From: a bacterium UBP8_UBA817
GTDB taxonomy: Bacteria > Margulisbacteria > Marinamargulisbacteria > SXXA01 > SICP01
DNA length: 64,000 nt
Assembly (NCBI GenBank): GCA_945888435.1
Contig: CAMCZW010000006.1
Location: forward strand, 2,509 to 66,508
Reading direction: 5' to 3'
The notes under the pieces: generated by a model
Told to the model about the DNA's origin: nothing
The model's input: the letters and a program-made list of their open reading frames with translations, nothing else
The model's database searches: none
Made by a program: the position numbers and the translations under genes
Shown: in pieces, positions 1 through 64,000 of the stretch
Layout of the letters: the number at the start of each line of letters is the position of its first letter
Position numbering within the stretch: the first letter of the stretch is position 1

Positions 1-19404: not shown

Positions 19405-20472
19405 CTACTGAGCGTAGGCCTTCATCATAAGATAGGCATCCGCAATCACAAGCGCAATCATCGCCTCAAGCACAGGGACAGCGCGTGGGCATAAACAGGG
19501 ATCATGACGGCCATGAACCTGGATCACTTCGGGTTGGCCTTCTATATCAACGGTATTTTGCTCAACTGTAATTGAGGACGGTGCTTTAATCACAGCCCTA
19601 AGCACAATATCTTCGCCCGTTGAAATCCCACCTAAAATCCCGCCACAGTGATTGGTCTCAGTACGAACCCGATCACCTTCCATATGAAAGGCATCATTGG
19701 TTTGAGAGGCTTTAAGATTAGAATGAGCAAATCCAAGACCAATCTCGACACCTTTAATCGCGCCAATCGACATCACACCATACGCAAGCATGGCATCCAA
19801 TTTATCGTATAAAGGTTCGCCCAACCCAACAGGACATCCCGTTACAACGGCTTCAAGCACCCCACCGATTGAATCGCCAGTACCCCGAATTTCTTTAATC
19901 AAAGCTTCCATTTCTTTTGCTTTTTGAGCGTCAGGACATCGAACGGCATTTCGCTCAATCTCCTGATAATCAATGACTTCAGCCTGGATATCCCCCACCG
20001 CTTTGGTATACGCAATAACCGAAACTCCTAAATGAGCCAAATATTTTTTAGCAATTGCACCCGCCGCCACACGGCAAGCCGTTTCACGGCCAGAACTTCG
20101 TCCGCCACCCCGATAATCACGAATGCCATATTTGGTGAAATAGGTAAAATCTGCATGACCAGGCCGAAACGAGTCTTTGATTTTAGAATAATCCGTAGAC
20201 CGTTGACCTTCATTTCTGATTAAAAGCGACACAGGGGCACCAGTTGTTACACCCTCAAAAACCCCCGATAAAATTTCAACCGTATCGGATTCTTTGCGAG
20301 GAGTCGTCACCGCACTTTGGCCAGGACGTCTACGATCCAAATCCACTTGGATTTCGGCTTCAGTAATCGCAATCCCAGACGGGACTCCGTCCACAATAAC
20401 CCCGATCGCTGGACCATGGCTTTCGCCGAAAGTCGTAATCGTTAATAAATGTCCAAAGGTATTTCTAGCCAT
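19405..20472 (-). CDS. aroC: chorismate synthase
   Basis: 355 aa with TTFGESHG and RGGGRSSGRETA. Confidence 0.95.
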   Translation of the reverse strand: MARNTFGHLLTITTFGESHGPAIGVIVDGVPSGIAITEAEIQVDLDRRRPGQSAVTTPRKESDTVEILSGVFEGVTTGAPVSLLIRNEGQRSTDYSKIKDSFRPGHADFTYFTKYGIRDYRGGGRSSGRETACRVAAGAIAKKYLAHLGVSVIAYTKAVGDIQAEVIDYQEIERNAVRCPDAQKAKEMEALIKEIRGTGDSIGGVLEAVVTGCPVGLGEPLYDKLDAMLAYGVMSIGAIKGVEIGLGFAHSNLKASQTNDAFHMEGDRVRTETNHCGGILGGISTGEDIVLRAVIKAPSSITVEQNTVDIEGQPEVIQVHGRHDPCLCPRAVPVLEAMIALVIADAYLMMKAYAQ

Positions 20473-20510
20473 TCGCCCAGTATAAAGGCCGGCTTCAAAA
20501 TCGCCAATAC

Positions 20511-21017
20511 TTAAGTCAGCTCTCGTCCTCTGGCCATAACGATCTTACCCGTCCTAACTACTTCAGCAACTTTAAACTCGGATAACATCGCCATCAATGT
20601 ATCAAATTGAAGCCCTGTCCCGGTCATCCTGAAAATAACAGAATCCTGCGTGATATCAATCGTCTCTGCTTTAAAATGATCTAAAATAACCAGTAACTCC
20701 TGACGGCGTTCTTTTTCAATATTGACCTTAATCAATCCAAGCTCACATTCAACTGCTTCGGCATCCGAATGCTCTAGTGCTTGAACCACATCAATCAACT
20801 TAGAACACTGCTTAACAATCTGCTCCAGTGCAGAAGGATTACCATTGGCCGAAATCGTCATTCGCGAAAAGCGACCATCTTGTGTGGGCGACACCACCAA
20901 AGACTCGATATTAAATCCACGGCGTGAAAACACGAGGGCAATCCGAAGTAAAACTCCCGGTTTATTTGCAACCAGTAAACTAATGGTATGACTATCAGAA
21001 GAGTTGATTTGAAGCAT
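20511..21017 (-). CDS. ilvH: acetolactate synthase small (regulatory) subunit
   Basis: ACT domain HTISLLVANKPGVLLRIALVFSRRGFNIESL. The ATG at 21017 sits 1 nt after the ilvB stop codon (21019-21021), so the longer track ORF is an artefact. Confidence 0.9.
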   Translation of the reverse strand: MLQINSSDSHTISLLVANKPGVLLRIALVFSRRGFNIESLVVSPTQDGRFSRMTISANGNPSALEQIVKQCSKLIDVVQALEHSDAEAVECELGLIKVNIEKERRQELLVILDHFKAETIDITQDSVIFRMTGTGLQFDTLMAMLSEFKVAEVVRTGKIVMARGRELT

Positions 21018-21018
21018 A

Positions 21019-22740
21019 TTAGGTACTCCCTTGTGGTTTTTCCATTTTACGTTTCGGCGCCTCAATGACCATATCCGATGCCGCTCCACCCGCAGGAATC
21101 ATTGGAAATACATTCCCCTCTTTCACAACTTCCGCATGGATAATACAAGGCCCCTCATTATAATCGAGGGCTCGTTTTAAAATACGTTTCACATCAGCAG
21201 GGCGTTTAATCCGAAACCCTTTAATTCCATAGGCTTCACCCAATTTAACGAAGTCAGGATTACCCACCAAATCAACGCCACTCAACCGGTCATCATAAAA
21301 AAGTTCCTGCCACTGACGAACCATTCCTAAATATTTATTATCAATAATCAGGATTTTAATCGGAAGTTTATGGATAGCGGCAGTCGATAATTCACATTCC
21401 GTCATTTGAAATCCGCCATCACCCACAACTGCCACAACGACATCATTAGGACATCCAAATTGTGCACCAATCGCACTAGGGAATCCAAACCCCATCGTCC
21501 CTGCACCACCGGAGGTCAGCCATCGGTCTGGTAAATTAAAATTAAAAAATTGAGCGGCCCACATTTGGTGCTGGCCAACGTCCGTTGTGACAATGGCATT
21601 TCCATTAGTCAGTTCATTCATTTCACTTAAAACATGTTGAGCATGAAGCCCTCCATGAATTTTATATTTGAGCGGATAACGCTTTTTATTACGCACAACT
21701 GTATCAATCCAGTCCTGAGTTTTGAGTGGCTTTAAGCGAGGGATTAATCGTTTCAATATCGCCTTGGCATCTCCAACAATGCTGGCATCAGGTACCAAAA
21801 TTTTATTAATTTCAGCCGGATCAATATCAATATGAAGCTTTTTAGCCGTTGGACAAAAGCGTTCGATTTTAGCGGGAGTAATTCGATCATCCCATCTTGA
21901 TCCAATGGAAAAAATTAAGTCACATTCAGATACCGCCATATTGGCATAGGCCGTCCCATGCATCCCTAAAAACCCAAGCGACAATTCATGGTCTTCTGGA
22001 AAAATCCCCTTAGCAAGTATCGTCGTGGTAACCGGCGCACACAACAATTCGGCCAACTGCTTCACTTCTTTAGCGGCCCGTGAAATAACCGCGCCATGTC
22101 CAATAAGAAGTAATGGTTTTTTAGACCCTTTAAAAACAGCCGCAAACGCATCAAGTTCAGCATCCGTTGGATCTTTAGGAAGAGAATAACCAGGCAAATC
22201 CATTTCAGAATTAGTTAAAGCCGCTGTACAAACCGCACTCGTAATATCTTTAGGTAAATCAATAAGTACCGGTCCAGGACGACCAGTAGATGCAATATAA
22301 AACGACTCCTCGACCACACGAGGAATATCATTTGGGTTTTTCACAAGATAACTATGCTTAACCAACGGCGCCGTAATCCCAAAAACATCAGCTTCCTGAA
22401 ACGCATCCTTGCCTAAAGCAGGCGTAATCGTTTGCCCCGTCAATACAAGCATCGGGACAGAATCCATCTGAGCTGTAAAAATCCCAGTCACAGTATTGGT
22501 CGCCCCCGGTCCGCTAGTGACCAAAACAACACCCACTTTACCCGTAGCACGAGCATAGCCATCCGCCATATGCGTCGCGCCTTGTTCATGGCGCGTTAAA
22601 ATCAATTTAATTTTAGAATCCACCAAGGCATCAAAAATAGGAATAGCCGCTCCACCCGGATAACCAAAGATGTACTCAACACCCTTATTCTCAAGACACT
22701 TAATTAAAGCCTCAGCGCCATTTATACTTTTTTTTGACAT
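21019..22740 (-). CDS. ilvB: acetolactate synthase large subunit
   Basis: 573 aa with the ThDP motif GDGGFQM..IIDNKYLGMV. Confidence 0.95.
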   Translation of the reverse strand: MSKKSINGAEALIKCLENKGVEYIFGYPGGAAIPIFDALVDSKIKLILTRHEQGATHMADGYARATGKVGVVLVTSGPGATNTVTGIFTAQMDSVPMLVLTGQTITPALGKDAFQEADVFGITAPLVKHSYLVKNPNDIPRVVEESFYIASTGRPGPVLIDLPKDITSAVCTAALTNSEMDLPGYSLPKDPTDAELDAFAAVFKGSKKPLLLIGHGAVISRAAKEVKQLAELLCAPVTTTILAKGIFPEDHELSLGFLGMHGTAYANMAVSECDLIFSIGSRWDDRITPAKIERFCPTAKKLHIDIDPAEINKILVPDASIVGDAKAILKRLIPRLKPLKTQDWIDTVVRNKKRYPLKYKIHGGLHAQHVLSEMNELTNGNAIVTTDVGQHQMWAAQFFNFNLPDRWLTSGGAGTMGFGFPSAIGAQFGCPNDVVVAVVGDGGFQMTECELSTAAIHKLPIKILIIDNKYLGMVRQWQELFYDDRLSGVDLVGNPDFVKLGEAYGIKGFRIKRPADVKRILKRALDYNEGPCIIHAEVVKEGNVFPMIPAGGAASDMVIEAPKRKMEKPQGST

Positions 22741-22888
22741 TTTTAAACCCCGATAAATAAAAGAAAATCCAATATACCAATAATTTATCGATTTTTAAAC
22801 AAATAAATTTCAGATAAATAGTTATATTGGTAAAAAATTGCAATTTTTGATAGATTTTGGATAGAAAATAATTTGAGAGGATATTGTA

Positions 22889-23233
22889 ATGAAAATACTA
22901 TCCGAATTAATTGATCAAGACGCGATCTCAAAATTCACCCCATTTCAAAAAAAAGTCTATGAAGAACTGGTTAAAATCCCTGCAGGCCAAGTCATCACAT
23001 ATCAAGAGCTCGCCAAAAAAGCAGGTAACCCCAAAGCCGCACGTGCCGTTGGACATGCCATGGCCACCAATCCATTCGTCATCATAATCCCCTGCCATCG
23101 CGTGATTAACGCCAGCGGGGAAATTGGAAATTATTCAGACGGCGGCCCTTCTAGAAAAGAGAAACTACTCATCAGCGAAGGCGTTAAGATTGAAAATGGA
23201 AAAATAAATCAAAGACACTTCCATTTTTTGTAA
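22889..23233 (+). CDS. methylated-DNA--protein-cysteine methyltransferase (single-domain MGMT)
   Basis: 114 aa with the active site IPCHRV. Confidence 0.85.
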
Positions 23234-23299
23234 ATCCTAAAAAGCAAGGTATTATGTGCTTAAATTCTAATAAAAAGTGAATGAATGGGGGAATGATTT

Positions 23300-24859
23300 A
23301 TGACAACGCCAGGCAAATGGACTCTGGGCTTACTAAGTGCCGTCACCTTAATCGGGCTAAGCGGTTGCGGATCTGGGGGAAGCGACGACGACTCTATTAG
23401 CACTACTACTGCCACCATTACTGGTAGACTTCAACTCCCAAGCGGCGGATCATCATTTACAACAAAAACAGAAAGCCCATCAAATTACATCGTATGGGTT
23501 CAAAACCGAGGAACCGGAGAATCATTTCAAGTCGATGTTGGTTCAGACGGCAACTTTGAACTTGATGTAAACAAAACCGACGACGTCGATTCAGGCGATA
23601 ATTTCATTGCCACTCTCATCAAAAAAGAACCACTCGAATTCGCAGGAACCATCCTTATTCAAAGTGAACTATCTGGAGAAACAGCCAATACTGGACTTGG
23701 AATTCAAGGTAACTTACCCAATATGGACATCCAATTCGATCCAGATACAGGAAGAGCCGTCCTCACCAACCCAACCGACAATATTAATCTAATCATTAAA
23801 GAAGGATTCACAGTAAATTTAGACGGAGCAGAAGGCCCTCCAATCGGATTTGGAAACTTAGGTAAAGGAGCCGGCTCCCTCGGACTACAAAGTGAAACCA
23901 ACATTAAAGACAAAGACCAAGATGGAATACCCGATATTTTTGATGCCATGAATGATGGCGAAAATTTAGACAATAAAATAAGCTACGGCTATTATAGTGA
24001 AATCCTAAAAATGGGTCCTAAATTTGAAAATTTTTTCATAGGATCTGCGGTCTCACACATCACGATGTTCATGAACATTAAAGTCGACAACGAAGACCGA
24101 AACGACCCCAATTTAGTCACCGAAAACGCCGTCATCGTATTTGAAGTTCACGAATCCGGAACCGACACCATCACCTCCGTCAGACTCGACTTACTCCACG
24201 AAAACTGGAGAAGCTCATCCCTTCAGCAACTCCCAGGTGGATTCGTCGACCTAGCCTCCCCTACCGCCTACCCTTCTCAAGGAACCGCCTGGTCCACACC
24301 AAACTATTTGTATAAAGCCACAAATCGCAGTAGCCAAACCGTATGGACCACGCTCATCAAGCCCGACAACGGTTCATTTACCGCAGGAAACTTAGTCCGC
24401 TTCAAAATCACTAAAGCATATGGCCGAACGGAATATCATTGGAAATCTCTCAACTTCAAATTCATCTCCACAGTCAGCGCAGACTCATCCCCTTCCGTCG
24501 ATACGGGAACTATAATGGGCGCAGGGACAAGATCCAGCCTCTACGAACTAAGCCCCTCATCCAGCATGACCATCGGATGGAATCATCCTAATGACGAAGA
24601 TGGAAATGACCTCACAGGGCTAACGTATCGGATCGAACTATTCCATTACGACGCAGATAATCAGCAAGTAGGATCTCCCCAAGTCCTCAGCGTATCTGGA
24701 ATCAGCCCCACATCGTTCACCATCCCATCCGCCAATATCGACATGTATAACGATCTTTCACCCGCATTCGTCCAAGTCGACATCACCGCTGGCTATCCAT
24801 ACGGTGATAACGCCGCATCCAAAATCTTCATCCGACGCAGCAATTGGGAAATGCCCTAA
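23300..24859 (+). CDS. lipoprotein with N-terminal carboxypeptidase-regulatory-like fold and an Asp-rich Ca-binding-like motif
   Basis: Signal peptide plus lipobox LIGLSGC. ITGRLQLP..GNFELDV resembles the CarboxypepD_reg pattern. KDKDQDGIPDIFDAMNDGENLD resembles a thrombospondin type-3 repeat. Confidence 0.7.
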   Translation: MTTPGKWTLGLLSAVTLIGLSGCGSGGSDDDSISTTTATITGRLQLPSGGSSFTTKTESPSNYIVWVQNRGTGESFQVDVGSDGNFELDVNKTDDVDSGDNFIATLIKKEPLEFAGTILIQSELSGETANTGLGIQGNLPNMDIQFDPDTGRAVLTNPTDNINLIIKEGFTVNLDGAEGPPIGFGNLGKGAGSLGLQSETNIKDKDQDGIPDIFDAMNDGENLDNKISYGYYSEILKMGPKFENFFIGSAVSHITMFMNIKVDNEDRNDPNLVTENAVIVFEVHESGTDTITSVRLDLLHENWRSSSLQQLPGGFVDLASPTAYPSQGTAWSTPNYLYKATNRSSQTVWTTLIKPDNGSFTAGNLVRFKITKAYGRTEYHWKSLNFKFISTVSADSSPSVDTGTIMGAGTRSSLYELSPSSSMTIGWNHPNDEDGNDLTGLTYRIELFHYDADNQQVGSPQVLSVSGISPTSFTIPSANIDMYNDLSPAFVQVDITAGYPYGDNAASKIFIRRSNWEMP

Positions 24860-25752
24860 TGCACACGCCCCTCCCAGAAAACCGATTAAACACTCCACAA
24901 GCCCAAATCTGGACAAGCATCCTAGAAACCGCCCCAATCATCCTCACAAAAAAAATTGACCTCACCCAAGACATCATCAAAATCGGCGACGCTACAGAAA
25001 TCTCCCCCGCCCAAAAAGAAACCATCCTCTCCGCATTCAAAGCCCTAACTCCCTGGAGAAAAGGACCTTACCAGATTTTTGGCACTCTCATCGATAGCGA
25101 ATGGCAATGCCAACTCAAATGGAATCGCCTTGCTCCACACCTCCCAGACCTCACAGACAAAACCGTCCTCGACATCGGCTGCAACTCGGGATATTTCAGC
25201 TTCAGACTCGCAGGCTTAAACGCCAAAAAGGTCATCGCTATCGATCCAACCACCCTCTACTATTTTCAATTTCATCTCCTTAATCGATATATCAACACCA
25301 CTCAAATCGATTACCTCCCTATCGGATTCGAAGATCTTAGCCCCACAATCCCCCAATTCGACGTCATCCTCAATATGGGCATCCTCTATCACCATCCAAA
25401 TCCCATCGACTGTCTGATGATCTGCAAAAATAAACTCAAAAAAAATGGGCTTCTCATTTTAGAAACCCTCATTATCTCCGACCCAGCCATCACCTCCCTC
25501 ATCCCCAAAAACCGGTATGCCGGCATGAAAAATATCACCCAAATCCCTTCCGTCCCTCAAATTATGGAGTGGTTATCGCATTGCGGATTCTCCTCCGCCG
25601 AAGTCATCGGCACCACCATCACTACAATTAGCGAACAGCGAAGTACCCCCTGGAGCTCTCCACATTCCCTAAAAAACGTCATCACCGATACCGGCCTCAC
25701 CATCGAAGGTTACCCTCAACCTAGACGTGTCATGATCAAAGCATGGGCCTAA
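24844..25752 (+). CDS. cmoB: tRNA U34 carboxymethyltransferase
   Basis: LTPWRKGPYQIFGTLIDSEWQCQLKWNRL..VLDIGCNSGYF matches the CmoB N-terminal signature plus a SAM-fold GxGxG. The start could be 24859. Confidence 0.8.
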   Translation: MGNALMHTPLPENRLNTPQAQIWTSILETAPIILTKKIDLTQDIIKIGDATEISPAQKETILSAFKALTPWRKGPYQIFGTLIDSEWQCQLKWNRLAPHLPDLTDKTVLDIGCNSGYFSFRLAGLNAKKVIAIDPTTLYYFQFHLLNRYINTTQIDYLPIGFEDLSPTIPQFDVILNMGILYHHPNPIDCLMICKNKLKKNGLLILETLIISDPAITSLIPKNRYAGMKNITQIPSVPQIMEWLSHCGFSSAEVIGTTITTISEQRSTPWSSPHSLKNVITDTGLTIEGYPQPRRVMIKAWA

Positions 25753-25803
25753 CGCATAACTTAAGCTTGAGAAAAGCACCTAAAAGCGAGTAAATTAGAG
25801 AAC

Positions 25804-26835
25804 ATGAATCATGCAGTCATCTTAGCCGGCGGAATGGGGACCCGATTTTGGCCATTGTCCCGTCTCAAAAACGCCAAACAATTTATCAGACTAATCGACA
25901 ACAAATCCTTTCTTGAACATACCATCGACCGCGTTGGTACCATCATCGACATACCGCATGTCTGGATCGTCGGAAATAAAGACCAAGAAACTCAACTGAG
26001 AGAACATGCGTCTCAGATTAATCAAAATCAAACTCTATTAGAACCCTGTGGAAAGAATACAGCCGCGTGCATCGCTTGGGCCGCCTTTGAATTACTTAAA
26101 AAAGATCCCGACGCCATCATGATCGTCCTCCCGTCAGATCATATGATTAGCCCAAATAAGGCATTTGCAGACACCATTTCAACCGCGCTCCAAATCGTCC
26201 ACAACCAAGATGTCTTGATCACCATCGGCATCCCCCCCACTTTCGCCAATACCGCCTATGGATATATCGAAACCACTCAAAAAAATGCAGTCAGTCTCCC
26301 CGTCATGGCTTTTCACGAAAAACCCAATAAAGAAACTGCAGAAGCCTACTTAAAAAAAGGACATTTTTATTGGAATTCTGGCATTTTTATCTGGAAGGCA
26401 GCGACCATTCTTGAGCAAATCAAGCATCATTTACCTAATCTCTATGCCGCTCTAAAAACCGGTATCGATACCAACACCAGCATCCCAGATATTTACCCAA
26501 CGCTCGACTCCATCTCTATCGACTATGGCATTATGGAAAAATCCGCCCACATCACCCAAGTGATTCCCGCAAGTTTCACCTGGAGCGACATCGGCAGCTG
26601 GACCGCACTCAATGATTTTCTTCCTAAAGACCCGCACAACAACGCCTCAGAAACCAATGTCATCGCCCACAACAGTCATGACAACATCATCCATGCCCCA
26701 GGCAAAACCGTCGCACTCATCGGCATCGACAACCTCATCGTCGTAGACACTCCAGACGCACTCCTCATTGTCCAAAAATGCCATGATCAGGACGTCAAAT
26801 CCATCATGTCCCAACTCCCAAATTCACTCAAATGA
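25804..26835 (+). CDS. manC: mannose-1-phosphate guanylyltransferase
   Basis: 343 aa with ILAGGMGTRFWPLSR. The nucleotidyltransferase domain is present without a PMI domain. Confidence 0.8.
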   Translation: MNHAVILAGGMGTRFWPLSRLKNAKQFIRLIDNKSFLEHTIDRVGTIIDIPHVWIVGNKDQETQLREHASQINQNQTLLEPCGKNTAACIAWAAFELLKKDPDAIMIVLPSDHMISPNKAFADTISTALQIVHNQDVLITIGIPPTFANTAYGYIETTQKNAVSLPVMAFHEKPNKETAEAYLKKGHFYWNSGIFIWKAATILEQIKHHLPNLYAALKTGIDTNTSIPDIYPTLDSISIDYGIMEKSAHITQVIPASFTWSDIGSWTALNDFLPKDPHNNASETNVIAHNSHDNIIHAPGKTVALIGIDNLIVVDTPDALLIVQKCHDQDVKSIMSQLPNSLK

Positions 26836-27944
26836 CCCCATTTCATCTCCGCATCCAAACTAATTCCCCCGGTGAACTCACCAGTTGGGTCACCCCCCTA
26901 GTCGCCCAATTTAAAAAAAATTGCCCAGATAGCACCGTCACCATCCACCTCGTCCCCTGCCAATACAAAAGTGGCCAGGAAAAAGAAATTGCCCAAAATA
27001 TCAGGGGCGTTGATCACGTCACCTCCCCCAAAGAAACCATCAAAAAAATTTTCAATTTCAAAAAAGATCTTAAAGAAACCGGTGCAATCCTATTTTTAGG
27101 TGGAGACCCGATCTACACACGCTTGCTAAGTAAAAAGTTTCATATCCCAGCATATGCCTATACAGAACACGCCTACCCCATTGGCCGGCATTTTAAGCAT
27201 GTATTTCGCAAACACATCGATGGCGACTTAATGGCCGTCCGCCCTCTCCAGTTTTCAGCTTCAAAAGCAGATATCCTCAAAAAATATCACCTCGAAGACA
27301 AGCCCTATCTCCTCATTTTCACAGGATCGCGCCCTCAGCATTTCGAACACCTCACCCCACTCATCGCCCAAACCCTGGATCACCTCCACAAAACCCGTCC
27401 AGATATTGCCACTCTCATCCAAATCTCGCCCTTCATCACCCAAGAACTTCTCCAAAAAGTCCAAAAAAACACTCCCATTCCCTCCGCAAAATGGCTAAGA
27501 GGCGACTCTCTCGACTTACTCAGCATCTCCAAACTCCTCCTCACCATCCCCGGCACAAACAATGCCGAAGCCATGTACATGAAATGCCCCATGCTCATCG
27601 TCATCCCAATGCATCACCCCAAACATCTTATTTTAGACGGACTTCCAGGGCTCATCGGGAACATCCCCCTCATCGGTCCGCCCATTAAAGTCTGGGCGGT
27701 CACCAAATATGTTAAAACCCATCCACTCTTAAGCCTGCCTAATCGTTATCTCAAAAAAAAGGTCGTCCCAGAACTCATCGGGAAATGGACACCTATCGAA
27801 CTTGCAACTGCAGTCACCACATTATGGGACTCCAAAGAACACCTAAACGATCAAATCACCCATTATTCAGAGATTAATCTTGATAAGGAAGCAGAGATCC
27901 TAAAAAAAATTGTGATAACTATCCTTTCAAAAAGCGCCACATAA
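26832..27944 (+). CDS. LpxB-like glycosyltransferase (lipid-A-disaccharide synthase family, GT19)
   Basis: 370 aa. LIFTGSRPQH.., TIPGTNNAEAMYMKCPMLIV and HPLLSLPNRYLKKKVVPELIG parallel E. coli LpxB LLPGSRGAE, ASGTAALECMLAKCPMVV and YVSLPNLLAGRELVKELLQ (from memory). Confidence 0.6.
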   Translation: MTPFHLRIQTNSPGELTSWVTPLVAQFKKNCPDSTVTIHLVPCQYKSGQEKEIAQNIRGVDHVTSPKETIKKIFNFKKDLKETGAILFLGGDPIYTRLLSKKFHIPAYAYTEHAYPIGRHFKHVFRKHIDGDLMAVRPLQFSASKADILKKYHLEDKPYLLIFTGSRPQHFEHLTPLIAQTLDHLHKTRPDIATLIQISPFITQELLQKVQKNTPIPSAKWLRGDSLDLLSISKLLLTIPGTNNAEAMYMKCPMLIVIPMHHPKHLILDGLPGLIGNIPLIGPPIKVWAVTKYVKTHPLLSLPNRYLKKKVVPELIGKWTPIELATAVTTLWDSKEHLNDQITHYSEINLDKEAEILKKIVITILSKSAT

Positions 27945-28814
27945 GCGCAATTCAGATTCAATCACTGCAAGCTCTGCCTCAGTCACATCCACTAAAGGCA
28001 AGCGGGGAATCCCCACCTTAAACCCTTGTAACCGTAGCGCCGCTTTCACAGGCGTCGGATTAGAAGTAATGAACATTGCCTTAAATATCGGCGCTAATTT
28101 CAAATCTAACTCACGCGCTTCAACCATCTTTCCTGCAGCAGCCATATTCACCAATTGGCGCATATATGTCCCTACCACTTGCGCAGCCACAGAGACCACA
28201 CCAACCGCACCAGCGTCCATAAAATCCACCGTCAACGCATCATCGCCAGAATAAACTAAAAACGACTCAGGAGTGACCTGCCGTATCTTTTTCATTTGGT
28301 CCAAAGATCCAGCAGCTTCTTTAACCCCAATAATATTCCGCACAGATGCTAATCGAGCCATCGTTTCAGGAAGCATATTCACACCCGTCCGCCCAGGAAC
28401 ATTATATAAAAGAACAGGTAAAGAGGTCGATTCCGCAACAGCCTTAAAATGCTGAAACATCCCTTCTTGCGATGGTTTGTTGTAATAAGGTACAACTTGC
28501 AAAACCCCATCCACTCCAAGTCTCTCAGCTTCTTGAGTTGATTTAATCGCAGTCGCGGTGGAATTCGATCCAGTACCCGCCATAATCTTCGCTTTCCCTT
28601 TAAAGTGAGAGACAAAGCGTCCAAATAATTCAAATTCTTCATCATGGGTCAACGTCGGACATTCTCCCGTCGTGCCCGCTAGTAAAATCGTATCCGTGCC
28701 AGTCGCGACCAAATGCTCGCCAAGCCGAATCGCTTCCTCAAAATCAACGCCACCCTCTTCATTAAAAGGAGTCGCCATCGCCGTAATAATTCGTCCAAAG
28801 ATTAATTGATTCAT
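27927..28814 (-). CDS. dapA: 4-hydroxy-tetrahydrodipicolinate synthase
   Basis: TAMATPF, LAGTTGE and the Schiff-base lysine in IIGVKEA. The start is at ATG 28814 (MNQLIFG..); the 37-codon track extension is implausible. Confidence 0.92.
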   Translation of the reverse strand: MNQLIFGRIITAMATPFNEEGGVDFEEAIRLGEHLVATGTDTILLAGTTGECPTLTHDEEFELFGRFVSHFKGKAKIMAGTGSNSTATAIKSTQEAERLGVDGVLQVVPYYNKPSQEGMFQHFKAVAESTSLPVLLYNVPGRTGVNMLPETMARLASVRNIIGVKEAAGSLDQMKKIRQVTPESFLVYSGDDALTVDFMDAGAVGVVSVAAQVVGTYMRQLVNMAAAGKMVEARELDLKLAPIFKAMFITSNPTPVKAALRLQGFKVGIPRLPLVDVTEAELAVIESELRLCGAF

Positions 28815-28875
28815 AAACCCACCTATAAAATCTAGGCGGAATATTCGCACACGACTAGCGCTTTGACAACAAGGC

Positions 28876-30078
28876 TTATAAGCCAGTGTCTTCAGGAAAA
28901 AGAGAAATAGGAGCCTCCGCCTCAATTGCAGTCAACGTCAACACCTCAACCTGACTCAATCTTCGGTCAATTGTCCGTGATTTTGAGGAGACTTCATCAA
29001 TCGTATTACTCGCTTCCTGCAATTTCTTTTTCGTTTTATCAATCAGCATTCCAAATTTCAAAAACTCGGTTTTCACCTTCCCCAATACTTCCCATACTTC
29101 GCTCGATCGTTTTTGAATCGCCAAAGTTTTAAACCCCATCTGCAAGCTATTGAGTAATGCCGCCAACGTCGTAGGCCCCGCAATCAATACTTTATACTCA
29201 TTCTGCAACACATCCAAAATCCCAGGACGCCGCAATATTTCCGCATACATCCCCTCAATCGGGATAAACATAATCGCAAAATCCGTCGTAAATGGTGGAT
29301 CAATATATTTTTCTTTAATCTCTTTCGCCTCTCTCTTCACCATCATTTCAAGCTGCTTACCTTCAATCTCCACCTGTTCCGGATTCACGGCATCCTGTGC
29401 AGCCATCAATCGTTGATACGGATCCTGTGGACATTTCGCATCAATCGGAAGCCATACGACATCCACACCGTTCTCTAATTTTCCAGGCAATTTCACGGCA
29501 TACTCTACCGTCTCCCGACCATGCGATTTTGTACGGACATTCTGAGCATACTGATCCATCGACAACACCTGCTCAAGCAAGTTCCCCAATTGAACCTCCC
29601 CCCAAGTCCCTCGCGTCTTCACATTCGTAAGCACTCGCTTCAAATCCCCAACCCCAGACGCCAAGGTCTGCATCTCTCCTAACCCTTTATGCACCAACTC
29701 CAACCGATCACCGACCAACTTAAACGACTCACCCAACCGCTTCTCTAAAGTAGAATGTAATTTTTCATCCACAGTCAGTCTCATTTCTTCTAATTTTTTA
29801 TGATTATCTTCCTGCAACAACTGCATGCGTTTTTCAATCGTATCCCGCATCTTATCCAGTCGCCCTTCATTAGACTCCATCACCTTTGCAATTTGAATCG
29901 AAAACTGATGCATATTCTGAGACAATTCCTGCCGAAACCGCCCCATTTCATTCCTAATCTGACCATCCAATCGATCAATATCCCGCGACAAGCCATTATC
30001 CTTCTGCAAAAAATACATCCGAACCAAAAGCCCCAACACCAAAAGCAAAATAAAAATCTGAACAACTTCAAAAATCAC
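28876..30078 (-). CDS. rmuC: DNA recombination protein RmuC
   Basis: N-terminal TM helix, long coiled coil and RmuC C-terminal region (DFAIMFIPIEG). I prefer the GTG at 30078, preceded by GGAGGG with a 6-nt spacer, over the track start at 30174. Confidence 0.8.
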   Translation of the reverse strand: MIFEVVQIFILLLVLGLLVRMYFLQKDNGLSRDIDRLDGQIRNEMGRFRQELSQNMHQFSIQIAKVMESNEGRLDKMRDTIEKRMQLLQEDNHKKLEEMRLTVDEKLHSTLEKRLGESFKLVGDRLELVHKGLGEMQTLASGVGDLKRVLTNVKTRGTWGEVQLGNLLEQVLSMDQYAQNVRTKSHGRETVEYAVKLPGKLENGVDVVWLPIDAKCPQDPYQRLMAAQDAVNPEQVEIEGKQLEMMVKREAKEIKEKYIDPPFTTDFAIMFIPIEGMYAEILRRPGILDVLQNEYKVLIAGPTTLAALLNSLQMGFKTLAIQKRSSEVWEVLGKVKTEFLKFGMLIDKTKKKLQEASNTIDEVSSKSRTIDRRLSQVEVLTLTAIEAEAPISLFPEDTGL

Positions 30079-30176
30079 AAAAAACCCTCCAAAAATCCAA
30101 TAAAAAAAACGGCAAATAATGACCGTACTCACAATTTGCCTTGACTTTTTATGAGTTCTATCACAAAATGCCAAAT

Positions 30177-31331
30177 ATGCGTCGATACATTACTGAATAT
30201 ATTACAAAAGATCTTGAATCAAAACTGGTATTTATCACAGGCCCTCGCCAATGTGGAAAAACCACGCTTTCCAAGTCATTAATGTCACCATACACCTATC
30301 TTAATTATGACAACTCTGAAGACCGTCAAATCATCTTAAGAAAAACATGGAAACAAAACTCCCCACTCCTCATTTTCGACGAGCTCCATAAACTCAATAA
30401 ATGGAAACAATGGCTTAAAGGAATTTATGATACACAAGACCCATTCCAGCCAATCGTTGTCACAGGCAGTGCCCGATTAAATACATACCGAAAAGCAGGA
30501 GATTCATTAGCAGGAAGATTTTTTCAATTTAGACTTCATCCACTCGATATGAGAGAAATAGTACTCCACACAGACTCCACCCAATCACGAGCACAATTAT
30601 TTGAACAACTTTGGAACTGCAGCCCATTCCCAGAGCCTTTTTTAAAAGGTGATCCCACCTACTACAGGCGGTGGAGAACAAGCCATTTAGATGTCATATT
30701 AAGGCAAGATGTTCAAGATTTAAGCGCAATCCGAGACATTCAACAATTAGAAACACTACTCATACTTCTAAGAGAGCGCATCGGCTCAAATATCTCTGTC
30801 AGAAGCCTAGCGCAAGACCTTCAAAAAGACCCCAATACCATCCGTAAATGGCTAGAAATTCTAGAAGAACTCTATGTTATTTTCAAAGTAACCCCCTATC
30901 ATCGAAATATTGCCCGTGCACTCCTAAAAGAACCCAAATATTATTTCTTTGATTTTTGCCAAGTGACAGACGATGGCGCAAAGTTTGAAAATATGGTCGC
31001 ATGCGCATTACTTAAACATATTCATTTTATTGAAGATACCCAAGGCTACCACATGAATCTCCACTATGCCCGCACCCGCGATGGCAAAGAACTAGATTTT
31101 GTGATTACCAAAGAAACTCAACCCATCGCCTTAATCGAAGTCAAATTATCAGATGACATACCAAGCTCTTCCTTCAAAACGCTGAGTCCATTTTTTAAAA
31201 AAACCACACCCGCAATCAAATGCATCCAAGTGGTTAAAAACCTAACCCATCGCCAAGACTGGCCCTCAGACATCACCGTAATCCCCGCAATCGAGTTTCT
31301 AACAAGCGACCTCACCGAACTCTTAAAGTAA
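30177..31331 (+). CDS. AAA+ ATPase (DUF4143-type)
   Basis: Walker A GPRQCGKTT and Walker B LLIFDELH, with a C-terminal region typical of AAA_14/DUF4143 proteins. The start is ambiguous (30168 or 30177). Confidence 0.75.
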   Translation: MRRYITEYITKDLESKLVFITGPRQCGKTTLSKSLMSPYTYLNYDNSEDRQIILRKTWKQNSPLLIFDELHKLNKWKQWLKGIYDTQDPFQPIVVTGSARLNTYRKAGDSLAGRFFQFRLHPLDMREIVLHTDSTQSRAQLFEQLWNCSPFPEPFLKGDPTYYRRWRTSHLDVILRQDVQDLSAIRDIQQLETLLILLRERIGSNISVRSLAQDLQKDPNTIRKWLEILEELYVIFKVTPYHRNIARALLKEPKYYFFDFCQVTDDGAKFENMVACALLKHIHFIEDTQGYHMNLHYARTRDGKELDFVITKETQPIALIEVKLSDDIPSSSFKTLSPFFKKTTPAIKCIQVVKNLTHRQDWPSDITVIPAIEFLTSDLTELLK

Positions 31332-31403
31332 ATCCCTTTCCAAAAATACATTAATGTAAGAAATATAGGCGCAGTATGCGCAAGATGAACAATTTATTTC
31401 TAA

Positions 31404-31802
31404 CTAGCAAGCAAACCCAAGAAAAATTTTGAAACTATTCTGGAGGGATTTCTACCTGAGCGGGAATTTATTCAAGATGCCTTTGAGATCTCCTATTGTG
31501 ATATTTTACGACTCGCTATTCACAATAAGGAAATCCCAGAACAACCGATTGAAACGATGGTCCCCCATCTCATTTTAGATACCTACTTGATGATTACCCT
31601 TTACTGGATCAAAGACACCTCCAAGAGCTTTACCAACACCACCCAAGTTATCGATATGGCCACTGGAATTATGACAGGCCTTCTAAAAGAAGCGACCCTC
31701 CAAAAAACTCTCGATTTAGGCTATTTCTTGTTTAGAAATCATCTTTTCTCTCATTTCAATTTCGAAAAGGAGGGCCCCTTTCATGGATTTTACTCCCGAT
31801 GA
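31404..31802 (+). pseudogene. TetR-family regulator remnant (C-terminal ligand domain only, no HTH)
   Basis: The frame is open only from the stop at 31401-31403. The translation ..FLPEREFIQDAFEISYCDILRLAIH..LILDTYLMITLYWIKD.. looks like a TetR C-terminal domain. The N-terminal HTH is missing and a repeat fragment (31368-31400) sits at the break. Confidence 0.5.
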
Positions 31803-32602
31803 TCTACCCCTCTCTAAATCAAAACGACTAGGAATTCTTGCCAAATCAGCACTCAGGCTTGCGTCCAAGCACAGCTCACATCGTGCTTCTAAAGCCCTTG
31901 GACTTTCGTCTAAGGAGGACTCACTTCATCTCACAGAAGTCGCACAAGAAGCCTTCAAGACTCTCACCAGATTACGGGGGACGGCGCTAAAAGCGGCGCA
32001 ACTTTTGAGCCAGGAAACGCCCTTTAGAAGCTTGGTTGGAGACCAACCCATCCCAATCTCAACGAGATCATATCGGACAACTCATTTGGGATTTTTTTGT
32101 GACCCATTTCATTCAAAATGGGGTATTCCATGCCGATCCTAATCCTGGAAATTATTTAGTTTTATCCGATGATCGTTTGGGTGTAGTCGATTTCGGGTGT
32201 ATCAAAACGGTCGCTCCCACCTTTCCCCAACAATTACAGACGCTTTTTTGCGCACATCTGGCGCACAATAAGGATCTTACTCGAGAAATTTACGCTCAAT
32301 TAGGGGTCATTCCCAAGGTCATTCTAGAAGATTCTCAAAAATTTGACTCTGCTATTGCGCCTTTTCAGTCTTGGATCATCTTACCCTTCCAGTCTCAATA
32401 CTTTGACTTTGGCCAGCACCCCAACTATATCGGCTCTCGACTTATGGACAGCCTCCAATCCGCAATGACCGCTATGGATAATACGACTTCAGATTTTGTA
32501 ATGTTCGATCGAACTTATATTGGAATTTTAAGCTTACTGATCAAACTTAAGGCCCGCGTGAAGATGCAGGCATTGCTCGACGCTGCAGCACCGACCCCTT
32601 AG
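31783..32602 (+). pseudogene. ABC1/UbiB-family kinase remnant (frameshift plus large internal deletion)
   Basis: Two overlapping frames (31783-32142 and 32036-32602). The first carries LRGTALKAAQLLSQE (ABC1 N-terminal motif) and the second GVFHADPNPGNYLV..VVDFG (catalytic loop and DFG). About 200 aa normally lying between them are absent. Confidence 0.7.
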
Positions 32603-32643
32603 TTAAAAGGGATTTATCCTAAATTTAACAGAAACCCCTCTCC

Positions 32644-32753
32644 AAAGATTGGGCTAGTATGCGTAAGATGTGTAATTTCTCGCGAAGGGAGTTTATATAT
32701 AATAAATGACCGTAGCGAAAATTGTACAGATTGCGTATAATAGCCCAATCTTT
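32644..32753. repeat. long imperfect palindromic element, family B, intergenic copy
   Basis: The arms AAAGATTGGGCTAGTATGCG.. and ..CGTATAATAGCCCAATCTTT are reverse complements. The core ATTTCTCGCGAAGGGAGTTTAT..ATAAATGACCGTAGCGAAAAT is shared with 37381-37491. It ends 3 nt before tRNA-His. Confidence 0.8.
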
Positions 32754-32756
32754 AGT

Positions 32757-32833
32757 GGTGGACGTAGCTCAGTCGGTAGAGCACCGGATTGTGGTTCCGG
32801 TTGTCGTGGGTTCAATCCCCATCGTTCACCCCA
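32757..32833 (+). tRNA. tRNA-His (anticodon GTG) with encoded G-1 and CCA
   Basis: Hand-folded. Acceptor GTGGACG/CGTTCAC, D arm GCTC-AGTCGGTA-GAGC, anticodon arm CCGGA-TTGTGGT-TCCGG, variable TTGTC, T arm GTGGG-TTCAATC-CCCAT. G at -1 lies opposite C73 and CCA follows. Confidence 0.93.
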
Positions 32834-32864
32834 TTTCACTCCTCCCTAATATGGCAAACTTTCA

Positions 32865-33680
32865 ATGACATTAAAACAGATTGCAATAAGCCTACTCCTC
32901 TTATCAAACACCCTATCGGCACTCACCATCGGCAGCAAAGAAAGCGCCGTCATCAAAGCACTTGGCCCCCCTCCAAAACGACTCATGGGTCCCATGGGCG
33001 AAACTTGGGTATACGGAAATTACCATCTCGTCATGATTCAAGGTCAACTTGAAGGCTACGATAACCGGGATGCATTCAAGATTACGATGCCTCATAAACA
33101 TAATTCAAAAATCACTTCCCTCACACAAAATTCAACCAAAGCTGATGTTGTGAGTATTTTAGGAATCCCTGACAAAATAGACCATCACCTCACCTACGAA
33201 CGCTGGTGGTACAACGGCGAAGTTATCGAATTTATCGAAAGTCATATTTATAATATCTCTAATACCAAAGCGCTCAAATTTGTCTTCAAACTAACTCCAA
33301 ATATGAGAAAAAGAAAAATGAGCGAAACCACTACCAACGAGATTATTGCCAAATATGGTACCCCAAGCACCTACCGCAGAGGATTTAATACGGACACCTG
33401 GTATTATGAAAACCAATTTTTCATCGTCCAAAACGACATCATTACCTACAAAGAGACATGGGAACCTTGGCAAGCCAAACGGCGTCAGCAGGAGCATAAA
33501 ACTGATTTCTCCACGACCGAAATTAATAAAAATCTCCGGGTAACTCCTCAGGATTCTAAACGCAAAGATATGTTCCCAGAACCAGGAATTGATCCTACCA
33601 TTCGTGACAAATCAGATCACGAAATCAACTATTATTATGATTCCAGAGAAAAACCACCAGAAGACAATGAAGCCGAGTAA
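32865..33680 (+). CDS. secreted protein with three BamE/SmpA-OmlA-like repeats
   Basis: Signal peptide MTLKQIAISLLLLSNTLSA. Three repeats follow the pattern x-(I/V)-x-x-LG-P..W-Y (AVIKALGPP..TWVYGNY, VVSILGIPD..RWWYNG, IIAKYGTPS..TWYYEN). Confidence 0.6.
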   Translation: MTLKQIAISLLLLSNTLSALTIGSKESAVIKALGPPPKRLMGPMGETWVYGNYHLVMIQGQLEGYDNRDAFKITMPHKHNSKITSLTQNSTKADVVSILGIPDKIDHHLTYERWWYNGEVIEFIESHIYNISNTKALKFVFKLTPNMRKRKMSETTTNEIIAKYGTPSTYRRGFNTDTWYYENQFFIVQNDIITYKETWEPWQAKRRQQEHKTDFSTTEINKNLRVTPQDSKRKDMFPEPGIDPTIRDKSDHEINYYYDSREKPPEDNEAE

Positions 33681-33697
33681 ATGATAAACTTTTGAAA

Positions 33698-34222
33698 ATG
33701 GTTAGCAAAAACACCCTATTTAAAAGCGGTCTCACTCTCATCTTTATGATATGGCTAAGCTATATATCGCTAGGCCATCAACTTGATACCTACTATCAAG
33801 CGGTACAATCGCAATTAGGCCATGTCGAAACTCAACTGAGAAACGAAACCGTCTTTTCCAAACGCATCATCAATATTGTGGGCCCATCACCCCTCACCAA
33901 AAAAATGGAATTCGGCATCAACCTATTCAACAACGCGCCAACAATCGACACCTCCATTGATGCCATCAAAAACCACCATCAAATCCTCTCCCAATTTCTA
34001 GGCACACTAGATCCCAAAACCTTGGACGAAAGAGTCATCGCCGCAGACATCAAGCCCCTCTTCGACCACAATACCAAACGCCTTGAAGATGAATGGTCAG
34101 CTCTCTACGGGTCCATCACTTGGTACAACCAAAAACTTACCCAGTTTCCCTACACTATCTATCTTAAATTCTCACCAAGAACTCCGCTCCCCATCATCCC
34201 CGCATCGCTTTCAGCTAAATAA
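33698..34222 (+). CDS. LemA-family membrane protein
   Basis: N-terminal TM helix. The C-terminal WYNQKLTQFPYTIYLKF matches the LemA YN..i..FP motif. The track start at 33692 is a TTG. Confidence 0.55.
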   Translation: MVSKNTLFKSGLTLIFMIWLSYISLGHQLDTYYQAVQSQLGHVETQLRNETVFSKRIINIVGPSPLTKKMEFGINLFNNAPTIDTSIDAIKNHHQILSQFLGTLDPKTLDERVIAADIKPLFDHNTKRLEDEWSALYGSITWYNQKLTQFPYTIYLKFSPRTPLPIIPASLSAK

Positions 34223-35043
34223 TGCCGTCCAATCAAAAAATCGGCTTCATCGGCATGGGTAAAATGGCCACCGCCATCGCACAAGGCTTATTAAGCACTA
34301 AAACAGTCCCCTCAAGCGCCATCTACTTCTATGAAAGAACCCCAGAAAGTGCCACTCAAACAGCCCAAACTCTCGGCATTATCCCCGTTCAAGACATCTC
34401 AACTCTCATCCAAAAATCTGATGTCGTATTTTTATGCGTCAAACCCCAAAATCTCACAGATATTAGCCATCAAGTATCCCCTTTTCCACCAAACAAAATA
34501 CTCATCTCCATCTTGGCCGGCATTTCGCTCTCAACTCTCGCACAAAAATGTCAGGCCCAAGGCCCCATCATTCGCCTCATGCCCAATACTCCCGCCGTCT
34601 TAAAAAAGGGCATCACCGCTATTTGCACAAATAAAGTTACCCCACCCACCACCACACAAGCCATCCAAACTCTTCTTAATTCCATCGGAGAAACGCTTAT
34701 CGTGGACGAATCCCAAATGGACATCATCACCGCCATCAGTGGAAGCGGCCCTGCCTTCATGGTCCAAATTGCCTCCGACATCGCCAAAACCGGTGTTGCG
34801 GCAGGTCTCTCAGAAGCCCAAGCCATTCGTCTCATTGCCCAAACCATGATCGGGGCAGGACATATGCTTCTCCAAAGTAATACGTCACCAGAAACCTTAA
34901 TCCAAGAAGTGTCCTCCAAAGGCGGTACCACTGTCGCCGGATTAACCCAATATCAAGATCAAAAAATAGGTCAATCTATGACCCAAGTCATCCAAGCCGC
35001 ATACCAGCGTGCAATAGAGCTTAATCAAGAGTCCTCAAAATAA
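34222..35043 (+). CDS. proC: pyrroline-5-carboxylate reductase
   Basis: 273 aa with IGFIGMGKMATAI Rossmann motif and SKGGTT. Confidence 0.92.
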   Translation: MPSNQKIGFIGMGKMATAIAQGLLSTKTVPSSAIYFYERTPESATQTAQTLGIIPVQDISTLIQKSDVVFLCVKPQNLTDISHQVSPFPPNKILISILAGISLSTLAQKCQAQGPIIRLMPNTPAVLKKGITAICTNKVTPPTTTQAIQTLLNSIGETLIVDESQMDIITAISGSGPAFMVQIASDIAKTGVAAGLSEAQAIRLIAQTMIGAGHMLLQSNTSPETLIQEVSSKGGTTVAGLTQYQDQKIGQSMTQVIQAAYQRAIELNQESSK

Positions 35044-35070
35044 ACTAAGTTTTGTGCTAAGATAAGCAAC

Positions 35071-35331
35071 ATGGCATCAATTTACCTTTATAAAATTTTT
35101 GATTTAGTCTTTCAAGCCATCTATATTGCCATGCTCGTTCGCATCCTTTTATCTTGGTTTCCGCATGATCCTTATCATCCAGTATTATCCATTATCTATC
35201 GCATCACAGACCCTATTCTAATTCCATTTAGAAACATGATTCCCCCCATCGGCGGATTCGACATTTCTCCTATTTTTGCCTTCATGGCGCTCGGGCTTAT
35301 CAAAAAACTGTTTTACTACTTTTTATTCTAA
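35071..35331 (+). CDS. yggT: YggT-family membrane protein
   Basis: 86 aa with LLSWFP..ITDPILIPFRNMIPPIGGFDISPI. Confidence 0.85.
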   Translation: MASIYLYKIFDLVFQAIYIAMLVRILLSWFPHDPYHPVLSIIYRITDPILIPFRNMIPPIGGFDISPIFAFMALGLIKKLFYYFLF

Positions 35332-35604
35332 GTGAAACATTTCATCACATTTAAAATCATTCCAAATTCACCAAAAACCAAGGTGAAGGCTGTGATGTGC
35401 AACCAAAGTGTCAAAATTGCCCTCAAAGCAGAACCCGAAGAAAATAAGGAAAATCAAGCGTTACTCAGATATTTAAGCGATATTTTGTATATTCCAATCA
35501 GCCACATCATCATCCAAACCGGCGAAACCAGTAAACAGAAACTCATATCGATTAAAGGGCTTCCCTATGACACCATCATCAGAAGAATCACTAACGCTAT
35601 TTGA
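35332..35604 (+). CDS. DUF167 (YggU-like) protein
   Basis: 90 aa with a GTG start directly after the yggT stop codon. KIALKAEPEENKENQALLRYLS..GETSKQKLISIKG fits the YggU pattern. Confidence 0.7.
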   Translation: MKHFITFKIIPNSPKTKVKAVMCNQSVKIALKAEPEENKENQALLRYLSDILYIPISHIIIQTGETSKQKLISIKGLPYDTIIRRITNAI

Positions 35605-36838
35605 GTTAAATCAAAACCCACCAGCAAAACCCTCTAACCGCGAAACCCCATCACGCCCATCGGCTCCTTTGGCTCATCTCATGGCGCCAAAAACAATGGA
35701 TCAGTTTATCGGTCAGGATCACCTCTTAGGAGAAGGGAAACCACTGCGTGAATGGATTCGATCCAAAAAAATGCAATCCATCCTCCTATGGGGTCCTCCA
35801 GGATGCGGGAAAACCGCCCTCTCCAAACTCATGACCTCCCAAATGAATGCCAACTACGTAGCACTCAATGCGGTCACCGCTAAAATCGCAGACATCAAAG
35901 CCACCATCGATAACGCAGAGGCCTATGCCAAATTAGGCAGTCGCACCATTGTGTTTATCGACGAAATCCACCGTTTCACCAAAGTCCAGCAAGACGCACT
36001 CCTCCCCGACGTCGAAAGCGGACTCCTCACACTCATCGGGGCTACTACAGAAAACCCCTATTTTTCACTCACCAAAGCCCTATTATCTCGCCTACATCTC
36101 TTTCAACTCACGCCACTCACGTCACCCCAACTTAAAAGTATCATTCAAAATGCACTCACTCACCTTAATCCAAGCGCCCCACCCACACTCAGTCCCCATG
36201 CCCAGTCCGCGTTAATCGCCCAAGCCAATGGCGATGCCCGCAAAACCATTTCATTAATTGAAGCGGCCTACCAAATCAGCCCAGATAAACAGCATTTATC
36301 AGAAGAAACTCTCCAATCCATCCTCCAACAAAAAGGCATTGGTCACGATGAAGAAGATCACTACAACATCATCTCCGCCTTCATCAAAAGCATGAGAGGC
36401 TCTGACGCCAATGCCTCAATCTACTGGCTAGCCCGCCTCATCCACGGTGGAGAGCCACCAGAATTCATCGCAAGACGCATGGTCATCTTCGCATCAGAAG
36501 ACATCGGAAACGCAGACCCATCTGCCCTCACACTCGCCACATCCACCCTCGTCGCCGTCAAAAAAATCGGTATGCCAGAATCCCGGATCATCCTCGCCCA
36601 AGCCGCCACCTACTTAGCTACGGCCCCAAAAAGCAATGCCAGCTACATCGCCATCGACGAAGCAATCTCCGCTATCACTAACGGAACCATCTACGACGTC
36701 CCCAACCACCTCAAAAGCAGCAACTACCATTACAAATACCCCCATGACTATCCCAACGCCCAAGTCCAACAAGACTATCTCCCACACCCCCACCACTTCT
36801 ATCGTCCTAAATTCACTGGAGAGAGTAAATCACTATGA
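35567..36838 (+). CDS. rarA: replication-associated recombination protein A (AAA+)
   Basis: 423 aa with [17 protein letters not shown], Walker [10 protein letters not shown] and VFIDEIHRF. Confidence 0.92.
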
Positions 36839-36848
36839 TTGATCTAGC

Positions 36849-36943
36849 GTTAACACTCATCCCCCTTACCCCTTCTCTGTTCCAAAGAAGGGGAGATAAA
36901 AGCCCCTCTTTGTTCACAGAGAGGGGTTGGGGTGAGTGTTATC
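36849..36943. repeat. MITE-like nested palindromic element, family A, copy 2 (short)
   Basis: GTTAACACTCATCCCC..CCTTCTCTGTTCCAAAGAAGGGG..CCCCTCTTTGTTCACAGAGAGGGG..GGGGTGAGTGTTATC. It lies between rarA and tsaD. Confidence 0.8.
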
Positions 36944-36971
36944 TTCATAAAGACGATTTTAGGAAATTCTC

Positions 36972-38129
36972 ATGAGAATCCTAGCTATCGAAACATCGTG
37001 TGATGAAACGGCTGCGGCTGTAGTCACTGACGGACACACAATCGAGTCCAACATCGTCCATTCTCAAATCAAAGCGCATAAAAAATTCGGCGGTGTCGTC
37101 CCAGAACTCGCCTCCAGAATGCATGCTGAAATCATCAACAAAATCATCACTTTATCGCTTAAAAAGGCCAAGGTGACGTTTAAAGATTTAGACGCCATCG
37201 CCGTCACCCAAGGACCTGGATTAGAAGGCGCACTTCTCATCGGGCAAACCGCCGCCAAAACCCTCGCCAAAGCCCTTAACATCCCCCTCATCCCCGTCCA
37301 TCACATCCACGGCCATATCTACTCAAGCTTCCTTCCGACCCCCCCAGAAAACAACGAAAATGGATGTACCCAGGTTGTTTCAAAAGAGATGAGATTGGAT
37401 ATTTCTCACGAAAGGAGTTTATCGAGGAGCGGAGGCCTCAGCCGTAGCGGTATAAATGACTGTAGTGAAAATATTCAAGATCGCTCTTTTGGAGCAACCC
37501 CTCCATTTCCATTTCTCTCTCTAATCGTTTCGGGAGGCCACACCCAACTCGTTCACGCCAAAGACCATTTCGATTTTGAAATCATCAGCCAAACCAGAGA
37601 TGATGCTGTCGGCGAATGCTTCGACAAAGTGGCCAGAACACTCGGTCTCAGTTATCCAGGAGGCCCCGCCATCCAAGAGGCCGCCATTGGTGGTAATCCT
37701 AAAGCCTTCCCGCTCCCAAAACCCATGAGCAAAAACGGATACGAGTTCAGCTTCTCTGGCCTCAAAACCGCTGTCATCCAAACCATCAAGCCACTCACGC
37801 TAACACCTCAAATCGTCCAGGACATCGCGGCCAGCTTTCAACAAACCGTCGTCGACATCCTAGTCCAAAAAACACTCCTAGCCGCCAAAACCCTAAACAT
37901 CACCACCATCACCCTGGCAGGCGGCGTCAGCGCCAACACCGCCCTCAGAACCGCCTTCCAGCAACTCGCACCCACCCACAATCTCACCGTCATCATCCCA
38001 CCAATGATCTACACCACCGACAACGCCGCCATGATCGCCACAGCCGCCCACTACCAATGCCAGTACTGCCCCAACACCTCTCCAATATTCGCCGCCACTC
38101 CCAACCTCCCACTCTCCCATCCAAAATGA
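36972..38129 (+). CDS. tsaD: tRNA N6-adenosine threonylcarbamoyltransferase with a ~48-aa internal insertion
   Basis: ETSCDET, HHIHGH, SGGHTQL and TTDNAAMIA. The protein is 385 aa, against roughly 340 as I recall for typical TsaD. The extra residues lie between HxxGH and FPF. Confidence 0.92.
   Translation: MRILAIETSCDETAAAVVTDGHTIESNIVHSQIKAHKKFGGVVPELASRMHAEIINKIITLSLKKAKVTFKDLDAIAVTQGPGLEGALLIGQTAAKTLAKALNIPLIPVHHIHGHIYSSFLPTPPENNENGCTQVVSKEMRLDISHERSLSRSGGLSRSGINDCSENIQDRSFGATPPFPFLSLIVSGGHTQLVHAKDHFDFEIISQTRDDAVGECFDKVARTLGLSYPGGPAIQEAAIGGNPKAFPLPKPMSKNGYEFSFSGLKTAVIQTIKPLTLTPQIVQDIAASFQQTVVDILVQKTLLAAKTLNITTITLAGGVSANTALRTAFQQLAPTHNLTVIIPPMIYTTDNAAMIATAAHYQCQYCPNTSPIFAATPNLPLSHPK
37381..37491. 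repeat. family B palindromic element inserted in frame inside tsaD
   Basis: The 111-bp (37-codon) imperfect palindrome CAAAAGAG..CTCTTTTG has the core ATTTCTCACGAAAGGAGTTTAT..ATAAATGACTGTAGTGAAAAT, matching the intergenic copy at 32675-32722. Confidence 0.8.
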
Positions 38130-39466
38130 AGCTCATCCAACGAATCGCACTGAAACAAACCCAAACCCTCAAACAAATCTTGTCTCCCAAGATGATCCAA
38201 AGCCTAAAAACCATGCAACTAAGCATTCCAGATCTCCTCTCCCATATCGAAACAGAATCCAAAGATAATCCGTTCCTAGAAGTCACCCCCTCAAACGCGC
38301 CCTATTATCTCCCATCAAAATCAACGCAACACGCAGGCGACGACAATCCCGACTTTCTAGACTATGCCAGTCAATTTGATCACTGCGGCAATATCATCGA
38401 CTTCGTCAACGCCCAGATCGATCTCGAACACCTCACAGAAAAAGACCAATCCATCGCATTCGACATCACAGAACACCTCGATCAAAGAGGCTACTTACCC
38501 CAATTTGATACCCTCAGAAAACAACTCGCCGAAAAGCATACCGTCCAGGAACGTAAAATCAACGATATCCTCCACATCATCCAAAGCATGGAACCCGACG
38601 GCATCGGCGCAAGATCCCTCAAAGAATGCCTCATTTTACAAGTTGAACACTATCAATTTGATACCGACGATCTCCAAGATCTCCTCACCCAACTCATCAA
38701 AAACCACCTCGATACCCTGGCCGAAAAAAAATACAAAAAAATCGCAGACACCATGGATATCGAAGAAGAAGACGTCATCGCCATGCATACATTCATTAGG
38801 GAAAACCTCACCCCAAATCCAGGCGCAATTTTCTCAAGCAGCCCTGCCAACACCAATGCCCACATCATCCCATCCTTCAAGGTCAGAGTCTCCGAAACGG
38901 ACCAAATTATCCTAGAAAATCTAGAAGAACAAACCGGCCCCAAAATTAATCTCGTTCATCAAGAAGAGGCCTTAAACTCACCAACACTCGACGACGAAAC
39001 ACGCCAATTTTTAAAAGAAAGACTCCAAAAAGCAAAAGACTTAATCGATGCTTACCAAACCCGTCTCCAAAACCTCAATAGTCTCATCAAAACCATCATC
39101 ACACGGCAGGACCCCTTTGTCAGAAAAGGCCTGATCTACCTAGAACCCCTCCTCCAAAAAGAAATTGCAGCAGCGCTCAATCTCTCCCACTCCACAATCT
39201 CAAGAATCGTCTCCTCCAAATTCATCGACACCGCTTATGGCATTTTTCCACTCAAACAACTCTGTCCCCGCAGTATTTCAGGAAAAACCGCCCATCGTCT
39301 CAAGCTCATTATCCAAGAAATTGCAGATCAATTCCCCAACTACTCCGACGACCAAATCCGCCACTATTTAAACAAAATCGGCATCACCATCGCCAGAAGA
39401 ACTGTGACTAAATACCGCCTCGCATCAAATACGCAAGCAAGTTATTATCGAAAATCTCCGATATAA
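38126..39466 (+). CDS. rpoN: RNA polymerase sigma-54 factor
   Basis: The true start is the ATG at 38126, overlapping the tsaD stop codon (ATGA). N-terminal MKLIQRIALKQTQTLKQILSPKMIQSLKTMQLS..NPFLE and RpoN box ARRTVTKYR. Confidence 0.9.
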   Translation: MKLIQRIALKQTQTLKQILSPKMIQSLKTMQLSIPDLLSHIETESKDNPFLEVTPSNAPYYLPSKSTQHAGDDNPDFLDYASQFDHCGNIIDFVNAQIDLEHLTEKDQSIAFDITEHLDQRGYLPQFDTLRKQLAEKHTVQERKINDILHIIQSMEPDGIGARSLKECLILQVEHYQFDTDDLQDLLTQLIKNHLDTLAEKKYKKIADTMDIEEEDVIAMHTFIRENLTPNPGAIFSSSPANTNAHIIPSFKVRVSETDQIILENLEEQTGPKINLVHQEEALNSPTLDDETRQFLKERLQKAKDLIDAYQTRLQNLNSLIKTIITRQDPFVRKGLIYLEPLLQKEIAAALNLSHSTISRIVSSKFIDTAYGIFPLKQLCPRSISGKTAHRLKLIIQEIADQFPNYSDDQIRHYLNKIGITIARRTVTKYRLASNTQASYYRKSPI

Positions 39467-39467
39467 T
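39462..39467 (+). promoter_or_regulatory. possible -10 box (TATAAT) for the downstream block
   Basis: A perfect TATAAT overlaps the rpoN stop codon, 52 nt before the ATG at 39519. The -35 region (AAGTTA) is poor. Confidence 0.2.
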
Positions 39468-39518
39468 CAAAAAGCATTAATACGTTACCTCTTTGAAAAA
39501 AGAAGGAAAAAAACTAGA

Positions 39519-40445
39519 ATGGAACCCATGCAGGCAAAAAAAATAAAAACTCGTCAATTTTTTAATCTGGCAACCATACTTTTGGCAACCTATGTCATCC
39601 TATTATTCATATCAAGCACCCCCTTCGCTCAAGTAAGTAAGCTCAACAAAACCGAATTCGTCTTCGGCAACGGCTCCGGCTGGGAATCCGTCGGCACCAA
39701 CGCAACTCCATCGATGCGCGCAAAACTTCCTGTGATGTTAAGAAGTGGCAGAACTATAGAGAGCATTTTAAATGATTCAAGCGCAAGTTTTTATCAACAA
39801 TTCACAACCCCAACCCTTATGATCAATGCCATCAAAGATAGAATGTTAGGAATGATCGCTTCATTTGCCTACGTTCCAAATGCAAACACCGGCTGGCTAG
39901 TATGCGATGGATCAGAATACAGCACCGCCCAATACCAACAACTAGCAAACTTATTACGTGCCACATACAGCACAGCTGGAACAGGGCACCTCAATTCAGA
40001 TGGGGATTGGGCAGGAAGATTTAAAGTTCCAGATTTGAGAGGGTTATTTATTATGGGAAGTACCTCTACGACCAATGTAACAACAATCAATATTGTCAGT
40101 ACCATACCCCTACATACACATTTCTTCACAGCCGCTGGTAGTAAACAAATCAACACGCCAGCCGCATCAAGTGCAGCACATACTCACACCATCAAATCAC
40201 TATTAGAATCCTCAATGAATACAGATTTCGCTACGGATTCAGGATCAGGACTTCGTCGTGGGTCAAGCAGTGATGCCATACCAGATACCGTCTTCTCCAC
40301 AGTAAATAACCATAGCCATACATTTCCAGCATTAACCATGAGATATGGAGTTTCAACTCAATCATTAACACCAGCAAGACTAATAACTGAAAATCGACCC
40401 CCAAATGCAGCGGTTATTTTTTGTATTTATTCAGGGGTCCCATAA
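39519..40445 (+). CDS. secreted phage-tail-collar-domain protein, paralogue 1
   Basis: Signal/TM segment LATILLATYVILLFISSTPFAQV. Collar motif GMIASFAY..GWLVCDGSEYS..YQQLANLL..GRFKVPDLRGLF. Three HxH sites (LHTHFF, AHTHTI, NHSHTF). Confidence 0.8.
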   Translation: MEPMQAKKIKTRQFFNLATILLATYVILLFISSTPFAQVSKLNKTEFVFGNGSGWESVGTNATPSMRAKLPVMLRSGRTIESILNDSSASFYQQFTTPTLMINAIKDRMLGMIASFAYVPNANTGWLVCDGSEYSTAQYQQLANLLRATYSTAGTGHLNSDGDWAGRFKVPDLRGLFIMGSTSTTNVTTINIVSTIPLHTHFFTAAGSKQINTPAASSAAHTHTIKSLLESSMNTDFATDSGSGLRRGSSSDAIPDTVFSTVNNHSHTFPALTMRYGVSTQSLTPARLITENRPPNAAVIFCIYSGVP

Positions 40446-40447
40446 CA

Positions 40448-41449
40448 ATGAAAATCAAATTATTCGCAGTTATTTTTATCCTGTTAAGCATAAAAAATCC
40501 AATATGGTCAGCACGGTCAGGATTTTCAGCAAATCAAATTATATTTCAAGATGGATCCGGCTGGAAAGAAGCAACAAGTAATGTCTGTGGAACATCGGTT
40601 CAAGTGTTACAAGCGGTAGGAACAACGATACTCTCAAATGGAGTCGTATTAGATACTACCATCGGAACAGTCAGAAATTTTATAGATACATCTGTAATTG
40701 GGATGATTGTACCTTTCGCAAGCACACAAGTTCCACCTGGCTGGCTTCCTTGCGCAGGGCAAATCATTACTGTCACTTCAGTCTCTAATTGCGATTATCA
40801 GCAACTCGCGGACAAAATCCAGACAACTTGGGGCCCCGCAGCCAGTCCAGGGAGCATGGTCGGTGGAAAATTCGTAGGCCGCTTTCAATTACCAGATCTG
40901 AGAGGCCAATTTCTAAGAGGCGCATTAACCATTGATAATGCAGGAACTACCACCGTCGCAAGTCGAGAATCGGTTCTTCTTAATCCTGCAGATTACCCAC
41001 GTTACCGCGACCCAGACTTTGGAAGCCAAATCACATATAGTGGTCTAAATAACGGTACACTTGGAAGTTATCAGCCTTCTGGATTTACAAGCCACTCAAC
41101 TGAACATAACTTCACAATCGATGCAAGTTCAACAAGCGCTGTAGGCGAATCCCACAGCCACGCATCCGGCCAAATTACCCGCGCTGATGGTTATCACTTT
41201 TACTATCCTGAGGCCGTATCGGGAGTAGAGGGGTATGATGATGTGGATAATCATGACACGCTTTTTACTGATGATGACGGCTCTGATGATAATTATCATG
41301 GAACTTCCCCCGCGCTATCCGGTAACACTGGCTCTGGTACCGAAACCCATTCTCATACTTTTGCACCTACTATTTCTCAAGCAGAAAGCATAAGTAACCC
41401 ACATTCATACCCGCAAAATGCAGCATTCACATTTGGAATAAGGTATTAA
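40448..41449 (+). CDS. secreted phage-tail-collar-domain protein, paralogue 2
   Basis: The start is at ATG 40448 (MKIKLFAVIFILLS.. signal peptide). GMIVPFAS..GWLPCAGQ..YQQLADKI..GRFQLPDLRGQFLRG. His sites HSTEHNF, SHSHAS and THSHTF, plus an Asp-rich stretch. Confidence 0.8.
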   Translation: MKIKLFAVIFILLSIKNPIWSARSGFSANQIIFQDGSGWKEATSNVCGTSVQVLQAVGTTILSNGVVLDTTIGTVRNFIDTSVIGMIVPFASTQVPPGWLPCAGQIITVTSVSNCDYQQLADKIQTTWGPAASPGSMVGGKFVGRFQLPDLRGQFLRGALTIDNAGTTTVASRESVLLNPADYPRYRDPDFGSQITYSGLNNGTLGSYQPSGFTSHSTEHNFTIDASSTSAVGESHSHASGQITRADGYHFYYPEAVSGVEGYDDVDNHDTLFTDDDGSDDNYHGTSPALSGNTGSGTETHSHTFAPTISQAESISNPHSYPQNAAFTFGIRY

Positions 41450-41450
41450 G

Positions 41451-42347
41451 ATGAAAAAAATAAAACCCTTCTCATTATTAATCTGCATACTAGTTAGCCT
41501 ACTCCTATTTCCATACCAGCTAGTATCTGAATCCTATTTCAAACAAGATAGACTTCAATTTAAAGGAGGAAATGCATGGATCCCAACAACAAATGGCTCA
41601 ACAGAAGCAATTCTATTCTCAGGAACCGCCCTCACCCTTAGCAATGGAACATTCATCGACTCCGCTGACAAAAACATACTTCACTATGTTGCACCTTTAG
41701 TTGGCTCCATTATGGCATTTTCAATGTCAGGCACCTCAAATATCCCAGACTCCTGGTTAGTATGCGATGGAAGTGAAGTCAGAAAAACAGACTATCCTAT
41801 TTTATACAATACCATTGGAGACCTGTGGGGGACATCATCGGACCCTTCCAGATTTAAACTACCAGATTTAAGAAACTTCTTTCTTAGAGGAGCAGATAAT
41901 TTTGGAACTGGAGGTGGTGCAACTGGCGCCGCAACTAGAGATACCCGACCAAGATATACGACAATCGCATTTTCAGCTGTCAATTCCAGCACAATTAAAA
42001 CTGGATCTTATCAGCCAAATGAAATTTCCACACATACTCATGCGTTATCCATCACAGAAACTAGCAATACAGAAAGCAATGAACACACACATTCAATGAC
42101 TAATTTACATACCAACGACTTTAGAAATGGCGATGGCGCAGATGGCAATAATATTACCCTCTATGGCAATGATTCAAACTCATCAACAATAGTCGGGGCT
42201 ACGGTCTCAGGGGTAGCAGTCGGAACTCATACTCACACATATACATTCCCTAATACGCAAAGTGGCTTCGCGGGGGCAAATTTAACTGTGCACGGCGTCC
42301 CCAAAAGAATCCATCTCATGTACTGCATAAAATATGAACCTATTTAA
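41451..42347 (+). CDS. secreted phage-tail-collar-domain protein, paralogue 3
   Basis: Signal peptide MKKIKPFSLLICILVSLLLF. GSIMAFSM..SWLVCDGSEV..YPILYNTIG..SRFKLPDLRNFFLRG. THTHAL, EHTHSM and THTHTY. Confidence 0.8.
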   Translation: MKKIKPFSLLICILVSLLLFPYQLVSESYFKQDRLQFKGGNAWIPTTNGSTEAILFSGTALTLSNGTFIDSADKNILHYVAPLVGSIMAFSMSGTSNIPDSWLVCDGSEVRKTDYPILYNTIGDLWGTSSDPSRFKLPDLRNFFLRGADNFGTGGGATGAATRDTRPRYTTIAFSAVNSSTIKTGSYQPNEISTHTHALSITETSNTESNEHTHSMTNLHTNDFRNGDGADGNNITLYGNDSNSSTIVGATVSGVAVGTHTHTYTFPNTQSGFAGANLTVHGVPKRIHLMYCIKYEPI

Positions 42348-43668
42348 TAACAGTCGATCTAACGGCTTACCGTTATATTTATTCAGAATTGTCTTCGGAG
42401 TATTTTTACTTTTATCGTCCTTAAGCATCATAAAAAAAATAACACTAAGACATATTATGCATACCGCAGAAATATATATCCCCTACTTTAACTTTATTCC
42501 ATTACCATCATACACAGCATCACTAATACTAGTGTGTACATTATCACTACTATCCATCTTTTTTATGATTGGATACAGATTCAAGCTAGCAAGCGGGCTA
42601 ATATTCCTCATAAGCCTTTATTTCTTTTCTCTCCATATGGAAAGGTTTAATAACCATTATTACCTTGTCTTATTAATCCTTTTGCTCTTTACAGTCTCCG
42701 ATGCAGGGAAAGGACTTTCTTTAACAAAAGAGAAAGCCCCAGAATCGATACCAAGCTGGCAATTAAACCTGCTTCGCTTTCAGTGTGCCATCCCCTATTT
42801 TTTTAGTGGCATTCAAAAATTACTAGATAATGATTGGAGAAGTGGCGCATTAATGCAACATAGACTAAGAAATCTAACTCCTCATAGTTTATTCAGTCAG
42901 ATAGACTCCTATACCATTGGTTCAATAGTAGCAAAATTAGCAATTACATTTGATATTGCCATTGGATTTTTACTTATAAACAAAAAAACCAGGCGATGGG
43001 CTGCGATTCCATTCCTTGGCTTTCACTTAATCAATCATTTTATAATATTTGGTAAAATTGCAGGAAGAGATTCTGTAGGTGTTTTCCCACATATTGCCAT
43101 CGCAAGCCTGATTATCTTTTTTGACGGAGATGAAATTTCAAAAGGACTATCAATCCTAAAAGAGAAGTTTAATCAGTTTCAATTAAAGCTAAGTAACCAG
43201 GTCTTAACTCTTCAAAAATCAATTTTTCGCCCCTATATTGTATCGATAATACTTTCAATCATTATATTATTTCCAATATACAGATATGCAAATTACACGC
43301 AGACATATTGGAAAGATTTAAGAATTGGGACATGGAATAGCCATGCTCTTAAAAAAACTGGATTTCTAGATATTTACTACCAACATAATCAAACAGGGGA
43401 ATGGATTTTATATATCCCTCGTACTAATTTATTTATACCCCATTATAAAGCATTAGAATCGCCAGAAGGTCATTATCAATTAGCTCAAAATCTTAAATCT
43501 CAAATGGAATCAACAGGATTATTTGTCCCCTATGTTGGATTTATTTCCGAAATTGTAATCAATGGAAGTAAAGTGAAAAAATTTCAAGGAATTCTTCCTT
43601 GGGAAGAATTAACAGAGCAATTATTTGAAACTGAGTTCACAAAATCCATTCCAGAAACAAAGCAATAA
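42334..43668 (+). CDS. vitamin K-dependent gamma-carboxylase-like (HTTM) polytopic membrane protein 1
   Basis: 444 aa with [58 protein letters not shown] and [10 protein letters not shown], plus a C-terminal soluble domain. The ATG overlaps the upstream stop codon by 14 nt. Confidence 0.75.
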   Translation: [444 protein letters not shown]

Positions 43669-43670
43669 TC

Positions 43671-45008
43671 ATGAACAATCAAAAAAATACTTCAACTAGT
43701 ATCGAAAATTTAATATTAACACCCGTGATTAACCATTCCTTGATTTTATTTAAAATTATGATTGGGGTATTAATCTCATTTCTTGCAATCAGAAATATTT
43801 ACTTTGATTTTATCCATACCGCTTATATCAACAATACGTTCTACTGGCCAATATGGCCTCAAATGGCGCAACACATCCCAAGATCAATGTTTACCTATCT
43901 CAATCTCGGAACTCTTCTCTTCGGCATTCAAATCGCAAGACAAAAATGGGGAGCCTGGAGCTATTTTGGATATCTAATATGCTATTTACCCCTATTTACA
44001 TTTAATTACACGTATTATGAAGATTACCAATTACTACTCATCACTATTTGCGTATTACTAAGCTTAACAAGTCATCAAAAAGCAATAAAATCTGCACAAA
44101 TACAAAGCTGGGAAATTTTAATATTTAAGTTATTATTTTCCAGTATTTTACTATGGAGAGTAATCGCATATCTTAATATAGCCTGGCTCTCAGGTACCAC
44201 CCTTAAAACAGTTCTAGCTCCTACTGTATTAAAAAATCTGCTATTCAGTCCTTCAAATTGGATAATAATAGCGATAAGTATTAGTCTACCGATATTTGAA
44301 TGTTGCCTAGCACTAATCCCATGGAAATTCCCCAAATTAATCCCCGGATTATGGATCGGTCTTTTACTTTATTTCTATACCAATATTTTTTTCGACAGTG
44401 AATTTCAGTATAGTCAAATGCCTCTATTATTATTTGCGTTAAGCACCCTATTTTTACCAGCGGATTACCCTAAAAACTTCATCAAAAAAATAACTCAGCT
44501 ATTAGATAAGATTATCCAGGCTGGAAAGTCGATAAGCACTCCATCTCAAAATTCCACTCAACAGATATCACCTACAGTAAAAACCTTAATCGCAGTCTAT
44601 GTAATTATCCAGTTAATAATTCCATTGAATGTATACACGATATTACCAAATCATAAATGGGTAATAACCTATCCCACCTTCTCTTGGTCAATGAAAAAAC
44701 AAAGGACCGTTCAATATGGCTATCTCACACTAGTCAACCCAACTACAAAAGAAACATCACAGATAAAACCGCCTGATGGTGTATTAGATACTCCGCTAAC
44801 ACTATTAATATATGCCCATCAATTAAGAGATTCTTACAAAAGCCAATATGGAGTAACACCCGAAATCTACGCTCATTTAAGAAAATCAATTAATAATCGT
44901 CCTATAACACCCTACACAAATCCAGAAATTGATTTATCCAAAGTTAATTATCAATTTGGAAAATCCCCATCATGGATACTCCCTCAACCTGAAAACTACT
45001 TCAAGTAG
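43671..45008 (+). CDS. vitamin K-dependent gamma-carboxylase-like (HTTM) membrane protein 2, divergent
   Basis: 445 aa with the same architecture. C-terminal TFSWSMKKQ and GVTPEIYAHLRKSINNRPITPYTNPEIDL resemble the GGCX lumenal domain. The NNH and GxxK..DW segments are degenerate. Confidence 0.65.
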   Translation: MNNQKNTSTSIENLILTPVINHSLILFKIMIGVLISFLAIRNIYFDFIHTAYINNTFYWPIWPQMAQHIPRSMFTYLNLGTLLFGIQIARQKWGAWSYFGYLICYLPLFTFNYTYYEDYQLLLITICVLLSLTSHQKAIKSAQIQSWEILIFKLLFSSILLWRVIAYLNIAWLSGTTLKTVLAPTVLKNLLFSPSNWIIIAISISLPIFECCLALIPWKFPKLIPGLWIGLLLYFYTNIFFDSEFQYSQMPLLLFALSTLFLPADYPKNFIKKITQLLDKIIQAGKSISTPSQNSTQQISPTVKTLIAVYVIIQLIIPLNVYTILPNHKWVITYPTFSWSMKKQRTVQYGYLTLVNPTTKETSQIKPPDGVLDTPLTLLIYAHQLRDSYKSQYGVTPEIYAHLRKSINNRPITPYTNPEIDLSKVNYQFGKSPSWILPQPENYFK

Positions 45009-45090
45009 TTGCAAAGTAACCAAAAAAAAGTTACGATCGCTACATCACCTACTATTAGGGGCCTATCAAAGGGAATAAAGGGGGACTAAT

Positions 45091-47415
45091 ATGCCAGTAT
45101 ACGGAATAGCAACAGCCGAACCAAAAATTCAACCAACAAAAGTGATGGTGGTTAATCAGGGATCAAATCCTGGTTCTATTGCTTCATCAATAAGCAATTT
45201 AGTAACAACATCAGGGCTAACACTTGCATCCTGGCTAGGATGGGTAAATCCAACTCCAGCACCTATAACCACTCACCCAGTAATACAATCCAAAAGTAAA
45301 ATCGTGACAGAAAACCCGGTACCAGCAAAAGAGAACCCTCATAGATCCAGAAGAGTAACTGAAAGTATCACAATAACAGAGGAATCAAGAGCCCTTGTTA
45401 ACACCCCAGGCCTAGGGAATTTTAATGAAAACAGCTTTGGTAGTCTTGACCACCGTTTTGCGATATCTATCTGGGGGCGAACATTAGATGCTAACGGAAC
45501 ACGAATACCAACAGAGCTATGGCTAAGTTTTTTAACGCTATCCAGTTCAGGCGACTACCGTACTCAAAATCATGAAATTATGATCAGCAGAGCAAGTGAA
45601 AGTCAACAAATTATAAAGAATGGAGGTTTTGGTATACTGTTTCTAAATTCAAAAGCAATAGTGCGCTGGGAAACACTCACAACTGGAGCAGATTCCAACC
45701 TCGCAAGCGCCTATACTCGGCATGCTAAAGTAGTAGATTTAGCCACAGGTGGACTTAGTGAATTAGAAATACCCAATATGATCCCACTTTCATTAAGCTC
45801 AACTACAGGTATTATGCTGGCATTACAGGGCAGCAATGGTCTCAATGCGACCTTAGTGACAGAAAATCCAGATGGGAGCATTACACAAACTCCGACACTC
45901 ATCCCTGGAATTACAACCGATTCAATCCGTTTCGGGGCGGTTAATTTACAAGGTCTAAAAAATAATAGCACTTCATTTTTTTTATCCACACTCACACAAT
46001 GTGCCATGTGCAGTATTCAGCCAGATAACACCATCACTTCAGAGATGCTACCTCTTGATCCCTCCTTATTTAGCAGTATCCCAGGGGCATCAACAACTAC
46101 TTTTGCTCCCGGTGTGATTTCATATTCTGCAAGACAAACACCTCCTGTTTCAATTAGATCACAAGCATTAGGCCAATTCACATTAATTTGCAATCTCAAA
46201 ACAGGGGCGTCTCAATTATATGACGGAATTACGCTTGGACCCGTATTTACACTACCGCCAGGCTCCTTACATAATCAAAATATTATTGAAGTCCCCAAAA
46301 TGGTTAGCCCCCCCCAATCCAATCATTTTTTGATGTATAACACAGTTGATAGAACCAGTATAAATATTGCACATCTATCATTAAATTCAACCCAAAAAAC
46401 AATTGAAGTCGAGTCTACATTTACAATTTCACAAAGCCATCCTGAGACAAGTGAAGCATTAAATCTATCCCCATTAGTCATAAAAGACCCAAATGGAGAC
46501 GCCGAAGTAATATCATTTTCTTGTGCACAAACTAATCCGCAAAGTTGTCAGGTAGATGCTTACAGATTAAATCCTCTCACCCATGATGCATCGCTACTAG
46601 GACATCTCGAACTTCCTGATGTTGAAAGTCGTACAAGCCGGGCGATGATAGCCATGAATAATAATAAAATCCAAATGATCTTCCCAAATGGGGCATCAAG
46701 CAATCCACTGGAAACGCGAGTATTTCTCCTACAGTATGTCGAGCGAGCGACCTCAACAAGTACTCAAAGACCATCAACCGCCACAACAACACCAAGAACC
46801 GCATCTAGTTCTAGTTCTAGTTCTAGTTCTAGTTCTAGTTCTACCCGTCAACCCACTAGCGCCACTCAAAATCAAGGTGTCGACGCAGTAGAGTCATCAT
46901 CAAGCAAAGGTGACGCAATCCTAAACACCACAAGTATTGCCGGTATTATTGTAGCGGGAGTAATTGTTGTAGCGGGAGTAATTATCGCAGTTGTCATATG
47001 TAACAGAGGCGACAAAAAAACACACCCAACAATGCTAGTCGTTACTCAAGCGGCTTTCGACCAGATGTTAGGTGATGGAAGCGTAGTCAATCCAAAAGAT
47101 CTAAAAATATTACGCGCCTCAGCATCCTTAAATGGACTCCCTACATCAAAAATACATCAACAAAGAACTGCAGTAGATGAAGAAGATCCCGATGCAACTT
47201 ATCAAGATATATCAAACGTTGGTCCAGGGGTTAGGATGGCGAGCCACCCTAGTTTTCCACACTACGAGGAACCAGTACCATTTGGCGGCCACGGCTACTT
47301 ACAAGTAAGCGCAGAAGGTCAAGGTCAAGGCCCAGTGTCAAATCCTACATACGACACGGCTTGCGAAAGCTACTACGACCCAGCAACGCTAAAAGGCTTA
47401 GACGTAACCAAATAG
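45091..47415 (+). CDS. large anchored surface protein A (conserved leader, unknown ectodomain, Ser/Thr/Pro stalk, TM helix, Tyr-rich tail)
   Basis: 774 aa with GGGGGA upstream. Leader LTLASWLGWVNPTPAPITTHPV..ENPHRSRR, stalk TSTSTQRPSTATTTPRTAS(13)TR, TM IAGIIVAGVIVVAGVIIAVVIC followed by NRGDKK. Paralogue of 47555-49576. Confidence 0.8.
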   Translation: MPVYGIATAEPKIQPTKVMVVNQGSNPGSIASSISNLVTTSGLTLASWLGWVNPTPAPITTHPVIQSKSKIVTENPVPAKENPHRSRRVTESITITEESRALVNTPGLGNFNENSFGSLDHRFAISIWGRTLDANGTRIPTELWLSFLTLSSSGDYRTQNHEIMISRASESQQIIKNGGFGILFLNSKAIVRWETLTTGADSNLASAYTRHAKVVDLATGGLSELEIPNMIPLSLSSTTGIMLALQGSNGLNATLVTENPDGSITQTPTLIPGITTDSIRFGAVNLQGLKNNSTSFFLSTLTQCAMCSIQPDNTITSEMLPLDPSLFSSIPGASTTTFAPGVISYSARQTPPVSIRSQALGQFTLICNLKTGASQLYDGITLGPVFTLPPGSLHNQNIIEVPKMVSPPQSNHFLMYNTVDRTSINIAHLSLNSTQKTIEVESTFTISQSHPETSEALNLSPLVIKDPNGDAEVISFSCAQTNPQSCQVDAYRLNPLTHDASLLGHLELPDVESRTSRAMIAMNNNKIQMIFPNGASSNPLETRVFLLQYVERATSTSTQRPSTATTTPRTASSSSSSSSSSSSSTRQPTSATQNQGVDAVESSSSKGDAILNTTSIAGIIVAGVIVVAGVIIAVVICNRGDKKTHPTMLVVTQAAFDQMLGDGSVVNPKDLKILRASASLNGLPTSKIHQQRTAVDEEDPDATYQDISNVGPGVRMASHPSFPHYEEPVPFGGHGYLQVSAEGQGQGPVSNPTYDTACESYYDPATLKGLDVTK
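46804..46842 (+). repeat. hexanucleotide microsatellite (TCTAGT) x 6.5 encoding poly-Ser
   Basis: tctagt is repeated six times, followed by tct. It is in frame inside surface protein A. Confidence 0.95.
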
Positions 47416-47554
47416 GCTAAACCCTAGCCGCCTAAATCCGAGGGGACTGTTACCTTAACATTCCCCTCAACAATAAAAATAGTTACGAAATGATTGACGA
47501 TTCACAAAAAAATAATTACTCTTCTGGAAGATATCGTAGCCAAGAAGGGAAAAA

Positions 47555-49576
47555 ATGAAACCAACCGAAATCACCAGCGTAATTCCAAGACCCCAAATTC
47601 AAACATCCTCACCCGCCACCCAATCCCAAAGATCAGACATCGCACCAAGCGGTGGCATAGCAGACACTATAAGCCGTACAGTGCAGACATCAGGGCAAAC
47701 ACTTGCATCCTGGCTAGGATGGGTAAATCCAACACCAGCGCCTATAACCACTCACCCAGTACCAAAATCCAAAAGTAAAGTCGTGACAGAAAACCCTGTA
47801 CCAGCAAAAGAGAACCCTCATAGATCCAATAGATCCAGAAGAGAAGCTTTAAGTTTCCAACAAGACGCTGTACAACTTCTTTCTCCTCAATCATCTGACT
47901 TCGAAGACTTTGAAGCGGCAAAAACTCTTAATAAAGAATATTTAACATTAACTTGGTTTAAAGAATTATCTATAGGATTTAAAATTGGATCTCCAGAATT
48001 TCAAGGAGAAGAGCATTCGCTAGTTATCCTCAAAAGATCACCTTCTGGACTCTACACCCCATTAACCCCTTCAGCAGTGATCATCAATACCCCTGCGCAA
48101 GATCGAGATCCAAGTAAAAACCCACCATTTTTAGCATTTGAAAAGACCGGCCTCATCGGAGTAATCGAACGTGTAATCCTTCAAAACGGCACCATAATCA
48201 ATCAGCAATCGGCCACAAAACTCAATTTGGAAACAGGTCAATTAGATGGCCAACTACACCCTGGTTACCTAAATTCGGTTAAACTAACCTCGTCGACAGG
48301 GGTATTAATTTCTCAAGAAGGGACTGGAGAGTTAAATGCATTAATGATTAAAGAAAATGCGGATGGAACAATAACCGGAACCCCCATTACACTCCCGGGA
48401 TTATCAGCAAACCGCAACACAGCAATCCAGACAGCAAGACTAACAGATAATTCGTTTTTAATTAAACTAGAGTCTACCTTAGCAAGGTTAACACTTAATG
48501 AAGATCATTCAGTAACTGTAGTGACCCTTTCAACAAGTTTATCCCCCAATGGAAATATCATGACATCTCCTATATTCGGAAATAATCTCTTGATTACTGA
48601 ATCAGCAATCTCTTCCATGGGCCGATTTTACAATGGAACCTCACTTGGCCAGCCATTTCCCATACCATTATCATTTAGCTACTCACCTGAAATAATTGAC
48701 ATCTCTCAAACCCCGTCAGGAAATAGAGAATTCCTATTCCAGACTCCTTCATTCCAGGCTCCTTCTGGAATCATAGGAAGCATTTCAATAGGTAAAGCAT
48801 CCTATAACCCACAAACAAATACTCTAGATTTTCAAGGAACAGCAACAATCAATGCGCATGCCTCGCAAGCCGCTATCATAGCCGGAGTAATGACAGATGC
48901 TGATGTCCAAGCAGGTCTTGGCGGCCCTGGAATCATTTCGTTTTCATGCACAGTTGACCAATGCCAAGTAAATGCCCATCGATTAGATGTTGATGCGATG
49001 ACTACCCAACACTTAGTCTCACAAAATGTATCAGATATCAGCGGACTTTTTTCAGGTAAAATGGAAATCACAGGTCCAAACATCCAAGTCTTTACCTTAC
49101 AAGAAAATCCAATGCATATGGCTATCACAAAGCTATTCATGTTAAAAGGGATTCCAGTAGCCAATACAACGACAACACCCAGACCAGCCTCATCTAGCCA
49201 ATCTATGCCACCAACTTCAGCCGCACCATCATCACCTTCCACGTCAATAACAATCCGCCCTACTACAGTAAGCCGACCCCCAGATCCGACGACAACTTTA
49301 AGATCAACCTCTTCCAGCTCTCAAACAAAACAAAATGACACAATCACTGATGCCCCCCAAGTCAGCCGCAGTCTCGACACTGAAACGTTAGTTGGCATTA
49401 TTGCAGGCGCAGTTGCAGGAGGTGTCGCACTAAGCATCCTCGGCTACCTAGTCTACTCAAAAATCAGAGGACTTCGGGTAGTCCAGTCAACCGAATTCAA
49501 GATAGCCGATGCGTTACAAAAGCTACCAGGGGTTAATCCAGATAATTTTGGATTTAACGAAACAGAAATCCTCTAA
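47555..49576 (+). CDS. large anchored surface protein B (paralogue of A)
   Basis: 673 aa with the same leader (QTLASWLGWVNPTPAPITTHPV..ENPHRSNRSRR). Shared blocks TSSTGV..ENADGTITGTP and ISFSC..CQVNAHRL. S/T/P stalk, TM LVGIIAGAVAGGVALSILGYLVY and a short tail. Confidence 0.8.
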   Translation: MKPTEITSVIPRPQIQTSSPATQSQRSDIAPSGGIADTISRTVQTSGQTLASWLGWVNPTPAPITTHPVPKSKSKVVTENPVPAKENPHRSNRSRREALSFQQDAVQLLSPQSSDFEDFEAAKTLNKEYLTLTWFKELSIGFKIGSPEFQGEEHSLVILKRSPSGLYTPLTPSAVIINTPAQDRDPSKNPPFLAFEKTGLIGVIERVILQNGTIINQQSATKLNLETGQLDGQLHPGYLNSVKLTSSTGVLISQEGTGELNALMIKENADGTITGTPITLPGLSANRNTAIQTARLTDNSFLIKLESTLARLTLNEDHSVTVVTLSTSLSPNGNIMTSPIFGNNLLITESAISSMGRFYNGTSLGQPFPIPLSFSYSPEIIDISQTPSGNREFLFQTPSFQAPSGIIGSISIGKASYNPQTNTLDFQGTATINAHASQAAIIAGVMTDADVQAGLGGPGIISFSCTVDQCQVNAHRLDVDAMTTQHLVSQNVSDISGLFSGKMEITGPNIQVFTLQENPMHMAITKLFMLKGIPVANTTTTPRPASSSQSMPPTSAAPSSPSTSITIRPTTVSRPPDPTTTLRSTSSSSQTKQNDTITDAPQVSRSLDTETLVGIIAGAVAGGVALSILGYLVYSKIRGLRVVQSTEFKIADALQKLPGVNPDNFGFNETEIL

Positions 49577-49589
49577 AATAAAAGAAGCG

Positions 49590-50237
49590 TCATCCACCCA
49601 CATCCGAGGGGACTGTTACCTTAACATTCCCCTCTTCGCCCTCAGCCACTACCACGGGATACCCCGTTGCTTCAAACAATCCCGCTTCATCCGTCGTATC
49701 CAACTCTGGAAATTGACGATAAATCTTTAAAAGAATACTCACCGGAAAAACCTGCGGGGTTTGTACCCGGATAATCGACTCTCGATTAAGAGTCCCCACC
49801 ACCATCGCATTTTCAACTTGCTTTAAAGTATCCGAAACAGAAACTCCAGGGATAACCCCATGAGTAGGCGATGCCTTTTTCAACAGTCGTTTAATCAAAT
49901 CCGCACTCACCCAAGGTCGGGCGGCATCATGGATCATCACATAGTCACAATTTAAAAGGGCATTCACCCCATTTTGGACAGAACGGCATCGGGTTGCCCC
50001 ACCTTCAATCAATCTAAAGCGATCCAAAAGGTCATGGACACCCAAGAGATCTTCCATCCGAGAAAAATGATCTACAGAAACCGTCACTACCCGATCCGTA
50101 ATCATTATAAAATCATCAAATGCCCGACAGGATTTGACGATCATCGGCACCCCATCAATCGGTAAAAACTGCTTCGGAGTATCACCCCCAAATCGAGATC
50201 CAGATCCCGCTGCCGTAATCACCAACCCCACATTCAT
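49590..50237 (-). CDS. ispD: 2-C-methyl-D-erythritol 4-phosphate cytidylyltransferase
   Basis: 215 aa with ITAAGSGSRFG and C-terminal GEEGNVKVTVPSDV. Confidence 0.92.
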   Translation of the reverse strand: MNVGLVITAAGSGSRFGGDTPKQFLPIDGVPMIVKSCRAFDDFIMITDRVVTVSVDHFSRMEDLLGVHDLLDRFRLIEGGATRCRSVQNGVNALLNCDYVMIHDAARPWVSADLIKRLLKKASPTHGVIPGVSVSDTLKQVENAMVVGTLNRESIIRVQTPQVFPVSILLKIYRQFPELDTTDEAGLFEATGYPVVVAEGEEGNVKVTVPSDVGG

Positions 50238-50476
50238 GGAGCGACTCCCTCACGGGTCACAAAATAACCAACGTGATCTTCTCCCCAATAATTCCAACGC
50301 ACTTTAATCACAGTGGTTTTAGCATTTAAGTAAATGGTCTTCACCCGACCTGAAATATTATCCAATTCATGCTCCCCTGCCACAACAATAGGAAAATACC
50401 CCGCCACCGGAATCTCCATCCACGGTTTCTCCAAATCGCCTTCATGATATAACCGTACTGCCACCATATTTCTCAT
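50234..50476 (-). CDS. hypothetical small protein
   Basis: 80 aa. Its stop codon overlaps the ispD start (ATGA-type junction). No motif recognised. Confidence 0.45.
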   Translation of the reverse strand: MRNMVAVRLYHEGDLEKPWMEIPVAGYFPIVVAGEHELDNISGRVKTIYLNAKTTVIKVRWNYWGEDHVGYFVTREGVAP

Positions 50477-50485
50477 AAAATCCTC

Positions 50486-50683
50486 CTATTCAATGTCAAT
50501 TAGGCCATCATCTTTATAAAGCTCCCAATCCGCTTGTTCTGCAGAAAGTTGCTCTTTAAGTAAAAAAAATAAATCTTCTAAATCTTTTGAAATTCGAGGA
50601 TGGTTGGATCTCAGCTTAATACGAGCCGTATTAAGAGACACAAGGTGCTGAGAGTTAATTTTAGGACGCAGCGGCCGTTTCAT
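50486..50683 (-). CDS. hypothetical small protein
   Basis: 65 aa, overlapping the trpA 3' end by 23 nt. No motif recognised. Confidence 0.3.
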   Translation of the reverse strand: MKRPLRPKINSQHLVSLNTARIKLRSNHPRISKDLEDLFFLLKEQLSAEQADWELYKDDGLIDIE

Positions 50684-51443
50684 AAAAGCGTTTGATCTCA
50701 GATTTAAAGACTAACACTGCAGCGTCCAAATCGGGCTGAGACGCAATCAATCTTACAAAATAGCTACCGACAATCGCCCCCTCCGCATATTCCCAAACAT
50801 CGCCAACTTGAGAGGGCTGGCTAATTCCAAATCCCACCGCAACCGGAATTGGCTTAATGTCCTTAATCGTTTTAATAAAGTCAGAAAGCTGATCATTGAT
50901 GATACTTCTCTCACCCGTTATCCCAGTAGTAGACATGACATATACAAAGCCTTTGGACTCGGAAATAATTAAATTTAACCGATCAGGCCGACATAATGTC
51001 GATACTAACGAAATAATCGGGACCCCAGCTTCTCCCGAAGGTTCAATAAAGGGTCCGTATTCTTCAAAACTTAAATCCGGCAAAATGACGCCATCCACAG
51101 CAACTCGTTGGCATTGCTCAAAAAAAGCCTCAATTCCGTATCGAAAGATCAAATTCACAGATCCCATCAAAATAATCGGCTGTTTAAAATCTCTTTTTAA
51201 TCGGTTTACCAACTCAAATACCTGATCCAAGGTGGGGTTATGGACTAACGCTCGTTGATGGGAGGCTTGAATCACAGGGCCATCCGCAATTGGATCAGAA
51301 AATGGGAGCCCGATCTCAAGGACATCAGCCCCAGCTTCAAGTGCAGCGCGCATTAACGCCTCGCTTCCCGCAGGAGTCGGGTCCGCAAAGGTTAAGTATG
51401 GGATTAAACATCGGCCTTCTCTCATGACATTAGACAGCATCAC
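50661..51443 (-). CDS. trpA: tryptophan synthase alpha chain
   Basis: 260 aa with [17 protein letters not shown]. Confidence 0.93.
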
Positions 51444-52605
51444 GGTACTCCATCAAGGTCCCCATATCTTTATCTCCACGACCAGACACGCCCAGGACCA
51501 CTAGTTGGCCAGGTTTAATATTATGAGTATGTTTCAACGCCGCAAAGGCATGGGAGGTCTCTAGCGCAGGAATAATCCCCTCTCGCTCAGCAACCCAACG
51601 GCAAGCATGCAATGCTTCAGTATCCGTCACGGCATCCACCGACAAGCGGCCAACAGATTTTAAATAACTCAATTCAGGCCCAACGCCTGGATAATCCAAT
51701 CCCGCTGACACCGAATGGGCCAGTTGAATTTGCCCCACTTCATCCTGAAGTAAATACGACATCGAGCCATGAAGGACACCAGGTACTCCCCTCAAAAGTG
51801 AGGCCGAATGCTCTCCGCTATCCAGTCCATGCCCAGCAGCTTCAACCGCCAGCAATTGAACAGAGCCGTCATTAATAAACGGGTGAAACAAGCCCATGGC
51901 ATTAGATCCGCCCCCCACACAAGCCACCAACAAATCAGGAAGTCGGCCTTCTTTTTTAAGAATCTGCTCCCTAACTTCCACACCAATAATCGATTGAAAA
52001 TCCCTGACCATCATTGGATACGGATGAGGCCCTACAACAGACCCAATAATATAGTGGGTATTCTCCACACTTTCTAGCCAATCTCGAATCGCTTCCGTCG
52101 TCGCATCCTTAAGCGTCTTGGACCCAGAATTTACAGGTACAACCGTTGCACCCATCAGCTCCATTCGATAGACATTCAAAGACTGCCGACGGATATCTTC
52201 AGACCCCATATAAATGACGCATTCAAGACCCATTAACGCGCACACTGTCGCCGTAGCAACACCATGCTGTCCCGCGCCAGTTTCAGCGATAATTCGGGTT
52301 TTACCCATGCGTTTGGCCAATAAAATCTGGCCCAAAGTATTATTAATTTTATGAGCACCCGTATGGTTTAAATCTTCTCGTTTTAAATAAAGAGAAATTC
52401 CCAATTCATCGGACAAACGTTTAGCAAAAAAAAGGGGGGAAGGACGACCAACATAGTCAGTCCAGTATCCGCGAAGTTCGGCTACGAACTCGGGATCATT
52501 ACGATAGGTAGCATAGCATTCTGCCAAATCATCTAAGGCTGGAATTAAGGTATCCGGAACATACCGGCCGCCAAAAATCCCAAAATGCCCTAAATGATCT
52601 GGCAT
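51430..52605 (-). CDS. trpB: tryptophan synthase beta chain
   Basis: 391 aa with [11 protein letters not shown] (PLP lysine) and GGGSNAMG. Confidence 0.95.
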
Positions 52606-52611
52606 CGTAAA

Positions 52612-53919
52612 CTACGCGGGAGTAGACTCCTCAACCGCTGCTGAAACAGCTTGCTGAGATGAAGATAATGCTTTAATACTTAAGCCAATTTTTTGTTCTT
52701 CAGGAACTAGTTTAACGATTTTCGCTTCAACTTCCTGACCAGGTTGGACAACATCTTCAACTTTCTCAACTCGGCTATTCGCTAGTTCAGAAATATGAAT
52801 CAATCCTTCAAGATTGTTTGCAATTTGCATAAAGGCACCAAATGTCACAATGCGAGTAATGGTTCCCTTAACAATTTGGCCAACTTGAAACGTTTGAGCC
52901 ACATTGACCCAAGGATCTTGTTCAAGCTGCTTCATTCCGAGTGATACTCGTCCAGTTTCACGGTCAACGCCAAGTACAAATACTTTGACATCTTGTCCGA
53001 CAGTCACCAATTTATTTGGATTAGCGACTCGAGACCAAGAAAGTTCAGAAATATGAACCAACCCTTCAAGTCCGCCCAAGTCCACAAATACTCCAAATTC
53101 TTTAACGCTAGTGACACGACCATCGCGAACTTGGCCAACTTCTAGACTGTCTAATAATTTAGCAGTTTCTTCTTTAGAGTTTTTACCAGTAGCTTGTTTG
53201 CTGGAGAAAATCACTTTTTTACGTCTACGATCGACTTGAAGTACGCAAACCGTCATCTTTTTATTAACATATTTCTCTAAATCATCATCTTGCTCGATGG
53301 CCACTTGAGATGCAGGAATAAACCCGCGAATTCCTTGATACTCAGCCACAAGTCCGCCTTGAACCTTAGAAGTCACCAAGATCTCAATCTGTTGACGAGA
53401 TTTGGAGAACTGCATCATATCGCCCCATGCCAATTCATAATCAGCACGTTTTTTAGATAAAACAGTATAGCCTTCTTTGCTTTCAAGTTTCACAATAACA
53501 ACCCGGATTTTGTCTCCAGGTTTTAAGGAGTTTTCAGCAGTAATAGAAGAGTCATAACCAAATTCAGAATTAGAAACAAATCCATCTGATTTATAGTTAA
53601 TATCCACCATGACGCCGCCTTTCTCAACGCGACGAACAATCCCTTCAATAATATCGCCTTCTTCATAATCAACGACCAATCGGTCTAATTCATTTTGAAA
53701 AAAGCTAATATTTGAAGCAAGCTGATCTTCCTTAGAAAGGGGCGATTTAGATGAATGTGACGTTTGACCATCATCTGTCATTAAGCTTCGCTCAAATTCA
53801 GACAATTGTCCGATTCGTGTCGCCTGAGAATCCTCTTGAGGTGCATCTGTTTCCCTTCGAATAGCAGAGTTAAATTCATCTGTGCGTGCAAATTCCCCCA
53901 ATTTTGTACCTTCCGACAT
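52612..53919 (-). CDS. rpsA: 30S ribosomal protein S1 (four S1 domains, long N-terminal extension)
   Basis: The start is at ATG 53919, preceded by AGGAGG. S1 repeats carry G.IV.G.V and the like. An acidic extension of about 85 aa precedes the first S1 domain. Confidence 0.88.
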   Translation of the reverse strand: MSEGTKLGEFARTDEFNSAIRRETDAPQEDSQATRIGQLSEFERSLMTDDGQTSHSSKSPLSKEDQLASNISFFQNELDRLVVDYEEGDIIEGIVRRVEKGGVMVDINYKSDGFVSNSEFGYDSSITAENSLKPGDKIRVVIVKLESKEGYTVLSKKRADYELAWGDMMQFSKSRQQIEILVTSKVQGGLVAEYQGIRGFIPASQVAIEQDDDLEKYVNKKMTVCVLQVDRRRKKVIFSSKQATGKNSKEETAKLLDSLEVGQVRDGRVTSVKEFGVFVDLGGLEGLVHISELSWSRVANPNKLVTVGQDVKVFVLGVDRETGRVSLGMKQLEQDPWVNVAQTFQVGQIVKGTITRIVTFGAFMQIANNLEGLIHISELANSRVEKVEDVVQPGQEVEAKIVKLVPEEQKIGLSIKALSSSQQAVSAAVEESTPA

Positions 53920-54043
53920 ACCCAATCCTCCTTTAAGACAAAACCAATAAGGCGTTATCAATATAAAATTTCAATTGGTGACAGTGTACTAAACACCCAT
54001 AAAATAGTATAGTCCCCCCCAATATTAAGGCAGAGGTCTTCCG

Positions 54044-55306
54044 ATGAAATTTTCACAATTATTATGTCCTACCCTCAAAGATTCACCCAGAGAAGCTGAA
54101 ATTGTAAGTCATCAATTAATGCTCCGGGCCGGGCTCAGCCAAAAAGTGGCATCTGGACTGTATTCATACCTCCCTATGGGATTAAGAGTCATTAAAAAAA
54201 TAGAAGCCATCGTCCGAGAAGAACTAGATGCCGCCAATTGCCAAGAAGTCGCCCTCCCCCTCATTACACCTGCGTCACTATGGCAAGAGTCCGGCAGATG
54301 GGCCAAATATGGTCCAGAATTACTTCGATTTAAAGACCGCCACGACAATGAGTTTTGCTATGGCCCCACTTTTGAAGAAGCCATTACAGATATGTTTAGA
54401 CAGTCCGTTCAATCCTATAAAGCGTTACCTGTGACTCTGTACCAAATTCAAAATAAATTTAGAGACGAAATCAGACCTCGCTTTGGCCTGATGAGATCCC
54501 GAGAATTCATCATGAAAGACGCCTACAGCTTTCACCTGACAGAAGACTGTTTGGATATCACCTACAAAGCCATGGAAGCCGCCTATCACCGTATTTTCAA
54601 ACGCTGCGGGCTTGATGCGGTCTGTGTTCAAGCAGACAGCGGCGCAATCGGGGGAGACGTCTCAGCCGAATTTATGATTAGAGCCGACACAGGTGAAGAC
54701 GAAGTCCTCATTTGCCAAGGCTGCCAACTGACCGCCAACAAAGAAGTCATCGAAAAAACCAATCACTGCCCAAAATGTAATAGCACCGAGTTTAAATCAG
54801 TAAGAGGCATTGAAGTTGGCCATATTTTCAAGCTAGGAACACTCTATTCATCGGCATTAAAGGCTAGCGTGCTAAGTGACTTAGGAAAGCCCACCATCGT
54901 CCAAATGGGATGCTATGGCATTGGTGTCAGCAGAACCATGGCCGCAGCAATCGAGCAACACCATGATGAAAAGGGTATTAAATGGCCCATCGCAATCGCG
55001 CCATACACCGTCACCATCATCGTCACCAATATGAGAGATGAAGCCATGGTCGAAACAGGACTAGCTTTATACGAAACACTCAAACACCAAAAAATCGACG
55101 TCATTTTAGACGATCGATCAGTCTCAGCAGGCGTCAAATTTAAAGATGCAGAGTTAATTGGATTCCCAATTCAGCTGGTCATCGGTAAACAATTTTCAGA
55201 GACCGGCACCATTGAATATAAAGAAAGAGACACTCAAGACACAATCAATGTTTCAAAAGATGCTATAGTTGGGCATCTCAAAACTAAGCTAGAAACCTCC
55301 AACTAA
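54044..55306 (+). CDS. proS: prolyl-tRNA synthetase, bacterial type lacking the INS editing domain
   Basis: 420 aa with motif 2 FRDEIRPRFGLMRSREFIMKDAYSF and motif 3 GCYGIGVSR. Only about 30 aa (CQGC..CPKC) sit where the INS domain normally lies. Confidence 0.9.
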   Translation: MKFSQLLCPTLKDSPREAEIVSHQLMLRAGLSQKVASGLYSYLPMGLRVIKKIEAIVREELDAANCQEVALPLITPASLWQESGRWAKYGPELLRFKDRHDNEFCYGPTFEEAITDMFRQSVQSYKALPVTLYQIQNKFRDEIRPRFGLMRSREFIMKDAYSFHLTEDCLDITYKAMEAAYHRIFKRCGLDAVCVQADSGAIGGDVSAEFMIRADTGEDEVLICQGCQLTANKEVIEKTNHCPKCNSTEFKSVRGIEVGHIFKLGTLYSSALKASVLSDLGKPTIVQMGCYGIGVSRTMAAAIEQHHDEKGIKWPIAIAPYTVTIIVTNMRDEAMVETGLALYETLKHQKIDVILDDRSVSAGVKFKDAELIGFPIQLVIGKQFSETGTIEYKERDTQDTINVSKDAIVGHLKTKLETSN

Positions 55307-55350
55307 AAGGATTCAAACTTCATTACCCTCAACTCTAAGGAGTAAGCAAA

Positions 55351-56148
55351 ATGACAATTATTCCTGTGATTGGTCTTATTATGGTCATTTTTTTCTCGAC
55401 CCCTAAAAAAGATGCAACAACATCGACCGAGCCCCCCGTACAAAGCAAAGCAGCCCTCACCTCCCAACTCAATACACCGTTCACTACCTCAAAAAATAAA
55501 CCCGTCCTATTTGCTCATGTTGAAGAAAAAATTCATGAAGTAGTTCCTCCCAAAATAATCCCGCCTAAAAAAGCAGTCCCTGCTCCAGAAGCACCAAAAC
55601 CTACTCCACCGGCAGAACCCAGAGGCCCTATTACGGCCAGCATTCCCACATCCATAGACACGGGTGATTACGAAGCCATATTGACCTATATCACCACCAA
55701 ATACCCAAAAACACCCCCAAGTGATGCAGAAGAAATTGCAACCAACTTAGTCGCCTACGGAAAAGACCATCAAGTCGACCCCAAACTCATCGCCGCACTC
55801 ATTGCGAGAGAATCAGGTTTTAATAAAACGGCCATCAGCAAAAGCGGTGCCATTGGCTTAGGCCAAATTAAAAGTCTTAATTTTAACCACCTCAAAATTG
55901 ATGATCCATTTGATATCAAAGAAAATGTGCAAGGCACCGTCAAATATATGAGCCTTTTGATGAATGTCTGGAAAGACAAATCTGAAAATGTTCAATGGGC
56001 ACTCGCTTCCTATTACAAAGGCCCTACCGCAATCAGAAAAAGTGAAGGGAAAATTGATGAGCAAACCAAATCCTATGTCTCAGACATTCTCAAATATTAT
56101 GATTCCATCAGCCAAATGAAAAACTCCATCATCTCCAAAGCCCCTTAA
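55351..56148 (+). CDS. lytic transglycosylase (SLT domain) with Pro-rich linker
   Basis: N-terminal TM/signal segment. ARESGFNKTAISKSGAIGLGQI carries the catalytic Glu context, followed by YYKGP. Confidence 0.8.
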   Translation: MTIIPVIGLIMVIFFSTPKKDATTSTEPPVQSKAALTSQLNTPFTTSKNKPVLFAHVEEKIHEVVPPKIIPPKKAVPAPEAPKPTPPAEPRGPITASIPTSIDTGDYEAILTYITTKYPKTPPSDAEEIATNLVAYGKDHQVDPKLIAALIARESGFNKTAISKSGAIGLGQIKSLNFNHLKIDDPFDIKENVQGTVKYMSLLMNVWKDKSENVQWALASYYKGPTAIRKSEGKIDEQTKSYVSDILKYYDSISQMKNSIISKAP

Positions 56149-56171
56149 AATTTCACAAATAAAAAAAAGGC

Positions 56172-56199
56172 TTGACTTAAATATTGAAACCGCTAGTAT
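56172..56199 (+). promoter_or_regulatory. sigma-70-like promoter candidate
   Basis: TTGACT (56172-56177), a 16-nt spacer, then TAGTAT (56194-56199). It lies 46 nt before the ATG at 56245, which has GGAGGA 7 nt upstream. Confidence 0.35.
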
Positions 56200-56244
56200 A
56201 CGCTCAACTATCCCAATTAATTAAGTCACCTATGGAGGACTCAA

Positions 56245-56637
56245 ATGGCATTTACAAGACTAGCAGCTACGGCGCCTACTATATTGCCAGCACTTAGGTT
56301 AGCAGCTAAACCACAAGTAGCACCTATGTCGTTATCTGTTGGGCCAGCAAGTCAAGGTCCACCCAAATCAAGCCCACTGCATTCAAGCCTTCTAGCACCC
56401 TTAAGAGCAGTGGCTAGGAACGCCTCTCAAACACAAAGGCTACTAACAACAGCCCCTACTGCAGCCCCCGTAATTAAACGCTTAACATCAACAGCACATA
56501 AAGCAGCATCTTTAGGCAATCATGACAATAAAGAAGCACAAGATGCCCAAAAAGAGGCCCAATTACTTCTTGATATGCAAGAGCTTGAAGCGCAAGAAAG
56601 AAAAGAAGCCGCAAGACAAGGAACCAGAAAGCCGTAA
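56245..56637 (+). CDS. hypothetical Ala/Pro/Thr/Arg-rich protein with acidic coiled C-terminus
   Basis: 130 aa with a strong SD (GGAGGA). No acidic residue occurs in the first ~90 aa. The C-terminal KEAQDAQKEAQLLLDMQELEAQERKEAARQ is coiled-coil-like. Confidence 0.5.
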   Translation: MAFTRLAATAPTILPALRLAAKPQVAPMSLSVGPASQGPPKSSPLHSSLLAPLRAVARNASQTQRLLTTAPTAAPVIKRLTSTAHKAASLGNHDNKEAQDAQKEAQLLLDMQELEAQERKEAARQGTRKP

Positions 56638-56682
56638 TTAAGTCCCTAGAAACCACGGGTATTTTCGTTTAAACTAGCTAAG

Positions 56683-64000: not shown

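Follow-up and report, generated by a model that had tools for sequence, protein, structure and literature searches.

The open reading frame at positions 36972 to 38129 of the window, by which the whole 64-kb stretch of DNA analysed is meant, encodes a predicted protein of 385 amino acids. It scored 402 bits with the TIGR03723 equivalog model (cutoff 296), which identifies it as TsaD, the t6A37 transferase subunit encoded by an essential tRNA-modification gene, and solved T. maritima TsaD chains matched it at E ~1e-78. Residues 1-124 and 180-379 of the window protein aligned with residues 1-122 and 127-325 of the T. maritima chain, while the 55 residues 125-179 faced just 4 residues of that chain. 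The window TsaD has thus about 51 extra residues, which lie C-terminal to the HxxxH metal motif. The host is an uncultured bacterium from a lake (freshwater). Among named L19 proteins the nearest are just 50-63% identical, and they carry the labels 'bacterium', Margulisiibacteriota and Latescibacterota. Part of the additional sequence in tsaD is a long palindrome which belongs, together with a second palindrome adjacent to a tRNA gene, to what is hereafter called family B. The features are as follows.

32644..32753, forward strand: paralogous family-B hairpin of 110 nt in the 5' leader of tRNA-His, with core arms at 32675-32696 and 32702-32722 (from folding and from the orthologous site at L001 3258-3366)
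32757..32833, forward strand: tRNA-His (GTG) with encoded G-1, starting 3 nt past the hairpin (G-1 read from the acceptor stem)
36972..38129, forward strand: tsaD, 385 amino acids, intact open reading frame including the insert (TIGR03723 and T. maritima TsaD match)
37374..37499, forward strand: family-B hairpin insert, 126 nt or 42 codons (V135-T176), codon-aligned (from folding, comparison with the P0003 loop and composition)
37401..37422, forward strand: left conserved core arm ATTTCTCACGAAAGGAGTTTAT (20 of 22 positions match 32675-32696)
37423..37451, forward strand: apical extension of 29 nt (CGAGGAGCGGAG...), common to the copy at L003 and missing from the tRNA-His copy
37452..37472, forward strand: right conserved core arm ATAAATGACTGTAGTGAAAAT (19 of 21 positions match 32702-32722)

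Palindromic repeats of another kind, family A, are also present as three doublets in the 64 kb, one of them directly upstream of tsaD.

An earlier sequence-only reading of this DNA had claimed that 62 residues separate the HxxGH motif from FPF in this protein. The enlarged spacing was found, but it amounts to 63 residues when counted from H115. An alignment with orthologues, proposed in the same reading as the way to delimit the insert, did so when 63 TsaDs were aligned: the H115-S187 segment has 71 amino acids in the window TsaD against a modal 19-20, seen in 44 of the 63 orthologues, and the longest such segment among the other aligned proteins has 42 residues (range 19-42). All of the invariant columns of this alignment (63/63) are retained in the window TsaD, including H111, H115 and D350. 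The protein was also modelled with AlphaFold2 using 63 aligned sequences, which gave a mean pLDDT of 88.7, a pTM of 0.87 and pLDDT values above 90 in the core. Residues 128-173 had pLDDT values below 50 and residues 121-180 were without secondary structure, the flanking core being modelled confidently. The insert is predicted from this model to be a disordered loop on the surface, which the earlier reading had proposed to check, compatible with the TsaD fold and leaving the core intact, and the enzyme presumably retains TsaD activity despite it. The loop concerned is hypervariable in length among orthologues and is an indel hot spot in the clade of the window bacterium, the TsaD of P0002 having 13 additional residues there and that of P0003 a CCCCCTCAAGGGAGGGG mini-hairpin.

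The palindrome originally placed at 37381-37491 was present, and folding extended it by 7-8 nt on each side to 37374-37499, the first base of which is codon position 1. As RNA the sense strand of this region had a predicted folding energy of -50.4 kcal/mol (z -7.3); among 200 shuffled sequences there was not one as stable. The reading frame is kept through the palindrome, and translation of the open reading frame gave the encoded peptide that had been quoted.

The closest relative with readable DNA, P0003 (locus L001), has a TsaD with 75% amino acid identity to that of the window in pairwise alignment. Its loop between L and FP has 15 amino acids, SPTLPSPSREGYPNV, and the hairpin insert is absent. 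When the 42 codons are deleted from the window TsaD a 15-amino-acid loop, PTPPENNENGCTQPP, remains, and since this restores the length seen in P0003, a single complete hairpin unit explains the entire length difference. The insert also differs from its host gene in composition, with 27% G and 16% C against 17% G and 36% C in the remaining tsaD. Its GC skew is +0.31, while that of all other 126-nt windows of tsaD is negative, and its codon usage is worse than that of every 42-codon window in the remainder of the gene. There are no in-frame stop codons in the insert. As, in addition, the downstream catalytic half of the protein is in frame, the simplest assumption is that the insert is translated, and a tryptic peptide, SGINDCSENIQDR, is predicted within its residues 135-176. 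Population contigs were at least 99.85% identical to the window, and because the only one spanning tsaD (L002) is identical to the window sequence, there is no hairpin polymorphism to exploit.

The core arms of the insert, as had been noticed, match those of the palindrome at 32644-32753, at 20/22 and 19/21 nucleotides. Each of the core-arm sequences ATTTCTCRCGAARGGAGTTTAT and ATAAATGACYGTAGYGAAAAT occurs exactly twice in the 64-kb window, where about 0.01 is expected by chance, the left arm at 32675-32696 and 37401-37422 and the right arm at 32702-32722 and 37452-37472; none of 100 shuffles gave two. Both right-arm differences between the tsaD copy and the tRNA-His copy compensate two left-arm differences (G-C to A-U). 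The mobile-element interpretation had been declared wrong in advance if nucleotide similarity to 32644-32753 failed under rigorous alignment or if close relatives had the same insert and no such element elsewhere; the similarity held and the closest relative with readable DNA is without the insert. The in-frame addition to tsaD is a palindromic unit, discrete and of foreign composition, and it is paralogous to a second palindrome of the same genome.

The second palindrome has a counterpart at the orthologous site in L001. Folding of 32638-32759 as RNA gave -54.3 kcal/mol (z -10.2), and with blastn positions 32653-32744 aligned to L001 3267-3353 with 85% identity over 87 nt. A spacing of 2-3 nt separates the end of the hairpin from the encoded G-1 of tRNA-His in both the window and L001. 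Identity between the two sequences is 78% over the whole hairpin (85% over the inner 87 nt) and 95% over tRNA-His, compared with 39-50% at fourfold-degenerate sites of tsaD, mgsA and rpoN and 44-49% in the 60 nt on each side of the hairpin-tRNA unit. An internal loop GAA/GUA of the window copy is replaced by paired CAC/GUG in L001. Because conservation at the orthologous site exceeds that of fourfold-degenerate sites and flanks, and because there are compensatory changes, the leader hairpin is a selectively maintained structure under purifying selection rather than a recent insertion. Scans of this hairpin for sigma-70 promoters and intrinsic terminators gave support for neither role. With Rfam at the gathering threshold the sole match was tRNA-His itself, and Rfam scans of both window copies by E-value returned only noise (E >5).

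A third copy emerged when the genomes of the GTDB collection (596 Gb) were scanned for the exact core. There were two matches, one of them genuine. The other, L004, was rejected as a ribosome-binding-site look-alike. A MAG labelled Ca. Marinamargulisbacteria contains the genuine copy, L003, on its contig CAYINU010000021.1. Along 35 nt that span the left core arm and the beginning of the apical loop, L003 and the tsaD copy differ by 1 mismatch (97% identity), and in the right arm they agree at 25/28 nucleotides. The L003 sequence has a GC content of 51% and its tetranucleotide correlation with the window is just 0.51, and it therefore comes from a different genome or else from a foreign island. 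This third copy is intergenic, 64 nt 3' of an abiEi/abiEii pair and on the same strand, with a convergent tRNA-Arg 206 nt away.

A consensus hairpin over four sequences has 35 pairs, with 95.7% of the cells paired. Both sides have changed in 17 of the 35 pairs, which none of 500 shuffles equalled, and in controls with slid partners 34-48% were paired. A bulged C and a 6-bp apical stem are invariant in all four sequences. The apical core is common to the copies (92-97% identity between the tsaD and L003 copies), and the outer stems, different at each locus, have only their complementarity in common. The independent family-B loci thus number three, namely the tsaD copy, the tRNA-His leader and the intergenic copy at L003, and one of them is in an open reading frame. 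As there are only three, the size, mobility and function of the family are poorly constrained.

The explanation that we consider probable as a whole is that the tsaD insert is a copy of a small, previously undescribed hairpin family, copied into a variable loop of TsaD. The family consists of long imperfect hairpins of about 95-126 nt with a conserved apical core and bulged C and with covarying basal stems, and another member is the conserved 5' leader of tRNA-His. A complete unit of 126 nt, or 42 codons, would have been copied into a surface loop of TsaD that was already variable in length, after the lineage had split from its nearest sampled relatives. The route of copying may have been transposition in trans, or templated or ectopic repair. 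Because the unit is a multiple of three in length, has no stop and adjoins the metal-binding helix in a loop predicted to be disordered, it would be transcribed in the tsaD mRNA and translated as a flexible loop of about 42 residues, with the enzyme core intact. The hairpin may furthermore be constrained on the sense strand, that is as RNA, and may then be more than neutral selfish DNA. Against this explanation, a hairpin of -50 kcal/mol in an essential coding region would be expected to impede ribosomes or attract RNase III, yet it persists in tsaD.

The indications for a constraint on RNA come from the asymmetry of the strands. The sense strand folds more stably than the antisense strand in both window copies (-50.4 vs -24.9 kcal/mol in tsaD and -54.3 vs -35.9 kcal/mol at tRNA-His), and the oppositions in the stems comprise 15 G.U and 1 A.C, an excess based on about 11 independent pairs. 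G is scarce on the sense strand (9% at third codon positions), so that neutral decay should have favoured A.C over G.U. The homologous strand is co-oriented with the host or adjacent gene at 3/3 loci (tsaD, tRNA-His and the 3' side of abiEii), and this, together with the asymmetry in G.U pairs and in folding, argues for constraint at the transcript level. The strand-specific pairing points to RNA-level structure, and an RNA-level function of the hairpin may be supposed. An alternative to transcript constraint is a hairpin formed by the top strand as ssDNA, and covariation in a palindrome can also reflect constraint at the DNA level, imposed by a protein binding both arms or by ssDNA hairpins.

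A bolder version of the RNA reading regards family B as an undescribed structured RNA module, with the conserved bulged C and apical core, which is selected on the transcribed strand. Its ancestral role would have been in processing, stability or protein binding of the tRNA-His precursor, and copies would have been planted, possibly via an RNA or ssDNA intermediate, in other transcripts including an essential coding region, where the RNA structure and not the peptide would be maintained by selection. We regard this version as tentative and, taken as a whole, doubtful. A related proposal, that the hairpin is a co-opted functional RNA module recognised by a protein or RNase (such as a stabiliser, or a site for RNase III or for processing), which acts in the tRNA-His precursor and in its tsaD copy regulates stability or translation of the tsaD-rpoN mRNA, seems unlikely. 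It would account for the strong purifying selection on the leader copy, for an apical core kept at 92-97% between tsaD and L003 while the outer stems are only complementary, for the retention of the bulged C in all four sequences, for pairing that is specific to the sense strand and for co-orientation with the adjacent or host gene at all three loci. However, Rfam has no match for it, the three contexts are without a functional link, the internal-loop motifs (GAA/GUA and tandem GA) are lost in L001, and relatives do without the tsaD copy.

The sequence-only reading had compared the insert with Rickettsia palindromic elements (RPEs). In its strongest form this would make family B an RPE-like selfish element, a multi-copy MITE with its transposase elsewhere, which often lands in open reading frames and survives when in frame. 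The in-frame and compositionally foreign palindrome in an essential gene agrees with this, as do the other palindromic repeats in which the genome is rich (the three family A doublets of the 64 kb) and the near-identical core in a MAG of differing composition (GC 51%, correlation 0.51), which horizontal spread could explain. An 8/9 direct repeat, ACCCCYCCA, at 37338-37346 and 37497-37505 could be taken as a target duplication, but it is 27 nt off the left end of the hairpin and lies among low-complexity proline codons, and no target duplication was seen at 32644-32753 or at the L003 copy. The copies share the centre and differ at the termini, the tRNA-His copy is maintained at the orthologous site by purifying selection, and no transposase, RAYT or Y1 transposase was present among the ten small window ORFs checked.

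The copy number also speaks against a proliferating element. A covariance model (R1), run with filters off on the window and about 9 kb past its left end, found 2 family-B copies in these ~73 kb of the genome and none further. Weak R1 matches (5485-5596, the family A doublets and a non-significant site at L014) were other generic hairpins, and apparent extra copies at 39893 and 41753 were paralogous Collar-domain coding sequence and not repeats. Beyond this genome, the exact-core scan of JGI metagenomes gave 9 matches, 0 of them with the right arm, which were set aside as chance ribosome-binding-site-like sequences. Three exact scans of IMG/VR (right arm, left arm and apical core) gave 0 matches, and the element had no blastn match among the plasmids of PLSDB or the phages of INPHARED. 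The collection scans, from the 596 Gb of genomes through JGI metagenomes to IMG/VR, thus yielded one true extra copy, although they demand an exact core and diverged copies slip through, as L001 did. A six-frame peptide concatenate of the three copies, searched against 5.8 billion proteins, matched this TsaD alone, so that the insert peptide is in no other protein in any frame. The in-frame palindrome at a tolerant site is RPE-like, but there was no sign of a proliferating family, with 2 copies in ~73 kb and 1 in another MAG. The earlier reading had proposed to count the family-B copies in open reading frames and to see whether their lengths are multiples of three; one such copy was found, of 126 nt, which is a multiple of three. 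A selfish element of this type is quite unlikely.

Two further explanations were weighed against copying of a translated unit. That the insert is untranslated, either because it is excised from the mRNA, whose ends are then ligated, or because ribosomes bypass it, is very improbable: such a stable hairpin does juxtapose both flanks, but removal is not needed as there is no in-frame stop, there is no match to a known ribozyme or intron family, 126 nt is below the size of a group I or II intron, and the sequence shows no matched pair of take-off and landing codons such as T4 gene 60 has. Chance resemblance, or expansion of the loop in situ with no repeat family involved, could draw on the variable length of the TsaD loop in many lineages but is effectively refuted by the core-arm matches (20/22 and 19/21 nt, with 0.01 expected) and by the third homologue at L003 with the same apical loop, and is also opposed by an insert composition opposite to that of the host gene and by covariance model scores of 113.5 and 100 bits for the window copies (from which the model was built).

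With the tsaD insert, a palindrome is documented in frame in an enzyme that is universally conserved and normally essential, in a deep-branching uncultured lineage. This is further evidence that protein loops can be remodelled by hairpin repeats well beyond Rickettsia. The 110-nt hairpin abutting tRNA-His is the more useful lead, as it has the look of a structured RNA not yet catalogued. Should the RNA reading be true, family B would offer one family in which to study how structured RNA motifs spread between transcripts and how a coding region tolerates or uses a hairpin of -50 kcal/mol.

Among known systems, the RPEs are the closest in behaviour. About ten families with dozens of copies have been described, many of the copies being in open reading frames with a conserved peptide (Ogata et al. 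2000, summarised in PMC10969869). RPEs and the tsaD unit are alike in being palindromic, about 100-150 bp long (126 nt in tsaD), in frame in housekeeping genes at sites which the fold tolerates, and presumably translated. The surface site in TsaD, as predicted by the model, is compatible with the fold in the manner of RPE sites. Compared by description, family B differs in having 1 copy in an open reading frame, 3 loci and no shared peptide in 5.8 billion proteins. It also lacks the multiple copies and repeated insertion into open reading frames of the RPEs, having 2 copies in ~73 kb of this genome. The lineage is unrelated to Rickettsia, and one family-B copy is a conserved tRNA leader.

The earlier suggestion that in-frame elements are confined to a few lineages was too narrow, since a 2024 review lists intragenic MITEs that carry or fuse with open reading frames in enterobacteria (ERIC), Coxiella (QMITE1), Anabaena and pneumococcus (PMC10969869). 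Intragenic ERIC and other bacterial MITEs are, like family B, small non-autonomous palindromes with occasional in-frame fusions (Delihas 2007; QMITE1; Anabaena; PMC10969869). MITEs are defined, however, by conserved terminal inverted repeats and target-site duplications, whereas family B has variable termini and a conserved centre. Because its copies conserve the centre and not the termini, family B is the reverse of a transposase-mobilised MITE, and it looks more like a conserved RNA structure, as in the tRNA-His leader, than like a transposase-driven MITE.

REP/REPIN-RAYT systems resemble family B in their hairpins of about 100 nt and vertical inheritance, and can persist at orthologous intergenic sites (bioRxiv 10.1101/2024.10.14.618302). 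REPINs can, like the family-B hairpins, fold as ssDNA or RNA. They are, on the other hand, extragenic doublets of short REPs, present in tens to hundreds of copies and tied to a RAYT, while the family-B hairpin is single, its core is unique, its copy number is low and one copy is intragenic. Family A of the window is far more REPIN-like than family B.

Integron attC sites have R''/R' ends with the consensus RYYYAAC...GTTRRRY and a variable centre. An attC origin was rejected, as the ends of family B are without R''/R' motifs and its centre rather than its ends is conserved. Correia elements of Neisseria are palindromic and co-transcribed with their neighbours, and their RNA hairpins are RNase III substrates which alter mRNA stability. 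These elements are high-copy and intergenic, with TIRs and TA duplications. By analogy, a 50-bp hairpin in the tsaD mRNA could plausibly behave in the manner of Correia elements, although family B is low-copy and has one intragenic copy. The tsaD insert is best filed as a low-copy case of a known class, the intragenic palindromic repeats, in which the hairpin family itself is new.

The loop that follows the HxxxH metal motif of TsaD, into which the window gene carries its insert, also differs in length between relatives, of which P0003 was read at the nucleotide level and P0002 as protein.

L001 7220-8251: tsaD of relative P0003

The P0003 gene has a mini-hairpin, CCCCCTCAAGGGAGGGG, at the same loop as the window insert, and the P0002 protein has 13 extra amino acids (GAKGGEGSLPLIN) there, in addition to a G/P-rich C-terminal tail. 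Hairpin-like sequence appears to have landed repeatedly at this TsaD loop.

The other two copies of the hairpin family (family B) lie beside tRNA genes, next to the following regions.

Window 30141-32602: variable segment of about 2.4 kb, from rmuC to the tRNA-His hairpin
L003 873-3088, minus strand: abiEi/abiEii region next to the third hairpin copy

The variable segment, which is missing from the P0003 locus L001, stops directly at the tRNA-His hairpin. It includes a gene for a DUF4143/AAA_14 ATPase and an ABC1-kinase gene, perhaps a pseudogene, that appears to be broken into three overlapping ORFs, only the last of which (32036-32602) was covered by the Pfam scan. In L003, from a MAG labelled Ca. 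Marinamargulisbacteria, the hairpin is immediately 3' of abiEi/abiEii, a type IV toxin-antitoxin/abortive infection gene pair, and adjoins tRNA-Arg; this copy looks to be at the edge of a tRNA-adjacent island.

The window also has a perfect inverted repeat with arms of 26 nt and a spacer of 52 nt.

Window 5489-5514 and 5567-5592: arms of the inverted repeat

Each arm is a palindrome in itself (GAGACAGGTTTCAAACCTGTCTC), and the repeat, located between OTCase-like and acetylglutamate-kinase-like genes, folds with z of -10 to -12 on either strand. A direct repeat of 165 nt (45190-45354 and 47669-47833, 89 % identity) lies in the adjacent large ORFs 45091-47415 and 47555-49576, which are probably paralogous. 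The block downstream of rpoN (39519-45008), syntenic in relatives, has three phage-tail-collar paralogues (PF07484) in tandem; genes with HTTM (vitamin-K carboxylase-like) and VKGC lumenal domains come after them. The ORF 346-1398 (minus strand) codes for a protein of 350 amino acids with, according to precomputed Pfam hits, a ubiquitin carboxyl-terminal hydrolase domain (PF00443, UCH), which is unusual in a free-living bacterium.

A further repeat, family A, has a unit of approximately 43 nt (TAACACTCACCCC...CCCCTCTCTGTTCCAAAGAGGGG).

Window 15193-15310: inverted doublet
Window 36851-36944: inverted doublet
Window 60612-60725: inverted doublet
L014 18799-18971: family A

One doublet fills the spacer between mgsA and tsaD in the window, whereas the two genes overlap in L001; L001 and L003 lack family A. 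The Logan contig L002, the only population contig covering tsaD, ends abruptly within a family A doublet, which suggests that many copies are present across the genome. In their arrangement as inverted doublets, the family A units look similar to REPINs.

Follow-up and report, generated by a model that had tools for sequence, protein, structure and literature searches.

What could three tail-collar proteins with predicted secretion signals, two vitamin-K-carboxylase-like (VKGC-like, HTTM) membrane proteins and two large anchored proteins be doing side by side in one bacterial gene block? The block lies between rpoN and ispD, at positions 39,519 to 49,576 of a 64,000-nt stretch of DNA (the window) from an uncultured lake member of the Margulisbacteria. 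The original prediction, made from this sequence, was that the HTTM pair is a periplasm-facing machine that modifies or matures the exported neighbours, an arrangement for which it named no described system; a literature search likewise found no paper linking tail-collar proteins with a gamma-carboxylase. At a probability of roughly 0.4, our reading is that the block is a clade-specific hypervariable envelope island of freshwater Margulisbacteria in which the VKGC-like pair modifies exported proteins encoded alongside it. The enzyme-substrate link within the island is plausible, and the island may be a bacterial protein-modification system. The predicted coherence of the block and its periplasm-facing enzymes (by homology) held up. 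The families do not co-occur generally, the HTTM pair combines an apparently intact enzyme with a degenerate paralogue, and the anchored proteins lack a Sec signal.

Gene organization and composition

ORF calling resolved the block into seven plus-strand ORFs with the coordinates and junctions that had been predicted. No further ORFs were found between them, and the ORF after the end of the last one, ispD, is convergent with it. Spacing in gene order is 2 nt, 1 nt, a 14-nt overlap and 2 nt, followed by gaps of 82 and 139 nt. Pfam searches returned the expected domains, with Collar in genes 1-3, HTTM in gene 4 and the VKGC lumenal domain in gene 5, but gave no match for either gene 6 or gene 7. 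GC content was 0.32-0.34 over 42.5-45 kb and 0.41-0.51 in the flanks, bearing out the AT-richness first noticed by eye at 42.3-45.0 kb; GC3 was 0.27-0.36 in all seven block genes and 0.51-0.58 in rarA/tsaD/rpoN. No sigma-54 promoter was found ahead of the block, and the position beside rpoN looks incidental. The seven genes share their base composition and a kept order, but tight coupling extends to the first five only, since the anchored-protein genes carry promoter-like elements of their own.

Collar proteins

Collar-1 (39519..40445, plus strand, 308 aa), Collar-2 (40448..41449, plus strand, 333 aa) and Collar-3 (41451..42347, plus strand, 298 aa) matched PF07484 Collar with E-values of 3.6e-11, 3e-10 and 4.9e-14, respectively, scoring 40-52 bits (Pfam cut-off 24). 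The domain covers residues 112-178 of Collar-1 and is followed by a longer insert in Collar-2. Hydrophobic signal-like N-terminal segments (residues 14-32 in Collar-1) were present in all three, as anticipated, and the paralogues are predicted to be secreted. Three HxH motifs per protein, located in the C-terminal part of Collar-1, aligned in register across the paralogues; in Collar-2 an acidic loop precedes the final motif. Collar-3 matched T4 gp12 structures (1ocy, 1pdi and 5iv5) in an alignment spanning the gp12 HKH motif, with which the first HxH site of the Collar proteins aligns. Judged by these matches, Collar-1, -2 and -3 are T4 gp12-like, fibre-tip-like and probably secreted proteins. 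The HxH metal-binding motif of T4 gp12-type tips sits on the trimer axis, and three motifs aligned in register suggest a metal-stapled trimer, possibly a heterotrimer. The AlphaFold monomer model of a Collar protein had a pLDDT of 48 and was confident over the Collar core only.

As in the T4 gp12 tip and COG4675 tail-collar proteins, a Collar domain is followed by an HxH metal-binding motif. Unlike these, the block proteins stand alone, carry predicted signal peptides, are coupled to HTTM genes and form three conserved paralogues in fixed order outside a phage context; gp12 has one HxH site where they have three. About nine orthologues of Collar-3 were found, all other matches being at Collar-domain level only. 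Collar-2 orthologues occur in the relatives L004, L006, L092 and L097, and the three Collar orthologue groups always occur together. The JGI label for Collar orthologues is 'microcystin-dependent protein'.

The HTTM pair

HTTM1 (42334..43668, plus strand, 444 aa), a polytopic, VKGC-like membrane protein, matched PF05090 HTTM with an E-value of 7e-38 (131 bits; gathering cut-off 27.7) and human GGCX structures with an E-value of 3.5e-10. Every GGCX active-site residue checked is kept: N107 and H108, K162, W168, H231, N234 and F251 align with N159/H160, K218, W223, H287, N290 and F299 of GGCX, which bind Glu, CO2 and vitamin K (PMC12647623, PMC13187478). The C-terminal lumenal domain of HTTM1 is divergent, with about 18 aligned residues missing and no Pfam match. 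HTTM2 (43671..45008, plus strand, 445 aa) is a degenerate HTTM paralogue. Residues 302-441 matched PF22777 VKGC_lumenal_dom with an E-value of 5.4e-17 (62.6 bits; cut-off 27.7), the domain that forms the propeptide cleft of GGCX (PMC12647623). Its HTTM part falls below the Pfam threshold, kinship being visible in alignments only, and a sequence search gave no PDB match. NNH is replaced by EDY and the catalytic Lys by Tyr, KKTR and GVFP are gone, and FH..N has lost its His and kept its Asn; in all orthologues, every active-site residue but this Asn is lost. HTTM1 and HTTM2 thus display between them the human-type GGCX residues, the HTTM domain and the lumenal clamp. The predicted pair does consist of two VKGC-like proteins, but by its motifs one is catalytically intact and the other degenerate with the clamp domain kept. 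Homology with GGCX would place both the active site and the lumenal domain on the periplasmic side, as had been proposed.

In a set of 1.84 billion representative proteins, the dead HTTM2 type accounts for no more than about 4 clusters, and it is almost restricted to this Margulisbacteria clade. L092 and L006 carry the HTTM pair twice, in the order active/dead/active/dead, which indicates that the pair duplicates as a unit.

The locus resembles GGCX in its HTTM transmembrane signature, the active-site residues checked in HTTM1, the presence of a lumenal clamp domain, the exoplasmic side assigned to the active site, neighbouring genes for exported proteins and, as no more than an analogy, the leader and dibasic site of the anchored proteins. 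It differs in placing catalysis and clamp on two polypeptides, in having fibre-tip trimers as candidate substrates, and in the absence of a Gla domain or recognisable propeptide (Pfam detected neither a Gla domain nor a GGCX-type propeptide in the five candidate substrates). In the two-protein HTTM + DUF5819 complexes of Firmicutes, the equivalent of the lumenal domain can sit on a separate polypeptide, and MloH, the fused bacterial carboxylase of the malonomycin pathway, carboxylates acidic residues (bioRxiv 10.64898/2026.08.19.745780). Here the partner is a full-length dead HTTM paralogue rather than a single-pass DUF5819 protein, and in contrast to both systems the block has no NRPS/PKS or RiPP genes and its neighbours are large secreted proteins. 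Linaridin HTTM proteins (e.g., CrdG) adjoin an exported polypeptide that they help mature (PMC9927463). With these and with B. subtilis SdpA/SdpB/SdpC the block shares an HTTM gene next to one for an exported polypeptide, but it has no short precursor, SdpA, hydrolase or immunity gene, and its candidate substrates are 300-770 aa long.

Anchored proteins and promoter-like elements

Anchored protein 1 (45091..47415, plus strand, 774 aa) opens with a leader of ~95 aa whose last residues are HRSRR. An all-beta body and a Ser/Thr/Pro stalk follow, then a TM helix (residues 619-637) and finally a tail of 137 aa in which Tyr motifs are conserved. The stalk is encoded with a (TCTAGT)n poly-Ser microsatellite of polymorphic repeat length. 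Anchored protein 2 (47555..49576, plus strand, 673 aa) shares the leader, here with RSNRSRR at its end, and continues with an all-beta body paralogous to the first, again a Ser/Thr/Pro stalk, then a TM helix (residues 612-630) and a short tail; in both proteins the C-terminal TM helix is the single one. At these lengths they are large rather than giant, as they had been called. A Cys-x(3-7)-Cys in the body of anchored protein 1 is conserved in alignment with the L004 and L005 homologues, and this Cys pair suggests an oxidising compartment. No PDB relative of anchored protein 2 was found, and its AlphaFold model was all-beta at low confidence (pLDDT 35); neither this model nor that of the Collar protein was informative.

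The common leader expected in both genes was found as a 165-nt direct repeat (45190..45354 and 47669-47833, plus strand, 89% identical) encoding ...TLASWLGWVNPTPAPITTHPV.KSKSK.VTENPVPAKENPHRS. Since overall identity between the two proteins is as low as 33%, the leader appears to have been homogenised by gene conversion. Neither protein has an N-terminal hydrophobic segment or Sec signal. The leader and anchor of the original description stand, but these proteins have no Sec signal, and their genes have promoter-like sites separate from the rest of the block. A predicted sigma-70-like element (45012..45040, plus strand, TTGCAA-N17-TACGAT) directly follows the HTTM2 stop codon and precedes the gene for anchored protein 1; it is kept in the window, L092 and L004, where the DNA around it is only 65-79% identical. 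A second predicted element of the same layout (47483..47511, plus strand, TTGACG-N17-TACTCT) precedes the gene for anchored protein 2, and both probably act as promoters.

Distribution and strain variation

Only related lineages, at least seven of them, were found to have the block between rpoN and ispD; where HisRS identity is 75%, in another relative, an ABC transporter occupies this site instead. Gene order, including the 14-nt Collar-3/HTTM1 overlap, is kept in every relative recovered, at HTTM1 identities from 90% to 37%. Since a single Margulisbacteria clade accounts for the association, this order partly reflects vertical inheritance, and synteny alone is weak evidence because unrelated flanking genes in the clade keep their order too. 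The wider co-occurrence of Collar and HTTM families, proposed as a check, did not emerge: a Collar ORF lay within 10 kb in 1 of 80 unrelated HTTM loci, about chance level. Other bacterial HTTM genes adjoined ribF/serS or genes for large metalloproteases that are secreted, or formed arrays of 9.

Between the window and the co-occurring strain L097, the flanks are nucleotide-identical (dS = 0), and the block proteins are 77-90% identical and mosaic (dS 0.30-0.72, dN/dS 0.17-0.33). Blocks of 100% identity alternate with blocks of 47-85%, and the HTTM2 lumenal domain shares this strain-level mosaic (71-83% nucleotide identity). The mosaic profile begins at the rpoN 3' end with a sharp left boundary at about 39150, the only one mapped, since the contigs end inside the block. 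The block varies as a whole between strains with identical flanks, in keeping with the coherent unit that had been foreseen. Between species it diverges far faster than the flanks (TrpB 84%, RpsA 87% and HisRS 89%, against 50% for HTTM1 and 26-30% for the anchored proteins). Divergent mosaic alleles between (near-)identical flanks in co-occurring strains, atypical composition and assemblies that break inside the locus are also found in flexible (metagenomic) genomic islands for O-antigen or glycosylation; in this block, protein fibres and a pair of VKGC-like enzymes take the place of glycosyltransferases. On these comparisons it is a recombining hypervariable locus under purifying selection, with a presumed surface role.

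Proposed mechanism

Under the preferred reading, the three gp12-tip-like proteins would be exported by Sec and assemble in the periplasm as a trimer, probably a 1:1:1 heterotrimer, stapled by three axial metal sites from the in-register HxH motifs. HTTM1 and HTTM2 would form a two-subunit VKGC-like inner-membrane complex, in which HTTM1 gives a quinol/O2-dependent active site at the periplasmic face and dead HTTM2 the canonical lumenal clamp for substrate docking. Carboxylase chemistry requires O2 and reduced naphthoquinone. The complex would modify exported island proteins, most likely by carboxylating acidic residues as GGCX and MloH do, and the invariable overlap of Collar-3 with HTTM1 would make the Collar proteins its likeliest targets. 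Transcribed from promoters of their own, the two mucin-stalk anchored proteins would serve as additional surface components or carriers, and recombination would maintain island diversity inside populations, a diversity that fits a surface structure facing phages, grazers or partner recognition. A narrower version, in which the split enzyme (catalytic HTTM1, pseudo-enzyme clamp HTTM2) puts Gla-like metal-binding residues on the fibre tips and/or the leader-bearing proteins while enzyme and substrates co-diversify under phage or predator pressure, we regard as doubtful; if true, it would be the first bacterial vitamin-K (menaquinol)-type protein carboxylation system.

Alternative explanations

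Variable envelope genes could merely be co-located, with the HTTM pair acting on a lipid, a quinone or a small molecule, or serving as a membrane platform. Flexible islands often gather unrelated surface genes, bacterial HTTM genes occupy many unrelated neighbourhoods, and no Collar-HTTM linkage was seen outside the clade. MloH, the only bacterial HTTM enzyme found described as characterised, acts on a small-molecule intermediate (bioRxiv 10.64898/2026.08.19.745780). We nevertheless consider mere co-location rather unlikely: in every lineage the Collar-3 and HTTM1 frames overlap, the HTTM genes share the mosaic variation, which would be odd if the enzyme's target were a small molecule that does not vary, and a protein-binding clamp kept in a dead paralogue argues for a macromolecular ligand. 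It is also possible, if unlikely, that the pair acts on the anchored proteins and not on the Collar proteins, the leader docking in the HTTM2 clamp, an acidic stretch being modified and the leader being cut at the dibasic RSRR. GGCX substrates consist of a leader, a dibasic site and the mature protein, a layout that these proteins appear to resemble. Homogenisation of the leader amid low overall identity speaks for such a role, as do a dibasic cluster at the same position in relatives (RSRR, RDRK, RGRRS, ARRS), the 3-7 acidic residues within the 27-36 aa after it, and the peak of DNA conservation between the window and L092 (85%) in the leader and its upstream region; propeptide binding in VKD substrates is the precedent for docking (PMC12647623). 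However, the anchored genes show no translational coupling with the HTTM genes and carry promoter-like elements themselves, L004 and L005 keep the leader only loosely and L005_b1 lacks its motif, the missing Sec signal bears on whether the N-terminus is exposed to the periplasm at all, and L006 has more HTTM genes at the anchored-gene position (its contig ends early).

Maturation of an exported toxin depends on SdpB, itself a member of the HTTM family, and hypervariability between identical flanks is also typical of toxin/immunity loci. Interference competition of the Sdp type, with Collar proteins as secreted receptor-binding or killing factors matured by HTTM and the anchored proteins as immunity or sensing components, is nevertheless very unlikely. 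PADLOC matched no family among the seven block proteins, no toxin domain was found, a search of the block for Sdp- or RiPP-type accessory genes (SdpA, SdpI/R, hydrolase, leader protease or short precursor) was negative, and the Collar proteins are 300-aa fibre-tip folds, not peptides. A prophage, tailocin or other phage module, to which the matches of the Collar proteins with phage tail-fibre families and T4 gp12 might point, was rejected, and we give a remnant of one hardly any credence: PHROGs tail-fibre families were matched by all three Collar genes and by these only, the other window genes scanned are housekeeping, the Collar proteins carry predicted secretion signals, and the block sits stably between rpoN and ispD under purifying selection.

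Gene content and composition

The block lies between rpoN and ispD in a contig of lake-metagenome origin, and consists of seven plus-strand genes (39519-49576). ORF listing placed three Collar genes at 39519-40445 (Collar-1), 40448-41449 (Collar-2) and 41451-42347 (Collar-3), two HTTM genes at 42334-43668 (HTTM1) and 43671-45008 (HTTM2), and the genes for anchored proteins 1 and 2 (genes 6 and 7) at 45091-47415 and 47555-49576. Genes 1 to 3 are separated by 2 and then 1 nt, genes 3 and 4 overlap by 14 nt, genes 4 and 5 are 2 nt apart, and gaps of 82 and 139 nt precede genes 6 and 7; positions and junctions were exactly those of the original prediction. Gene 2 was started at the ATG at 40448, within a longer TTG-started ORF, and gene 7 is convergent with ispD. 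Pfam assigned Collar (PF07484) to genes 1-3, HTTM (PF05090, 7e-38) to gene 4 and VKGC_lumenal_dom (PF22777, 5.4e-17) to gene 5; genes 6 and 7 had no Pfam match. The block proteins gave only sub-threshold noise in NCBIfam and no match in PADLOC, and an Rfam scan of the 64-kb window returned one tRNA and nothing else.

The AT-richness noticed earlier by eye was borne out, with GC down to 0.32-0.34 in the two HTTM genes and GC3 of 0.27-0.36 in all seven block genes, versus 0.51-0.58 in the three upstream genes; most other genes of the window had GC3 of 0.35-0.48. GC3 skew was -0.3 to -0.75 for plus-strand genes (e.g., 23300-39466, +) and +0.1 to +0.8 on the coding strand of minus-strand genes (e.g., 49590-53961, -), so the plus strand is C-rich throughout the window whatever the gene orientation. 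The skew of the block genes was weaker than that of their plus-strand neighbours. Upstream, tsaD (36972-38129) overlaps rpoN by 4 nt and carries, by eye, a mid-protein insert of ~55 aa (ENNENGCTQVVSKEMRLDISHERSLSRSGGLSRSGINDCSENIQDRSF...), the remainder of TsaD being conserved.

Distribution of the block

By HisRS, the best named relatives of the window fall within Candidatus Margulisiibacteriota (~70% identity). The block was recovered between rarA-tsaD-rpoN and ispD-trpA-trpB-rpsA, as in the window, in contigs whose HTTM1 proteins were 90, 55, 52, 50, 38 and 37% identical to that of the window, and gene order was conserved in these relatives. A relative with 75% HisRS identity kept ispD-trpAB-rpsA and carried an ABC transporter in place of the block, which is thus specific to one clade. 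A metagenome contig search gave two distant matches only.

For comparison, 80 HTTM loci listed from other phyla by an 8-sequence alignment search were examined with up to 10 kb on each side; among those listed, most were from Bacteroidota and none from the block's own clade. With three Collar queries (phmmer), a Collar ORF was found near HTTM in only 1 of the 80 listed loci, in Hydrogenedentota (L020), ~5 kb away on the opposite strand; this was the sole Collar-HTTM proximity outside the Margulisbacteria clade in that set. Co-occurrence within 10 kb therefore does not hold as a general rule, as 1/80 listed unrelated loci is about the level of chance; by the same estimate L020 was rejected as an independent case and left out of the support. 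There, a canonical HTTM+lumenal gene is divergent from an operon encoding a Collar+Gp10_C protein (317 aa), two unknown proteins (420 and 1127 aa) and a BACON-domain protein (L020:2203-11386).

Elsewhere, HTTM genes adjoined T9SS surface proteins, formed a nine-gene array, or lay beside ribF, serS and a gene for a large metalloprotease. ribF directly adjoined the HTTM gene in 36 of the 80 listed loci, and a ~1200-aa secreted zinc-metalloprotease-like protein (HEVGHQFGANH motif) was encoded within ~1 kb of HTTM in 27 (Flavobacteriia loci among L014-L089, e.g., L068:5302-8970 and L063:9019-9957); this protein is possibly another HTTM client. The array, in a Nitrospinales MAG (GCA_053574525.1; L008:1-12193), comprises nine tandem full-length HTTM+VKGC_lumenal genes followed by a gene for a SurA-like chaperone.

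The HTTM pair

HTTM1 aligned with solved structures of human gamma-carboxylase (GGCX) at E 3.5e-10, and GGCX N159/H160, K218, W223, H287, N290 and F299 are all conserved in it, as N107 H108, K162, W168, H231, N234 and F251. In GGCX, N159/H160 hold the substrate Glu and CO2, and K218 is the base for vitamin K hydroquinone (PMC12647623, PMC13187478). HTTM2 has lost nearly all of the GGCX active-site residues in every orthologue (NNHYY to Y[EQ]D[YH]Q, G-x-x-K to I-A-Y, KKTR and GVFP absent), and HTTM1 and HTTM2 no longer find each other by phmmer. HTTM2 retains the canonical lumenal domain, the part of GGCX that makes up the propeptide-binding cleft (PMC12647623); the C-terminal domain of HTTM1 is unrecognised by Pfam and lacks ~18 aligned residues. 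In this the two proteins are complementary.

In two relatives (L092 and L006) the HTTM genes form active/dead/active(/dead) arrays, indicating that the unit of duplication is the pair. A phmmer search with HTTM2 against 1.84 billion representatives gave only four clusters above 180 bits, all of the dead type, and below these ordinary active-type VKGC proteins at up to 96 bits. We infer from sequence an obligate two-subunit enzyme, in which HTTM1 would supply catalysis and HTTM2 docking. The predicted HTTM-DUF5819 complex (bioRxiv 10.64898/2026.08.19.745780) sets a precedent, its lumenal-domain equivalent being encoded by a gene of its own.

The Collar trio

Each Collar protein has a signal-like N-terminus, a conserved N-terminal motif after the signal, F-x-x-G-[SN]-[GA]-W, the Collar domain and three HxH motifs in its C-terminal region, the latter in register across all three orthologue groups. 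The alignment of Collar-3 with T4 gp12 spans the HKH motif, the axial zinc site of gp12. All three orthologue groups were found wherever a contig covers them, and the number of Collar genes was constant, even with a doubled HTTM pair. A fixed trio with in-register HxH motifs fits a putative 1:1:1 heterotrimer of Collar-1, -2 and -3 with three axial metal sites. An AlphaFold2 model of the Collar-3 monomer (13 sequences, pLDDT 47.7) was confident over the Collar core only.

The anchored proteins

Anchored proteins 1 (774 aa) and 2 (673 aa) have a single C-terminal TM helix and no N-terminal hydrophobic segment. Judged by charge distribution, the tail is cytoplasmic. The five homologues all keep a Cys-x(3-7)-Cys pair, which suggests an extracytoplasmic location for the large all-beta domain. 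The first ~95 residues, which form the shared leader, end with a dibasic cluster; a 165-nt stretch of the leader core was 89% identical between genes 6 and 7, versus 33% for the whole proteins. Conservation of the leader is only loose in more distant relatives. The AlphaFold2 model of anchored protein 2 (2 sequences) had a pLDDT of 35.4; neither this model nor that of Collar-3 was good enough for a fold comparison.

In anchored protein 1, the poly-Ser stalk is encoded by a perfect (TCTAGT)6.7 microsatellite (46804-46843), with three extra TCTAGT units in a near-identical strain (L001; 780 vs 774 aa). The tail of this protein (47020-47415) contains Tyr-centred motifs (Y-x-[DE]-I-S, MASHPS, Y-E-x-P-V, G-Y-L, S-N-P-T-Y), also present in a homologue ~26% identical overall (L005:3405-5615); they look similar to the NPxY/YxxPhi motifs that serve sorting or phosphorylation in eukaryotes. 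In L092, a single large gene follows the HTTM genes (7742-9527; compared with window 44888-45349 and 47687-49140). Its 5' end matched the leader of gene 6 and the region before it at 85% identity, and its body matched gene 7 at 99%, with the rest of the contig at no more than 78%. Either the assembly joined two genes falsely at the leader repeat that they share, or a cassette was truly exchanged, in which case the leader would serve as recombination handle.

Variation within and between populations

A contig from the same lake campaign (L097) had dS = 0 against the window in four upstream genes (bamE-like, P5CR, rarA and tsaD), whereas the five block proteins covered were 84, 77, 84, 90 and 81% identical (dS 0.30-0.72, dN/dS 0.17-0.33). 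Divergence began sharply at ~39150, in the 3' end of rpoN, and was mosaic, with 100% identical stretches (41824-41973, 43015-43464 and 44959-45258) amid stretches of 47-85%. The Collar loops between HxH sites and the lumenal domain of HTTM2 were most variable. Between species the block diverged much faster than its flanks: in L005, TrpB and RpsA were 84 and 87% identical to those of the window, versus 50% for HTTM1, 45% for HTTM2 and 26-30% for the anchored proteins. HisRS of one relative was 89% identical. Assemblies broke inside the locus repeatedly, and a further contig, examined for the right edge of the variable region, was of the same strain (99.9% identical) and ends inside gene 7. In its variation, HTTM genes included, the locus resembles a recombining surface-antigen island.

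Interpretation

The reading with the best support is a clade-specific envelope module, in which a split VKGC-like enzyme would work on, or with, the exported proteins encoded beside it. We put this full model, with its candidate modification, at a probability of about 0.4, since the modification is a predicted one, the block proteins have no Gla domain and no GGCX-type propeptide, and Collar and HTTM genes are linked in a single clade, in which the order of the flanking genes is conserved as well. Within the model, the conserved translational overlap of Collar-3 with HTTM1 points to the Collar trio as the most likely partner, with the leader-bearing anchored proteins as second candidate.

The main rival readings, both less likely, are that there is no direct enzyme-substrate link and, slightly less likely still, that the anchored proteins are the substrates. 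In PHROGs the Collar proteins matched tail-fibre families and no others. The block genes are real and under purifying selection. An Sdp-like competition locus is improbable, and a phage remnant very improbable.

The component families are known. In line with the original prediction that no described system combines Collar and VKGC/HTTM proteins, a literature search found no paper linking tail-collar proteins with gamma-carboxylase, and nothing relevant on COG4675/MdpB. The active/dead HTTM pairing, the fixed coupling of this pair to a secreted gp12-like trio and the hypervariability of the module as a whole at population level are not described in the literature found. Bacterial VKGC/HTTM homologues are widespread and, to our knowledge, without any known protein substrate. 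MloH, the only characterised bacterial carboxylase of the family in the literature found, acts on a small-molecule intermediate (bioRxiv 10.64898/2026.08.19.745780). The island is a compact candidate case in which modification of proteins by a bacterial VKGC-like enzyme can be tested directly, with five adjacent candidate substrates, a natural active/dead pair separating catalysis from docking, and naturally occurring series of alleles in which co-variation can be analysed. As content of a hypervariable surface island, protein fibres that derive from phage receptor-binding tips are also a new type, and hint at what the cell surface presents to phages or partners in Margulisbacteria, a phylum of which we know no cultured free-living representatives.

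Promoters and terminators

A TTGCAA-N17-TA.GAT element follows the HTTM2 stop codon and is conserved in three lineages. A similar promoter-like element lies 5' of gene 7, so genes 6 and 7 probably have their own promoters. No convincing plus-strand intrinsic terminator was found in the intergenic gaps of the block. No intergenic sigma-54 promoter match was found before any block gene, with window-wide counts at chance, and regulation of the block by the adjacent rpoN, inferred from position, was therefore rejected. The only zero-mismatch sigma-54 site of the window, a perfect -24/-12 consensus match (TGGCACCGCTTTTGCT; 55837-55852, -), lies inside a plus-strand ORF. The best sigma-70-like match of the region (TTGAAA-N16-TAGAAT, 10/12; 39493-39520) has its -10 hexamer overlapping the annotated Collar-1 ATG, with a second in-frame ATG 9 nt downstream; the Collar-1 transcript could be leaderless or carry a short leader.

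Follow-up and report, generated by a model that had tools for sequence, protein, structure and literature searches.

A probable gene-conversion tract in two tandem orphan membrane-protein genes beside HTTM genes of an uncultured bacterium

The A/B locus and its neighbours

The window, that is, the whole 64-kb stretch of DNA analysed here, carries two neighbouring genes, A and B, downstream of three phage-tail-collar-domain genes and two genes of the HTTM family (Table 1). In HTTM1, residues K162, W168 and D207 align to Lys218, Trp223 and Asp263 of human GGCX, the roles of which are described in PMC12647623, and all three are invariant in six orthologues; with an HTTM domain and equivalents of these catalytic residues, HTTM1 has the predicted make-up of a carboxylase. 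In HTTM2, the Lys218 and Asp positions are occupied by Ala and Leu, respectively; the protein is without the NNH motif, and its C-terminal part is hypervariable among strains. A metagenome scan with the HTTM1 alignment returned distant HTTM genes only. Since dS against contig L003 is ~0 in tsaD but ranges from 0 up to 1-2 among 60-codon windows of the collar and HTTM genes, the locus is, judging by these sequence comparisons, a recombination mosaic, a hypervariable island in near-clonal genomes.

Table 1. Positions of genes and sequence features in the window
Feature	Position	Strand	Remarks
Three signal-peptide-bearing phage-tail-collar-domain genes	39519-42347	+	conserved; upstream portion of the hypervariable island
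HTTM1, vitamin-K carboxylase-like membrane protein	42334-43668	+	PF05090 at 7e-38
HTTM2, degenerate HTTM paralogue with VKGC lumenal domain	43671-45008	+	
Gene A	45091-47415	+	774 aa
Block copy in gene A	45208-45355	+	codons 40-88: TSGLTLASWLGWVNPTPAPITTHPVIQSKSKIVTENPVPAKENPHRSRR
RSRR dibasic site of A	45343-45354	+	residues 85-88; 40 residues before invariant Trp128
ispD 3'-end relic, just 3' of gene A	47428-47468	-	38/41 identical to 49594-49634
Gene B	47555-49576	+	673 aa; architecture as A but short tail
Block copy in gene B	47687-47843	+	codons 45-96; includes the 9-nt tandem duplication
9-nt tandem duplication in the gene B block	47820-47837	+	ATAGATCCA x2
RSRR dibasic site of B	47831-47842	+	residues 93-96; 38 residues before invariant Trp134
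True ispD 3' end, just 3' of gene B, partner of the relic	49594-49634	-	EGNVKVTVPSDVGG*

Protein A consists of a disordered N-terminal region (residues 1-88), an all-beta domain, a Ser/Thr/Pro stalk with a poly-Ser tract whose length differs among strains, a transmembrane helix at about residues 614-637, and a tail of 137 aa with the motifs NPTY, YQDI and YEEP. The all-beta ectodomain is probably a beta-propeller: all Foldseek matches of the predicted structure were beta-propellers, at TM-scores of about 0.2-0.37 only, and the AF2 model, built from three sequences (pLDDT 36), serves as a hint of fold class alone. As the first-pass annotation had stated, neither protein has a classical signal peptide; by hydropathy, the first 100 residues of A and B contain no hydrophobic segment (highest 12-residue value, 1.04) and each protein has a single C-terminal transmembrane helix. 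Both are described here as putative single-pass surface proteins in which a predicted ectodomain is followed by a Ser/Thr stalk, the transmembrane helix and, on the cytoplasmic side, a tail.

The two proteins are 29% identical overall (BLASTP) and constitute an orphan family. A word-seeded search, a profile search of 1.84 billion representatives and a search with a five-sequence profile retrieved same-species fragments only, the last of these missing even the proteins of L005, a locus from a related species, with low-complexity Ser-rich words having probably swamped the search. Pfam and NCBIfam gave nothing beyond weak mucin/TM-type matches below cut-off. Because B of the window pairs with L005B (207 bits) and with the L006 gene, A pairs with L005A via the tail, and both L005 and the P0006 contig show the two-gene synteny, A and B are, by this pattern of matches, old tandem paralogues that were anciently duplicated and evolve very fast.

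The shared block

Within this diverged pair, a segment of 148 nt in A and 157 nt in B, in frame in both genes, differs by 8 mismatches and one 9-nt gap (global alignment). The blastn program gives 94.4% identity over 142 nt and finds just these two copies in the window, and a repeat-finding program reports the pair as family D1 (45190-45354 / 47669-47833). Since the nucleotide identity of the A/B background is 38-46%, 140 matches out of 148 are far above chance. The first-pass annotation had described a near-identical block, differing by about eight substitutions and a 9-nt duplication, in two genes that are otherwise only distantly similar, and this description stands: the remaining protein is ~29% identical, with 33% over the first 39 codons and 26.5% over the ectodomain (codon alignment). 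The duplication is exact and turns HRSRR into HRSNRSRR as described, whereas its position, originally given as 47821-47838, required correction (Table 1); it is missing in the B-position copy of L001 and present in L012.

Because the independent assemblies L001, L002 and L003 carry the block with the same paralogue-specific differences, an assembly artefact was rejected as its source. An RNA element was likewise rejected, the block showing no excess folding energy (z = +1.1 and -0.3). In searches of 5.8 billion clustered proteins and 1.84 billion representatives, the block was confined to A/B genes.

In the codon alignment of A and B, synonymous divergence of the block and of the remaining gene is far from equal. 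The dS of the block is 0.085 (dN 0.067, dN/dS ~0.8), whereas outside it dS is saturated at 1.5-4.3, and identical residues are encoded by the same codon at 39 of 42 positions in the block as against 38 of 105 in the ectodomain. The low dS of the block, its saturated flanks and the dN/dS of ~0.8 therefore point to recent common ancestry or recombination and not to constraint at the protein level. Purifying selection alone, under which the block would be an export or targeting signal held alike in both copies since the old duplication, would fit with its being the best-conserved part of both proteins and with its identity in strains whose neighbouring genes differ, but its synonymous sites are conserved like its non-synonymous ones, it is not kept in orthologues and no other protein carries it; the test on synonymous sites contradicts this explanation, which retains hardly any credibility.

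The syntenic A'/B' pair of L005, the one locus that supplies a complete orthologous pair, has no common leader (the top nucleotide match is the poly-Ser tract), and shuffle tests found no significant similarity between the block and orthologous leaders, which is to say that a duplication older than the tract is accompanied by an orthologous pair without it. Furthermore, variants from metagenomes are mosaics of the two paralogues. The B-position copy of L001 reads B,A,B,B,B,A,A at seven informative sites and continues into an A-type 3' flank, a B-5'/A-3' mosaic, while L012 joins an A-type 5' end (88% identical) to a B-type body (97%), its block being B-type with one A-type site; in L001 and L012 together, all four variant sites match the state of the other paralogue. 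Both lie on short metagenomic (k141) contigs with the junctions at the contig ends, so that assembly chimeras are conceivable, although the mixed sites are at most one k-mer length apart. L013 is without B, its A-type gene lying directly next to ispD, other strains have a 26-nt deletion within the block, and a frameshift variant of the locus occurs in natural populations. Contigs L001, L003 and L004 end at or within the block.

A second island of identity lies 3' of gene A, where a relic of the ispD 3' end, reading with its flanks EGNVKVTVPSDLGG* on the minus strand, contains the inverted repeat GAGGGGA...TCCCCTC. L005 has a near-identical (33/34) terminator hairpin after both A' and B', and the 41-nt relic, which has hairpin potential, may be kept as a terminator instead of by recency.

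The dibasic site and the HTTM pair

A dibasic site is found 37-41 residues ahead of an invariant Trp in all five family proteins (RSRR in A and B, RGRR in L005A, EARR in L005B and RDRK in L006), and because this position is conserved in all five members a cleaved pro-region ending at the site is still plausible. In A and B the site conforms to R-x-K/R-R, at which cleavage would occur. In Gla domains, 9-13 of the roughly 45 residues that immediately follow the processing site are Glu; the corresponding residues of A, B, L005A, L005B and L006 include 4, 5, 1, 3 and 4 Glu, respectively, with no conserved column, and thus no Glu-rich domain is recognizable. By hydropathy, no signal peptide precedes the presumptive pro-region of A or B. 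The vitamin-K propeptide signature comprises a Phe at -16 and a Leu at -6 (PMC12647623), whereas the residues at -16, -10 and -6 are T, A and P in A, P, N and S in B, Q, T and E in L005A, V, H and K in L005B, and P, K and S in L006, the sole match being the Ala at -10 in A. The first-pass annotation had proposed a leader that is recognised by the HTTM proteins and then cleaved; the conserved position of the dibasic site keeps the second half of that proposal plausible, while the docking peptide is countered by the low dS, the absence of a common leader in L005 and of similarity to orthologous leaders, the missing signature, and Glu residues that are neither enriched nor conserved.

A vitamin-K-type propeptide, in which the leader docks HTTM1/HTTM2, these modify (for example, carboxylate) downstream residues, and cleavage at RSRR finally removes the leader, can nevertheless draw on several observations. 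The synteny of three collar genes, HTTM1, HTTM2, A and B recurs in three further lineages; HTTM1 retains the residues aligned to those of GGCX (PMC12647623) and HTTM2 has the VKGC lumenal domain that is the propeptide clamp in GGCX; the dibasic site is conserved in position and R-S-R-R matches the processing pattern; and bacterial HTTM proteins are involved in precursor maturation (SdpB/YitO, PMC6818787) and in carboxylation (MloH, as cited in bioRxiv 10.64898/2026.08.19.745780). Against this, the leader sequence varies between species and between A' and B' of L005, positions -16 and -6 are not hydrophobic, the few Glu after the site are unconserved, the hydrophobic motif SWLGWV is ~40 residues from the site as opposed to 6-17, the distant L007 locus has further HTTM genes and not A/B after its Collar-HTTM module, the lumenal part of HTTM2 is strongly variable among strains with identical leaders, and recombination accounts for the near-identity. 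On balance we consider such a propeptide quite improbable. It is a long shot that A and B are substrates of a two-component machine, with HTTM1 catalytic and HTTM2 a dead clamp or receptor, which the signal-less pro-region would engage for modification and/or export before its removal at the dibasic site, gene conversion keeping the two pro-regions matched to their common partner; if true, bacteria would have their first leader-guided HTTM system for protein modification, and its substrates would be organised like eukaryotic receptors, with a furin-type site, a mucin-like stalk and an NPxY tail. A twin-arginine (Tat) signal, that is, S-R-R followed by a hydrophobic stretch, might be read into the S-R-R of both proteins and their lack of a Sec signal, but was rejected as very improbable: several Glu, Asp and Arg follow the RR (VTESITITEESR, EALSFQQDAV) in place of a hydrophobic stretch, the motif lies 88-96 residues from the start (residues 88/96), the hydropathy of the first 100 residues is low throughout (see above), and S/T-R-R-x-F-L-K is not matched.

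Comparison with known systems is instructive in this respect. Like the vitamin K-dependent precursors acted upon by carboxylase and furin (PMC12647623), A and B have an N-terminal segment ending in R-x-R-R before the mature domain and adjoin carboxylase-family genes, one with equivalents of Lys218, Trp223 and Asp263; unlike those precursors, they have no signal peptide, -16 Phe, -6 Leu or Glu-rich Gla domain, and their leader is not conserved across species. In contrast to GGCX, the enzyme here is split into a catalytic-looking and a degenerate paralogue of ~445 aa each. In Bacillus subtilis SdpABC/YitPOM, the HTTM-family protein SdpB/YitO is encoded next to the precursor gene and is needed for proteolytic maturation of the precursor (PMC6818787), but SdpC carries a Sec signal and gives rise to a toxin of 42 residues, whereas A and B are membrane proteins of 670-770 aa, and no SdpA-like gene is present at the A/B locus. 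The preprint on MloH and DUF5819-HTTM complexes (bioRxiv 10.64898/2026.08.19.745780) concerns bacterial vitamin-K-carboxylase homologues, some of which work as two-protein complexes; there, MloH acts on a polyketide-peptide intermediate, of which it carboxylates an aspartyl residue, and not on a leader-bearing protein, and the partner of HTTM1 at our locus is a second HTTM paralogue and not DUF5819.

Probable gene conversion and its implications

Taken together, we assign a probability of about 0.8 to the reading that the block is a recent intragenomic gene-conversion tract in the disordered N-terminal region of old tandem paralogues, and the fallback of the first-pass annotation, a gene-conversion or recombination cassette, is in this sense backed by the strain mosaics and chimeras. 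As the comparisons above show, A and B have been made alike over ~150 bp in the recent past. Under this reading, RecA-type exchange starting from the shared segment would keep the copies alike, and the same exchange would yield the chimeras, deletions and cassette swaps at this hypervariable locus. The N-terminal region, its sequence free to vary across species, would probably be a pro-region removed at the dibasic site. A counterpoint is that flanks so diverged cannot account for the onset of the first exchange, and the same picture would result if the block had been imported from an allele of a different strain instead of being converted between A and B. A role of B as donor, suggested by a likeness of the block to the L005B and L006 leaders (LRAFTD.LGI versus LASWLGWV), was dropped because shuffle tests gave no significant similarity.

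The exchange might also be programmed, the 5' block and the 3' 41-nt island being kept as recombination handles for swapping, fusing or deleting ectodomain cassettes and thereby varying a surface antigen or receptor. The two identity islands do flank a divergent body, natural populations contain chimeras, a B deletion and a frameshift variant, otherwise near-clonal genomes are hypervariable at this locus, the poly-Ser tract changes length by strain, and there is a parallel in the babA/babB chimeras of H. pylori (PMC4552749). However, there are two cassettes only, with no archive of silent copies in the window, L005 is without the 5' island, and any repeat passively gives the same patterns; we therefore hold programmed variation to be unlikely. 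The babA/babB/babC genes (PMC4552749; Pride and Blaser, 2002, to the extent cited there) likewise combine near-identical end segments with a divergent middle, undergo intragenomic recombination into chimeric genes in natural isolates, vary in copy number by locus, and contain a repeat tract that changes length. They differ in that A and B stand in tandem, that the 5' island of A and B is internal (codons 40-88) instead of a signal peptide or N-terminus and the 3' island lies outside the gene (the ispD relic), and that A and B are single-pass proteins, not beta-barrels, of an uncultured Margulisbacteria-like bacterium without a known host. Antigenic variation is a putative purpose of the exchange.

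The analogy to a bacterial Gla-type propeptide is tempting and unsupported, and is replaced here by documented concerted evolution in an uncultured lineage, which is directly visible in metagenomes as chimeras, deletions and mosaics. The island combines three collar-domain proteins with two HTTM proteins, one active-looking and one degenerate, and with a pair of orphan membrane proteins of propeller type, and its pattern in near-clonal genomes is typical of cell-surface loci under diversifying selection. Importantly, the conserved position of the dibasic site in proteins without a signal peptide raises the question of how such large ectodomains are exported and matured, and what part the HTTM pair may have in this process.

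The shared block in genes A and B

Alignment of the two block copies showed 8 mismatches and one 9-nt gap, whereas the A and B proteins are 29% identical outside the block, which bears out the first-pass annotation in describing a near-identical leader in two otherwise diverged proteins. The gap comes from ATAGATCCA being duplicated exactly, in tandem, which turns HRSRR into HRSNRSRR; the earlier description was correct overall, with this duplication placed one base off. In a repeat search, no direct repeat of the region was longer than the block pair, and no third copy was found within the 64-kb window by blastn and tblastn.

Features of the A/B locus, in window positions
Feature	Position	Strand	Remark
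Three collar genes	39519-42347		signal-peptide-bearing; phage-tail-collar domains
HTTM2	43671-45008
Gene A	45091-47415	+	774 aa
Block copy in A	45208-45355
Poly-Ser tract of A	46804-46845		(TCTAGT)n
Cytoplasmic tail of A	~47002-47412
ispD relic	47428-47468	-	just after A stop; 38/41 positions match true 3' end
Gene B	47555-49576	+	673 aa; tandem with A
Block copy in B	47687-47843
9-nt duplication	47820-47837		ATAGATCCA x2
True ispD 3' end	49594-49634	-	partner of relic

Codon alignment of A and B gave a dS of 0.085 and a dN of 0.067 in the block, far below the dS of the first 39 codons (1.8), the ectodomain (4.3) and the C-terminal part (1.5), a comparison that the first-pass annotation had proposed. 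Identical residues were encoded by identical codons in 39 of 42 cases in the block and in 38 of 105 in the ectodomain. Because protein-level constraint cannot hold synonymous sites, it does not account for the near-identity; dN/dS in the block was ~0.8, and the codon comparison shows no detectable protein-level constraint since the putative exchange. We saw no RNA-folding signal in the block. In the related species L005, the counterparts A' and B' have no leader in common (the poly-Ser tract is where their nucleotide sequences match best), and the block had no significant similarity to the N-terminal regions of A', B' or the L006 gene, its score being matched in 10-54% of shuffles. It was found in no other protein of the large protein libraries searched. 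As a whole, these results indicate that two old paralogues exchanged sequence recently and in this lineage only.

A and B are orphans, though they sit in a conserved locus. Three protein searches for A/B homologues returned same-species sequences only; related loci were found by way of orthologues of HTTM1, the first of the adjoining vitamin-K-carboxylase-like genes. These comprised L002 (99.9% identical to the window), further strains of the same species (L001, L003, L004), L005 (HTTM1 50% identical; A' 736 aa, B' 710 aa), the P0006 contig with two genes (758 and 728 aa), L006 with a B-like gene cut off by the contig end, and L007, where the collar-HTTM module is followed by further HTTM genes. 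In BLASTP, B, B' and the L006 gene form one orthologous group at ~30% identity, and A and A' have cytoplasmic tails in common; the duplication is therefore older than these species, and sequence change in the family is very rapid. Among genomes with an orthologue of HTTM1, the nearest (55% identity) is a MAG named uncultured Candidatus Marinamargulisbacteria, no more than a lead to the taxon, from a group that includes an intracellular placozoan symbiont (PMC6784892).

Both proteins have a single transmembrane helix near the C-terminus, a Ser/Thr/Pro stalk and a Cys pair invariant across five relatives, and an all-beta region (low-confidence AF2 model, pLDDT 36) matches only beta-propellers. 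The tail of A carries eukaryotic-type tyrosine motifs (NPTY, YQDI, YEEP); SNPTY is kept in A' and in the related sequence P0027, as is MASHPS in A' (MATHPS in P0027). With its R-x-R-R site, mucin-like stalk and tail motifs, A resembles a type I receptor of eukaryotes.

Mosaics, deletions and a second identity island

Copies across strains were typed at seven informative block sites. A copies of the window, L001, L002 and L003 were A-type at all seven, and B copies of the window and L002 were B-type at all seven. The L001 copy in the B position read B,A,B,B,B,A,A, followed by A-type sequence (VTESITIT) up to the contig end. L012, another related contig, begins with a promoter and N-terminus of A type (88% identical), passes into a block that is B-type except for one A-type site, and goes on with a body of B type (97% identical). 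All 4 variant sites matched the other paralogue's state and none was a new mutation; these junctions, in short metagenomic contigs with mixed sites within one 141-mer, are candidate recombinants, in line with the mosaicism that the first-pass annotation had suggested looking for. The L001, L003 and L004 contigs terminate at the block or within it, which is where a repeat would be expected to break an assembly. One scaffold, L016 (1136-1318), has lost 26 nt from within the block of A, with TCC microhomology on either side and a shift of frame as the result; the loss could reflect a null allele occurring in nature or an error in scaffolding. The poly-Ser tract of A differs in length among strains, and A has 774 residues in the window, against 780 in L002 and 772 in L001.

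A second identity island, the ispD relic, reads with its flanks on the minus strand as EGNVKVTVPSDLGG and then a stop. A 7-bp inverted repeat lies within it, and it may serve as a terminator as well. Recombination between the relic and the true ispD 3' end would remove B and produce the arrangement of L013, in which an A-type gene directly abuts ispD and B is absent. In L005, an analogous near-identical (33/34) terminator hairpin lies downstream of both A' and B', so that divergent gene bodies are bracketed by short identity islands.

Weighing a docking propeptide

The first-pass annotation had favoured a leader that docks the HTTM proteins and is then cut at RSRR, with a gene-conversion or recombination cassette as the alternative. 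Synteny of the HTTM pair with A/B is conserved, HTTM1 (PF05090, 7e-38) keeps K162, W168 and D207 aligned to GGCX Lys218, Trp223 and Asp263 (PMC12647623), and bacterial HTTM proteins take part in the maturation of precursors (SdpB; PMC6818787) and in carboxylation (MloH; bioRxiv 10.64898/2026.08.19.745780). However, positions -16 and -6 before the site are not hydrophobic, Glu residues after it number 1-5 with no conserved position, and the leader is conserved neither between species nor within L005. Furthermore, A and B lack a classical signal peptide, as previously noted (hydropathy shows no hydrophobic stretch within residues 1-100), and L007 keeps the collar-HTTM module with A/B not adjoining. 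HTTM2, homologous to HTTM1 (hhalign probability 97.8%) and carrying a VKGC lumenal domain (5e-17), carries Ala where HTTM1 has the catalytic Lys, Leu at the position of Asp263, and YYEDYQ instead of FNNHYY; its lumenal part varies among strains with identical leaders, and it is probably a non-catalytic partner.

Vitamin-K-type docking is thus not supported. What stands of the proposal is the dibasic site, which lies 37-41 residues before an invariant Trp in 5/5 proteins and is not joined by a second dibasic pair in the N-terminal regions of A and B, and a cleaved pro-region is plausible; the near-identity of the block says nothing on either. The best explanation of the block is a tract of gene conversion or recombination between surface-protein paralogues that lie in tandem and evolve fast; the low dS of the block and the strain mosaics both favour this alternative.

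Two other HTTM settings were observed: a Nitrospinales MAG (L011 1-12193) with at least 9 tandem full-length HTTM+VKGC-lumenal paralogues, and L010 (1663-9335), where an HTTM gene adjoins two 1045-aa PKD/SprB proteins with a T9SS sorting domain.

A hypervariable locus

Gene order is tsaD, rpoN, three collar genes, HTTM1, HTTM2, A, B and ispD (opposite strand); the other window genes scanned were ordinary bacterial housekeeping genes. His-x-His motifs are repeated after the collar domain in all three collar genes (e.g. AHTHTI, NHSHTF, ETHSHTF, HTHTYTF), and every 2-kb bin of the window (1-64000) shows negative GC skew and positive AT skew, regardless of coding strand. Between the window and L003, dS was ~0 in tsaD and 0.05 in rpoN and the first 88 codons of A were identical, whereas 60-codon windows over the collar and HTTM genes (39519-45008) swung between dS 0 and ~1-2, with amino-acid identities of 56-100%. 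On this comparison the segment is a hypervariable island within otherwise near-clonal sequence, and recombination with divergent alleles is therefore common over the whole locus.

The mechanism of exchange is ordinary and the event of a known kind, comparable to babA/babB (PMC4552749), while the setting here is new and poorly known. The locus is unusual in three respects: its orphan eukaryote-like, signal-less single-pass proteins, its pair of one active-looking and one degenerate HTTM gene, and its hypervariability.
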